Source: Macrostomum lignano (taxonomy: Eukaryota). From it: a DNA stretch of 64,000 bases. The notes below the pieces were generated by a model. That model searched no databases and had not been told where the DNA came from. It saw only the letters and a list, made by a program, of their open reading frames with translations. Position numbers and translations under genes: made by a program. This document shows positions 1-64,000 of this stretch, piece by piece (within the stretch, counting starts at the first letter, position 1; each line of letters starts with the position of its first letter). The DNA is taken from positions 50,448 to 114,447 of the forward strand of contig NIVC01003160.1 in assembly GCA_002269645.1 (NCBI GenBank), given 5' to 3'.

Positions 1-3000
1 TAAAATGGATTGCTATTCTATAGACTGGATTGCTAATCTGCAGAACGGATTGCTAATCTATAGACTGGATTGCTAATCTATAGAACGGATTGCTAATCTA
101 TAGAATGGATTGCTAATCTATAGACTGGATTGCTAATCTATAGACTGGATTGCTAATCTATAGACTGGATTGCTAATCTATAGAATGGATTGCTAATCTA
201 TAGAATAGATTGCTAATCTATAGAATGGATTGCTAGTCTATAGAACAGATTGATAATCTATAGAATGGATTGCTAATATATAAAATGGATTGCTAATCTA
301 CAGAATGGATTGCTAATCTATAGAACGGATTCCTAATCTATAGAATGGATTGCTAATCTATAGAATGGATTGCTAATCTATAGAATGAATTGCTAATCTG
401 TACATGCTAATCTATAGAATGGATTGCTAGTCTATAGAATGGATTGCTAATCTATAGAATGGATTGCTAATCTATAGAATGGATTGCTAATCTATAGAAT
501 GGATTGCTAGTCTATAGAATGGATTGCTAATCTATAGAATGGATTGCTAATCTATAGAATGGATTGCTAATCTATAGAATGGATTGCTAATCTATAGAAT
601 AGATTGCTAATCTATAGACTGGATTGCTAATCTATAGAACGGATTGCTAATCTATAGAATGGATTGCTAATCTATAAAATGGATTGCTAATCTATAAACT
701 GGATTGCTAATCTATAGACTGGATTGCTAATCTATAGAATGGAATGCTAATCTATAGAATGGATTGCTAATCTATAGAATGGATTGCTAGTCTATAGAAC
801 AGATTGATAATCTATAGAATGGATTGCTAATATATAAAATGGATTGCTAATCTACAGACTGGATTGCTAGTCTATAGAATGGATTGCTAATCTATAGAAT
901 GGATTGCTAGTCTACAGAATGGATTGCTAATCTATAGAATGGATTGCTTATCTATAGAATGGATTGCTAGTCTTTAGAACAGATTGATAATCTATAGAAT
1001 GGATTGCTAATCTATAGAATGAATTGCTAATCTGTACATGCTAATCTATAGAATGGATTGCTAGTCTATAGAATGGATTGCTAATCTATAGAATGGATTG
1101 CTAATCTATAGAATGGATTGCTAGTCTATAGAATGGATTGATAATCTATAGAATGGATTGCTAATATATAAAATGGATTGCTAATCTACAGAATGGATTG
1201 CTAGTCTATAGAATGGATTGCTAATCTATAGAATGGATTGCTAGTCTATAGAACAGATTGATAATCTATAGAATGGATTGCTAATATATAAAATGGATTG
1301 CTAATCTACAGAATGGATTGCTAATCTATAGAATGGATTGCTAATCTATAGAATGGATTGCTAGTCTTTAGAACAGATTGATAATCTATAGAATGGATTG
1401 CTAATCTATAGAATGAATTGCTAATCTGTACATGCTAATCTATAGAATGGATTGCTAGTCTATAGAATGGATTGCTAATCTATAGAATGGATTGCTAATC
1501 TATAGAATGGATTGCTAATCTATAGAATGGATTGCTAGTCTATAGAATGGATTGCTAATCTATAGAATGGATTGCTAATCTATAGAATGGATTGCTAATC
1601 TATAGAATGGATTGCTAGTCTATAGAATGGATTGCTAATCTATAGAATGGATTGCTAATCTATAGACTGGATTGCTAATCTATAGAACGGATTGCTAATC
1701 TATAGAATGGATTGCTAATCTATAAAATGGATTGCTATTCTATAGACTGGATTGCTAATCTGCAGAACGGATTGCTAATCTATAGACTGGATTGCTAATC
1801 TATAGAACGGATTGCTAATCTATAGAATGGATTGCTAATCTATAGACTGGATTGCTAATCTATAGACTGGATTGCTAATCTATAGACTGGATTGCTAATC
1901 TATAGAATGGATTGCTAATCTATAGAATGGATTGCTAATCTATAGAATGGATTGCTAGTCTATAGAACAGATTGATAATCTATAGAATGGATTGCTAATA
2001 TATAAAATGGATTGCTAATCTACAGAATGGATTGCTAATCTATAGAATGGATTGCTTATCTATAGAATGGATTGCTAATCTATAGAATGGATTGCTAGTC
2101 TATAGAATGGATTGCTAATCTATAGAATGGATTGCTAATCTATAGAATGGATTGCTAATCTATAGAATGGATTGCTAGTCTATAGAATGGATTGCTAATC
2201 TATAGAATGGATTGCTAATCTATAGACTGGATTGCTAATCTATAGAACGGATTGCTAATCTATAGAATGGATTGCTAATCTATAAAATGGATTGCTATTC
2301 TATAGACTGGATTGCTAATCTGCAGAACGGATTGCTAATCTATAGACTGGATTGCTAATCTATAGAACGGATTGCTAATCTATAGAATGGATTGCTAATC
2401 TATAGACTGGATTGCTAATCTATAGACTGGATTGCTAATCTATAGACTGGATTGCTAATCTATAGAATGGATTGCTAATCTATAGAATGGATTGCTAATC
2501 TATAGAATGGATTGCTAGTCTATAGAACAGATTGATAATCTATAGAATGGATTGCTAATATATAAAATGGATTGCTAATCTACAGAATGGATTGCTAGTC
2601 TATAGAATGGATTGCTAATCTATAGAATGGATTGCTAGTCTATAGAACAGATTGATAATCTATAGAATGGATTGCTAATATATAAAATGGATTGCTAATC
2701 TACAGAATGGATTGCTAATCTATAGAATGGATTGCTAATCTATAGAATGGATTGCTAGTCTTTAGAACAGATTGATAATCTATAGAATGGATTGCTAATC
2801 TATAGAATGAATTGCTAATCTGTACATGCCAATCTATAGAATGGATTGCTAATCTATAGAATGGATTGCTAATCTATAGAATGGATTGCTAATCTATAGA
2901 ATGGATTGCTAATCTATAGAATGGATTGCTAGTCTATAGAATGGATTGCTAATCTATAGAATGGATTGCTAATCTATAGAATGGATTGCTAATCTATAGA

Positions 3001-6000
3001 ATGGATTGCTAATCTATAGAATAGATTGCTAATCTATAGACTGGATTGCTAATCTATAGAATGGATTGCTAATCTATAGAATGGAGGGCTAATCTATAAA
3101 ATGGATTGCTATTCTATAGACTGGATTGCTAATCTGCAGAACGGATTGCTAATCTATAGACTGGATTGCTAATCTATAGACTGGATTGCTAATCTATAGA
3201 ACGGATTGCTAATCTATAGAATGGATTGCTAATCTATAAAATGGATTGCTAATCTATAGACTGGATTGCTAATCTATAGAACGGATTGCTAATCTATAGA
3301 CTGGATTGCTAATCTATAGAATGGATTGCTAATCTAAAGAATGGATTGCTAATCTATAGAATGGATTGCTAGTCTATAGAACAGATTGATAATCTATAGA
3401 ATGGATTGCTAATATATAAAATGGATTGCTAATCTACAGAATGGATTGCTAATCTATAGAATGGATTGCTTATCTATAGAATGGATTGCTAGTCTTTAGA
3501 ACAGATTGATAATCTATAGAATGGATTGCTAATCTATAGAATGAATTGCTAATCTGTACATGCTAATCTATAGAATGGATTGGTAGTCTATAGAATGGAT
3601 TGCTAATCTATAGAATGGATTGCTAGTCTATAGAATGGATTGCTAATCTATAGAATGGATTGCTAATCTATAGAATGGATTGCTAATCTATAGAATGGAT
3701 TGCTAATCTATAGAATGGATTGCTAGTCTATAGAATGGATTGATAATCTATAGAATGGATTGCTAATATATAAAATGGATTGCTAATCTACAGAATGGAT
3801 TGCTAGTCTATAGAATGGATTGCTAATCTATAGAATGGATGGCTAGTCTATAGAACAGATTGATAATCTATAGAATGGATTGCTAATATATAAAATGGAT
3901 TGCTAATCTACAGAATGGATTGCTAATCTATAGAATGGATTGCTAATCTATAGAATGGATTGCTAGTCTTTAGAACAGATTGATAATCTATTGAATGGAT
4001 TGCTAGTCTATAGAATGGATTGATAATCTATAGAATGGATTGCTAGTCTATAGAATGGATTGCTAGTCTATAGAATGGATTGCTAATCTATAGAATGGAT
4101 TGATAATCTATAGAATGGATTGCTAATATATAAAATGGATTGCTAATCTACAGAATGGATTGCTAGTCTATACAATGGATTGCTAATCTATAGAATGAAT
4201 TGCTAATCTGTACATGCTAATCTATAGAATGGATTGCTAGTCTATAGAATGGATTGCTAATCTATAGAATGGATTGCTAGTCTATAGAATGGATTGCTAA
4301 TCTATAGACTGGATTGCTAATCTATAGAATGGATTGCTAATCTATAGAATGGATTGCTAATCTATAGAATGGATTGCTAATCTATAGAATGGATTGCTAG
4401 TCTATAGAATGGATTGATAATCTATAGAATGGATTGCTAGTCTATAGAATGGATTGCTAGTCTATAGAATGGATTGCTAATCTATAGAATGGATTGCTAA
4501 TCTATAGAATGGATTGCTAATCTATAGAATGGATTGCTAATCTATAGACTGGATTGCTAATCTATAGAATGGATTGCTAATCTATAGAATGGATTGCTAA
4601 TCTATAGAATGGACTGCTAATCTATAGAATGGACTGCTAATCTATAGAATGGATTGCTAATCTATAGAATGGACTGCTAATCTATAGAATGGATTGCTAA
4701 TCCATAGAATGGATTGCTAATCTATAGACTGGATTGCTAATCTATAGACTGGATTGCTAATCTATAGAATGGATTGCTAATCTATAGACTGGATTGCTAA
4801 TCTATAGAATGGATTGCTAATCTATAGAATGGATTGCTAATCTATAGAATGGACTGCTAATCTATAGAATGGACTGCTAATCTATAGAATGGATTGCTAA
4901 TCTATAGAATGGACTGCTAATCTATAGAATGGATTGCTAATCTATAGACTGGATTGCTAATCTATAGAATGGATTGCTAATCTATAGAATGGATTGCTAA
5001 TCTATAGAATGGACTGCTAATCTATAGAATGGATTGCTAATCTATAGAATGGATTGCTAGTCTATAGAACAGATTGATAATCTATAGAATGGATTGCTAA
5101 TATATAAAATGGATTGCTAATCTACAGAATGGATTGCTAATCTATAGAATGGATTGATTATCTATAGAATGGATTGCTAATCTATAGAATGGATTGCTAA
5201 TCTATAGAATGGATTGCTAGTCTATAGAACAGATCGATAATCTATAGAATGGATTGCTAATATATAAAATGGATTGCTAATCTACAGAATGGATTGCTAA
5301 TCTATAGAATGGATTGCTTATCTATAGAATGGATTGCTAGTCTTTAGAACAGATTGATAATCTATAGAATGGATTGCTAATCTATAGAATGGATTGCTAG
5401 TCGATCTATAGAATGGATTGCTAATCTATAGAATGGATTGCTAGTCTATAGAATGGATTGCTAATCTATAGAATGGATTGCTAATCTATAGAATGGATTG
5501 CTAGTCTATAGAATGGATTGATAATCTATAGAATGGATTGCTAATATATAAAATGGATTGCTAATCTACAGAATGGATTGCTAGTCTATACAATGGATTG
5601 CTAATCTATAGAATGAATTGCTAATCTGTACATGCTAATCTATAGAATGGATTGCTAGTCGATCTATAGAATGGATTGCTAATCTATAGAATGGATTGCT
5701 AGTCTATAGAATGGATTGCTAATCTATAGAATGGATTGCTAATCTATAGAATGGATTGCTAGTCTATAGAATGGATTGATAATCTATAGAATGGATTGCT
5801 AATATATAAAATGGATTGCTAATCTACAGAATGGATTGCTAGTCTATACAATGGATTGCTAATCTATAGAATGAATTGCTAATCTGTACATGCTAATCTA
5901 TAGAATGGATTGCTAGTCTATAGAATGGATTGCTAATCTATAGAATGGATTGCTAGTCTATAGAATGGATTGCTAATCTATAGAATGGATTGCTAATCTA

Positions 6001-6190
6001 TAGAATGGATTGCTAATCTATAGAATGGATTGCTAATATATAAAATGGATTGCTAATCTACAGAATGGATTTCTAGTCTATACAACGGATTGCTAATCTA
6101 TAGAATGAATTGCTAATCTATACATGCTAATCTATAGACTGGATTGATAATCTATAGAATAAATTTCTAGTCTATAGACTCGATCGCTAG
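1..6190 (+). repeat. 20-bp satellite/minisatellite array (GGATTGCTAATCTATAGAAT)n, about 300 units, runs off the left edge
   Basis: Direct reading. Recurrent variant blocks (e.g. GAATTGCTAATCTGTACATGCTAATC, TGCAGAACGG) show higher-order duplication. Each unit contains the palindrome TCTATAGA. Confidence 0.98.
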
Positions 6191-6309
6191 TGTATGGAAC
6201 ATCAAATCTATAGCAACTATAATGACTCCAGTCTCAGTTGTTACTCCTACAGCCACAACAGAGCCGTCAAACAGTAAATAAGTTGGTTTTGCATCACCGC
6301 CTCAACCCG

Positions 6310-6664
6310 CCATCTCTAAACACAGCATCGCAAAGCTGCACTGCAGACATTGAGGGACAGAGAGACATGCTGAAACAAAACGAATCAAGCGAAAAGTATC
6401 GGGACTTTGTCCTTCGATTCCCACGCTTCTTTTTCCCTCTCTGCCAGAAAGAAATTCTGTGGGGGTAATTGTGCAATCATGTTTCCTGGGTAGCAACCCC
6501 GACCCCCCTCAGCCTGGCCTAATGGATCATGGCGCCTCACCCTGGACACCGGATGGGAGAGGCAGCAACAGGCGCTGCAGACACTGCCACAAAATGCTTT
6601 GACAGTTTTCCAAGTCGCTTTCAGCTGATTTCGAGAAACAACATAACTCCTGTGTTGATGAAAT
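6310..6664 (-). CDS. Possible internal exons of an unidentified minus-strand gene (about 6664-6541 and 6369-6310)
   Basis: ctcctctcag|ATT...CCAGG|gtgagg (124 nt, ends phase 1) joins in frame to gtttcag|CATGTC..., giving ISSTQELCCFSKSAESDLENCQSILWQCLQRLLLPLPSGVQACLSVPQCLQCSFAMLCLEMA. No family recognised. Confidence 0.3.
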
Positions 6665-7035
6665 CTGAGAGGAGGGGGCAGCGCAGATGGAAGGGGCTTC
6701 TGCTGCTGTTTCAACATTGGCCCCACTATCATTTTTCTAAGGCAGATGCCAATGCGGAATAAGAAGAATTTGAATGAGAAAATGCGCAGCTCGGGGGCGC
6801 CTCCACTCAGTGGGCCAGGAAGAAAAGTATGGCTTAAAGCGCAGCTACTGATGGGTTTGCAAAAAAGCAATATAATTCAATTTTTGCATAGCTTTTCAAC
6901 TGTGCAGTAAGAATTGCTGGGCAGATTCCATTGGGGGCATTTTTTAATGGTATGTTTTTTAATGCATGCCATTCCCATTGTTGAGCCGCGTTCCAGTCTT
7001 GCAGTAAAATTATCAACCTGATTTCATCTCGTAGC

Positions 7036-7680
7036 TTGTTTCCTCCATCTCTCCCAGGCTCTCTCCTGCTCCATATACCACACTCTCTTCTCCATCTCCA
7101 AGACTCTCTCCTGCCCCATCTCCCAGAGTCTCTCCTGCCCCATCTCCCCGATTTTCTTCTGCTCCATCTTCCAGACTCTCCCCTGCCCCATCTCCCAGAC
7201 TCTCTCCTGCTCCATCTCCCAGACTCTCTCCTGCTCCATCTCCAAGACTCTCTCCTGCTCCATCTCCCAGAGTCTCTCCTGCCCCATCTCCCCGATTTTC
7301 TTCTGCTCCATCTCACAGACTCTCTCCTGCCCCATCTCCCAGACTCTCTCCTGCTCCATCTCCCCTATTCTCACGTGCTCCATCTCCCAGATTATCTTCT
7401 CCATTTCCCAGACTCTCTCCTGCTCCATCTCTTAGAGTCTGCTTCATCTCCCAGACTTTCTCCTGCTCCATCTCCCATACTCTTTTCTCCGTCTCCAAGA
7501 CTCTCTCCCGCTCCATCTCTCAGACTCTCTCCCGCTCCATCTCCCAGACTCTGTCCTCAATCTCCCAGACTCTCTCCTGCTCTATTTCTTAGAGTCTCCC
7601 CTGCTCCATCTGTCAGACTCTCCTGCTTTATCTCCCCGATTTTCTCCTGCTCCATCTCTCAGACTCTCTCCTGCTTCATC
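7036..7680 (+). repeat. About 24-bp pyrimidine-rich minisatellite (CTCCATCTCCCAGACTCTCTCCTG)n
   Basis: Direct reading; it explains the spurious ORFs at 6834-7755. Confidence 0.95.
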
Positions 7681-7940
7681 TTTCAGTCTACCCAATCGCA
7701 AAGAATGAATAAAAAGCTAAAACGCTTTTATTTCTACTTACAAGCTAGCTATTAGTAGCGCATTACGAGACATATTGCATAATTTAAATTTATAAAATCT
7801 GTAAACTTTAAATTTCATAGGTTCAGACAGCCGCTCAAAAATTGCATATAAAATCACCGACAAATCCGAAGGCAAGTCGCCTATCTCAAATAATCTCAGT
7901 CCAAAATCTCACCTTCTTTCTAACAAACAGTCGAAGCCTC

Positions 7941-10900
7941 ATGCATTTCAGCCGCGCCCGAGGCGGCGGCTCCCGCTCTGTCAGCGATGTTGGCAGCGAC
8001 AATCGCCAAGAAACTCCGTCGACATCCGCAATGTCGAAAATTCGACAACATCAGCAAATTCAATTTGGCGGCGGCGGCGGCGCGTCGCGCGACTCCAGCC
8101 TGGAGCGTCACGTGACCTTCTCGCCGGCCACGCGCAGCCCCACGGCCGGGCACCGACGCCCGCCGCCGTCGCCAGTGCCACCGTCGATGAGTCGTCGATT
8201 TGGCGCCGATGACGGCAGCGACGATGACGAGGAAGGAGAAGAAGACGATTATAGAGCTGATGAAGCCGAGCGTCGGGAAGCTGGGCATCTTCATCCGGCC
8301 AGCTTGCTGCAGTTCCCCGGTCGCTCGCTGGTCATCCCGTGCCCGCTGCCGCGGTCCTGCCCGGCGACGCCGCTGCGTCGTTCGCGCGAGTCGACGGCGG
8401 CATCGAAGCAGCCGAGATCAACGCCGGAGGTGAGAGATTCGATTGCGGTGTGAGACCTCAGAGAGTGAGACTCTGAGAATAGATTCCAAAAATGGATGCT
8501 CACTTTAGTGAGACTTTGCAAATTCAATCTAAAAGTGAAAATCCCTGAATGAGGCTTTCAGCAGAGTAAGATTCCTAGGATTGAGACTTTCGTAGTGAGA
8601 TTTTCATAGCGATTTTATCAGGATGAGATTTTAAGAGTGAGATTTTCATAGCGATTTTCTCAGGGTGAGATTTTAAGAGTGAGATTTTCATAGCGATTTT
8701 CTCAGGATGAGATTTTAAGAGTGAGATTTTCATAGCGATTTTCTCAGGGTGAGATTTTAAAAGTGAGATTTTCAGAGTGAGATTCCGGCAGTGAGATTCC
8801 TCAACTGCCACTACCAGAGTGAGATTCCCAGAGTGAGATTTCCAGAGTGAGATTCCCAGAGTGAGATTCCCAGAGTGAGATTCCCAGAGTGAGATTCCCA
8901 GAGTGAGATTCCCAGAGTGAGATTCCCGGAGTGAGATTCCAGCCACCCTGAGACAGATTTCATCCGATGAGTTTCAGGGTATAGGAATCTTTGACTTACA
9001 AAAGTCTTGACATTGCGTGTCACAGGTAATTAAATATTTTTCTAGATTTTTAATAATTAATGCAAATATTGATTTCATCTGGCAATCCTCGTAACCCAAT
9101 GACTTCCGTGGACAGAACCTTCCCATAGATTCCCATGGAGCTTCCCCAAGCTAATCTCCTTCTCGTCTCCAGTAGCACGTGGGCTTCGTCTTCTGATGTT
9201 TCATGAGATGGGGAAAACGCAAACTAATCTTCATCAGTCAGTCACGCTGAATTGGGTGAGGCTGAATTGGGATTCTGTTGTTTTAAAAGGTGAGATTGGG
9301 AGCAAATGACAAATTCAAGCTTTCTGAGGTCTAATCTGAGGGACACGGAAACTCTGTACGGATTCGAAATCTCCCTCCTTAAATTGAATTTTTTAGAATG
9401 TCAGTTCAGGAGTCTCAATCTAGCAATTTCAGCCGGAGAACCTCACTCTGAATCTCACTCTGGGAATCTCACCCTAGGAATCTCACCATGAAAATCTCAC
9501 TCTGGGAATCTCACCCTAAGAATCTCACCATGAAAATCTCACTCTGGGAATCTCACTCTGGGAATCTCACTCTGGGAATCTCACTCTGGAAATTTCATCC
9601 TGGGAATCTCACTCTGGTAAGAGACTCCCAGTCTGGGAATCTCACTGGGAATCTCACTCTGGGAATCTCACTCTGGGAAAATCACTCTGGGAAAATCACT
9701 CCGGGAATCTCATCTCACTCTGGGAATCTCAGTCTGGGAATCTCACTCTGGGATCTCACTCTGGAAATCTCACTCTGGAAATGTCACTCTGGAAATCTCA
9801 CTCTGGGAATCTCACTCTGGGAATCTCACTCTGGTAAGAGACTCCCAGTCTGGGAATCTCACTCTGGGAATCTCACTCTGGGAATCTCACTCTGGAAATC
9901 TCACTCTGGAAATCTCACTCTGGGAATCTCACTCTGGGTATCTCATTCTGGCAATCTCACTCTGGGAATCTCACTCTGGGATCTCAGTCTGTGAATCTCA
10001 CTCTATGAATCACAATTTGGGTATTTCACGACGGTAATCACACCCTGTGAATTAAACTCTGAAAACTCACTCTGGGAATCTCACTCTAAGTTTAAGTACA
10101 TCAGCTAGCAAAGTTTCTCCGGCACTGGTGTACTAATTGTGCAAGTTTTAACAACATGCAATGGCCTCCGTTAAAATGGGAGCAGATGTGAGCCCCTGTG
10201 ACAGTCGCAGTCTCCCTATCCATTGATGTTTTTGTGGGAAACACGACTAAAAACCTGGATGGACGGGGGCCGACTTCCCGTGTTGAAAAGCATTGTCGAA
10301 GTTTCTTTTTAATTAAAAAAAATTCAGCGTATACCTTACCTGCATGAGGATTAGGGCTGAAGCAATAATGCCTACTTATAATACAGTTATTGTCAGGATG
10401 AGGGCATTGTTAACTCTCTGTAGTGCTCAGTCTCGGGGGTGAGAGGCATGTAATGGACACATGAAGGGTATGAGAGTCACGGAAGAGTGGAGTGGAGGGT
10501 TGCAGACATCAGAATCTCATATGAGAGTCACGGGAGAGTCGGGATGACGATGCAGACATCAGATCAAAATCTCATATGAGAGTCACGGTGGTGCAATCAA
10601 AATCTCATATGAGAGTCACGGTGGTGCAATCAAAATCTCATATGAGAGTCACGGTGGTGCAATCAAAATCTCATATGAGAGTCACGGTGGTGCAATCGAA
10701 ATCTCATATGAGAGTCACGGTGGTGCAATCAAAATCTCATATGAGAGTCACGGTGGTGCAATCAAAATCTCATATGAGAGTCACGGTGGTGCAATCAAAA
10801 TCTCATATGAGAGTCACGGTGGTGCAATCAAAATCTCATATGAGAGTCACGGTGGTGCAATCGAAATCTCATATGAGAGTCACGGTGGTGCAATCAAAAT

Positions 10901-12863
10901 CTCATATGAGAGTCACGGTAATGCAATCAAAATCTCATATGAGAGTCACGGGTAGAGGCATCAAAATCTCATATGAGAGTCACGGGGAGAGGCATCAGAA
11001 TCTCATATGAGAGTCAAGAGTAGAGGCATCAGAATCTCATATGAGAGTCACGGGGAGAGGCATCAGAATCTCATATGAGAGTCAAGAGTAGAGGCATCAG
11101 AATCTCATATGAGAGTCAAGAGTAGAGGCATCAGAATCTCATTTGAGAGTCACGGGTAGAGGCATCAAAATCTCATATGAGAGTCACGGTGGTGCAATCA
11201 AAATCTCATATGAAAGTCACGTGTAGAGGCATCAGAATCTCATACGAGAGTCACGGGTGGAGGCATCAAAATCTCATATGAGAGTCACGGGTGGAGGCAT
11301 CAAAATCTCATACGAGAGGCACCGAGAATCTTAGCAATAATTCGAATAAAAAACAAACAAAAGCCTTTTTGTACTTTCAGGTTGCCAGATTATCCGTTGT
11401 CTTCGGGCACTTTGGCTCATTAAAGGCCGTCAATTGATAATTAATGCTAATTTTTCATCTCAGATTCCTCCTCTTCGATGAGGATGTGTCAGGATATTTT
11501 TAGATAAAAACTTCGCAAATTAAGTGATTTATGTAAAACTCATAAATCAACTGAATACGTGATCTGGAATCCTGCTATTGAAATCAGATGGTTAGATTAG
11601 TGAAATTTTATACCATAAGTAGCGAAGAAAGAAATTGGATTATTTCATAATTGAGTGCGACAAAACCATGAATAAATCGCTGAGGAGATAGGAGGGTGAG
11701 AGAGTAGGAAGAGAAGGAGGAAGGCTTGAAATGAAGGTGGGAAAAGAGAGAATGAGGGAGGGAGGGAGAGGGAGACACGGAGAGAAGGAGAGAGTGAGAG
11801 AGAGGGAGAGAGGGAGAGAGGGAGAGAGGGAGAGAGGGAGAGAGAGGGAGAGAGAGAGAGAGAGGAGGGCGCCTCCAATCTCGGGCACTGACACGGTAGA
11901 AAGTCAGAAAGGACTGAAAAAAGTCAATTTAAATTGAGTAGCCGATATTTCGAAATTAAATTTCTTCGTCAGAGCTGTAAGAGAAGGAGAGAGTGAGAGA
12001 GAGGGAGAGAGGGAGAGAGGGAGAGAGGGAGAGAGGGAGAGAGGGAGAGAGGGAGAGAGGGAGAGAGGGAGAGAGGGAGACACGGAGAGAGGAAGAGAGA
12101 GAGGGTGAGAAGGAAAGATGGAGAGAGGGAGAGAGGGAGAGAGGGAGAGAGGGAGAGAGAGAGGGTGAGAAGGAGAGAGGGAGAGAGGGAGAGAGAGGGA
12201 GACAGGGAGGGAGGGAGAGAGGGAGATAGGTAGAAAGGGAGAGGGAGAGAGGGAGACGGGGAGACAGGGAGACAGGGAGAGATGGGAGAACTCCTACAGC
12301 AATAGCTGTTCATCATTATCACCATTTCACAGCAGGATCAGCTGAAGAGGACCGTCAGCAGTTCGGCTGGGATCCCCAGACCGGGTGAAATTTTCCCGAG
12401 CATCGCGGCTCCGGCTCGACTGCCACAGGATGGGGCCGAGGTCGATCACCTGCTCCTGACTGACTGCTTCGATTCCCAGCATCCATTGCTGCTTTTTATC
12501 TTGCCGCCATCGAAGCGGACCCAGCGCGATCATCTAGCAAACTCGGTGTTGCAAACTTTCTCCAATCGAGTTGACGAATTTACCAACTGTCGCTTGATTG
12601 GTCGACTCTGTAGTCATGGTGACACCGAGGAACTCGGTGCGGTAGCTTTTCCAATACTGGTGGACCTGTCGGGTCGTGTTGATGGAGCCTGCGGACTCGG
12701 TGATAACTCGACTGTCTGTGGAATTTTCGCTCTGAGCTGCGTGGATTTTGGAGGCGACAAGCGGGCGATTCTGCAGTGGTCAGCGCTGTTTGCCGCTGTT
12801 GATGGAGCTCCGAAACAGCCTGATGGATGGGTGGAGCTTGCGCTGAAGATGCTTTCTGGATGA
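7941..12863 (+). CDS. Divergent peroxiredoxin-like (AhpC/TSA fold) protein with disordered N-terminus; join(7941..8429,12333..12863), about 339 aa (extra small exons not excluded)
   Basis: Exon 1 ends CCGGAG|gtgaga in phase 0 and exon 2 starts ttcacag|CAGGAT in phase 0. Exon 2 aligns by eye with 2-Cys Prx: PGEIFP~GKPAPDF, LLFILP~VLFFYP, TFSNRVDEF~AFSNRAEDF, LGAVAFPILVD~LGPLNIPLLAD, VELALKML~VDEALRLV. The PxxxTxxC motif reads PSKRTQRD. Confidence 0.65.
8575..8945 (+). repeat. 14-bp minisatellite (GAGTGAGATTCCCA)n with 42-bp trimer variants; left arm of an inverted pair
   Basis: Direct reading; lies in intron 1 of the Prx-like gene. Confidence 0.92.
9440..10090 (-). repeat. Same 14-bp minisatellite in inverted orientation (TGGGAATCTCACTC)n; right arm
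   Basis: The unit is the exact reverse complement of the 8575-8945 unit. Confidence 0.92.
10510..11330 (+). repeat. 33-bp minisatellite (ATGAGAGTCACGGTGGTGCAATCAAAATCTCAT)n
   Basis: Direct reading. Unit junctions form the 12-bp palindrome TCTCATATGAGA. It explains the MRVTVVQSKSH ORF. Confidence 0.95.
11690..12285 (+). repeat. Two purine-rich (GAGAGG-type) simple-repeat blocks separated by about 110 bp of unique sequence
   Basis: Direct reading. Confidence 0.9.
11940..11976 (-). ncRNA. Candidate minimal type I hammerhead ribozyme
   Basis: Minus strand reads AGCU-CUGACGA-A-[GAAAU uua AUUUC]-GAAA-UA-UC^GGCU: intact core, 5-bp stem II, 4-bp stem I with one U.G pair, and a self-complementary AUAU stem III that is shorter than usual. 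Confidence 0.4.
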
Positions 12864-14292
12864 CAGCACAGCGAATTCGAAAAAGGTACAAATCGACTTT
12901 TGAGTTTTTGACGTCTTACAACTGAAGTTTGTGTCTTCAGTGGAATGTTATTACGAACTAATTTTTGTCTGCAGATTTAAATCTTTGTGTCCGTCCAATA
13001 GAAGTACTGTGTCTCTGCAAATTGGGGTCGGAGACGTCGTTTTTTGAAGCTTCGCGCCTAAGACCTTTTGGTTCGATTTCGTGCTTGTTCGAAAATTGAG
13101 CTTGGGGGGGGTTTCTGCAATTTACACCCATGACGGTCAGCACCCAAGCCACAGAGAGTAGGTACATGTCCGACGATTAGACAGTTAGGGTGTATGAGTG
13201 CCCTCCTGCGTATTTTTAATTTATTCTGTGTGCTGGTTTCTCGTCTTAAAATAAATCGATAGTTAAACAGTTCGATTTCTTTTCCAGGGTGAACTGGGCT
13301 GCTCACACCAAGAAGAAACAAACCAAGGATTCACAGCTAGTGAAACCACTGCCTATACCGATCAGTCCCAGACAATACCTATTGTACGTACTTGAATAAA
13401 CGTTAAATTATCGAAGAGAGCTTATGAATTACACAATACATTTTCCTAGATGTGTTAGTCATGCGAGTAACTGAAGTCATTCCATTTTCATAAATTTTTC
13501 AAGTAGTTAGTCGGATTTAGAAAATATCAAGTAAGCAAAATGTGCATCAGCTTTCTTACCGCGCACTTTTATCGAATAATAGTCTATGTTTCATGCTAGA
13601 ATTTCTCTCACGGATGGGCCGCATAGTGCCATAGACTAAAAAAATACACTTTAACAAACTTAGGTAAGGAACAGCTATAATAAGCTGTTTTTTAATTAGC
13701 GTTGACCCCTCCATGCATAAAGTTGACGATGACTTGTTTAATTTGGTTGGAGCGATTAAGGCGACGTGCATAAAATACATGTAATCGTGTTCCTTTGATG
13801 CCAACAAACCAGGATGTTAACACTATCAATAAAATATTGATTATACTTAACGTCGTTACGATTCTGTTTATAGTTTTTTTACGAACAGTAACTAAATTCC
13901 CTCATCAGATAGTTGCTGCATTATATCGTAACGTAAATAACACCAGAAAGGTTCTCTCACTCTCGTAGTGTAAACTCGGTCCAACTCGATAAAACCAATT
14001 GAGAATTCATATCCAGATAAAAAACAACTGATAAAAGCGATAAAAGTACACAAGGTCAGATCAAAAATGAGCATCAACTAATAAATTACTATAGTCTATG
14101 GCCGCAAGCATCGGACGCATTGAAACAGGGAAATTTACGCCATAGACTTGCGCATTTCACAGTCTATGGTCGCTAATGACGAACTGTTTTTCAGATCGAG
14201 AGGAGTGGGGGAGAGTGAGAGGCGCTTAGATTCGAGGCAGCGGACACAAGTAGTTTACAAAAAATCTGCTCTCAGTGAAAGCCAAAGTCAGC

Positions 14293-16166
14293 ATGGCCAA
14301 GATTCTAATTTGCGGCTTGTGCAACAAAGTGTTTATTGCCGAGGTAAATCTGATCGAACATCTCAAAACTCATATACCATTAGCTATGCACGTGGCCTTA
14401 GCGGCCAAAAGTGGTAGCGCTTCGAGAAACAATGAAGGTCAACAAAACTTCGTCAGTCCTAGCGTGGCGGTCTGCACTATAAAGGTAACTGCTTTATTTT
14501 TTAATCACTTGCGAAAATTACGACAACCAATAGAATAGGAATCTGATTAAAGCTTCCGAATTATTTTCGAACACGACACCCAGGTGGAGATTTGCAACGC
14601 GTCTCTCTCAGACGGTTCGACGCCCATTAACCAGATCAGCCAGAGACAAGAACCAACCGGCTCAGAAAGTCAACAGATGCTCGATCAGCAAACCATTCCG
14701 TCTTTACCGCGTCGAATACCAGAGGACGCCATCCAGAGTCGAGAGCCCTGCCCGACTAGCGACCAAGTGAACGTGCTCCGTCTCCGCCGCTTGGTCGCCG
14801 CCAATCGCTACCGACGCAAAGTGGCCTTCGAGTGTCGAGTTTGTCGCCGACAATTTAACTATCAGACTGCCGCTACGAAGCACGCCAACCACTATCACGC
14901 CGCCGCCGCGCATAACCGGCCCAAGCCGTACAACTTTCGCCAGAGCGCCAACGCTGGTCGCGTCTTGCCAGCAAGACGAATTCAAGAGAAACGCATTGCC
15001 GCTAGAAAGCAACCGAAGCAGAATAAAAAAACTTTGCCAAGTCGCGATGCGGACCGGCAGGCGGACTTGGTCGACATGGAGGCGGATGGCAACAACGAGG
15101 AGGCCGCATCTGACAACGAAGCCGACCGGTCGTCCAGCCGCGGAAACGAAATAGTCGCCGAAGAAGATGACGAAGTCGAGATGCAGCCAAGCTCCGCTAG
15201 TGCCGACAACCAGGCGACATCGCAGGCGCCTCCCCGATCCGTTGCGTCTATAATTGAAGCGGCAAGGACCCAGCAACAACAACATCAGCAACAGCAACAG
15301 CAGCAGCAGCAGCAGCAGCAATTTCTGCATCAACAACTGTTGTTGTCGGCGGTACAAGCTGAACGACAACGAATTCAGATGGCAGTTGCAAGTAGGCAAT
15401 TTTATTACTGGTACTTTACAGATTTATATATCCTTATTCAAGCCTTACTGTATCCCCACAAAAATCCCCCACAGCGACGTCCTCTACGGCGCAATTGGGT
15501 CAGCCATCGCGGATTCTGCCCTGCCCACACTGTCCGATGACTTTCACGGACATTGGCTTCCTGGCCAGGCACGTCCAACTGCACAACGAACTGCAGAAAC
15601 AGCAACCGCTCCTATTGCAACAGGCGTCGCAGAATTCCACGCAGCCGTCGCAGTCAGCCTTCGGTTCAATTCCAATTCCGGGTGGTTCGATTCCTGTTTC
15701 TGTAGCGCCCTGGTTGACCCCAGCCAGACTGGCTCCAGCTTCCTCCTCTCAGCAGCAGCAGCCGCAGGCCAAAGGACCAGCACCTGCTGCACCAACAACC
15801 AAAACGCAGCTCGTTAGTCGGCCAACCCCACTTCTACCGCCGATGCCATCGCATTCACAAGCTCTGCTAATGAGTCGGCCGGCAGGACCTGGACTTCTGC
15901 GGCCGAGGCAGCCGTTGCCGATACCATTCACAGCGCTGACCGGTCTGCAGCAGCAGCAACAGCAACAGAAACTTCCAGCGGGCTTCCTTCCTGCCAACTT
16001 CATCTATGGCGGCGTTCCCGCTAATAACCTGGCAGCTCAGCGTGCTCAACTGCAGCAGACGCAACTGACTCAGCAGTCGTTGCCAATGCGCCTCATGCCG
16101 AGTATTCGACCGCAGCCGATTCTGGCAGCTCGAGATCATACCGCCGCTCCATCTTCGTCCAAATGA
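14293..16166 (+). CDS. C2H2 zinc-finger protein with three dispersed fingers and polyQ; join(14293..14484,14584..15391,15475..16166)
   Basis: Fingers CGLCNKVFIAEVNLIEHLKTH, CRVCRRQFNYQTAATKHANHYH and CPHCPMTFTDIGFLARHVQLH. GT-AG introns of 99 and 83 nt have compatible phases (0 and 1). Confidence 0.85.
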
Positions 16167-17660
16167 TTCTTGACTCGCTAAACCCTCCCCCGTATCTGAC
16201 CATGCAGTTTATATTAGAACGAGTTTGGTTCTATTTGTTGATTGTTGATGAAAAACTCCTACTTGTGATGCTAAACCGACGCCCTCCTTATACTGTTCCC
16301 GTTATAGTTTTTTTTCATTTTCGTCTATTAATTAGTTCACAAATTTAACTACTTGAGAACAATCAAACGTACTTATTTGCGAGCTTTTTGCATTGATTGA
16401 TTGATAATTCTATGATTTGAATCCTAGCCAATTGTTTTGTTATACTTATTTAACTTGAACTGTCGTGATTCAAAACGGGTAGTGCGACTTGGAGCGGATC
16501 ATGTGACCTACCGAAGCTTCTTATGCATAGTTTAACCGACGCATCCCATTGAAAGCAAGAAAAATAAGCATAATCTTTTAAACTCCGTTTTGAGAAAACA
16601 CGACTGTACTCGTACGCTCGTCTATTTTCCTTCGAAAAAAACATACATACCCTGGCCATAGACTATTAAAACGTATTTATTTGGCCTGGACCAAATTTAG
16701 TCTATGGTAGAAAGCTCCACACACCCTGTAGTGACTGACGCGAAACCGAGATAATTTGCTGAGTAAGACTTCGACCCCGACTTGGGCATTGATTGATATA
16801 TATTTATTTAAGAACCAATTTAAGGGTTCGATATGAAAGAAACGTACATCCGATTTCGCGTACACCAACCTTGCACGTACATCAGCTCAATGTGCAATTG
16901 GACTAAAATAGCCCGCGCAGAGAATGAAGGTGACCGTGTAGAACAACCCAAATCTATGCTTTTTTCGCTTTTTTCCGTCTAATGTCTGTCTATGGGCAAG
17001 ACCAAAACTACTGTCGCAGATAAAATGTAGTATGCTTGGAAAAGAATCTTCTTTAGAAGTGATACCTTGAGCATAGCACAGAACAAAACAGGGAGCACGG
17101 GTGTCATTTAGACGATTTTTTTATTATTGCAGTCATTGTGCCAAAAAATGAATCTGCAACAGGGCCGCAAAAATGAATCTGCAATCAAGGATATAAGGAT
17201 GAATTTTTGACAGGGTAGCCAAGAGTCCAGGCGGAGACCGCTGTTCGCCTCCAGTCCCAGTGGAGTTTGTCTCCAGTCCAGATGCTAGTTAGAGCAGTCC
17301 ATGGCATATGCCCTCTACATGTAGTTTTGTCTTGTATCTCAAGGCTGCTGATCGTGGGGAGTCAAGAGGTCAACAGCTTAACACGATTGTGAGGTCAGGA
17401 AGAGCGGAGAAGCCCAAGGGTTTTGTGGCTCAAGTTGACCAACTGACACTGACTTACTCCTGCTTTATATATATTTCTTATGTTCATTGATATGTTGTGT
17501 TTTATATCTCTGTCGAAAGAGGAAGTTTCTTTTGAATTTCAAATCTGCGCGTGCGCGTCACTCGACAATTTTGGCCACAGACAGTCTGAATTGAATTTCA
17601 TCTGATTCAATATAATCGGAACTTTGTTTGAATTGAATTTCCCGCAAGCGGGACGCAAGA

Positions 17661-17947
17661 GATATTCTCAGGTGTGACCTTCTTTGGGCTGATATTCTCA
17701 GGTGTGACCTTCCTTGGGCTGATATTCTCAGGTGTGACCTTCTTTGGGCTGATATTCTCAGGTGTGACCTTCCTTGGGCTGATATTCTCAGGTGTGACCT
17801 TCTTTGGGCTGATATTCTCAGGTGTGACCTTCCTTGGGCTGATATTCTCAGGTGTGACCTTCCTTGGGCTGATATTCTCAGGTGTGACCTTCTTTGGGCT
17901 GATATTCTCAGGTGTGACCTTCTTTGGGCTGATATTCTCAGGTGTGA
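17661..17947 (+). repeat. 30-bp minisatellite (GATATTCTCAGGTGTGACCTTCYTTGGGCT)n, about 9.5 near-identical copies
   Basis: Direct reading. Confidence 0.97.
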
Positions 17948-18862
17948 TCATCTCTTTCTCCGAGGCAAGCGGCGTAGCACCTGCATCTGAGTGCTAACAG
18001 CCAGAAGCGGATGCATCCAGAGTCAAAGCGGCTGCACAGTGCGGTTTCGCAGTCAGAGCAGTTGACGTCTAGTACGGACACACTGACCACACTGACCATA
18101 GCTTTTGGAATTCTAGACTTTGATTATGTCTATTCATACTGAACATACCTGATACCGTTTTGATTTCCTGTAAACTGTGGCCCGTTTACAGCTTTTACAC
18201 ACTAGATAATACACAATTGAGTGATAACAGTAAATAGTTACAGATAACAAGTTTGGAAATATTTTTGGCAATGTACGTACATAACCTAGTAGATTGTACG
18301 TTTAGACATTGACCTGCTTAGTCGAATGCAATACCACAGCATCGGTCTTCATCTCAGAGTCCCTGAGAATTCTCACAGAAACGTAGCTCGTGTGGATTAG
18401 TTAATCCTATTGTCTTCACATAACTATAATTCATTCATTCCAGTGTAAAAGCTGTTTTGAATTATTGCTCGCAAAAACGGGTCGCAAAAACGTTGGATTC
18501 GTCTATTGGAATATTTTTTGTTTTAGCTAACAACTTAGAGTCTCCCTACTAATTTTGGGAGAAATTTCTCTTTGCATGCTACTAATAACATTCAGTCAGT
18601 AGTCTGAACGCAAGACAGTCGCTGCTTCAGTTTGTGAGGACGAAAGACAGTCTAGTCTACTCTTTTAACACAGCCTTTCATAGAATATGTTTCTATGCAA
18701 ACAGCTAAACGTACATAGAACAAAAAAGTAAATTCCATGGCTAGACCGTGGCTAGTCTTTGGATTTTACGTGGATTTACCGACGCGATTCATATGTGTTG
18801 AAACCATAGATTTCGGCAAAAATTCGATGTTTAGTTATTCGATTTAAATTCAAGAAATACAG

Positions 18863-19000
18863 TCAGCAACATTAAAAACCGCCGACTTTGAGCATTGACA
18901 GAGCGACTGACTTCAGCTCACAACACCTAGAAGCATGGTTTTCCAACTCTCGCTTAGGTGCACTGGCTCTAGGGAGGGTGGCGGTTTTCAATGTTGCTGA
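18863..19000. mobile_element. 138-bp MITE-like element with 21-bp terminal inverted repeats
   Basis: TCAGCAACATTAAAAACCGCC (18863-18883) and GGCGGTTTTCAATGTTGCTGA (18980-19000) are 20/21 complementary. No clear TSD. Confidence 0.5.
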
Positions 19001-19181
19001 GTATCTCTATAGCTATAGACTTATTAAGTATATCTTCATCGACTGACATCCAAAGCAACGATGGCTCAATTTATGGAAAGAGCAGAGAAATGTGAAACCT
19101 GTGCACAGTGGTAAGTGGCAGAATGTCTGCTAGAAGCTAAATAATTTCTGCTAGCTAATGCTAATTTCTGCAATTTCTGCT

Positions 19182-19338
19182 TTAGAAGTCTAAAGCATTC
19201 ATTCCGTGCTCATCTAAGAGCTGCTGTTTCGCTAAGAACTCACTCATATCTAACAGGGTGAATCCTTGTCGTTGTTTCTTAGAGAAAAGACCAATCCTTG
19301 GTGGAAGACTCTGTTCTCGAGCCCTTGGGGTGGCACCG
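19182..19338 (-). CDS. Possible terminal coding exon of an unidentified gene
   Basis: Non-repetitive, protein-like tail ATPRAREQSLPPRIGLFSKKQRQGFTLLDMSEFLAKQQLLDEHGMNALDF* follows an AG at the edge of the 19-bp array. Upstream exons not established. Confidence 0.25.
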
Positions 19339-19339
19339 C

Positions 19340-19897
19340 TGCGCTTGGAGAAGGGTCCTGTGCTTGGAGAAAGATGCTGTGCTTGGAGAAAGATGCTGTG
19401 CTTGGAGATGGGTCCTGTGCTTGGGGAAAGGTCCTGTGATTGGAGAAAGGTCCTGTGCTTGGAGAAAGATGCTGTGCTTGGAGAAAGATGCTGTGCTTGG
19501 AGAAAGATGCTGTGCTTGGAGAAAGATGCTGTGCTTGGAGAAAGATGCTGTGCTTGGAGATGGGTCCTGTGCTTGGGGAAAGGTCCTGTGATTGGAGAAA
19601 GGTCCTGTGCTTGGGGAAAGGTCCTGTGATTGGAGAGAGGTCCTGTGCTTGGAGAGAGGTCCTGTGCTTGGAGAGAGGTCTTGTGCTTGGAGAGAGGTCT
19701 TGTGCTTGGAGAGAGGTCCTGTGCTTGGAGAGAGGTCTTGTGCTTGGAGAGAGGTCTTGTGCTTGGAGAGAGGTCTTGTGCTTGGAGAGAGGTCTTGTGC
19801 TTGGAGAGAGGTCCTGTGCTTGGAGAGAGGTCTTGTGCTTGGAGAGAGGTCTTGTGCTTGGAGAGAGGTCTTGTGCTTGGAGAGAGGTCTTGTGCTT
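19340..19897 (+). repeat. 19-bp minisatellite (TTGGAGAGAGGTCYTGTGC)n
   Basis: Direct reading; the left part is more degenerate. Confidence 0.95.
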
Positions 19898-20324
19898 CGT
19901 AAAAAACACTGAGAAAGGGTTGTGTTTGTAGGTTTAGTTTAGTTGTATAAGCAGGCGAGAGAGACATCGCATTAGAACTGTCGAGAGCAAATAACGACTT
20001 TGCAAGAATATGGAGGGCACAGACTCAAGTCTTATATTTTAACTATGAACGCAAAAACTCACAGCAAAGACAGCGGAGAGACAGGGGCCCCAGTGCAAAT
20101 GCACGAAAGTCGCCACAGTAGGAAGGTGGTGTGAGCGGGCTCTCAGCGCTCAATCTACATAGGAATTACTGCAGAGGGTCAATCTCATCTACCAACTAAC
20201 TAATTTCTGCGTATACTTAGCTGAAGCTGTACAAGTGCTTTTCTACTGTCCATAGCTTTATTGATTTTTCACCGCTGTGCTCAGTGCTTTTTTGTTTTAT
20301 TGTTTTCAAGTTAGAAATGTTGAG

Positions 20325-20548
20325 CAGGGGTAGGCAAACTTTCTATCTTTCTTTTTGGGTCTTTCGGAACTTCACAATAGCAATACGGCCCGCTCAATGT
20401 TTGTGTCTCATCCAACCCTCTTCTTTTTTCTCTCCTCTCCCTTCTCTTGTGACTATTTTTTCTGACCCTCTCCTCTCTATCTTTTGGCCTTCAGTCATGC
20501 ACTCGATTCTCTGTCTGGGCTTGTGTTCTAACAGTTTGCCCACCTCTG
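20325..20548 (+). mobile_element. hAT-Charlie-like MITE, 224 bp, with internal CT-rich tract
   Basis: TIRs CAGGGGTAGGCAAACT / AGTTTGCCCACCTCTG (14/16 complementary) and subterminal CGGCCCGC match the CAGGGGTNGGCAAACT termini of Charlie-type elements. TSD not preserved. Confidence 0.65.
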
Positions 20549-21144
20549 TACTAAATAAAGAAACAAGGCTATAGCTAGTGTTAAGGCTGGTAGCTGGTGT
20601 GGGGTTGGGGGACTCTTTGTCGAGCAATTTCTCTCTTATCTGTCTGTCTCTCTGCCTGCACTGGTGAAATGGGTGAAATGAATTATAGAATAGAATAAAC
20701 TCGTAGCGTTTCTCGTTTCAAAGAAAATAATAGAAAGTGTATTGATTCTATTATTTTTATTCCGTCCCAAAACCATCAGATTTTCTTATTTATTTCATTT
20801 ATTTGGGATCGGTGCCAGCTGATGACCTCTTTTTCTAACTATTGTGGAAGTTTTGCGACTTTCAATTGAGTCAAAGTTCTAGTATGATGTCCCCCAATGA
20901 TTTTGCGGGTCACACTTTGGTCGAAACTTGCGCGTTTGTGCTCTGCGTTATTGTCTATGGCACAAGTCCTGTACTAACTTTATCGGTGTGTTATTCATCC
21001 AAAAAACGTTTGAAACGAAACCTTTGAAAGCGAGAGTAAGGGAGGGAGGAAGTTGATAGGAGTGTCTCCCAATGGAGTCATTGTCAGATAGTCATCTAAA
21101 GCTTCTAAAAGGTATGTAGGCAGGCGCATATCAGTCTTTCTGGG

Positions 21145-23030
21145 GGGAGTGGTGCTAGTGTGGGGGAGTGGTGCTAGTGTGGGGGGAGTGGTGCTAGTGT
21201 GGGGGGAGTGGTGCTAGTGTGGGGGGGAGAGGTGCTAGTGTGGGGGGAGAGGTGCTAATGTGGGGGGAGTGGTGCTAGTGTGGGGGAAGTGGTGCTAGTG
21301 TGAAGGGAGTGGTGCTAGTGTGGGGGGAGAGGTGCTAGTGTGGGGGGAGAGGTGCTAATGTGGGGGGAGTGGTGCTAGTGTGGGGGGAGTGGTGCTAGTG
21401 TGAAGGGAGTGGTGCTAGTGTGGGGGGAGTGGTGCTAGTGTGGGGGGAGTGGTGCTAGTGTGGGGGGAGTGGTGCTAGTGTGGGGGAGAGGTGCTAGTGT
21501 GGGGGGAGAGGTGCTAGTGTGGGGGGAGAGGTGCTAATGTGGGGGGAGTGGTGCTAGTGTGGGGGAAGTGGTGCTAGTGTGAAGGGAGTGGTGCTAGTGT
21601 GGGGGGAGAGGTGCTAGTGTGGGGGGAGAGGTGCTAATGTGGGGGAGTGGTGCTAGTGTGGGGGAGTGGTGCTAGTGTGAAGGGAGTGGTGCTAGTGTGG
21701 GGGGAGAGGTGCTAGTGTGGGGGGAGAGGTGCTAATGTGGGGGGAGTGGTGCTAGTGTGGGGGGAGTGGTGCTAGTGTGGGGGAGTGGTGCTAGTGTGGG
21801 GGAGTGGTGCTAGTGTGGGGGAGTGGTGCTAGTGTGGGGGGAGTGGTGCTAGTGTGGGGGGGAGTGGTGCTAGTGTGGGGGAGTGGTGCTAGTGTGGGGG
21901 AGTGGTGCTAGTGTGGGGGAGTGGTGCTAGTGTGGGGGAGTGGTGCTAGAGTGGGGGAGTGGTGCTAGTGTGGGGGAGTGGTGCTAGTGTGGGGGGAGTG
22001 GTGCTAGTGTGGGGGGAGTGGTGCTAGTGTGGGGGGAGTGGTGCTAGTGTGGGGGGAGTGGTGCTAGTGTGGGGGGAGTGGTGCTAGTGTGGGGGAGTGG
22101 TGCTAGTGTGGGGGGAGTGGTGCTAGTGTGGGGGAGTGGTGCTAGTGTGGGGGGAGTGGTGCTAGTGTGGGGGGAGAGGTGCTAGTGTGGGGGAGAGGTG
22201 CTAGTGTGGGGGGAGAGGTGCTAATGTGGGGGGAGTGGTGCTAGTGTGGGGGGAGTGGTGCTAGTGTGGGGGGAGTGGTGCTAGTGTGGGGGGAGAGGTG
22301 CTAGTGTGGGGGGAGAGGTGCTAATGTGGGGGAGTGGTGCTAGTGTGGGGGGAGTGGTGCTAGTGTGAAGGGAGTGGTGCTAGTGTGGGGGGAGAGGTGC
22401 TAGTGTGGGGGAGTGGTGCTAATGTGGGGGAGTGGTGCTAGTGTGGGGGGAGTGGTGCTAGTGTGGGGGGAGTGGTGCTAGTGTGGGGGGAGAGGTGCTA
22501 GTGTGGGGGAGAGGTGCTAATGTGGGGGAGTGGTGCTAGTGTGGGGGGAGTGGTGCTAGTGTGGGGGGAGTGGTGCTAGTGTGGGGGGTATAGGTGCTAG
22601 TGTGGGGGGAGAGGTGCTAATGTGGGGGGAGTGGTGCTAGTGTGGGGGAGTGGTGCTAGTGTGGGGGAGTGGTGCTAGTGTGGGGGGAGTGGTGCTAGTG
22701 TGGGGGAGTGGTGCTAGTGTGGGGGGAGTGGTGCTAGTGTGGGGGGAGTGGTGCTAGTGTGGGGGAGTGGTGCTAGTGTGGGGGGAGTGATGCTAGTGTG
22801 GGGGAAGTGGTGCTAGTGTGGGGGGAGTGGTGCTAGAGTGGGGGGAGTGGTGCTAGTGTGGGGGGAGTGGTGCTAGTGTGGGGGGAGTGGTGCTAGTGTG
22901 GGGGGAGTGGTGCTAGTGTGGGGGGAGTGATGCTAGTGTGGGGGAAGTGGTGCTAGTGTGGGGGGAGTGATGCTAGTGTGGGGGGAGTGGTGCTAGTGTG
23001 GGGGGAGTGGTGCTAGTGTGGGGGGAGTTG
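21145..23030 (+). repeat. About 20-bp G-rich minisatellite (GTGGTGCTAGTGTGGGGGGA)n with variable G-run
   Basis: Direct reading. Confidence 0.97.
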
Positions 23031-23650
23031 TGCTAATCTGGGGAGTTGGTGCTAATCTGGGGAGTTGGCGCTAATCTGGGGAGTTGGCGCTAATCTGGGG
23101 AGTTGGCGCTAATCTGGGGAGTTGGCGCTAATCTGGGGAGTTGGTGCTAATCTGGGGAGTTGGCGCTAATCTGGGGAGTTGGCGCTAATCTGGGGAGTTG
23201 GCGCTAATCTGGGGAGTTGGTGCTAATCTGGGGAGTTGGCGCTAATCTGGGGAGTTGGCGCTAATCTGGGGAGTTGGCGCTAATCTGGGGAGTTGGCGCT
23301 AATCTGGGGAGTTAGCGCTAATCTGGGGAGTTGGCGCTAATCTGGGGAGTTGGTGCTAATCTGGGGAGTTGGCGCTAATCTGGGGAGTTGGCGCTAATCT
23401 GGGGAGTTGGTGCTAATCTGGGGAGTTGGCGCTAATCTGGGGAGTTGGCGCTAATCTGGGGAGTTGGTGCTAATCTGGGGAGTTGGCGCTAATCTGGGGA
23501 GTTGGTGCTAATCTGGGGAGTTGGCGCTAATCTGGGGAGTTGGCGCTAATCTGGGGAGTTGGTGCTAATCTGGGGAGTTGGTGCTAATCTGGGGAGTTGG
23601 TGCTAATCTGGGGAGTTGGCGCTAATCTGGGGAGTGGTGCTAATCTGAGG
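23031..23650 (+). repeat. 20-bp minisatellite (GAGTTGGYGCTAATCTGGGG)n fused to the previous array
   Basis: Direct reading; abrupt switch of unit near 23030. Confidence 0.96.
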
Positions 23651-23923
23651 AGGCCTGGTTAGTTTGCAGCATTGTCCCGAGTATTTTAGTCTCAATAGGA
23701 TCAGTGAAAAACTAAACTGCTTAGAGACTTCTGTAGAACGGTTTAGAGATTAGTGGACCATCTGCTCAGGTATTACACACTGCTTATTAGCCACCAAAAA
23801 TGTATTTTATATAGCAAATTTACATTTTTTAGATCTTACTATTTTTTATAACACGCATGAGAAAATCCGAATTGTTGCAATACTTGAAATTAGTTAATTT
23901 AATTTACTGTAGTAGTTAAGTCA

Positions 23924-24999
23924 CAGGGATTGGCAAACTTCGGCCCAGGTCCTTTGAAGCATTTGGTTTGCGTATCTTCCCAGATCTCTTCCCTCCTCTC
24001 CTTTCCTCTTCTCTCTCCTCTCTTTTCCTCTTCTCTCTCCTCTCCTTTCCTCTTCTCTCTCCTCTCTTTTCCTCTTCTCTCTCCTCTCCTTTCCTCTTCT
24101 CTCTCCTCTCTTTTCCTCTTCTCTCTCCTCTCCTTTCCTCTTCTCTCTCCTCTCTTTTCCTCTTCTCTCTCCTCTCCTTTCCTCTTCTCTCTCCTCTCTT
24201 TTCCTCTTCTCTCTCCTCTCTTTTCCTCTTCTCTTTTCCTCTTCTCTCTTCTCTCTTTTCCTCTTTTTTCTCCTCTCTTTTCCTCTTCTCTCTCCTCTCT
24301 TTTCCTCTTCTCTCTCCTCTCTTTTCCTCTTCTCTTTTCCTCTTCTCTCTTCTCTCTTTTCCTCTTTTTTCTCCTCTCTTTTCCTCTTCTCTTTTCCTCT
24401 TCTCTCTCCTCTCTTTTCCTCTTTTCTCTCCTCTCCTTTCCTCTTCTCTTTTCCTCTTCTCTCTCCTCTCCTTTCCTCTTCTCTCTCCTCTCTTTTCCTC
24501 TTCTCTCTCCTCTCTTTTCCTCTTCTCTTTTCCTCTTCTCTCTTCTCTCTTTTCCTCTTTTTTCTCCTCTCTTTTCCTCTTCTCTCTCCTCTCTTTTCCT
24601 CTTCTCTCTCCTCTCTTTTCCTCTTCTCTTTTCCTCTTCTCTCTTCTCTCTTTTCCTCTTTTTTCTCCTCTCTTTTCCTCTTCTCTTTTCCTCTTCTCTC
24701 TCCTCTCTTTTCCTCTTTTCTCTCCTCTCCTTTCCTCTTCTCTTTTCCTCTTCTCTCTCCTCTCCTTTCCTCTTTTCTCTCCTCTCTTTTCCTCTTCTCT
24801 CTCCTTTCCTTTCCTCTTCTCTCACCTCTCGAGCTCTTCTCTCTCCTTTCATATTTTATCTTATCCTCTCATCTTCTTTTCCTCTTTTCTCTTCTACAAG
24901 CGTATATTCCTTTTCCCTCTCCTCTCCTCTTTCACCTGGCCCGCAGTTACGAGTTTGCTTCTTTATCTGACTCTTAAGGAAAAAGTTTGCCGACTACTT
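23924..24999 (+). mobile_element. hAT-Charlie-like MITE inflated by an about 870-bp CT-rich repeat (23985-24855)
   Basis: Left end CAGGGATTGGCAAACTTCGGCCC; right side GGCCCGCAGT...AGTTTGCCGAC (11/16 TIR match). The CT tract lies where the 20325 copy has a short one. Confidence 0.5.
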
Positions 25000-25099
25000 A
25001 GTAGGGACGCAATGTAGAACTAAATGGCTCAATGATAACAAGTCAGTCAAAAAGTTGTGGCGCATTTTAAGTAGAACAGGGGAGCAACACAAATAGGCA

Positions 25100-25650
25100 G
25101 CCATGGAGACTCAGCTAACGAGGCGACCACCAGCAGAGCCATCATACTCGGGGAGGTCTGGCGTTGCATAGCAGGCAGTCCACCTGAGGGAACGCTGGAG
25201 CGGGACGTCCTGTAGAGGCTCTCCGCCAGGATCAGGTGGCCTTCCAGTTGAAGTCGCTACCGGCGTTGCGTATCAGACGGATGTGGCAGGATGTGACGGA
25301 ACAGCCCCGAGTGGGCCGAGTTCAGCTGCCGCGTCCACACCTCGGCATTGTACAGCAGGTCTCTGTGAGCTCTCTGGCTCTCTGGCGGTCAGAAAGCTCT
25401 TTGGACTGAAGGGCAGTCTGAGTCGATCGGTTGCTCGCCGAATGTTCTCTACACGAGGCACCAGACCACCGAGGTAGGTGAACCGCCCGCTGAGCTTGGA
25501 CCATGTCCGCCTGTGAACCAGCCTGTCCACCATGCGCTGGTCGTTTTCAACGGTTGATGCCAGGAGGTTGAGATCATTGGCGATAGCCAAACACGCTTGG
25601 GCGCTTCTCCCCGTGACGGCAAACAAAGCAGGAATCCATCGTCTGCCGAA
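25100..25650 (-). mobile_element. Highly degenerate RTE-clade non-LTR retrotransposon RT fragment
   Basis: LAIANDLNLLASTVE (decayed LGYADDLALLSSTVE) and FTYLGGLVP; similar to the 60372 copy. Confidence 0.7.
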
Positions 25651-25699
25651 GGGACATCGTTCCTGATCACTCAGTTTAGAGCAGCAAAATAAAAAGGAG

Positions 25700-26275
25700 C
25701 AGTCGACAGAATAGCAGAATACAACAGAATGCATTGTTAGCCAGTCGAGCGTGAGACAATGTCACTGGGCGCGTTTCAGGGCCTGGGCGCGAACGTAGGC
25801 CGCACCGCCGGCGTCAGCCAGCAGGCAGTCGACGAAACGCCGAGTGCGCGCCTGTCCCAGCCGGTAGGGTGCCTGCAGCGTCAGCAGCAGCACCTCCTGC
25901 ACCGGCTGCGGGCAGAAGGACTCGGCTCGGATGATGTGGCCTGTCAGCTGAAGTCGCCGACGGCGCAACAGTTCGGTGGGACGGGACCGGCCGGTGCGGC
26001 GATAGAGTGCCGCTCGCAGCCGATCTTGAAGGCGGTGCATCGAGCGATGTTCGAGCGATTCCATTTGCGTCCAGGTCTCGGCGTTGTACAACAGGACCGT
26101 CTGGATCACCGCCTGGAACAACGCCGCCCTCTGGCGGTCAGGCGGACTGCAGGACAACCCTCACGGAAAGGAAGGCAGCCCAGGCAAGTCCACGGAAACT
26201 TTGCAGATCCTGGCAAACGTCAGGCACCAGACCACCAGGCCAACACTCGCCGCAACGCTTACCAGCAGGTCCCAT
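25700..26275 (-). mobile_element. RTE-clade LINE 3' fragment
   Basis: ALFQAVIQTVLLYNAETWT...RRRRLQLTGHIIRAE...GQARTRRFVDCLL are the post-RT motifs typical of RTE elements; TTG-rich 3' tail. Confidence 0.85.
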
Positions 26276-26387
26276 GCAGCTTCTTTCTTAGACTGTACTC
26301 TGAGAGGGAGCTTTTTGTTCAACATCTTCAGCAATTTCTTGTGCTACCATGCTTTGAGCAGTACCCTTTTCCGTGAGTGTGCAAGCA

Positions 26388-26616
26388 TTAGAAGTCTGCC
26401 GCTTGATTGTCGGCAACTTCACTAGGACTGTTAAGTCCCAGCAAGTCAGCAACTGGGTTGGCAAGGTTGTCCTCCATCGGTTGTTGCGGTTCTCTGTTGT
26501 GAATCTGCAGCAAAATCGACAGAGGATCTTCCTGCATGTCGTCGGCAGCTTGCTGAGGCCCTTGCGGCAACTCGTCTTGAAAGAAAGGCAAGGACATTGC
26601 ACCAGCTGGCTCGGAT
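26388..26616 (-). CDS. Possible short acidic ORF/terminal exon (MSLPFFQDELPQG...VADNQAADF*)
   Basis: Strong acceptor ctttcttttag| at 26617, ATG at 26597, acidic non-repetitive peptide with weak resemblance to ORF 36206-36472. Confidence 0.3.
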
Positions 26617-26759
26617 CTAAAAGAAAGAAAGCAACACTTATTGTCCATTGTTAATTTTTATAGTCACCCATCAATCCAGCCTCTCTACCAGGGAAGTCTA
26701 TACATCTAGTATCTGGGTTCTATACCTCTATGTGTCAACTCACAAATTTCTATTCTCCA

Positions 26760-29060
26760 AGACCTCAACTCACTAATCTCTCCTTTCTGTACAAACTCTC
26801 AACTCACTAATCTCTCCATTCTGTACAAACTCAACTCACTTATCTCTCCACTCTGTACAAACTCTCAACTCACTTATCTCTCCTTTCTGTACAAACTCTC
26901 AACTCACTAATCTCTCCACTCTGTACAAACTCTCAACTCACTAATCTCTCCACTCTGTACAAACTCTCAACTCACTAATCTCTCCATTCTGTACAAACTC
27001 TCAACTCACTAATCTCTCCACTCTGTACAAACTCTCAACTCACTAATCTCTCCATTCTGTACAAACTCTCAACTCACTAATCTCTCCACTGTACAAACTC
27101 TCAACTCACTAATCTCTCCATTCTGTACAAACTCTCAACACACTAATCTCTACATTCTGTACAAACTCTCAACTCACTAATCTCTCCATTCTGTACAAAC
27201 TCTCAACTCACTTATCTCTCCTTTCTGTACAAACTCTCAACTCACTAATCTCTCCACTCTGTACAAACTCTCAACTCACTAATCTCTCCACTCTGTACAA
27301 ACTCTCAACTCACTAATCTCTCCATTCTGTACAAACTCTCAACTCACTAATCTCTCCACTGTACAAACTCTCAACTCACTAATCTCTCCATTCTGTACAA
27401 ACTCTCAACACACTAATCTCTACATTCTGTACAAACTCTCAACTCACTAATCTCTCCATTCCCTACAAACTCTCAACTCACTAATCTCTCCATTCTGTAC
27501 AAACTCTCAACTCACTAATCTCTCCATTCTGTACAAACTCTCAACTCACTAATCTCTCCATTCTGTACAAACTCAACTCACTTATCTCTCCACTGTACAA
27601 ACTCTCAACTCACTAATCTCTCCATTCTGTACAAACTCTCAACTCACTAATCTCTCCATTCTGTACAAACTCTCAACACACTAATCTCTCCATTCTGTAC
27701 AAACTCTCAACTCACTAATCTCTACATTCTGTACAAACTCTCAACTCACTAATCTCTCCATTCTGTACAAACTCTCAACTCACTAATCTCTCCATTCTGT
27801 ACAAACTCTCAACACACTAATCTCTACATTCTGTACAAACTCTCAACTCACTAATCTCTCCATTCCCTACAAACTCTCAACTCACTAATCTCTCCATTCC
27901 CTACAAACTCTCAACTCACTAATCTCTCTCCATTCCCTACAAACTCTCAACTCACTAATCTCTCTCCATTCCCTACAAACTCTCAACTCACTAATCTCTC
28001 TCCATTCCCTACAAACTCTCAACTCACTAATCTCTCTCCATTCCCTACAAACTCTCAAATTACTAATCTCTCTCCATTCCCTACAAACTCTCAAATTACT
28101 AATCTCTCTTCATTCCCTACAACTCTCAAATTACTAATCTCTCTCCATTCCCTACAAACTCTCAACTCACTAATCTCTCTCCATTCCCTACAAACTCTCA
28201 ACTCACTAATCTCTCTCCATTCCCTACAAACTCTCAACTCACTAATCTCTCTCCATTCCCTACAAACTCTCAAATTACTAATCTCTCTCCATTCCCTACA
28301 AACTCTCAAATTACTAATCTCTCTCCATTCCCTACAAACTCTCAAATTACTAATCTCTCTCCATTCCCTACAAACTCTCAAATTACTAATCTCTCTCCAT
28401 TCCCTACAAACTCTCAAATTACTAATCTCTCTCCATTCCCTACAAACTCTCAACTCACTAATCTCTCTCCATTCCCTACAAACTCTCAAATTAATAATCT
28501 CTCTCTTTATTCCCTACAAACTCTCAAATTACTAATCTCTCTTCATTCCCTACAACTCTCAAATTACTAATCTCTCTCCATTCCCTACAAACTCTCAACT
28601 CACTAATCTCTCTCCATTCCCTACAAACTCTCAACTCACTAATCTCTCTCCATTCCCTACAAACTCTCAACTCACTAATCTCTCTCCATTCCCTACAAAC
28701 TCTCAAATTACTAATCTCTCTCCATTCCCTACAAACTCTCAAATTACTAATCTCTCTCCATTCCCTACAAACTCTCAAATTACTAATCTCTCTCCATTCC
28801 CTACAAACTCTCAAATTACTAATCTCTCTCCATTCCCTACAAACTCTCAAATTACTAATCTCTCTCCATTCCCTACAAACTCTCAACTCACTAATCTCTG
28901 CATTCCCTACAAACTCTCAACTCAACCCTTCACTCCCTCGTCCTTCATGCTTTTCTCCCTTCACTCTCTGCCCCTTCACTCTCTCTCCATTCTGTACAGA
29001 CTCTCAAGTCACTAATCTCTACAGTCTACATTCTGTACAAAATCTGAACTCACTAATCTC
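26760..29060 (+). repeat. Minisatellite grading from a 34-bp unit (CTGTACAAACTCTCAACTCACTAATCTCTCCATT) to a 36-bp unit (CCCTACAAACTCTCAAATTACTAATCTCTCTCCATT)
   Basis: Direct reading; unit switch around 27870-27900. Confidence 0.96.
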
Positions 29061-29589
29061 TTCGCATTCTAATTCTATTTCGCATTTGTAGTGCAATATC
29101 GGAGACAAAAGTCTCTAAAATCAGTCACTGTATTGTTGTTTCCTAATAGGCTATATTCTTCCATATTTTCGAGTACTTACGGGTATCAAAGCGCGCTTTA
29201 AACTTTTCTTTATTTGTTAAAAGCTGTAATTTAAAAAAATCGTTTTAAAAAACCATAGAATGAACCAATAATTTTATAGCTACTCAAACAGTAGACAACA
29301 GAGCTTTAACAGTCACAGCATGAGTTGCATTTGTATCGGCGCCCTCTGTGTTCAGTTTCGCTATAAGGTACTAAGTAAGGTTGGCTGGATGAAACACGGA
29401 AACACACATTTAATTTTTCTGAGGCAACAAGCAAACAAAAGATTAGTGAGAGGTAGAAGGCAGAGGCTGACTTTAGTAGTCGTAGTTTCCGGCATTATTA
29501 ACACAAGTTTTTATAAATACGAGCGTTCACATGGTTGATAAATCTGACTAAAATTTTACGACTTTTTCAGCACTATGCCGTCAAGAAAA

Positions 29590-30015
29590 CGGTATCTCTC
29601 AGGGTATCTATCTGGGTATCTATCTGGGTATCTATCTGGGTGTCTATCTGTATATCTATCTGGGTGTCTATCTGTGTATCTATCTGGGTGTCTATCTGGG
29701 TATCCATCTGGGTGTCTCTTTGGGTATCTATCTGGGTATCTATCTGGGTATCTATCTGGGTGTCTATCTGTGTATCTATCTGGGTGTCTATCTGGGTATC
29801 CATCTGGGTGTCTCTTTGGGTATCTATCTGGGTATCTATCTGGGTATCTATCTGGGTGTCTATCTGTGTATCTATCTGGGTGTCTATCTGGGTATCCATC
29901 TGGGTGTCTCTCTGGGAATCTATCTGGGTATCTATCTGGGTATCTATCTGAGTGTCTCTCTGGGTGTCTCTTTGGGTATCTATCTGGGTATCTATCTTTG
30001 TATCTATCTGGGTAT
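29590..30015 (+). repeat. 12-bp minisatellite (TATCTATCTGGG)n
   Basis: Direct reading. Confidence 0.95.
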
Positions 30016-30146
30016 CTGGGTAAGATTTTATGATATAATGTGTTTAGAGAATGTGATTTTTAGGGTTTGTGATGATGCCCCCCCCCCAATTGAGTTGCCA
30101 AATTGATATGAAGGTGAATATGAATCTCTCAACTTATCATTGTGTA

Positions 30147-30155
30147 CTCTCTCTC

Positions 30156-30200
<45 letters not shown>
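30147..30200 (+). repeat. (CT)n microsatellite
   Basis: Direct reading. Confidence 0.97.
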
Positions 30201-30203
<3 letters not shown>

Positions 30204-30439
30204 ACTCCTAATTGCTAATTAGAGAGATTGCTAAGAACTTTGATAAACTACAAAATAAACCAGTCTCCCGCATACTTGCCGCATTTACACGGCAACGTAA
30301 TCTACAGAGCCTCCTGGCTCCCAATAAATTTAAATCTCAGCCAGGAAACCATTGAATCATTTGAACCAATCCGCTCACTTTACCCTATTGAAGTACAATA
30401 TTTATTCACTTTGGGCCCATTCTATAAAGCCATCGTAAG

Positions 30440-30900
30440 ATAAGATCGTTCTTAGCTCCTATCTCCGCCGTGTAAAAGTTCCGACGTACGATCGAACTTA
30501 CGCTACGACAGCTTTATAGTACGACCCCTTTGTCATTTATTTTATCCAAACTTGATTGTACGCATAAATATCGATTTTTATGCTCCTACCTCCAATACCG
30601 GCATTTCATCTAATCGTATAGTACTTCGAAAGGAACAATTTTTATATAATAAATACGCTCGTATACTGTCGATTGAAATGAATGGTGAAAAGCCTCTGGG
30701 ACAAGTTAGAGCTAGGCAAAACAGGGCTTGAAATGTACATCCCTCATATGTACAACTACTCATCAATTTTATCAGACTAAGAAGAATAATACTTAAAAGA
30801 CCAACTTGCATTGCATTACACACAGATTTTTGGCCTGACGAAGAGCCCAGAGGCTTGAAACTGGTAGCCTATTTTCTAAAATTATGTTTTACTCTCTCTG
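30440..30900 (+). mobile_element. Penelope-like element 3' remnant (degenerate GIY-YIG C-terminus plus pLTR with hammerhead)
   Basis: Frame ...RIVLRKEQFLYNKYARILSIEMNGEKPLGQVRARQNRA* (stop 30729-30731) resembles the R..E..I.....N tail of GIY-YIG domains. A hammerhead motif follows about 100 nt later, as in PLE pLTRs. Confidence 0.55.
30832..30869 (+). ncRNA. Minimal type I hammerhead ribozyme (PLE-type), predicted cleavage after A30866
   Basis: GGC-CUGACGA-A-[GAGCC caga GGCUU]-GAAA-CUGG-UA^GCC: complete catalytic core, stem I GGC/GCC, and a single-pair stem III with a quasi-palindromic tetraloop. Confidence 0.75.
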
Positions 30901-31189
30901 CGCCCATAGCAGTAAAAAACGGGCTCTGCCTTACCTTTAAAGTTTGCTATGGCTGCGACCGATACGAACAAGCAGTCGAGCAGTCCTGTATGTTTGGTCC
31001 GTAGGGTGTACTATCTGTGTGGGGGTAAATAAGAGCAAATGTGAAAAGCACAAATTGCAAAACAAGTTTTCACGAGCAAAGTTTTCAAGTTTGTCAAATG
31101 TACTGCCCATTAGCCCTATGTGTTTAAGAGATGTTATGAACTATTAAGAGAGGATATAATTAACGCGTTGACCTCTTTTACTCTTGTCT

Positions 31190-31600
31190 CACTATCTCTT
31201 CTTCATTCACTCCCTCTCACTCGTTCACTCTCTCTTCCTCATTCACTCCCTCTCGCTCATCCATTCTCTCTTCCTCATTCACTCCCTCTCGCTCATTCTG
31301 TCTCTCTTCCTCATTCACTCCCTCTCGCTCATTCACTCTCTCTTCCTCATTCACTCCCTCTCGCTCATTCACTCTCTCTTCCTCATTCACTCCCTCTCGC
31401 TCATTCACTCTCTCTTCCTCATTCACTCCCTCTCGCTCATTCACTCTCTCTTCCTCATCCATTCTCTCTTCATCATTCACTCTTTCTGCCTTATTCACTC
31501 TCTCTTCCTCATTCACTCTCTCTCCATCAATCTCTCTTCACCATTCACTCTTTCTGCCTTATTCACTCTCTCTTCTTCATCCAGTCTCTTTTTCGTTCAC
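31190..31600 (+). repeat. 36-bp (2x18) CT-rich minisatellite (CTCATTCACTCCCTCTCG CTCATTCACTCTCTCTTC)n
   Basis: Direct reading. Confidence 0.93.
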
Positions 31601-31609
31601 TCTCTTTTT

Positions 31610-31815
31610 GAGATGCCTGCCACCACAAAAAATTCTTGCTTATTGTTGTCCAATCCATGTACGCTTCTGCACTATTTTTAGACAATTCCAAATGTTCCAA
31701 TGTACAGCCAACAATGGAAACAATGTACACTTTAAAAGTGAAGTTTGCCTGAACTTGAACGAGTTCAGTATAGCGCTCTTTAAGCCATGCGGTTAAACCA
31801 CGGCAGTTCTGCGGC
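31610..31815 (-). CDS. Possible isolated coding exon
   Basis: Open, protein-like frame NCRGLTAWLKERYTELVQVQANFTFKVYIVSIVGCTLEHLELSKNSAEAYMDWTTISKNFLWW after a cag acceptor, set between two arrays. Family not recognised. Confidence 0.25.
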
Positions 31816-32069
31816 TGAACCGTGGGCAACCCAAACAGTTCTATTAAATATCATATGCTGAAGGGAGGGCCAAATCAATCAAACAAATCAAATTAACTTT
31901 CAAATCAAATCAACTCTCTTATTTTATACATGCGTTTAAGGAATCGCTTAACTTTAATCCGTTTTTCGTATTGTTGCGCTACTTGAAAACCAATTTTTTA
32001 TTGTCTTCGAAAATGGAAACAAAAAAGGTAATCTCATTTTTTAAAAGTTTCTTAGCTTTGGAAATACCG

Positions 32070-32985
32070 TTCTCTGCTCCCTTTACTCTCTTCTCCTTCA
32101 TGCTTTTCTCCCTTTACTCTCTGCCCCTTCACTCTCTCCTCCTTCATGCTTTTCTCCCTTCACTCTCTGCCCCTTCACTCTCTGCCCCTTCACTCTCTGC
32201 CCCTTCACTCTCTGCCCCTTCACTCTCTCCTCCTTCATGCTTTTCTCCTTAACTCTCTGCCCCTTCACTCCCTCCTCCTTCATGCTTTTCTCCCTTCACT
32301 CTCTGCCCCTTCACTCCCTCCTCCTTCATGCTTTTCTCCCTTCACTCTCTGCTCCCTTTACTCTCTCCTCCTTCATGCTTTTCTCCCTTCACTCTCTGCT
32401 CCCTTTACTCTCTCCTCCTTCATGCTTTTCTCCCTTCACTCTCTGCCCCTTCACTCTCTCCTCCTTCATGCTTTTCTCCCTTCACTCTCTGCTCCCTTTA
32501 CTCTCTCCTCCTTCATGCTTTTCTCCCTTCACTCTCTGCCCCTTCACTCTCTCCTCCTTCATGCTTTTCTCCCTTCACTCTCTGCTCCCTTTACTCTCTC
32601 CTCCTTCATGCTTTTCTCCCTTCACTCTCTGCCCCTTCACTCTCTGCCCCTTCACTCTCTGCCCCTTCACTCTCTCCTCATTCATGCTTTTCTCCCTTCA
32701 CTCTCTGCCCCTTCACTCTCTCCTCCTTCATGCTTTTCTCCCTTCACTCTCTGCTCCCTTTACTCTCTCCTCCTTCATGCTTTTCTCCCTTCACTCTCTG
32801 CCCCTTCACTCTCTCCTCCTTCATGCTTTTCTCCCTTCACTCTCTGCCCTTTCACTCTCTCCTCCTTCATGCTTTTCTCCCTTCACTCTCTGCTCCCTTT
32901 ACTCTCTCCTCCTTCATGCTTTTCTCCCTTCACTCTCTGTTCCCTTCACTCTCTTCTCCCTTCACTCTCTGGTCATTTCACTCTC
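32070..32985 (+). repeat. Composite CT-rich minisatellite (CCCTTCACTCTCTGC / CTCCTCCTTCATGCTTTTCT modules)
   Basis: Direct reading. Confidence 0.94.
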
Positions 32986-34213
32986 CTTAAATTATTTTCT
33001 CGAAAAAATTCTTAGTTGGCTGATGTAAATTTGCTGCGAAAACTGGTTTTCCAGTGGCATTGATGGGATTTATTCGAGTTTTAGCGTACTTCTTTCTACT
33101 TGAGTTGCCTGTGCATACGCTACCAATCGTTGCTAAAAAAAGTGTACTTACAATCAACCCGCAGCCCATACGACATCGCGCGCCCTTGCGTAGATGAACG
33201 CCACTGTTCGACATCAATAAGCCACTTGTTGTTGAACTGTTGATGCTCTGCTTGTGAGCAAGTCGAAAACAGTCTTTGTTGACTCATCCGCTGCCTGGCT
33301 AGGATGCGGGTTCAGCACCAGCTGAAGCTGGTGCACAGGATTCGGTGCCACTACAGCGCTGTTTTCTAAAGCTTGAGCAGGCGCACTTTCAAGTTGAGCC
33401 GGCAGGATGGGGTGATGCTGGTTGGCCATCTCTTTTCTCTGTCTGCCGGAGATTAAGAAAGATGACAAGCTTTACGAGGAGATTATTACAATTCAGCTCG
33501 TATTCGCTTGATTCGCTTGATTCAGCTTGATTTCATTCTCTGGTAACCCAACAATGAATTTTGTTGCATTTGTTTCAAATCTAAATGCAACAGCTGATGA
33601 TCTTGTGTTGCAAGTTGGTTGGAGTGTCTGTAGAGGGAATTCTAAAGACAATAGGATAGAATATATCTAGATATAGATATAAAAACTGGTCCCTCTCACC
33701 CACCCCAGCTCGATCGATATGTGGTACAGGGCGGGCCTCTTCCATTGTGCTCCTATTGGACACATGCAATTGAGATACATTTTTTCTTATTTTTTACATA
33801 AAACGCCATCAAAATCAAATACATAAAAGTAATGAAATTAAATTAAATTACCCCGAAATGTCCTTCAAAGTCCAAGCTCTCAGATTAAGAAAAATTGCTG
33901 TGCGCAGCAGCTTCTTTCTCCTTCCTGCCTTTCTTAATAAGTGCGACTGTCTTTCGCAATTTTCTTCATGCGAATTCTGATGTAAAACATGCTCATAACT
34001 TCATCAAATGCAGCTTGTGTGGTTGTGTGACTCAATACCTGTGCTAACAGCTGCTGAATGCGAATCTAATTCAGAGAATAGCGGTTGAAATTCAAAGTGA
34101 AATTCTAATTCAAAGTCTCTTAAACAGCGATTGAGCTTGAAAAGCAGCTATCAAAGCTGGAGCGGCGAATAATCGTTTCGGCGTTCAGCAGAATATATAA
34201 ATCCTTCAGGCTT

Positions 34214-34345
34214 TCTGGGGCGGAGGGGAGGAGAATCCGAGGGCCGCTCGGCTACCGGAACGCGAGAACAGCCACGCTACTTTGGGTTTGGGTACAGAAT
34301 TGTGAGGTTTCGCGGCCCTCGGATTCTCCTCCTTTCTGCCCTGGA
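34214..34345 (+). other. Long inverted repeat/hairpin (21-bp perfect core plus 13 further pairs with G.U wobbles, 64-nt loop)
   Basis: GGAGGAGAATCCGAGGGCCGC (34227-34247) is the exact reverse complement of 34312-34332. Confidence 0.85.
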
Positions 34346-34363
34346 TAACCTGCTGGATTTGTA

Positions 34364-35035
34364 TTCCTTCTTGATTTTGCGGGCGGGCCGAGAAACGACA
34401 TTCTTCGGCCCGCGAGTCAAACTGCATTTGCTTCAGTCTAAGTTCAGTGCAAGTCCTGATTATCGGCCCGCAAGAAAATGGAATTTGTCTATGGCACAAA
34501 ATGCAAACTGTATTTCATTTTAGCTCTGAGCCTAAAAGAGCGACTGACAAAGTAATACACTCGTAATTAGTCTAACTTTTTATTAAAACTGAATTCCATT
34601 AACTCCTGACCCGAGCGTTCTGAGAACATGACATCGCCTCCTTCTGAGTCCTGTATAGAAGGAGGCGAGATTTCTGGGTTGCAGCGCGAAGAAATCGACT
34701 TTGTATGCCAACTCCGTGGCCGTGGGCGAATGTTCAATCAGTACACTGGCTTGCCTGTGCCTGGAATTGGAGTCAGCAAGGCGCTCGACAACGGCCTGTT
34801 GGATGATCTTATAAGTGATTTTCCTATAAGTGAGTACCTCTGAACGCCATGTACTGTAAAGACGGCGTGGGTTGCACCACAAGACTATATTAAATCGTTA
34901 CTGTTGTCCTCTTTGTAATGTTGCACTTTTAACGTTTTAAATACAATCGTTTCGGCTTCGTCTATGGCCCAGCCCGATATCGGGCAGAGAATGGGCCATT
35001 TCTTAAGCAGTCTTGCCCGCAAAATCAAGCAGGAA
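34364..35035. mobile_element. 672-bp non-autonomous TIR element with TA target duplication, nested in the P transposase
   Basis: TIR TTCCT(T/G)CTTGATTTTGCGGGC, 20/21. Flanks G-TA-[element]-TA-C reconstitute a GTAC site. Subterminal GCCCG motifs and the palindrome GCCCGATATCGGGC (34972-34985) are present. Confidence 0.65.
34628..34843 (+). CDS. 71-aa acidic micro-ORF inside the TIR element, paralogous to ORF 36206-36472
   Basis: ESCIEGGEISGLQREEIDFVCQLRGR versus ESILEE-DISGLEMNEIEFLQQLGHR (13/26 identical by hand alignment). Confidence 0.35.
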   Translation: MTSPPSESCIEGGEISGLQREEIDFVCQLRGRGRMFNQYTGLPVPGIGVSKALDNGLLDDLISDFPISEYL

Positions 35036-36205
35036 TACGTAGTTCTTGAAATGCTTGGACGCAGAATCCTGGAAGGCATCGCACACTTGAGATCCATTTC
35101 CGTAAAGAAGATGGATGCGCGGAAGCTGGAAAAAGTTTCTCACGTATTCGTATGCCTTAGGACTGTAATAGTGCAACGTGGAAGCAAATCGCCGAACTTC
35201 AGAAGGAAATTTTTTATCCTCTTGCTTTTAGTTGGCACTAGACAGCTCAACAATGAATTTGATGACAGAAACTGCAGATGGGATGCTGCAGCTTCGTCCA
35301 AAATATTCTTTGTGACTTCGACCGCGCCCTCAGTCGCTGGTGCTTCTTGTTCAGCTCCCTGAGCACAGCAATCGTTGCCACACTTTCTCTTTTTTTCTCT
35401 TTTTTGATGCACTATAGAAGCTGCTGGCTGCATGGATAAGAATGCTTTAATTGGTTTTTGCTGGATATTTTTGCAAGGAAATATTTATTTTCCCTTCCTG
35501 AGGTTTTAAACTCTTTATAATGAGTTAATTTCAAGCTTGAAAACTTGCACTTGCCCATTTTTTGTCCCACATATCGATCGAAGTTGGGGCTTTGGGGAAG
35601 GACCATTTTTTGTGTTGTTTTTTTTGTCCCACAACGCGCCTATGGGCAGGCCCCCAAGATTCGCAGTCTATATTCTATTTGGGCTGTGGATTCACCACAG
35701 CAATGTTATTACACAGATGTCAATAAAAAGGATGTACTTTGACTACATAAGAATATTTTAAGCACTTTTTATGATTCATATTCATAAATTCGATTTGTAA
35801 AGCACTATTTATCGTTACAATTCCTACTCTGAATGGATCATGCAATTATTGTTATGGGTAGCCTGCCTGGGTTGAAACGCGATTGAAACGCTCTACATTT
35901 GTCCGCCGTCACTGTCTATGGTTGAAGCATATTTCAATTATATTAAATTCATCACTTATAGTCACTGTATATTTCACTGCCAACAAACACAAGACCAAAC
36001 ACAACAGGAATGAAACACGAAGTAAACGAAATAATTCAGTAAATAACGCTTGGAAGCTCAAAATGATATGTGGCTGGAGAGTTCATCAATAGTTACCTCA
36101 ATAGTTACATCTGTCAGTTAGCGTGGTGTAATGTTGAATGTGCGATTCTCAAATTTGCAGTTCTCAAAAACGCTCGCCTGGTTGGCACCAATCGATACGC
36201 CCTGG

Positions 36206-36472
36206 TTAGCTACAATTGACCCAGGCAGCCTCTTCGACGTCTTGCACAGCAGCTTCCTCTTCTTCCGTCAGTTCCCGCAGAAGCTCGGCATTATTCAGAA
36301 TGCTTGGATTGGACAATTCTGCGTCAATCAACTCCTGCTGTCTTACGGTCACACTGGTCCACTGACTAACTTCTTCACCAGGATCACGATGTCCAAGTTG
36401 CTGCAGAAACTCAATCTCATTCATTTCTAAACCGCTAATATCTTCCTCTAGTATTGATTCCCAGTGAAACAT
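36206..36472 (-). CDS. 88-aa acidic ORF of unknown function
   Basis: ATG-initiated, non-repetitive, with a paralog at 34628. An alternative-frame tail SVFENCKFENRTFNI runs to about 36120. Confidence 0.4.
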   Translation of the reverse strand: MFHWESILEEDISGLEMNEIEFLQQLGHRDPGEEVSQWTSVTVRQQELIDAELSNPSILNNAELLRELTEEEEAAVQDVEEAAWVNCS

Positions 36473-36686
36473 GGCTAATTCCGAACCTTAAGCTGTTTAA
36501 ATCTTATTTTCTCTCCCACCCACCAAGAGAAGAATACTTCAAACTCTATTTGGGTTTCAACCATAGACAGTCTCCGCGGACTGCGAAACCGCCACGAAGC
36601 ATATAGCTAAAGCTTTTTCAACCATAGACAGTTTCTGTGGACGTGAGACCGCGTTGTGCGTCCGCGCTTCAGCCTACCCATAACAC

Positions 36687-36759
36687 TAATATGGACTGGC
36701 TGTTCGGACTGAAATGAACTGAAACGCCGATTTCAGTCCTCAACAGCTAGTCCATATTA
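36687..36759. ncRNA. 73-nt hairpin, pre-miRNA-like or palindromic micro-MITE
   Basis: 28-bp stem (18 bp with one G.U, 1x2 internal loop, then 10 bp) and a 14-nt loop: TAATATGGACTGGCTGTT-C-GGACTGAAAT / ATTTCAGTCC-TC-AACAGCTAGTCCATATTA. Confidence 0.45.
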
Positions 36760-37327
36760 ATATATTGTCTATGTTTATTTACTTTAATAAAACACTAAAG
36801 AGTTTTTCACAAACAGCAGATCAAAAAGTTTGCCGTTTAACACTCTACTTTGCTGATATTTTTGTACTTCAAATTGTTAAATTTAAATTCCTCAGCTTTG
36901 AACTAGGAAATTCTTTAGTCTCATCGTACACTTTTAGATGTTGTTTAAGTACATGTACTTACGCGCCAGTGGGTGCTGATAACGCCAGTGGTCTGTAGCT
37001 GAGCCTTCTGTCTGTACTGATAGCGGCTACAGTCTAATATTTATAGGCTACAGAAACAGCCTATAAATACATTTAAGCAAAATAATTTGGGGACAGCCAA
37101 TAAGATACGACCGTAAGTAGCCGCGAGCCAGTCTAAGGACTTCTCAATTCACCTGGAATGGATACTAATTTTTTAACTACAGGCGGGTTGTTTTGTGTTG
37201 AATTTTGGGGCAGAAGTGAAGTCCTTTTGGGGGGGGGAGTTCGCATGTATTCTGACTGTCTTATTCAACATAGTGTTTTCATAAGGCTGCTGTTATTAAG
37301 AGTTAATTTATTAGAAATATATATTTA

Positions 37328-37790
37328 GGCGTTGTTCCAGACGATTGAGACCGTCCTGTTGTACAACGCCGAGACCTGGACGCTGATGGATTCGCTCGAA
37401 CAGCAGGTCGACGCGGCGCACGCTGGCCTGCTACGCACCGCCTTCAAGATCGGCTACGAGCACTCTATCGCCGCGCCGGCCTGTCCCATCATAGCGAACT
37501 GTTGCATCGTCGGCGACTCCAGCTGGCAGGCCACATCATCCGAGCCGAGTCCTTCTGCCCGCAGCTGGTGCAGGAGGTGCTGCTGCTGACGCTGCAGGCA
37601 CCCTACCGGCGGGGACAGGCGCGCACTCGGTGTTTCGTCGACTGCCTGCTGGCTGATGCCGGCGCCCCGGAACCTGCCGGCGGTGCGGCCAGCGGTTCGC
37701 GTCTAGGCCCTAAAACGTGCCCTGTGACGTTGTCCTTGCCTCTCATGACTCGCTTGAATGGCTGACAGCGCATTTTGTTGTTGTTGTATG
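37328..37790 (+). mobile_element. RTE-clade LINE 3' fragment
   Basis: LFQTIETVLLYNAETWTLMDSLEQQVDAAHAGLLR...RRRLQLAGHIIRAES...; (TTG)n tail near 37775. Confidence 0.85.
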
Positions 37791-37799
37791 GAGGGCACA

Positions 37800-38225
37800 G
37801 CATCAGAGTTTCGTTCTTGCGCTGCATGCTCCATTCTGAGGCCCTGGCTCAGCTGTTTCAGACAGTCGTTGAGATTGTCTTGTTGTACAACTCTGAGACC
37901 GCGGCCATGCTGCGTGCGGCGTTCGGAGTGGGCAGCGGTCCAGGCAGCGAGACCAACGCCGCGCTCTACACGAGGGGCACGCCTGATGCGGCCTTCGGAC
38001 CTGCTGCGGGCGGGCGGCGACTTCGACTGGCTGGCCACGTCATCCGGTCGGAGGCTCGCTGCCCTGAGCCGCTAAACTCAGCTGGCCAAGGGCGAACGGC
38101 GAGATATTCTGACAGGCTTTTGACCGATGCTGGCGCCCCGGACCAAGCTGGGGGGGGGGGATGTGACGCGCTCTCTGACTTCTCCCCCCTTTCTGGCCAC
38201 TGCGTGGCTGGCGGGTGAAGTATTT
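37800..38225 (+). mobile_element. Older, degenerate RTE-clade 3' fragment directly downstream of the previous one
   Basis: LAQLFQTVVEIVLLYNSET...RRLRLAGHVIRSE. Confidence 0.75.
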
Positions 38226-39874
38226 TAATTTGTTTTTGTTATTCAGAGTGTCACTTTTTCTCCTGCGCTTACTGAGAATCTTGTGACGTTGTGTGAAAAT
38301 CGTGGGCAATAAAGTGCAACGAGCACAGTTGATCGATTCTGTTGTGGGTTGGTAGTTTACCCTTCGAATTCGTCACAACCATTCTAGTTGAGGATCATGC
38401 AAAGGAAGCACATGAAAAAATTTTCTGCTTTTTGCTCCAGAAAATTGAATAGCTTTATTTTTTTACTTGCTGCGCATTTTATCAACCATTCTTTTTCTCT
38501 GACTATAGTCTCTGATAAAGCATGTATCATATCGCATCTTTATAACATACTTTTCATTTAGGGTGGAGTGGAGAAGGCATCCTCAAAAGCATGCGAGCAA
38601 ATTTACACCCAATGTGCATGGGTTCAGCTTTCAAGTGGGGGGGGCGCTTTTACCCTGTATGCATCACAGACAAAGAAACAACGACAAAGAAATAAGACTA
38701 AATAACTGCTAGCTACGGGGAGAAGGAGGATTTTTTGAACAAAAATGTGAAAGTTACTTTAATAAGTTTTGTTGTAACTAGTAACTAGTAAAAAATTTAA
38801 TAACTAATAAATTTTAATAACTAGTAAAAAATTACTTACCGCTTTTGTGTAGTGTTGCAATGAAATTTTTCTTAGTTAAGAGAAGAATTCAAGAAATTAG
38901 AAATGGGAGATACTTCAATAAGTCCTGGCTTTAAAAGGCTAAGAAGAAGGCTAAGATGTACAGTTAAAATTTACGATGCGCGGACTTACGAACTGTCGAC
39001 CTAATCGTTGGTCATGCCACTGTACTTACTTTTGCAATGGGCAGGGGCAAACCCGAGGATGGGGCGGTCACTAAACAAGTCTTTCACAAGATCGCAAAAC
39101 AATGCAAAGCAAGCACTGGCTTAGACTGTCAGAGCGCAGACCGCAGACCGCATAAGATGCATAAGAAATGGTACGATAGAATTTAAACGTGTGAGCAAGA
39201 AAAGGGCCAGGGGTTGTAGCCTAGCATGGTTAGTTAGAGGCTTAGAGCGTTGGGTTGCTAACGACTGGAAGAAAAGAAAAGAAAAAATAAACTAAAAGAC
39301 AATTAGCCTGTTAAGTCCTACATGGGAAGAAAACACTGTACCCTATAAAGGTATAAAGGTAAAAATTAACCAAAAAAGGTTCTGAAAATGGTACGGTTGA
39401 ACGACAAAACTTTTTGAACCCCCCTCGTACGTCATGTTTTGTACACATGAACCTGAATTATGTATCTTTGTGCACATGAACCTGTCGTAAATCAAGTATT
39501 TTAAATAAAAACTAATATAAACGACTTCACATATTTAATAATTTTCATGTTTGTTTTCAGAACAATAAATATGCAACATAATTCATATATTTAGTATAAG
39601 AGAATAAAACAAATTAAATCAATATAATAATTGATGGCATTCTCAAATGTTTAATGTTAATTAAAACTCATTTTGGCTGCTGCCTGCAAACAGCAAAACC
39701 TGCAAACAACGGATAATTGGGATTCTACTTGTATCGATAATTTCTTAAAACCAAGAAGATCCTGCATGGTCAACCAGTTACGCTCTTATATAGAAATTGT
39801 AATTTTTTAGTTTCAACTTGTAAAAAAAGGTTATGCAATAATTTCAATTGAGAATCCGTCAGTTCAAATCTTTT

Positions 39875-42800
39875 TTAGGTCTGCGGCAGATAGTGCTCAA
39901 CCCGTTCGAGCAGTGAATCAGAGTAGCCGGGGCTGTAGTACTTCACAATCTCCTCCGGGTAGCAGTTGTTGATGGTGTTGATGTACTCCGCTAGAGCGCT
40001 GCCCGGCTCCGCTCTGATCTCCTGGATCTTCTTCAGCCCGCCTGAGGTGACGAACAGTCGGCGGGACTTGGGATTGTGCGGCAGCACCTTGCTGAACTGG
40101 GCCACCACGTGCTTGAGGATGTTGGCCGGGGCTTCTTGGAGCAGCGGCTCCAGAGCCTCGAGGTGGACGCACTTTTGAAGGATGTGTTTCAGCGCTTTCT
40201 TGGACTGCCAAGGTTAGGGTTTGAGGAAGTGGTTTACTCAGGATTCTTCAGGTAATACTCAGGATTTACATCTTCAGGTAATACTCAGGATTTACATCTT
40301 CAGGTAATACTCAGGATTTACATCTTCAGGTAATACTCAGGATTTACATCTTCAGGTAATACTCAGGATTTACATCTTCAGGTAATACTCAGGATTTACA
40401 TCTTCAGGTAATACTCAGGATTTACATCTTCAGGTAATACTCAGGATTTACATCTTCAGGTAATACTCAGGATTTACATCTTCAGGTAATACTCAGGATT
40501 TACATCTTCAGGTAATACTCAGGATTTACATCTTCAGGTAATACTCAGGATTTACATCTTCAGGTAATACTCAGGATTTACATCTTCAGGTAATACTCAG
40601 GATTTACATCTTCAGGTAATACTCAGGATTTACATCTTCAGGTAATACTCAGGATTTACATCTTCAGGTAATACTCAGGATTTACATCTTCAGGTTTCTT
40701 AAGACTCCAATTATCAGTCATTTAGACACTTGGAGTCACTTAGAACATTGCAGGTAGTTATCGCAATCGCAATCCTCACCTTGATCTGCAGATCCTCGCT
40801 AACATCGGGCCTCAAATAAGCTCTGAGCAGTTTGGGCAGCACATTGGCCTGAGCAACAGCCTTGGCGTGCTCGGGCGAGTGGCGGCCAATCTGGCCCAGA
40901 GACCAGGCCGCCGCAGCCTGGATGTGGTCCTCAGACTCGGTTTGCAGGACCGCGTCCAACGTTAGTACACCCTGCGGATGGGGGGGGCACGATCGTGATC
41001 TTAGGCTTTTGAAAGAATTGAGAAAATAAGCGCAGCGTGGGAGAGGCGGGATGGGGGAGCGGGGGCGGCAGCCAATGGAGGGTTTTGGGCTACGAGGCAA
41101 CCCCCATTTATTACTAGACTTGTAAAATATACGAGCTATATTTTAACTGCACTACTTACACTACAGATATCAGTAGACAAACTTGAAAATTTAATTTTTA
41201 TACAAATGTAGCTCGTAAATGTAATTGCACATGTAAATAGCTTATGAAGAACGTGTTAATAAATCGAGACGGGGATTTCAGACACAAGCTCACACAGGGT
41301 GCACAGGGGCCCTGACTTTCTAATCGTCAGGCATGTACAGTCTCCGTGCCTTTGGGGAATGAAAATGAACTCCAGGCACTCATTTTAGCGCCACAGGCAC
41401 TCATTTTAGCGCCGCAGGCACTCATTTTAGCGCCGCAGGCACTCATTTTAGCGCCGCAGGCACTCATTTTAGCGCCGCAGGCACTCATTTTAGCGCCGCA
41501 GGCACTCATTTTAGCGCCGCAGGCACTCATTTTAGCGCCGCAAGCACTCATTTTAGCGCCACAGGCACTCATTTTAGCGCCGCAGGCACTCATTTTAGCG
41601 CCGCAGGCACTCATTTTAGCGCCGCAGGCACTCATTTTAGCGCCGCAGGCACTCATTTTAGCGCCGCAGACACTCATTTTAGCGCCGCAGGCACTCATTT
41701 TGTCGCCCCGTTGGCGACGCCTCCATAGTTAATCCCCAGACAGATTATGTCTGTTAAAAATTACCCTGGACACAATGACAGCCATGGCCAGATTCTCAGA
41801 GTGGGCGGCCACATATCCAAGCATCATGACTCCCGGCAGGCGGACGTTCCCTCGACTGTCGCCGACAAAATCGACAATGGCGGCAACTCCGCCCGCATTC
41901 ACAATGAGCTGCGACAGCTCAGGCGTGTGCTTGGCAACCTCGCGGATGAGGGTGGCGCAGTTCTTGCGAACATATTCGTCCGGGTCCTTCAGGCAGGTCA
42001 GCACAGCCGGGAAGATTTCGGCTTCGACCACCATTTCGGCCAGATCGACGGAGTGCTTGGAGATCTGGGCGAGGGCTGAGAACACCTGGCGCTTCAGCTT
42101 GGCGTCAGGGTTCAGCACCATCTGGGCCAAGTGGGCGATCGCGCCTGGTATCGGGGGAGGCAGGGGACGGAGATTTTAATGGATTTTTCTCTTGCATTCT
42201 TATAATAATTTTCCACTTTCATCTCCCTCTCATCTCCCCCTCTCATCTCCCCTCCCATCTTTACTCTCATCTCCAATCCCATCTCCCCTCTCATCCCCTC
42301 TCATCTCCCCTCCCATCTTCACTCTCATCTCCCCTCCCATCTTCACTCTCATCTCTCCTCCCATCTCCCCACCCATCTCGCCTCTCACCCCCCTCTCATC
42401 CTCTTTCCTCACCCCCCTCTCATCCCCCCTCATCCCTCTCTCACCCCTTCTCATCTCCCCTCTCATCCCCTTCTCATCTCCTCTCTCAACACCTCTCATA
42501 ACGCCTCTTATCTCTTCTATCATGAGATTAGATGAGAAATATAGCAGTCTGACTCTTATTCCTCTCTTTCTTCCATAGATTGTCCAAATCCCCATCCCGT
42601 TCCAAACTTCCTCCCAACTCACCAGCGTCCACCACAGTCTGGGCGAGCTCTGGCGAGTGCTTAGAAATGTCGGACAGGGCCGAGGCGGCGATCCGCTTGA
42701 GGCTGAGGTCGGGCTCCTGCACGCACAGCACCAGGAGCGGCACCGCGCCAGCGTCCACCACAGCCTGGGCGAGCTCCGGCCCGTGTCTGGCGATGTAGCC

Positions 42801-44508
42801 GAGGGCCCAGGCGGCGCTCTCCTTGACGCCCGGGTCGAATTCCTCCAGACAAATGACCAGAGCGTCTAGGGCGCCGCAGTCAACGACGGCTTGAGCCAGT
42901 TCTGGCGAGTGCTTGGCAACGGCGCGGAGTACGAATGCGGCGGCCTTTTTGTAGAAGCGCTGAAGGTCGGGGTGAAAAATCGAGTTTTAAAAAAAGCGCA
43001 AAAATCGAACTGATAAAGGCGCCGAAATCGAACTAATAAAAGGCGCCGAAATCGAACTAATAAAAGGCGCCGAAATCGAACTGATAAAGGCGCCCACATC
43101 GAACTTATAAAGGCGCCAAAATCGAACTTATAAAGGCGCCGAAATTGAACTAATAAAGGCGCCAAAATCGAACTGATAAAGGCGCCAAAATCAAACTAAT
43201 AAAGGCGCCAAAATCGAACTGATAAAGGCGCCAAAATCAAACTAATAAAGGCGCCAAAATCGAACTGATAAAAGGCGCCGAAATCGAACTGATAAAGGCG
43301 CCGAAATTGAACTGATAAAGGCGCCGAAATCAAACTGATAAAGGCGCCAAAATCGAACTTATAAAGGCGCCGAAATCGAGCTGATAAAAGGCGCCTAAAT
43401 CGAACTGAAAGGTGCCAAAATCTATTTGAAAGAGCGCCATTCTATTCATTCTATTCGTATTCTTCCTCTCGAAAGATTTTTAAGACTTTTATTGATTGCG
43501 ATAGACAAGCGTTGCTAATCCAAGTAGCACTACATGTGTCTAACGCCAAAAAACCAAAAACTCACATTTTGCTCGGCGAGGGAATAGACCAGCTGCGGCA
43601 GGATGTCGCCTTTGACAACGGCCTCAGCCAGATCGTCGTTGTAGTTGGCCAGTCGGCCGAGAGCCAAGGCGGCGGTCTGCTGGATAGTGGGCACAATGTC
43701 CAGCAGCAGAGGCCGCAGTAGCGACATGACGCCGGCATTTTGCAGCGTCTCGATGTTCTGAGGCCGGGTGGCCAGCTCGGCGACAGTCTGCACGAACTGG
43801 GTGCGAGCCTTCTGGTACTGCTCGAATACTGAGTGAAATTGTTTTATTAAACTTAAGTAAGCTTTGAATGAATAATAAATAAGACTAAAATCTAACCTTT
43901 CAATTCAAAATTTTTTTAACCATCAGAAATAAATTGTGGTCTTTTCGTTGCAGCAAAATATTTTTTGAACTTGGATACTTTTAACAAAATTAAATATGCT
44001 GCTTTATGTTATATTTATATTAATGTATATTAAAGACCATTTAAAATCGAAAATTATTGATAAGATTTTCATGATGAAATAGACATCATTTTGACATTGT
44101 TTTTAATGTTGAATTTAAATTACTAAAAATTATAATTGATTATTCAGATTATATAACACTACATATGGAAACTATTTTTTCCTATTAAAACAACATCCTT
44201 TTTACAGAAATTAAAAAGCACAGAAATTAAACAAAACTCTTTATCTTAGAATCACACACTTGATCACATAGAATGTTTTACAGCATGAAACTGCATAGAG
44301 AACTTAGTCTGCCTTAGGATTTATTTGCAAATTTTTTTAGTGTAAATAAGCCTACCAGTACCAGTTCATGTCTTCATAATCATTTCATTTTCTAATTGAA
44401 TGGCTGTCTTCTTCTTACTGTCTAAATATACTTCCCTTGAATGATTAACTACCAGTTTTAAGTAACGGACAGCGAACCCTTACCTTGAAGAACCTGTCGT
44501 TGGCTCAT
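39875..44508 (-). CDS. SPAG6: Sperm-associated antigen 6 / PF16 (axonemal central-pair armadillo-repeat protein), 508 aa; complement(join(39875..40204,40780..40971,41765..42144,42623..42959,43566..43828,44484..44508))
   Basis: MSQRQVLQVFEQYQKARTQFVQTVAELATRPQNIETLQNAGVMSLLR...YYSPGYSDSLLERVEHYLPQT* closely matches recalled vertebrate SPAG6. All five introns are GT-AG with consistent phases, and the exons sum to 1527 nt. Confidence 0.97.
40245..40695 (+). repeat. 26-bp minisatellite (TCTTCAGGTAATACTCAGGATTTACA)n, about 17 identical copies, SPAG6 intron 5
   Basis: Direct reading. Confidence 0.97.
41375..41705 (+). repeat. 21-bp minisatellite (GCGCCGCAGGCACTCATTTTA)n, SPAG6 intron 4
   Basis: Direct reading. 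Confidence 0.97.
42215..42510 (+). repeat. Degenerate CT-rich repeat (CTCATCTCCCCT-like), SPAG6 intron 3
   Basis: Direct reading. Confidence 0.85.
43005..43420 (+). repeat. About 23-bp minisatellite (AAAGGCGCCRAAATCGAACTRAT)n, SPAG6 intron 2
   Basis: Direct reading. Confidence 0.95.
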
Positions 44509-44635
44509 CTTTATGCAGCTTGAATTTACTTGCACTCTGTGCTGAACTGCAAAAAAAAGTCACCACGCGTCGCAACCTTTCAATTTATGAAATGCGTTTT
44601 GATTTAGGAATTTGAAATACCTCGCGTTTCCAAAA

Positions 44636-44649
44636 CTTTCTATAGCAAC
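44636..44649 (-). promoter_or_regulatory. RFX X-box-like motif upstream of SPAG6 (GTTGCTATAGAAAG)
   Basis: About 130 bp upstream of the ATG; a strong GTTGCTA half-site; X-boxes are typical of ciliary gene promoters. Confidence 0.5.
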
Positions 44650-45930
44650 ATCAAAAAGTAAAACAAATGAAACAAAATTGACATAATTTTTGCACAAACG
44701 TTATTTAATTACGTTATTAAATTAAAGTATAGTTAGTTTTTTAGTAGGAAATTATTTTCTACACACTTTCAAATGAAGTAGATTCGGCAGTACAACAGTA
44801 CAACATCAATCAACGACCATTTGAATTCATTTATTAGTTTATTTCACTGCAGTTTTATGGATTATACTTATAACTTTAGTAAGCATGATAGAATTGTTTG
44901 ATTACACTTAATGAGTTTCTAATTATCTACATATGTATACTGGGCACACTTCCGCTAAATTCCGTTTTTTCAGTTTCGCTTATTTAATTTTAGTCTGCTC
45001 TTAGCAGCTCCTCGTATGTAATGCGTGAATTCTTTCAACTGCTCTTACAGCAAGCGCCGAACATAGCGTTCAACATAGGCACTGTTGCACATTGTTCATT
45101 TGTGCATGATCTTGCTTTATTATAGTCATTACTCAGATATTGTCATACAACAATGCTGAGTAGTATCTATAATATTTAGTGAATGTGCCAAATAACGCTA
45201 GGCCACACGCATAATTTTAGGACGATCGGGTGGCCAATGATCCACCTTGCTTATTTACAAACCGTCTCGCATGTTAGGCTGCCCGTGCAATGAAGCAGAT
45301 TTAATATTGTCGCTCGAACTCTGCCGGTATAACCCCTGAGGCCCTGACTACAAATAGCTAGAGGACCCATATGCGCGCGGCAACACGAAAAGGCGAGCTT
45401 AGGGACGGGGGTCTAGGACAGGGGCCAGGTATGGCGTATAGAAGATTGTAGAAAACTCGTTCAATTCAAGCCATATCTTGCGCACAGACTTCGAGTCGAG
45501 AGAATTCTAAACCGATCAATAATAAAATGACACCAGGCCACTGATTCCCAACCCCTCGACCCATGTACATTTATATATATACTCATCCACGATCTTACCT
45601 TCACTGCAATGGGCCCCAGTAATATTGTGCAAGCCCCGACCGAACCTCTCCACCCCAAGCGGGTGGGGGGGGGCACAGGGGGGTGGGTACAGAATAAAGG
45701 CCCGGGACCCTCCCCTCTAAACATGCACACACTGGCACAGAAAAATTATGACGTAACAATTGCTTTCCAATAGTCTGTCTGCTTCTTCTTCTGACTATAT
45801 ATTTCTTAAGCCTTAAGTTGCATTGGCACACTGAGCTAAAACTCTAAACAGGTCGAGCCTTTAATAGTTCTATATATATTCGTCAATACAGTGGGAAGAT
45901 AGGATTAACCTTTTGTGCTATTATAGAGCT

Positions 45931-47448
45931 ATGAAAGCGCACAATGAGCAGATTGAAAATGAGACTGAGGAGCAGCAGCAACTGCAGCAGCAATTGACCA
46001 GCAGCAGCAATGATCAGTCACCGTGTCTGTCAGCATCGACAGAATCTGTCCACTCAACGGGCTCAAGAGGTGTCCCCGAATGTCGAATTTGTCGCAGTTC
46101 ATCAACGGAGCTTCGCCGAGTTGGCGACAAGCTTCACCGGGTGAAATGCGCCTGCACTGGCAGCCTGGAGCACCTGTGCGCCCAGTGCTACCAGCGCTAT
46201 TACCTGGAACAGGAGTTGGAAAGGTGAGACATTTGAGAACTGATTTTGATCAACTTGCTGGGAATTGAGCCTTTTGTCTGCTGCCTTCCCAGCTGCCTTC
46301 CCAGCTCCCTTTCCTGCTGTCTTCCTTACTGCTTTCCCAGCTGACTTCGCATCTGTCTTACCAGCTACCTGATCTCAGCTATCTTTCTGCAGTAGCTTTC
46401 CCAGCTGTTTTCCCAGCTGTCTTACCGGCTGTTTTCCCAGCTGTCTTACTGGCTGTTTTCCCAGCTGTCTTACCGGCTGTTTTCCCAACTGTCTTATCAG
46501 CTGTTTTCCCAACTGTCTTATCAGCTGTTTTCTTAGCTGTCTTACCGGCTGTTTCCCAGCTGTCTTACCAGCTGCTTTCCCAGCTGTATTACCAGCTGCT
46601 GCTTTCCCAGCTGTCTTACCAGCTGCTTTCCCAGCTGTCTTACCAGCTGCTGCTTTCCCAGCTGTCTTACCATCTGTTTTCCTAGCTGTCTTACCAGCTG
46701 TTTTCCTAGCTGTCTTACCAGCTGTTTCCCAGCTGTCTTACCAGCTGTTTCCCAGCTGTCTTACCAGCTGATTTCCCAGCTGCCTTCTCTGCATTCCTGG
46801 TAATCTTCGAGGATGGCCCAACAACTGAGGATCTGTGGGAGGCTATCTTTCTCAAGCAGCCTGCAGCTCTATAAACAGCCTTCACTTCCAAGACCCTGTC
46901 TCTCTTGCAGATGCGAAATCTGTCGCCAGCCGATTGACATCGAGGAGAGCAACCCCGCGGCCAGGGCTCTGCTGAAGCTCCGACTTCGCTGCCGCTGCCG
47001 CCCCGGTTCCTCGTCGTCTGACGGGTCCCACAGAAGTCGACGCAATGACAGCGGCTGCATTGAGGGCCGCTTCCTGGCTTACGCCTGCTTCGTTCTAATA
47101 GTCTTTGTCGTAGTCTTTATCATATTCTTTGTCGCTGGGGAGAAGCTTCAGCAGCGAAGGCGCCTCAGGCAGCTGGCGGCACCCGGAGGAGTTGATGATG
47201 AAGCCTCGACAGCCGTCACAACGGCGCCGACGAGACCGATGTCGGATTCTGAGCGCCGAGTTGAAGCTGTGGTGTTCGCCGCGGTGGCCTGCATCAACGT
47301 GGCCATCGCGTTGATGTACATGGCCTGGCGGAGTTGCGGCAGCTGCGAGCGGCGCCGTCGACACCACAGTCAGTTTCCACAACAGCGGTCAGGTGACCGC
47401 GACGTGGAGGCTGTTGAGCGAATTGCTAACGAAAATCTAAGGGCTTGA
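45931..47448 (+). CDS. MARCH-like RINGv E3 ubiquitin ligase with two TM helices, 276 aa; join(45931..46223,46911..47448)
   Basis: CRIC...CACTGSLEHLCAQC...CEIC split by a phase-2 intron (AAG|gtgaga ... ttgcag|A). TM segments FLAYACFVLIVFVVVFIIFFVAG and VVFAAVACINVAIALMYMAW. Confidence 0.85.
46270..46790 (+). repeat. About 12-bp CAGCTG-core minisatellite (CCAGCTGTCTTA / CCAGCTGTTTTC) filling the RINGv intron
   Basis: Direct reading. Confidence 0.9.
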
Positions 47449-47504
47449 ATATTAGCTAAGTAGGTAATTATATCTTAATCAATTGTGACTAATTTTTAGG
47501 ATCA

Positions 47505-50215
47505 GAATTTAACGTTCAGCAGGGGAATTTGGGGATCAGAGTTTTACCTGAGGAATTTGGGGATCAGAGTTTAACCTGAGGAATTTGGGGATCAGATTGT
47601 TTTACCTGAGGAATTTGGGGATCAGAGTTTTATTTGAGGAACTTGGGGATCAGAGTTTTACCTGAGGAATTTGGGGATCAGAGTTTTACCTGAGGAATTT
47701 GGGGATAAGAGTTTTACCTGAGGAATTTGGGGATCAGAGTTTTACCTGAGGAATTTGGGGATCAGAGTTTTACCTGAGGAACTTGGGGATCAGAGTTTTA
47801 CCTGAGGAATTTGGGGATCAGAGTTTTACCTGAGGAATTTGGGGATCAGATCGTTTTACCTGAGGAATTTGGGGATCAGAGTTTTACCTGAGGAATTTGG
47901 GGATAAGAGTTTTACCTGAGGAATTTGGGGATCAAAGTTTTACATGAGGAATTTGGGGGATCAGAGTTTTACCTGAGGAATTTGGGGATCAGAGTTTTAT
48001 TTGAGGAACTTGGGGGATCAGAGTTTTACCTGAGGAATTTGGGGATCAGAGTTTTATTTGAGGAACTTGGGGATCAGAGTTTTACCTGAGGAATTTGGGG
48101 ATCAGAGTTTTACCTGAGGAATTTGGGGATCAGAGTTTTACCTGAGGAATTTGGGGATCAGATTTTTACCTGAGGAATTTGGGGGATCAGAGTTTTACCT
48201 GAGGAATTTGGGGGATCAGAGTTTTACCTGAGGAATTTGGGGATCAGTGTTTTACCTGAGGAATTTGGGGATCAGATCGTTTTACCTGAGGAATTTGGGG
48301 ATCAGAGTTTTACCTGAGGAATTTGGGGATCAGATCGTTTTACCTGAGGAATTTGGGGATCAGATCGTTTTACCTGAGGAATTTGGGGATCAGAGTTTTA
48401 CCTGAGGAATTTGGGGATCAGATCGTTTTACCTGAGGAATTTGGGGATAAGAGTTTTACCTGAGGAATTTGGGGATCAGAGTTTTACCTGAGGAATTTGG
48501 GGATCAGAGTTTTACATGAGGAATTTGGGGATCAGATCGTTTTACCTGAGGAATTTGGGGATCAGATCGTTTTACCTGAGGAATTTGGGGATCAGAGTTT
48601 TACCTGAGGAATTTGGGGATCAGAGTTTTACCTGAGGAATTTGGGGATCAGAGTTTTACATGAGGAATTTGGGGATCAGATCGTTTTACCTGAGGAATTT
48701 GGGGGATCAGAGTTTTACCTGAGGAATTTGGGGATCAGATCGTTTTACCTGAGGAATTTGGGGATCAGATCGTTTTACCTGAGGAATTTGGGGATCAGAT
48801 CGTTTTACCTGAGGAATTTGGGGATCAGATCGTTTTACCTGAGGAATTTGGGGATCAGAGTTTTACCTGAGGAATTTGGGGATCAGATCGTTTTACCTGA
48901 GGAATTTGGGGATAAGAGTTTTACCTGAGGAATTTGGGGATCAGAGTTTTACCTGAGGAATTTGGGGATCAGAGTTTTACCTGAGGAATTTGGGGATCAG
49001 AGTTTTACCTGAGGAATTTGGGGATCAGAGTTTTACCTGAGGAATTTGGGGATCAGAGTTTTACATGAGGAATTTGGGGATCAGATCGTTTTACCTGAGG
49101 AATTTGGGGATCAGATCGTTTTACCTGAGGAATTTGGGGATCAGAGTTTTACCTGAGGAATTTGGGGATCAGAGTTTTACCTGAGGAATTTGGGGATCAG
49201 AGTTTTACATGAGGAATTTGGGGATCAGATCGTTTTACCTGAGGAATTTGGGGGATCAGAGTTTTACCTGAGGAATTTGGGCATCAGATCGTTTTACCTG
49301 AGGAATTTGGGCATCAGATCGTTTTACCTGAGGAATTTGGGGATCAGATCGTTTTACCTGAGGAATTTGGGGATCAGATCGTTTTACCTGAGGAATTTGG
49401 GGGATCAGAGTTTTACCTGAGGAATTTGGGGATCAGATCGTTTTACCTGAGGAATTTGGGGATAAGAGTTTTACCTGAGGAATTTGGGGATCAGATCGTT
49501 TAACCTGAGGAATTTGGGGATCAGATCGTTTTACCTGAGGAATTTGGGGATCAGATCGTTTTACCTGAGGAATTTGGGGATCAGAGTTTTACCTGAGGAA
49601 TTTGGGGATCAGATCGTTTTACCTGAGGAATTTGGGGATCAGATCGTTTTACCTGAGGAATTTGGGGATCAGAGTTTTACCTGAGGAATTTGGGGATCAG
49701 ATCGTTTTACCTGAGGAATTTGGGGATAAGAGTTTTACCTGAGGAATTTGGGGATCAGATCGTTTAACCTGAGGAATTTGGGGATCAGATCGTTTTACCT
49801 GAGGAATTTGGGGATCAGATCGTTTTACCTGAGGAATTTGGGGATCAGAGTTTTACCTGAGGAATTTGGGGATCAGATCGTTTTACCTGAGGAATTTGGG
49901 GATAAGAGTTTTACCTGAGGAATTTGGGGATCAGAGTTTTACCTGAGGAATTTGGGGATCAGATCGTTTTACCTGAGGAATTTGGGGATAAGAGTTTTAC
50001 CTGAGGAATTTGGGGATCAGAGTTTTACCTGAGGAATTTGGGGATCAGATCGTTTTACCTGAGGAATTTGGGGATCAGATCGTTTTACCTGAGGAATTTG
50101 GGGATCAGAGTTTTACCTGAGGAATTTGGGGATCAGATCGTTTTACCTGAGGAATTTGGGGATCAGAGTTTTACCTGAGGAATTTGGGAATCACAGTTTT
50201 ACCTGAGGAATTCCT
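47505..50215 (+). repeat. 28/30-bp minisatellite (GAGGAATTTGGGGATCAGA[G/TCG]TTTTACCT)n
   Basis: Direct reading; includes an internal block duplication with a period of about 550 bp (48641 vs 49190). Confidence 0.97.
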
Positions 50216-50832
50216 TGACTATCACCACAAATACCTCACTATAACATTTATGTACATTAATGTATATCTTGTCTAAGCAAATTTATGTAACTTTGCATTA
50301 TTCAATAACAATAAGTATTTTCATGTACATTTTTCTAGTTTTATTTAATTAGTACTTTTAACAGTTTTTCTCATTTAAACTTTAAAGGGTTTTGTAATTT
50401 GTATTCAAAATCTGTACATAAAGCATTACTTGTTTATCTTGCTCAGTAGTAACATTGCCATTTCAAAAAAAATCTTCCAGTATAACAAAAGCGATTTGTT
50501 GTTGTATTTCGTCTCCTAACAAACAGTTGACTTTATCTGATCAACTATCGATATTTCTTTATCTATCATTTTTTTCTACTGTAACAAAAAAGCCAAGTTT
50601 TTTCTGTCGAAATAAATAAAAAAGAGCCGATAATATTGCTTTTTGTTTTAATAATGCAGCACGTCAAAAGTTGTTGATATTGAATGAAAAATAAACCCTC
50701 TCGTTGGATAAACTTGTTTTAATTGGTTAAACATTTCATCCTCTCAATCCAGTTCAAATCCAATAGGTCATTTAAGGTCACCGAATAGAATCGTTATCAA
50801 AATTAGCAAGAGGACCGATTTGCCCGACGATT

Positions 50833-50846
50833 GTTGCCATGGCAAC
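50833..50846. promoter_or_regulatory. Perfect palindromic RFX X-box GTTGCCATGGCAAC in a small GC-rich island
   Basis: Exact consensus match; target gene unclear. Confidence 0.5.
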
Positions 50847-51049
50847 CAGGGCAGCGCCGCCGGCAATTCCAAATTGGGCGAAGTCCGCCGAGTAGCTGCA
50901 AGATGAAACCGGGTGCTTAAATTATTCGGTGCCTGCATGCGTATTTCTAGATTTGTTTGAAGCAGTTCGATCAAAATTTTATTAGACATCCCGTCTCAAT
51001 TCCAGCCTTAGAAGATAAGGATGAGATACAGGAGCCTATTCAGAATAAC

Positions 51050-51410
51050 AGCTATGAGCGTTCCTGAAACTCGTGATATATCAGCATTCCTGAATCTCAT
51101 ATATGAAGATTCCTGATTCTCATATATCTGAATTTCTGAATCTCCTATATCAGAATATGAAACATTCCGAATCTTTTATATTACCATTCCTGAATCCCAT
51201 ATATATGAGCATTCCTGAATCTCACCTATGAGCATTCCTGAATCTCACCTATGAGATTCCTGAATCTCACCTATGAGCATTCCTGAATCTCACCTATGAG
51301 CATTGCTGAATCTCACCTATGAGCATTCCTGAATCTCACCTATGAGCGTTTCTGAATCTCACCTATGAGCGTTCCTGAATCTCACCTATGAGCGTTCCTG
51401 AATCTCACCC
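51050..51410 (+). repeat. 23-bp minisatellite (GAATCTCACCTATGAGCRTTCCT)n
   Basis: Direct reading; the left part is degenerate. Confidence 0.92.
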
Positions 51411-54400
51411 TACAAGATGACACAATGAAACCCACCTCGAAACAGCTCCCACAGCTGAGCCAATCTGCCACAGAATCTTCTGTTTGAGTGAAGCGCTCGG
51501 CACTTGACGGGTCAGTTCGTCGGAGGCCAGCAAAGTGGACAAGGTCTTGTCGAAATTGACGGTCGGCTGACTCGGTAGCGACACAGTCTGATGATCAGGT
51601 TTGCCAAGTGAGATGAGTCGAGAGCTGTTAAGAACGGAGGGCTCTTCAATAACGACGTCGAACTTAGTGCTGGATGATTTTGTGCTGAGCACCGGCTGGG
51701 AGCCAAAATTGGTAACGCGCTTTGACTGCTTGGACAAATGGACTCGCTCCGCAGCCATAGTCAGGCGTCGGTCGTTCGACACGGAACGACGTTCTCGTGA
51801 CAGCCGTCGGTCCATCGACACAACGCGACGCTCAGCAGCTCTAGTCAGACGTCGGTCAGTCGACACAGCTCGACGCTCAGCAGCCCTAGTCAGGCGTCGG
51901 TCGTTCGACACGGAACGACGTTCTCGTGACAGCCCGGTCCATCGACACAACGCGACGCTCAGCAGCTCTAGTCAGACGTCGGTCAGTCGACACAGCGCGA
52001 CGCTCAGCAGCTCTAGTCAGACGTCGGTCAGTCGACACAGCGCGACGCTCAGCAGCCCTAGTCAGACGCAGGTCAGTCGACACGGAACGACGCTCTCGTG
52101 ACAGCCGTCGGTCAGTCGACACAGCGCGACGCTCAGCAGCTCTAGTCAGACGTCGGTCAGTCGACACAGCGCGACGCTCAGCAGCTCTAGTCAAACGTCG
52201 GTCAGTCGACACAGCGCGACGCTCAGCAGCCCTAGTCAGACGTCGGTTGTTCGACACGGAACGACGCTCTCGTGACAGCCGTCGGTCAGTCGACACAACG
52301 CGACGCTCAGCAGCTCTAGTCAGACGTCGGTCAGTCGACACAGCGCGACGCACAGAAGCCCTAGAGAGGCGTCGGTCGTTCGACACGGAACGACGCTCAG
52401 AAGCTCTAGTCAGCCGTCGGTCAGTCGTCACAGCGCGACGCTCAGCAGCTCTAGTCAGGCGTCGTCGTTCGACACGGAGCGACGCTCTCGTGACAGCCGT
52501 CGGTCCATCGACACAGCGCGACGCTCAGCAGCTCTAGTCAGACGTCGGTCGTTCGACACGGAACGACGCTCTCGTGACAGCCGTCGGTCCATCGACACAG
52601 CGCGACGCTCAGCAGCTCTAGTCAGACGTCGGTCAGTCGACACAGAACGACGCTCTCGTGACAGCCGTCGGTCAGTCGACACAGCGCGACGCTCAGCAGC
52701 TCTAGTCAGACGTCGGTCAGTCGAGACAGCGCGACGCTCAGCAGCTCTAGTCAGACGTCGGTCAGTCGACACAGCGTGACGCTCAGCAGCCTTAGTCAGA
52801 CGTCGGTCGTTCGACACGGAACGACGCTCTCGTGACAGCCGTCGGTCCATCGACACAGCGCGACGCTCAGCAGCTCTAGTCAGACGTCGGTCAGTCGACA
52901 CTGCGCGACGCTCAGCAGCTCTAGTCAGACCTCGGTCGTTCGACACGGAACGAGGCTCTCGTGACAGCCGTCGGTCAGTCGACACAGCGCGACGCTCAGC
53001 AGCTCTAGTCAGACGTCGGTCAGTCGACACAGCGCGACGCTCAGCAGCCCTAGTCAGACGTCGGTCGTTCGACACGGAACGACGCTCTCGTGACAGCCGT
53101 CGGTCCATCGACACAGCGCGACGCTCAGCAGCTCTAGTCAGACGTCGGTCAGTCGACACAGCGCGACGCTCAGCAGCTCTAGTCAGGCGTCGGTCGTTCG
53201 ACACGGAACGACGCTCTCGTGACAGCCGTCGGTCCATCGACACAACGCGACGCTCAGCAGCTCTAGTCAGACGTCGGTCAGTCGACACAGCGCAACGCTC
53301 AGCAGCTCTAGTCAGACGTCGGTCAGTCGACACAGCGCGACGATCAGCAGCCCTAGTCAGACGTCGGTCGTTCGACACGGAACGACGCTCTCGTGACAGC
53401 CGTCGGTCAGTCGTCACAGCGCGACGCTCAGCAGCTCTAGTCAGACGTCGGTCAGTCGACACAGCCCGACGCTCAGCAGCTCTAGTTAGGCGTCGGTCGT
53501 TCGACACGGAACGACGCTCTCGTGACAGCCGTCGGTCCATCGACACAACGCGACGCTCAGCAGCTCTAGTCAGACGTCGGTCAGTCGACACAGCGCGACG
53601 CTCAGCAGCTCTAGTCAGGCGTCGGTCGTTCGACACGGAACGACGCTCAGAAGCTCTAGTCAGCCGTCGGTCAGTCGTCACAGCGCGACGCTCAGCAGCT
53701 CTAGTCAGACGTCGGTCAGTTGACACAGCGCGACGCTCAGCAGCTCTAGTCAGGCGTCGGTCGTTCGACACGGAGCGACGCTCTCGTGACAGCCGTCGGT
53801 CCATCGACACAGCGCGACGCTCAGCAGCTCTAGTCAGACGTCGGTCGTTCGACACGGAACGACGCTCTCGTGACAGCCGTCGGTCCATCGACACAGCGCG
53901 ACGCTCAGCAGCTCTAGTCAGACGTCGGTCGGTCGACACAGCGCGACGCTCAGCAGCTCTAGTCAGACGTCGGTCAGTCGACACAGCGCGACGCTCAGCA
54001 GCCTTAGTCAGAGGTCGGTCGTTCGACACAGAACGACGCTCTCGTGACAGCCGTCGGTCAGTCGACACAGCGCGACGCTCAGCAGCTCTAGTCAGACGTC
54101 GGTCAGTCGACACTGCGCGACGCTCAGCAGCCCTAGTCAGACGTCGGTCGTTCGACACGGAACGACGCTCTCGTGACAGCCGTCGGTCAGTCGTCACAGC
54201 GCGACGCTCAGCAGCTCTAGTCAGACGTCGGTCAGTCGACACAGCGCGACGCTCAGCAGCTCTAGTCAGGCGTCGGTCGTTCGACACGGAGCGACGCTCT
54301 CGTGACAGCCGTCGGTCCATCGACACAACGCGACGCTCAGCAGCTCTAGTCAGACGTCGGTCAGTCGACACAGCGCGACGCTCAGCAGCTCTAGTCAGAC

Positions 54401-54968
54401 GTCGGTCAGTCGACACAGCGCGACGATCAGCAGCTCTAGTCAGACGTCGGTCAGTCGACACTGCGCGACGCTCAGCAGCCCTAGTCAGACGTCGGTCGTT
54501 CGACACGGAACGACGCTCTCGTGACAGCCGTCGGTCCATCGACACAGCGCGATGCTTAGCAGCTCTAGTCAGACGACGGTCAGTCGACACAGCGCGACGC
54601 TCAGCAGCTCTAGTCAGACGTCGGTCAGTCGACACAGCGCGACGCTCAGAAGCCCTAGAGAGGCGTCGGTCGTTCGACACGGAACGACGCTCAGAAGCTC
54701 TAGTCAGGCGTCGATCGTTCGACACGGAACGACGCTCTCGTGACAGCGGACTGCTCTGTGGGAGCCTTCGCACATCAACTCTTGACTGACGAGCGTCATT
54801 CACTACCGAAGTCTTCCCGACATCCGACACAGAGATGCGGCTGCCCGGCTGTGGTCCAGCAGGAGCGGCATCTCCGGCGTTAACTCCGACTTCAGCGATG
54901 TGACAGTCGATTGTCTTCCTGGTCATGAAGACCAGAGTAATCAACAGCAGCAGCTTGACGTCCACCAT
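51405..54968 (-). CDS. Putative secreted Arg-rich repeat protein (about 1190 aa) built from about 70 units of RRLTRAAERRAVSTD (45 bp) and RRLSRERRSVSND (39 bp); two small deletions (about 52465 and 51935) break the frame as assembled
   Basis: Acceptor ccacttccag|ATG at 54968; signal-peptide-like MVDVKLLLLITLVFMTRKTIDC; unique N- and C-terminal domains in the same frame; both unit lengths are multiples of 3; several unit variants are synonymous. Confidence 0.65.
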
Positions 54969-55418
54969 CTGGAAGTGGAGAAAAGTTTGAGAAAATTTGA
55001 CAGCTTTTAGATTAGTATTGCAAAAAAGCATGTTTTTCGAATATTTAATCCCTTTAGCATTTATCAATTTCTTAGCCAAGATACATGTACCGTCCCGGGA
55101 AAATTTCTGATCGAACAGTGCAAATTCGAACAAAATCGGTCAAGCCATTCAGGAGAAAATCGATTTCGTACAAACAAACAACTCATTTTTAGTACATAGG
55201 AAAAAGGTAGTTTTGCAGGAAGGTTGCTGGATCAGAGGATCCAGCTTTAGTGGGCACCTTAGGCTTGATAGGCATATATAGTTTTCACTAGGCCTCTTGG
55301 ACGACAACTGGTCTGAAGTTTGTATACAATACTTGCCTGGCGATGAGAAAGTACCCGCATGCGTTTTGTACCAGTGTCTCCGCTTGCCTATACTTGCTGG
55401 CTCCGGGTCAATTTTAGG

Positions 55419-55590
55419 CAAGGGTTGGCAAACTCCCGCGCGTGAAGGTTTTTTCGCTCAAGTCTGATGGTCTCTTCTCAGCTCTCTTCTTTCTTCTACT
55501 CTCCTCCCCTCTCTTCTCTCTATCTCCTCTCTCCCTTCTCCCTTTTCTCTTCTTTCCTCTCCTAGCCCGCAGTCATTCGCAAGATTCGAT
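55419..55590 (+). mobile_element. Left part of a hAT-Charlie-like MITE (third copy)
   Basis: CAAGGGTTGGCAAACT (14/16 to the 20325 TIR), then a CT tract and AGCCCGCAGT, running directly into the 21-bp array. Confidence 0.45.
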
Positions 55591-55599
55591 ATATTTCAA

Positions 55600-57060
55600 T
55601 ATTCAAAGATTCTATATGTATATCTATATCGCAATTAAAGATTCCATATCCATATCGCAAGATTCTATATCTATATCGCAAGATTCCATATCTATATCGC
55701 AAGATTCCATATCTATATCGCAAGATTCCATATCTATATCGCAAGATTTCAAATCTATATCGCAAGATTTCAAATCTATATCGCAAGATTTCAAATCTAT
55801 ATCGCAAGATTTCAAATCTATATCGCAAGATTCCATATCTATATCGCAAGATTTCAAATCTATATCGCAAGATTCTATATCTATATCGCAAGATTCCATA
55901 TCTATATCGCAAGATTCCATATCTATATCGCATGATTATATATCTATATCGCAAGATTTCAAATCTATATTGCAAGATTCTATATCTATATCGCAAGATT
56001 CCATATCTATATCGCAAGATTCCATATCTATATCGCATGATTATATATCTATATCGCAAGATTCCATATCTATATCGCAAGATTCCATATCTATATCGCA
56101 AGATTCCATATCTATATCGCAAGATTCCATATCTATATCGCAAGATTCCATATCTATATCGCAAGATTCCATATCTATATCGCAAGATTCCATATCTATA
56201 ACGCAAGATTCCATATCTATATCGCAAGATTCCATATCTATATCGCAAGATTCCATATCTATATCGCAAGATTCTATATCTATATCGCAAGATTCCATAT
56301 CTATATCGCAAGATTCTAATCTATATCGCAAGATTCCATATCTATATCGCAAGATTCCATATCTATATCGCAAGATTCCATATCTATATCGCAAGATTCC
56401 ATATCTATATCGCAAGATTACATATCTATATCGCAAGATTCCATATCTATATCGCAAGATTCCAAATCTATATCGCAAGATTCCATATCTATATCACAAG
56501 ATTCCATATCTATATCGCATGATTCTATATATCTATATCGCAGGATTCTATATATAGCAAGATTCCATATCTATATCGCAAGATTCCATATCCATATCGC
56601 AAGATTCCATATCTATATCGCAATTAAAGATTCCATATCTATATCGCAAGATTCCATATCTATATTGCAAGATTCCAAATCTATAACGCAAGATTCCATA
56701 TCTATATTGCAAGATTCCATATCTATAACGCAAGATTCCATATCTATATCGCATGATTCCATATCTATATCGCAAGATTCTATATCTATAACGCAAGATT
56801 CCATATCTATTTGCAAGATTCCATATCTATATCGCAAGATTCCATATCCATATCGCAAGATTCCATATCTATATCGCAAGATTCTATATCTATATCGCAA
56901 GATTCCATATCTATATCGCAAGATTCCATATCTATATCGCAAGATTCCATATCTATATCGCAAGATTCCATATCTATATCGCAAGATTCTATATCTATAT
57001 CGCAAGATTCCATATCTATATCGCAAGATTCCATATCTATATCGCAAGATTCCATATCTG
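55600..57060 (+). repeat. 21-bp minisatellite (GATTCCATATCTATATCGCAA)n, probably in the 5' intron of the Arg-rich gene
   Basis: Direct reading; a minus-strand donor CCAAG|gtgagt lies near 57176. Confidence 0.96.
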
Positions 57061-57789
57061 CTCGTATTTCCAGGAAAGCTCTAGACGAACTAAGTCTACG
57101 GAGAACACCGTGAACCTGCCGGTTAAAGTGCAATATGCAGTTCAGTTTAAAGGATATTACGAGTAGTTCAACTCACCTTGGTAGACAGTTAGTTCAACAA
57201 AAATTATGCGCAGAAAGGTGCCAGAATCGAAAATTGATGAACTTGGTGAAAGGCAGTGAAGTCCGACTAGCGCCGCTACTGTCTGATATATATATACATT
57301 TCTCTTAGTTGCTGGGGGAAAACTGACTTGCTCTTATCAGCAATTGGCAGGCGGAGCGGTCGCCAGCAGGCCGGCACCAACCCAAACCCAATGGGCTTTC
57401 ATCAATTTCAACGGATTGCAGGGCCTTGGTTTCATGGAATTCGAATCGACTTCAACCACTCGCGGTCACGGTTTCAATCCAACGAGTTCCATGATTTTTT
57501 ATCGCTTTTTCTTTCCTTCGAGTTTCTCACCGATAATCCGGGAAATCGCGCGTCGAGGGAAATCAGACTCTGAGAGTGGGTTACGCAACAGCGAGTACTG
57601 ATTGAGAGCTCGGCACTCGAAGGAATTGCGGGCAACGTTGATTAACTCTTGTGTCATAAACACAAGTTGTCGCTTTTGCAAGCAGATGGGCCTTTGTTTA
57701 CAGATTTCTGCTGTCTTTAGGCAAGCATGCAAGAGCAGTAGCCAGCTTGATAACCGTGTGACAGCCTGATGGTGAATCATGTTGCACTT

Positions 57790-58620
57790 GTTTTGGTGAA
57801 TAGTGTGATGGTGAATTATGTAGCAATCTATTGGTGAATGTGACAGTGTGATGGTGAATTGTGTAGCAATCTATTGGTGAATTTGACAGTGTGATGGTGA
57901 ATTATGTGACAGACTGCAATGGTGAATGATTTGAAAGTGCAATGGTGAATGATGTGACAGTGCAATGATGAGTGATGTGACAGTGCAATGGTGAATGATG
58001 TGACAGTGCAATGGTGAATGATGTGACAGTGCAATGGTGAATGATGTGACATTGCAATGGTGAATGATGTGACAGTGCAATGGTGAATGATGTGAAAGTG
58101 CAATGGTGAATGATGTGAAAGTGCAATGGTGAATGATGTGAAAGTGCATTGGTGAATGATGTGAAAGTGCAATGGTGAATGATGTGAAAGTGCAATGGTG
58201 AATGATGTGAAAGTGCATTGGTGAATGATGTGAAAGTGCATTGGTGAATGATGTGAAAGTGCAATGGTGAATGATGTGAAAGTGCAATGGTGAATGATGT
58301 GACAGTACAATGGTGAATGATGTGAAAGTGCAATGGTGAATGATGTGAAAGTGCATTGGTGAATGATGTGAAAGTGCAATGGTGAATGATGTGAAAGTGC
58401 ATTGGTGAATGATGTGAAAGTGCAATGGTGAATGATGTGAAAGTGCAATGGTGAATGATGTGAAAGTGCAATGGTGAATGATGTGAAAGTGCATTGGTGA
58501 ATGATGTGAAAGTGCAATGGTGAATGATGTGAAAGTGCAATGGTGAATGATGTGAAAGTGCAATGGTGAATGATGTGAAAGTGCATTGGTGAATGATGTG
58601 AAAGTGCAATGGTGAATGAT
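57790..58620 (+). repeat. 23-bp minisatellite (GGTGAATGATGTGAAAGTGCAAT)n
   Basis: Direct reading. Confidence 0.96.
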
Positions 58621-58964
58621 TTTCTTCTGGTTGTTGAAATATTTAGCCAAAACAAAGCAAGCCAAGTAAATTTCAAACAGAATACGTCGTAAATTGTTTC
58701 ACTGCTTCAGCAAAAACAAATGCAAGCATTTTTAATGCTACGCTTGACAAATGACAAAACTTATCATCAGTGTATTTCGGTTTACGATTTTGCGAATAGA
58801 AAAGAACAGTATTTTGTGCCGGTGGAAATCAAAAAAAGACTAACAGAAACTATTGGAACAAAAACAAAATAAGCTGCTAATTGTGCATGTATGAAAGCAC
58901 TTTTATTGTTTTTATTAGTTAACCTGTTAATCATAGCGATCGAATAGATGATTATTTGGCACCC

Positions 58965-59450
58965 TCTAAAATGATTTTAGTTCACCGTAGAAATGATTTT
59001 GCCTCACACTAGAAATGATTTTGTCTCATCCTAGAAATGATTTTGTCTCATCCTAGAAATGATTTTGTCTCACCCTAGAAATGATTATGTCTCATCCTAG
59101 AAATGATTTTGTCTCACCCTAGAATTGATTTTGTCTCACCCTAGAAATGATTTTGTCTCATCCTAGAAATGATTATGACTCATCCTAGAAATGATTTTGT
59201 CTCACCCTAGAAATGATTATGTCTCATCCTAGAAATGATTTTGTCTCACCCTAGAATTGATTTTGTCTCACCCTAGAAATGATTTTGTCTCATCCTAGAA
59301 ATGATTATGACTCATCCTAGAAATGATTTTGTCTCACCCTAGAAATGATTATGACTCATCCTAGAAATGATTTTGTCTCACCCTAGAAATGATTATGACT
59401 CATCCTAGAAGTAATTTTGTCCGATCCTAGAAATGATTTTGGGTCCCCCT
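58965..59450 (+). repeat. 22-bp minisatellite (CCTAGAAATGATTTTGTCTCAY)n
   Basis: Direct reading. Confidence 0.95.
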
Positions 59451-59561
59451 TGGACTGATAGTTTTATAGTTAGGGAAATTTTTAGAAGAGAATTATCAAG
59501 AGTCAAAAAAGCAACAAGGAGTTCCACTGTAAAAAACAGTGCATCATATTTTACGAGGTGT

Positions 59562-62500
59562 TCACTCCGCCTTGCTGCGCGACCCAGCAAGGCCACGCTG
59601 TTGCCAAGCCCCAATTACCATAGACAGCAACGGTAACGAGCCAACCAGACAGATTAGGTAAACAATCAAAATCCCCATAGCAACTAATTTGTCGCTAATT
59701 GCCACAGTATCTACAGTCAGATTAACGGCTCCCGTAAGCAGATTAGCCAATAGGAAATAAGCCAGACTACACCGGCCAATCAGAGCTAGCACAGGCGAAC
59801 ACGACCGATCGATGGAGCCGAGGCAGAGCAGCCGGCCGATGGTGAGCATCAACAGCACCTGACAGCAGGCGGCTAGGCAGGTGATCAGGAATCCGGCATT
59901 GAACAGAAGCCGAGAAGGCTCAGTTACGATAGGCGGCAACTTGACAGAGGCCACAGTCAGGGCCCATGGCAGGGCCACGATGGCTAGCAGTAGCAGGGGC
60001 CACGAGATCAGGCGGTTGGCGTCTGGGATGACGAGAGGATTGAATAATTCTATTGTAGCGGTTAACTGTTAGTTTATTTCAGAAACTTGTGCTATAGATC
60101 ACTATAGATCGTATGATATAGACATCCTAATACAAAAATTGATTGTTTATAGACAACATTGATCATAGTCTATAGAAACGCTATAGAGATCCCAGTCTAT
60201 AAACACGTCATATAGATCCTAGAGTATAAAAAACGCCATATATAAATAGATCCCAGTCTAAACACGCGCTATATATAGATAGATCCCAGTCTATAGATAC
60301 ACTACATAGATCCCAGTCTATAGATACACTACATAGATCCACTACATAGATACACTACATAGACGCTATTATTCTGGTGCTTGACTGGGTGCTACGGACT
60401 GCTCTGCCTTCCAACGACGACGGCTTCCTGCTGCGGCGACGCGTGGGTCGACGCCAACCGGAGACACGGCTCAGCGTGCTTGGCTACGCCGATGACCTCG
60501 CCCTGCTGTCCTCGACCGTCGAGGGCGCCAACGACAGCTGGATAGGCTGGTTGCCGTTGCGGCGAGCGTCGGCCTGGTGGTCAACACGCAGAAGACCGTC
60601 GTGCTATGCGTGCCGGACGACACCGAGGTTGCAATCTTCTGCGAGGCGCTGACGGACAGGCGAGTGAGCTTCCAAGATGTCAGCAGTTCGTCTACCTCGG
60701 CGGTCTGGTTCCCGACGTTCGCGAGGATCTGCGGCGTCGCCGAGGACTTGCCTGGGCTGCCTTTCGTTCTATAAGGTCAGTCCTGCAGTCCGAGGCCCTA
60801 CCGGACCGCCAGAGGGCGGCGCTGTTCCAGGCGGTGATCGAAACCGTCCTGTTATACAACGCCGAGACCTGGACGCTGACAGACTCGCTCGAGGCTCAAG
60901 TCGACGCGGCGCACGCTGGCCTGCTGCGCGCCGCCTTCAAGATCGGCAACGAGCGAGTCACCAACATGGCGCTCTACCATCGCGCCGGCCTGGCCCGTCC
61001 TAGCGATCTGCTGCGCCGTTGGCGACTCCAGCTGGCAGGCCACGTCATCCGCGCCGAGGCTACTGTCCGGAGCCGGTGCAGGAGGTGCTGCTACTTACGT
61101 TGCAGGCACCCTACCGGCGGGACAAGCGAGGACACGGCGCTACGTCGACTGTCTGCTGGCTGACGCCGGCGCCCCGGACTCTGCCGGCGGTGCGGCCTTT
61201 GTTTGCGCCCAAGCTTCGAAGCGTGCCATCTGACGTTGCTTTTTACGACCCGGCAGCGTACTCTGTTGTTTTGTTGTATAGATCCCAGTCTATAGATACA
61301 CTACATAGATCCCAGTCTATAGATACACTACATAGATCCCAGTCTATAGATACACTACATAGATCCCAGTCTATAGATACACTACATAGATCCCAGTCTA
61401 TAGATACACTACATAGATCCCAGTCTATAGATACACTACATAGATCCCAGTCTATAGATACACTACATAGATCCCAGTCTATAGACACGCCATATATTGA
61501 TTCCAGTCTATAGAGTATAGATACACTATATAGATCCCAATCTATAGATATACTATATAGATCCGGGTCTTTAGACACGCTATATAGAGCATGGTCTATA
61601 GACACGCTGCGCATAGAGTAAGATCTCAGTCTTACGATGTCGAAAGATCTCAATCTCTAGACACGCTAGAGATACTAGCCTAGCAATGAAACCCGTCGCA
61701 CCTGCAGCAGTCGACTCAGTTCCGACGCGCAATCGTCGACCAATAGCGGCGCCGGCGCAATAGATGGCGCAGTAGGGCGGCAGCGACATCAGGCCCTCCT
61801 TGTTGGCCACCAGCGGCCACAACAGGTGCCGATCGCCGCTAGCCAAAAGAAACTCGGCCCCACCGAACGGCAGCACCAGGAGGCAGTGTCCGGCGGCGAG
61901 AACCAGCGACCAGAGCCCGGCCGGCCGGACAGCGCAGGCCAGACCGCTCGGAGACAGGCCAGGGTGATGAAGAAGTTCCAGTGCACTCCATACTCGGTGA
62001 CGTGCTCCTGCGTGTCGTGGATTGTTTGGTTGGAGGCGGGGTTGTTAGCCTTCATCCACAACAACATCCTCGGAATAAAACGCCTCGAATGTATGTAAAA
62101 TTCCAAACAAGATCATTAGCATAAAAATCCCTAATAGATATACCTGTAGATATCCCCAAGATGAGAATTCCCAATAAGATCCCCAGATGAAAAATCCCCA
62201 AAAATATCCCCCAAGATGAGAAATCCCCAAATATCTTAAGGATGAGAAATCCCCAATAAGAAAAAATCTTCCAAAATATCCCTTAAATGGGAAATCCCCA
62301 AAATTTCCCTAAGATGGAAATTCCCAAAAATATTCGCAAGATTAGAAATCCAAATCTCAAGCAAAAATCCTCGAATAGAAAAATCCCTTTAAAAGATCCA
62401 GGATATTACCTGATAATCCGAAGCCTTCACAGCCAGAGTCCTCGCCAGTCCGAGCAGCGCCAGCGGCAGACAGCGCCAACCAGGGATCGGCGCCATCGCG

Positions 62501-62939
62501 ACATTGAAAACGGAGTCGGCGCCGGCGCCAGCAAGCCGCTGGCGAAGGCAAACGCCGGAGCCCGACGTCCATGAGACCGACGCCGGCGGACTCGGCCTTG
62601 GCCAAGCGGCGGGCATGGCCGGGAAATCCACGGCCAGAATGGCGACGGATGTCTGCAGCAGCAGGAGGCCTGCGGAATGAAGGGTGGGCGGGACTGTCCG
62701 TGTAACCTCTTTTCTTGATGAATCTGTGTGCTGGGCGAAGTGTGCGTCTGTCTGTCCGTCTGTCTATTTGCTTGTCTATCTGTCTGTCTGTCTGTCTGTC
62801 TGTGTCTGTCTGTCTATCTGTCTGCCTGTCTGTCTGTCTGTCCTCTGTCTGTCTGTGTCTGTCTGTCTATCTGTCTGCCTGTCTGTGTCTGTCTGTCTGT
62901 CTGTCTGTCTATCTGTCTGCCTGTCTGTCTGTCTGTCTA

Positions 62940-62970
<31 letters not shown>

Positions 62971-62983
62971 GTCTGCCTGTCTG

Positions 62984-63034
<51 letters not shown>

Positions 63035-63269
63035 GTCTGCCTGTCTGTGTCTGCCTGTCTGTGTCTGCCTGTCTGTTTCTGCCTGTCTGTGTCTGCCTGT
63101 CTGTGTCTGCCTGTCTGTGTCTGCCTGTCTGTGTCTGTCTGTCTGTCTGTCTGTCTGTGTCTGCCTGTCTGTGTCTGCCTGTCTGTGTCTGTCTGTCTGT
63201 CTGTCTGTCTATCTGTCTGCCTGTCTGTCTGTCTGTCTATCTGTCTGCCTGTCTGTGTCTGTCTGTCTT

Positions 63270-63350
<81 letters not shown>

Positions 63351-63353
63351 TTG

Positions 63354-63396
<43 letters not shown>

Positions 63397-63828
63397 GTGT
63401 GTCTGTCTGTCTGTCACGCACCTGGAATTCCTTGAACAGCGGCCTGGGCTGGGGCGGCTCGACAACAAAGTCAAAGTTGTTCCGCTGAGCGAAGGGCAGC
63501 AGCAGCAGCAGGCAGGCGGCAGCGGCGCAGACCAGTTCGGTCACGTGATCGGCCAGGACTGTCAGCTGCAGCACGCCGAGCAGCAGAGAAGACCGCTTCA
63601 AGCCAGCCAATCAGACGCAACAGACGACTGTTGCCATGGCAACAGCATCGCAGCTGAGCCGGTCAGCGCCAGCCAGCAGACAGGGCAGGGTGAGATGCAG
63701 CCAGATTTCCACCAGACTGCATCCGCCTGACCCGAGACGAACGCTTCGTGCGCGGCTTTTCGAGTCGCCTTGTCGCCATGGTTACTAGGGCTACTACTAA
63801 TATTAGTTAACGTTGCCATGGAGACCAT
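59562..63828 (-). CDS. PIGW: GPI inositol acyltransferase PIGW/GWT1; exons about 63828-63422, 62669-62410, 62007-61700 and 60065-59562, with several single-base frameshifts as assembled
   Basis: HEAFVSG / GGCSLVEI, AILAVDFP, RRLAKAESAGVGLMDVG, YQEHVTEYGVHWNFF, ANKEGLMS, PSRLLFNAGF and YFLLANLLTGAVNLTVDT match PIGW/Gwt1 motifs in the expected order. Confidence 0.9.
60100..60365 (+). repeat. 27-bp minisatellite (ATAGATCCCAGTCTATAGATACACTAC), left degenerate portion
   Basis: Direct reading; the same unit resumes at 61278. Confidence 0.85.
60372..61277 (+). mobile_element. 5'-truncated RTE-clade LINE (RT domains 5-7 plus 3' end) in PIGW intron 3, antisense to the gene
   Basis: LSVLGYADDLALLSSTVEG, FVYLGGLVPDV, VLLYNAETWTL, WRLQLAGHVIRAE; TTG-rich tail; only single-base indels. 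Confidence 0.92.
61278..61600 (+). repeat. 27-bp minisatellite, right portion (about 8 perfect units, then degenerate)
   Basis: Direct reading. Confidence 0.93.
62130..62400 (+). repeat. Degenerate CCCCAAGATGAGAAAT-type repeat, PIGW intron 2
   Basis: Direct reading. Confidence 0.7.
62745..63417 (+). repeat. (CTGT)n-based microsatellite, PIGW intron 1
   Basis: Direct reading. Confidence 0.97.
63630..63825. promoter_or_regulatory. Cluster of three X-box-like motifs (63630-63643 perfect; 63772-63785; 63812-63825) overlapping PIGW exon 1
   Basis: GTTGCCATGGCAAC, GTCGCCATGGTTAC and GTTGCCATGGAGAC; a CCAAT box (AGCCAATCAG) lies near 63604. Confidence 0.45.
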
Positions 63829-64000
63829 AAATTCGAACGTATTAATCAACAGTAGCTGGAGAACAGGCAGTAGAGATAGCGGAACCAGACCAGCTGGCTG
63901 AGGTGGTGCCGCATGCAGCGCAGCGGCGTCAGGAGGCGGCTGGGAAGCGTGACGAAGAGGGCCGTCGCCGCGCAGGGGTCCGAATGCGACAGAGAATGCT

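Follow-up and report, generated by a model that had tools for sequence, protein, structure and literature searches.

The minisatellite-like array on contig NIVC01003160.1 of the Macrostomum lignano assembly Mlig_3_7 (GCA_002269645.1) is protein-coding on the minus strand and very likely forms the body of exon 1 of a single two-exon gene (54968-50778 on the minus strand; positions are those of the 64,000-nucleotide stretch analysed here, hereafter the window). The best overall explanation, to which a probability of about 0.6 is assigned, is that this gene encodes an orphan membrane protein that crosses the membrane once and carries a cationic rod of helical repeats. The product is probably a membrane-tethered polycation, and not a free secreted peptide precursor or a glue. 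The gene is restricted to the M. lignano lineage: searches of 5.8 billion clustered proteins and of 1.84 billion representatives yielded no homologue outside M. lignano, no Pfam domain was detected in the conceptual protein, and neither protein search returned an Mlig-ap1-like match. A preliminary description, made from the sequence alone, had likewise assigned it to no described family.

All features of the gene lie on the minus strand. A splice acceptor with a polypyrimidine tract and AG (TTTTCTCAAACTTTTCTCCACTTCCAG, 54969..54995) is located directly 5' of the start codon (TTCCAG|ATG), and may be used for cis-splicing or for spliced-leader trans-splicing. Gene boundaries in Mlig_3_7 are based on trans-splice and poly(A) evidence (PMC5730564). 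The ATG at 54968 opens a signal-peptide-like segment (MVDVKLLLLITLVFMTRKTIDC, 54903..54968) in which a short charged n-region precedes a hydrophobic core of 10 residues and a polar c-region, and which would possibly be cleaved; such an N-terminus behind an acceptor had already been recognized. It is followed by a unique linker of 52 residues (HIAEVGVNAGDAAPAGPQPGSRISVSDVGKTSVVNDARQSRVDVRRLPQSSP, 54747..54902) that shares its reading frame with the start codon and the array. TRF placed the array at 51801-54737 with periods of 45, 129, and 174, and segmentation of the minus strand from 54746 to 51765 divided this coding minisatellite (51765..54746) into 69 units, including 48 units of 45 bp (LTRAAERRAVSTDRR), 19 units of 39 bp (LSRERRSVSNDRR), and single units of 38 and 43 bp, in agreement with the approximately 70 repeats of two unit lengths described previously. 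The higher-order arrangement is irregular (AAb, 129 bp; AAAb, 174 bp). Unit lengths divisible by three (3n) had been thought to set this array apart from the rest of the window, which is not the case, since TRF also reported periods of 12, 18/36, 21, 24, 27, 30, 33, 42, and 48.

Downstream of the repeats, the final unit is degenerate (LTMAAERV) and is followed by about 109 unique residues rich in Ser, Thr, Pro, and Gln; this segment (together 51436..51764) ends at the donor CGAG|GTGGGT. The preliminary description was right that a unique C-terminal region, here of 109 codons, follows the array but not about a gene end at 51405, since splicing at 51436|51435 removes a GT-AG intron of 540 nt (50896..51435) and joins exon 1 to a last exon (50778..50895) with the frame kept; the junction reproduces the product P0002 of a sister copy (...AVGAVS|SYSADF...). 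This intron holds a 23-bp minisatellite (51185-51409), every unit of which bears a donor-like AG|GTGAGA. The last exon, delimited by tblastn and by sequence, encodes (S)YSADFAQ, a predicted transmembrane (TM) helix (FGIAGGAALVAMATIVG, 50873-50823), a tail of 13-14 residues, and a TGA stop codon (50780-50778). A candidate polyadenylation signal, ATTAAA (50718..50723), lies 55 nt past the stop codon. Two GenBank models, both labelled "hypothetical protein" and both on the minus strand, cover the two ends of the locus: a 180-aa product (P0001) starts at 54968, exactly at the ATG, and a second model, of 204 aa, terminates at 50778 and equals in length the spliced translation from 51932 (204 aa). 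GenBank splits the gene into these two fragments because short RNA-seq reads are unplaceable within the repeat.

Any stop-free 3n unit yields an ORF of indefinite length, and one antisense frame of the array is also nearly open; therefore, the length of the open frame alone is no proof of coding. The unique N- and C-terminal parts share one genomic frame, and the 221 unique codons flanking the array are stop-free in the array frame, a result that was matched in 0 of 20,000 shuffles. Codon position 3 accounted for 21 of the 39 distinct unit variants (chi-square p = 0.023 over three phases), and 21 of the 39 were synonymous compared with an expected 31% (p about 0.003), both statistics resting on about 39 variant types because variants common to many units are copies of few events. 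The synonymous variants pointed out earlier (AGA/AGG, CGT/CGC, and GCT/GCA) are present among the units, together with CGG. Control 3n arrays of the window with at least 10 variants displayed no phase bias (p = 0.23-1.0). Furthermore, only two non-3n indels were found in the 2.9 kb of the array, whereas 40 of the 41 indel runs in the other 3n arrays of the window were non-3n. Together with the GT-AG intron, the GenBank models, and RNA-seq counts for the sister copy, these results support the proposed coding on the minus strand.

The array could alternatively be a non-coding GC-rich minisatellite in a long transcriptional unit, with the ORF and both gene models produced only because ORFs were called on precursor RNA. 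Minisatellites abound in the window, and many of them likewise contain ORFs of 130-370 codons; the array here is open in two of its six frames, the minus-strand frame is broken at two sites, and every other organism searched is devoid of a homologue. This explanation is nevertheless most improbable, given the open unique flanks, the phase-3 and synonymous excess that the control arrays do not share, the scarcity of non-3n indels, the signal-like and TM-like segments exactly at both ends, and the in-frame exon-exon junction. The plus strand offers a third-position-aligned antisense frame (RRSVDTARRSAALV...) with an open run of 655 codons and an equal synonymous excess (21 of 39), which counts against the coding case on the minus strand. 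That this is the coding frame is scarcely credible: it contains three stops and closes at 54787, 40 bp beyond the array; no start codon is listed for it; one unit variant makes a stop; and high-copy replacements are less conservative (e.g., R to S in 20 units). The intron and both annotated models are, moreover, on the minus strand.

The minus-strand frame is open for 762 codons, up to a 1-bp loss between 52464 and 52463 (52463..52464; GAACGAC^GACGCC vs. the expected GAACGACCGACGCC) that creates the 38-bp unit and brings a TGA into frame eight bases on (stop at 52455). The following approximately 530 bp are out of frame, and the original frame is regained only past a 2-bp loss between 51935 and 51934 (51934..51935; GGACCG^GGCTG vs. 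the expected GGACCGACGGCTG) in the 43-bp unit. The array, previously described as stop-free on the minus strand, is so for most of its length but not in the out-of-frame segment, and this openness is nearly shared by the antisense frame. Both losses, previously noted at about 52465 and at 51935, were located in the assembled sequence. The sister copy, BOX15_Mlig000613g4 (P0002), lies on contig NIVC01003432.1 and displays the C-terminus in its spliced form, hydrophobic helix included; its contig ends within the array and contains many small indels. At the site of the 1-bp loss, the C is present in the sister contig, but another C is missing six bases away, and the 129-bp block holding the 2-bp loss is absent from it. 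Neither an intact copy nor a transcript or read through the whole array was seen, which, together with the twice-broken frame of the assembled array, counts against the main reading.

The assembly was generated by Canu from PacBio reads and polished by Pilon with short reads (PMC5730564). The 1-bp loss falls in a CC pair and fits a PacBio consensus error; an unproven but plausible, and the simplest, explanation is that both frame-breaking deletions are PacBio assembly errors. If the deletions are real, the gene copy in the window has recently become a pseudogene, its translation ends at 52455, and the full protein would have to come from a further copy, should one exist in the neopolyploid genome. 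This is a serious possibility, although we judge it to be well below even odds. The deletions persist in the polished assembly, the genome is largely redundant, with 180 Mb in duplicated blocks (PMC5730564), and the 129-bp block difference indicates that the two contigs represent distinct copies or alleles. On the other hand, the window and the sister contig differ across 1.6 kb of unique flanks by 0 substitutions and six one-base indels, the signature of PacBio consensus errors, and the last exon of the window has two further 1-bp indels on which both the sister contig and the ML2-derived P0004, as independent sequences, disagree with it. The interior of the 3-kb array was presumably beyond the reach of short-read polishing. 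Elsewhere in the array no frame-shifting indel occurs, and no added damage has accumulated in the out-of-frame segment.

The conceptual protein of about 1,217 aa comprises the signal-like N-terminus, the short linker, about 1,000 residues of repeats, a Ser/Thr-rich low-complexity stalk, the TM helix, and the tail. It contains 28.5% Arg and 12.6% Asp + Glu, the Pro content of the repeat is 1.2%, and its repeats of 15 and 13 residues each carry five Arg, one Glu, and one Asp (+3 per unit). With a net charge of +208 and a pI of 12, it is a polycation and not the zwitterionic protein that had been suggested. AlphaFold2 predicted 190 aa of the repeats (53663-53094) as one continuous helix with a pLDDT of 94.8, a value to be read in light of the tendency of single-sequence AlphaFold2 to produce confident long helices on charged low-complexity repeats. 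The hydrophobic moment of this predicted helix is about 0.51, with a peak at 96-100 degrees and an apolar Leu/Ala face, and zero i to i+4 acid-base pairs, as stabilise known single helices, were counted in the repeat. For the stalk region of P0002, AlphaFold2 gave a mean pLDDT of 52, mostly coil and then short helices, with a helix over the TM segment. The signal-peptide and TM assignments are hydropathy-based heuristics, with a Kyte-Doolittle 17-residue mean of 1.73 for the former and a hydropathy of 1.92 for the Gly/Ala-rich TM candidate, which is the highest of the protein, yet moderate.

There are 132 RR pairs in the protein, 129 of which are preceded by D or E, as had been observed, together with 19 RERR sites that match the full furin motif (R-x-[KR]-R) and 86 minimal R-x-x-R motifs. 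One of the two options in the preliminary description was a secreted polyprotein precursor that releases many copies of the tiny peptides LTRAAE, AVSTD, LSRE, and SVSND. In this reading, the protein enters the secretory pathway, where proprotein convertases and a carboxypeptidase would cut at every D/E-R-R to release more than 100 copies of these peptides per molecule, or cut at RERR only to release about 19 cationic fragments. The signal-peptide-like start, the confinement of variation at Arg positions to single units, and a 1.6 log2 drop in expression between the head fragment and the whole worm, as could be expected of neural cells or anterior gland cells, are in line with such a precursor, and FMRFamide-type and flatworm npp precursors similarly combine a signal peptide with tandem short peptides bounded by Arg-Arg. 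A precursor of this kind is, however, unlikely. The last exon encodes a hydrophobic helix, so the primary product is predicted to be membrane-anchored, and the repeats are predicted to form a continuous helix, a poor convertase substrate, instead of a flexible peptide string. Flatworm neuropeptides are usually amidated, with Gly as the signal; the basic pairs here have no preceding Gly, and hence no amidation is expected. Spacer peptides are also lacking, the products after trimming of RR would be neutral or acidic 4-6-mers, and the irregular spacing of RERR sites (1-5 long units) would yield non-uniform fragments.

For the membrane-tethered polycation, a topology and function can be proposed only tentatively. 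The protein would be a type I single-pass protein with luminal or extracellular repeats, and this part would be a strongly cationic (net about +208) amphipathic rod of great length, reaching about 150 nm if helical throughout. Its most likely role would be that of a tethered polycation binding polyanions (glycocalyx, mucus, granule matrix, or microbial surfaces), with expression in differentiated somatic cells showing a slight anterior enrichment. Convertase processing at dibasic sites is possible, and shedding or cleavage could occur at the 19 RERR sites. The coding VNTR probably expands and contracts through unequal exchange of 129- and 174-bp blocks, with selection preserving the frame and residue pattern of the array.

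The positive-inside rule would favour the cytosol for a +208 domain, which counts against this topology. The N-terminal hydrophobic segment might remain uncleaved and the C-terminal one might act like a tail anchor (or both ends might be anchored), leaving the Arg-rich helix in the cytosol, where 66 RRx[ST] motifs could serve as kinase sites. The TM helix indeed stops 13-14 residues short of the C-terminus, and the long predicted helix recalls tail-anchored coiled-coil tethers such as giantin and golgin-84, which share a very long helical rod and a TM helix few residues from the C-terminus. In contrast to these tethers, the M. lignano protein has a signal-like N-terminal segment, 15/13-residue repeats instead of heptads, and no sequence homology to them. 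A cytosolic rod is quite improbable because the hydrophobic stretch at the extreme N-terminus is laid out like a signal peptide, its flanking charges present no apparent obstacle to translocation, and the animal does secrete polycationic proteins.

Expression was assessed from a 498-nt 3' fragment of the sister copy, Mlig000613.g4, a member of a multi-gene transcriptional-unit cluster, which had 761, 475, 416, and 338 reads in fragments A-D, was classified as Non-Specific, and carried neither a neoblast nor a germline FACS tag (PMC7336406 Tables). By positional RNA-seq, this transcript belongs to none of the tail, testis, or ovary classes; its tail-versus-rest (D vs. C) log2 change was -0.33, whereas tail candidates require > +2, and it was not socially plastic. 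The second earlier option was a protein secreted without processing, such as a glue or coacervate, with the adhesive organ, rhabdite glands, or prostate glands as suggested sites; a seminal-fluid protein would fall under this option. This species secretes polycationic repeat proteins, as exemplified by the KR regions of Mlig-ap1 (PMC6410801), and the signal-peptide-like start and 86 S-x-[DE] motifs, which may be open to a secretory-pathway kinase, would suit such a product. Prostate glands and adhesive organs sit in the tail, so the missing tail specificity of the transcript argues against a glue or a seminal-fluid protein, whereas rhabdite glands occur body-wide and are compatible with the positional data. 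Considering also the absence of social plasticity, the presence of a TM exon, and the lack of the Cys-rich, EGF, vWF, and TSP domains of Mlig-ap1 and Mlig-ap2, a secreted product of this type is very unlikely.

The parallel with Mlig-ap1 drawn in the preliminary description is limited to a very Arg-rich, repetitive, polycationic, secretory-pathway product of M. lignano without homologues elsewhere. Mlig-ap1 is a protein of over 5,000 aa made in the tail adhesive glands, in which KR regions with a pI of 14.4-14.6 (alone > 3,600 aa) flank Cys-rich, EGF, and other domains (PMC6410801). The protein studied here has a lower pI and 12.6% acidic residues, is domain-free, includes a TM exon, and has a transcript without tail specificity. 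It resembles ER/K single alpha-helix domains and trichohyalin in having a long charged low-complexity repeat predicted as one uninterrupted helix, but ER/K helices are near neutral and contain the i, i+4 acid-to-base pairs that are missing here, and both groups are cytosolic, whereas this protein has an apolar Leu/Ala face (moment about 0.5) and is predicted to enter the secretory pathway.

MUC1-type membrane-tethered mucins consist of a signal peptide, a coding VNTR, a juxtamembrane region, one TM helix, and a cytoplasmic tail. Mucin repeats are Pro/Thr/Ser-rich and form an extended glycosylated rod, whereas the repeat here consists of Arg/Ala/Ser/Thr/Val/Asp/Glu, is poor in Pro, and is predicted to be helical; a SEA domain and sequence homology are absent, and the tail is very short. 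Nevertheless, the layout is similar, with an array of short peptide repeats derived from a GC-rich 3n minisatellite followed by a unique juxtamembrane region, a TM helix, and a tail, and the repeat copy number varies between copies, as the window and the sister contig differ by one 129-bp block.

The minus-strand repeat gene (54968-50778) contained in its first exon an array that TRF placed at 51801-54737, with periods of 45, 129, and 174. Segmentation of the minus strand by the first bases of the units gave 69 of them between 54746 and 51765, including 48 of 45 bp (A, consensus LTRAAERRAVSTDRR), 19 of 39 bp (b, consensus LSRERRSVSNDRR), one of 38 bp in which a C was absent between 52464 and 52463, and one of 43 bp in which AC was absent between 51935 and 51934. 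The units followed the order bAAAAbAAAAbAAbAAbAAAb... The minus-strand frame was open for 762 codons until the first deletion, after which it was off for approximately 530 bp, and the second deletion brought the original frame back. Arg-Arg pairs numbered 132, and Asp or Glu directly preceded 129 of them; splitting the conceptual protein, in which the two gaps were filled from the consensus, at these pairs gave LTRAAE (36 copies), AVSTD (27), SVSND (18), and LSRE (18). The preliminary description of the array was accurate in these respects, as the 45/39-bp units, the RR pairs after D/E, and the 1-bp and 2-bp losses were all seen. Three of its supporting arguments carried less weight than it gave them: unit lengths divisible by three were also common elsewhere in the window (TRF periods of 12, 18/36, 21, 24, 27, 30, 33, 42, and 48), any such unit lacking a stop yields a long stop-free frame automatically, and the plus-strand frame RRSVDTARRSAALV was nearly open too, with three stops. 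ORF length was discarded as coding evidence, given the antisense run of 655 codons and the ORFs of 130-370 codons in many non-coding arrays of the window; with so many ORF-bearing minisatellites, ORF length says nothing in the M. lignano genome.

The coding call on the minus strand was upheld by the open flanks, the excess of third-position and synonymous changes, the scarcity of frame-breaking indels, and the gene models. The unique flanks shared one open frame, comprising 74 codons ahead of the array, 109 behind it, and 38 in the following exon, a result reached in none of 20,000 composition-preserving shuffles. Codon position 3 held 21 of the 39 distinct unit variants (chi-square over three phases, p = 0.023), a test that does not discriminate between the sense and antisense frames with shared third positions, as each has 21 synonymous changes. 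Synonymous variants likewise amounted to 21 of 39, compared with 31% expected (binomial p about 0.003). Unit variation across codon positions, a check that had been proposed earlier, was thus biased to position 3, in contrast to the other window arrays with periods divisible by three and at least 10 variants, in which the codon phases did not differ (p = 0.23-1.0). Just two indels of a length not divisible by three occurred in 2.9 kb of the repeat-gene array, whereas 40 of the 41 indel runs in other arrays of this type were of such lengths, and independent gene models lay on the minus strand at both ends. These results make a purely non-coding array very unlikely, even though stop-free units alone could produce its long frame. 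The antisense frame (51790-54745, plus strand) also encoded an Arg-rich repeat (RRSVDTARRSAALV / RRSFDTERRSRD) and was open for 655 codons as a by-product of the CGN, GAC, and GCN codons in the sense strand. This frame contained internal stops and one unit variant that makes a stop, shut 40 bp beyond the array, carried high-copy replacements that were less conservative than in the sense frame, and ran opposite to the intron and the annotated models; that it is the coding frame is extremely unlikely.

The gene end had previously been placed at 51405, which was wrong, as a splice leads to a further exon. The window matched residues 1-126 of P0002, the product of a sister copy, and this match halted at 51438; exon 1 ended two bases farther, at 51436, with the donor CGAG/GTGGGT. 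The remainder of P0002, the C-terminal end of which reads IGSAVGAVS followed by SYSADFAQFGIAGGAALVAMATIVGANRSSANFDNDSIR, mapped to 50895-50778 directly behind TTGCAG. The minus-strand intron (51435-50896) was a GT-AG intron of 540 nt, and the last exon (50895-50778) encoded the hydrophobic stretch FGIAGGAALVAMATIVG, 14 polar residues, and a TGA, with an ATTAAA 55 nt downstream of the TGA. FGIAGGAALVAMATIVG was the most hydrophobic segment of the protein (Kyte-Doolittle 1.92) and is a predicted membrane anchor. At the other end, the ATG at 54968 was located directly behind a pyrimidine tract and AG (TTTTCTCCACTTCCAG), which fits a candidate splice or spliced-leader acceptor. A short way past the real donor, the intron opened with approximately 10 copies of a 23-bp unit (CTCATAGGTGAGATTCAGGAATG, 51185-51409, minus strand); the AG/GTGAGA in each copy almost perfectly matches the consensus of 5' splice sites, and all of these donor-like repeats lay beyond an in-frame TGA at 51407-51405. 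Judged by its motifs, this intronic array is a set of putative tandem decoy or alternative donors.

The locus was already in GenBank as two uncharacterised fragments; the new element is the complete layout of this orphan repeat protein. The first model (P0001, 180 aa) started at the ATG at 54968 and broke off 540 nt into the gene without a stop codon. The second model on NIVC01003160.1 had 204 residues and a 3' end exactly at 50778; spliced translation from 51932 also gave 204 aa, and its identity with the annotated product rests on equal length only. The Mlig_3_7 annotation was derived from short-read RNA-seq assembled on the genome and cut at trans-splice/poly(A) evidence, with ORFs called by TransDecoder (PMC5730564). 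The gene was split into two models because short reads cannot be placed inside the 3-kb array. The current annotation therefore cuts the repeat gene into two meaningless fragments, and such repeat-encoded genes are systematically lost or truncated in short-read transcriptomes; at least one of the many M. lignano "minisatellites" is a translated exon.

Contig NIVC01003432.1 (locus L001) ended in the near-identical sister copy, for which GenBank lists the 165-aa "hypothetical protein BOX15_Mlig000613g4" (P0002). In the 1.6 kb of non-repetitive sequence that follows the array, the two copies differed by 0 substitutions and six one-base indels, mostly length changes of short base runs. Two of the six were located in the last exon (50825 and 50809), where the window was contradicted by both the sister copy and P0004, a protein whose source is the independent ML2 assembly. 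Relative to both, the window lacked one G and, at a distance of 16 bp, had an additional T, a pair of changes that converts GANRSS to GQIGPL and keeps the frame. It represents either a genuine frameshift allele with its compensation or two assembly errors that cancel each other.

The Mlig_3_7 assembly was produced by Canu on PacBio reads and polished with short reads (PMC5730564). Leftover deletions of 1-2 bases are plausible because the array was out of reach for short-read polishing and one-base indel differences occurred elsewhere; the 1-bp loss came from a CC pair. The reading frame in Mlig_3_7 is broken as it stands, and both array deletions are plausibly residual assembly errors. In the sister contig, which was compared at both deletions, the array stopped at the contig end with approximately 30 small indels in 1.2 kb, the 129-bp block with the 2-bp deletion was absent, and a separate 1-bp loss lay six bases away from that of the window. 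If the deletions are real, the window copy would be a recent pseudogene, which we consider somewhat unlikely. The higher-order block of 129 bp corresponded to three extra repeat units in the window (52065-51932) compared with the sister copy (L001 about 1080-1190), a difference that reflects either coding-VNTR copy-number variation between genome copies or collapse in the other assembly.

The gap-filled product comprised 1,217 aa (141 kDa), with 28.5% Arg, 12.6% Ala, 11.8% Ser, and 12.6% Asp+Glu, and with small amounts of Pro, Gly, and Lys (1.2% each) and Cys (0.2%); Ser+Thr accounted for 20%. Earlier called zwitterionic, it is strongly cationic, with a net charge of +208 (+3 per repeat unit) and a pI of 12.0. 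RERR, a full furin motif, occurred 19 times, once for each 39-bp unit, alongside 66 R-R-x-S/T motifs, 86 S-x-D/E motifs, and only two N-glycosylation sequons. The N-terminus MVDVKLLLLITLVFMTRKTIDC was signal-peptide-like, with an n-, h-, and c-region layout, a hydropathy of 1.73, and hydrophobic residues 6-15 at its extreme end, and the hydrophobic C-terminal helix ended 14 residues ahead of the stop codon. AlphaFold2, run on the single sequence, predicted 190 aa of repeats to form one continuous helix (residues 2-189, mean pLDDT 94.8). The hydrophobic moment of the repeats peaked at 96-100 degrees per residue (mean about 0.51), and the predicted helix had a narrow Leu/Ala/Thr face opposite an Arg-rich face. 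The unique C-terminal part was modeled with low confidence (mean pLDDT 52) as a long coil, short helices, and a helix over the hydrophobic segment. The finding is real and the coding call right, in a gene that is longer than first thought and has a predicted membrane anchor at its end; rather than as "secreted, zwitterionic," the product is better described as strongly cationic, with a predicted membrane anchor and a predicted helical structure.

A composite query (N-terminus, three repeat units, and C-terminus) retrieved four proteins, all from Macrostomum lignano, including P0001, which is encoded in the window. As the start of the gene is as far from the contig end as 54968 is from position 64000, the window covers the final 64 kb of NIVC01003160.1 (GCA_002269645.1). 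No relatives outside M. lignano were found with the composite query, with the repeats alone, or with P0002 when HMMER was run in full against 1.84 billion representatives, and neither P0001 nor P0002 matched a Pfam family. The gene is an orphan and, on the strength of these searches, would be a clear example of a young gene that is confined to one lineage and grew by expansion of its repeats. A match of PF25557 (GAUT_1) to the 837-aa ORF (E 1.7e-8) was rejected as a summed low-complexity artefact because no single stretch passed. When 190 aa of repeats were compared with the sequences in the PDB, no match was returned at E up to 10, and the presumed likeness of LTRAAERRAVSTD to the cytoplasmic helix of phospholamban found no support in this search. 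The UniRef label of P0003 (157 aa), "Kinesin motor domain-containing protein," is taken as a cluster-label artefact; this protein has no recorded Pfam domain and is a frameshift-ridden copy of the 3' end of the repeat gene. The name Mlig000613 was absent from full text and from the supplements of PMC5816591 and PMC5730564, and was present only in PMC7336406; no usable single-cell atlas was found in the literature.

The layout would make the product a single-pass type I membrane protein with an ectodomain encoded by a VNTR. MUC1-type tethered mucins are alike in that a coding VNTR with units divisible by three (45/39 bp, 69 copies in the repeat gene) lies between a signal-like start and a transmembrane exon. 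However, the mucin repeat is Pro/Thr/Ser-rich and O-glycosylated, whereas the repeat protein contained 1.2% Pro, 20% Ser+Thr, and 28.5% Arg, and the Pro/Thr/Ser rod contrasts with a predicted Arg-rich amphipathic helix. Such mucins also have a SEA or juxtamembrane domain, and none was detected by Pfam in P0002, the low-confidence model of which was mostly coil. ER/K single alpha-helices share the long uninterrupted helix predicted by AlphaFold2, but they are near neutral and dense in i to i+4 Glu-Lys/Arg pairs, whereas the repeat protein carries +3 per unit and had 0 acid-to-base pairs at i, i+4 in six units; a classical SAH domain was ruled out by the lack of these salt bridges. A cytosolic, tail-anchored orientation would agree with the position of the transmembrane helix, which lies within about 30 residues of the C-terminus in golgin-type tail anchors and 14 residues from it here. 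This orientation is nonetheless unlikely: golgin-type proteins have no N-terminal signal, whereas the repeat protein has hydrophobic residues 6-15 at its extreme N-terminus. Golgin-type coiled coils are built on heptads; the units of the repeat protein comprise 15/13 residues with a narrow Leu/Ala/Thr face. A GPI anchor at the C-terminus was ruled out by the 13-14 polar residues after the hydrophobic stretch.

The preliminary description had also offered a secreted polyprotein that releases peptides. Its tandem peptide copies bounded by RR (132 pairs) stand, and are shared with neuropeptide and prohormone polyproteins. Flatworm neuropeptides mostly carry a C-terminal Gly before the basic pair as an amidation signal. 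In the repeat protein this signal was absent (D/E, never Gly, before 129 of 132 RR pairs), the predicted products are tiny and acidic, the repeats are predicted to be helical, and the predicted membrane anchor FGIAGGAALVAMATIVG with its short tail would leave the precursor not soluble. A peptide precursor is therefore unlikely.

Positional RNA-seq re-analysed by Brand et al. (PMC7336406, Table S8) contained the entry Mlig000613.g4, with a listed length of 498 nt, equal to that of the P0002 CDS; its counts refer to the 3' fragment of the sister copy, not to the window copy. Expression values were -7.40 in fragment A (head, 761 reads), -8.33 in B (plus testis region, 475 reads), -8.67 in C (plus ovary region, 416 reads), and -9.00 in D (whole worm, 338 reads). 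This steady drop across the four fragments, which totalled 1.6 log2 units, compared with roughly 0.5-0.9 for most non-specific genes among the entries listed, suggests a moderately anterior-biased transcript within that set. Two other genes of the Mlig000613 cluster had the same A-to-D trend, and this prefix also denotes a cluster of multi-gene transcriptional units (PMC5730564). The entry was classed as "Non-Specific," and had no neoblast or germline FACS label and no social-environment response (PMC7336406). Prostate gland cells and adhesive organs are in the tail fragment, for which specific candidates need a log2 increase above 2 (PMC5977470), whereas the sister copy's 3' fragment changed by -0.33 from C to D. 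The suggestion of a glue or seminal-fluid protein, alongside which the Lys/Arg-rich repeats of the adhesive protein Mlig-ap1 had been mentioned, was weakened by these data and by the contrast with Mlig-ap1 itself, and is quite unlikely. Mlig-ap1 has KR-rich regions with a pI of 14.4-14.6, central Cys-rich, EGF, and other adhesive domains, and expression in tail adhesive gland cells (PMC6410801), whereas the repeat protein had a pI of 12.0, 12.6% Asp+Glu, 1.2% Lys, no Pfam family, and 0.2% Cys, and Mlig000613.g4 (the sister copy's 3' fragment) was not tail-specific.

For the membrane-anchored protein, the most likely mode of action would be that of a tethered polycation that binds polyanions, with possible shedding or cutting at RERR sites. 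A more far-reaching reading, to which we assign a probability of about 0.12, is a new animal cell-surface type, namely a rigid, strongly cationic, membrane-anchored single helix of approximately 150 nm and 70 units of 15/13 residues, which would be encoded by a hypervariable coding minisatellite in a species-specific gene and could be diced by convertases. Cuts at D/E-R-R and RERR would free very many short peptides per molecule, and a repeat number that varies between genome copies would be a fast-evolving surface or signalling trait. The product is extreme in its 28.5% Arg, its net charge of +208, its predicted 1,000-residue helix and membrane anchor, and its lack of relatives among billions of sequences. 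If the rod or peptide-dicing reading is true, cell-surface or secretory biology would gain an architecture that is new to it; otherwise, the locus can still serve as a useful benchmark when repeat-encoded genes are annotated from long reads. The location and role of the protein are directly testable, since transgenesis, RNAi, and in situ methods exist for M. lignano.

Other ORFs and arrays were noted in the window. An ORF at 59562-59978 (minus strand) aligned with the C-terminus of the Pfam family GWT1 (PIG-W-type GPI inositol acyltransferase) at E 4.5e-17; this last exon shares its strand with the repeat gene and lies 4.6 kb upstream of the start of that gene, which is compatible with both genes belonging to one long transcriptional unit. 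An exon at 41729-42130 (minus strand) encoded armadillo/HEAT repeats (Arm, E 2.4e-9), and the syntenic gene at L001 8515-12225, with a 508-residue product on record and Arm matches, extended past the end of the locus; judged from the sequence, it may resemble SPAG6/PF16. Two overlapping ORFs at 14584-16166 (plus strand) contained a run of polyglutamine (CAG repeat 15271-15321) and matched C2H2 zinc fingers weakly; they are probably exons of a Q-rich zinc-finger gene. Three ORFs at 25762-26157 (minus), 37775-38218 (plus), and 60606-61163 (plus) had no Pfam match and shared ALFQAVI(E/Q)TVLLYNAETW...RLQL(T/A)GH(I/V)IR; they resemble remnants of the C-terminus from a single retroelement family. 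A 12/48-bp array at 46280-47448 (plus strand, GCTGTCTTCCCA) adjoined a 211-aa ORF with two hydrophobic stretches, Arg/Cys-rich segments, and only a sub-threshold match to DUF1218; its codon phases (13/13/13) had no bias and all 11 indel runs were of lengths not divisible by three, and this array is therefore not coding. Minisatellites made up a large share of the 64 kb (e.g., 4-6189, 21141-23642, 26764-28924, 47524-50212, and 55638-57059), and the largest arrays had units of 20-34 bp; many of the window's arrays yielded ORFs of 130-370 codons in several frames.
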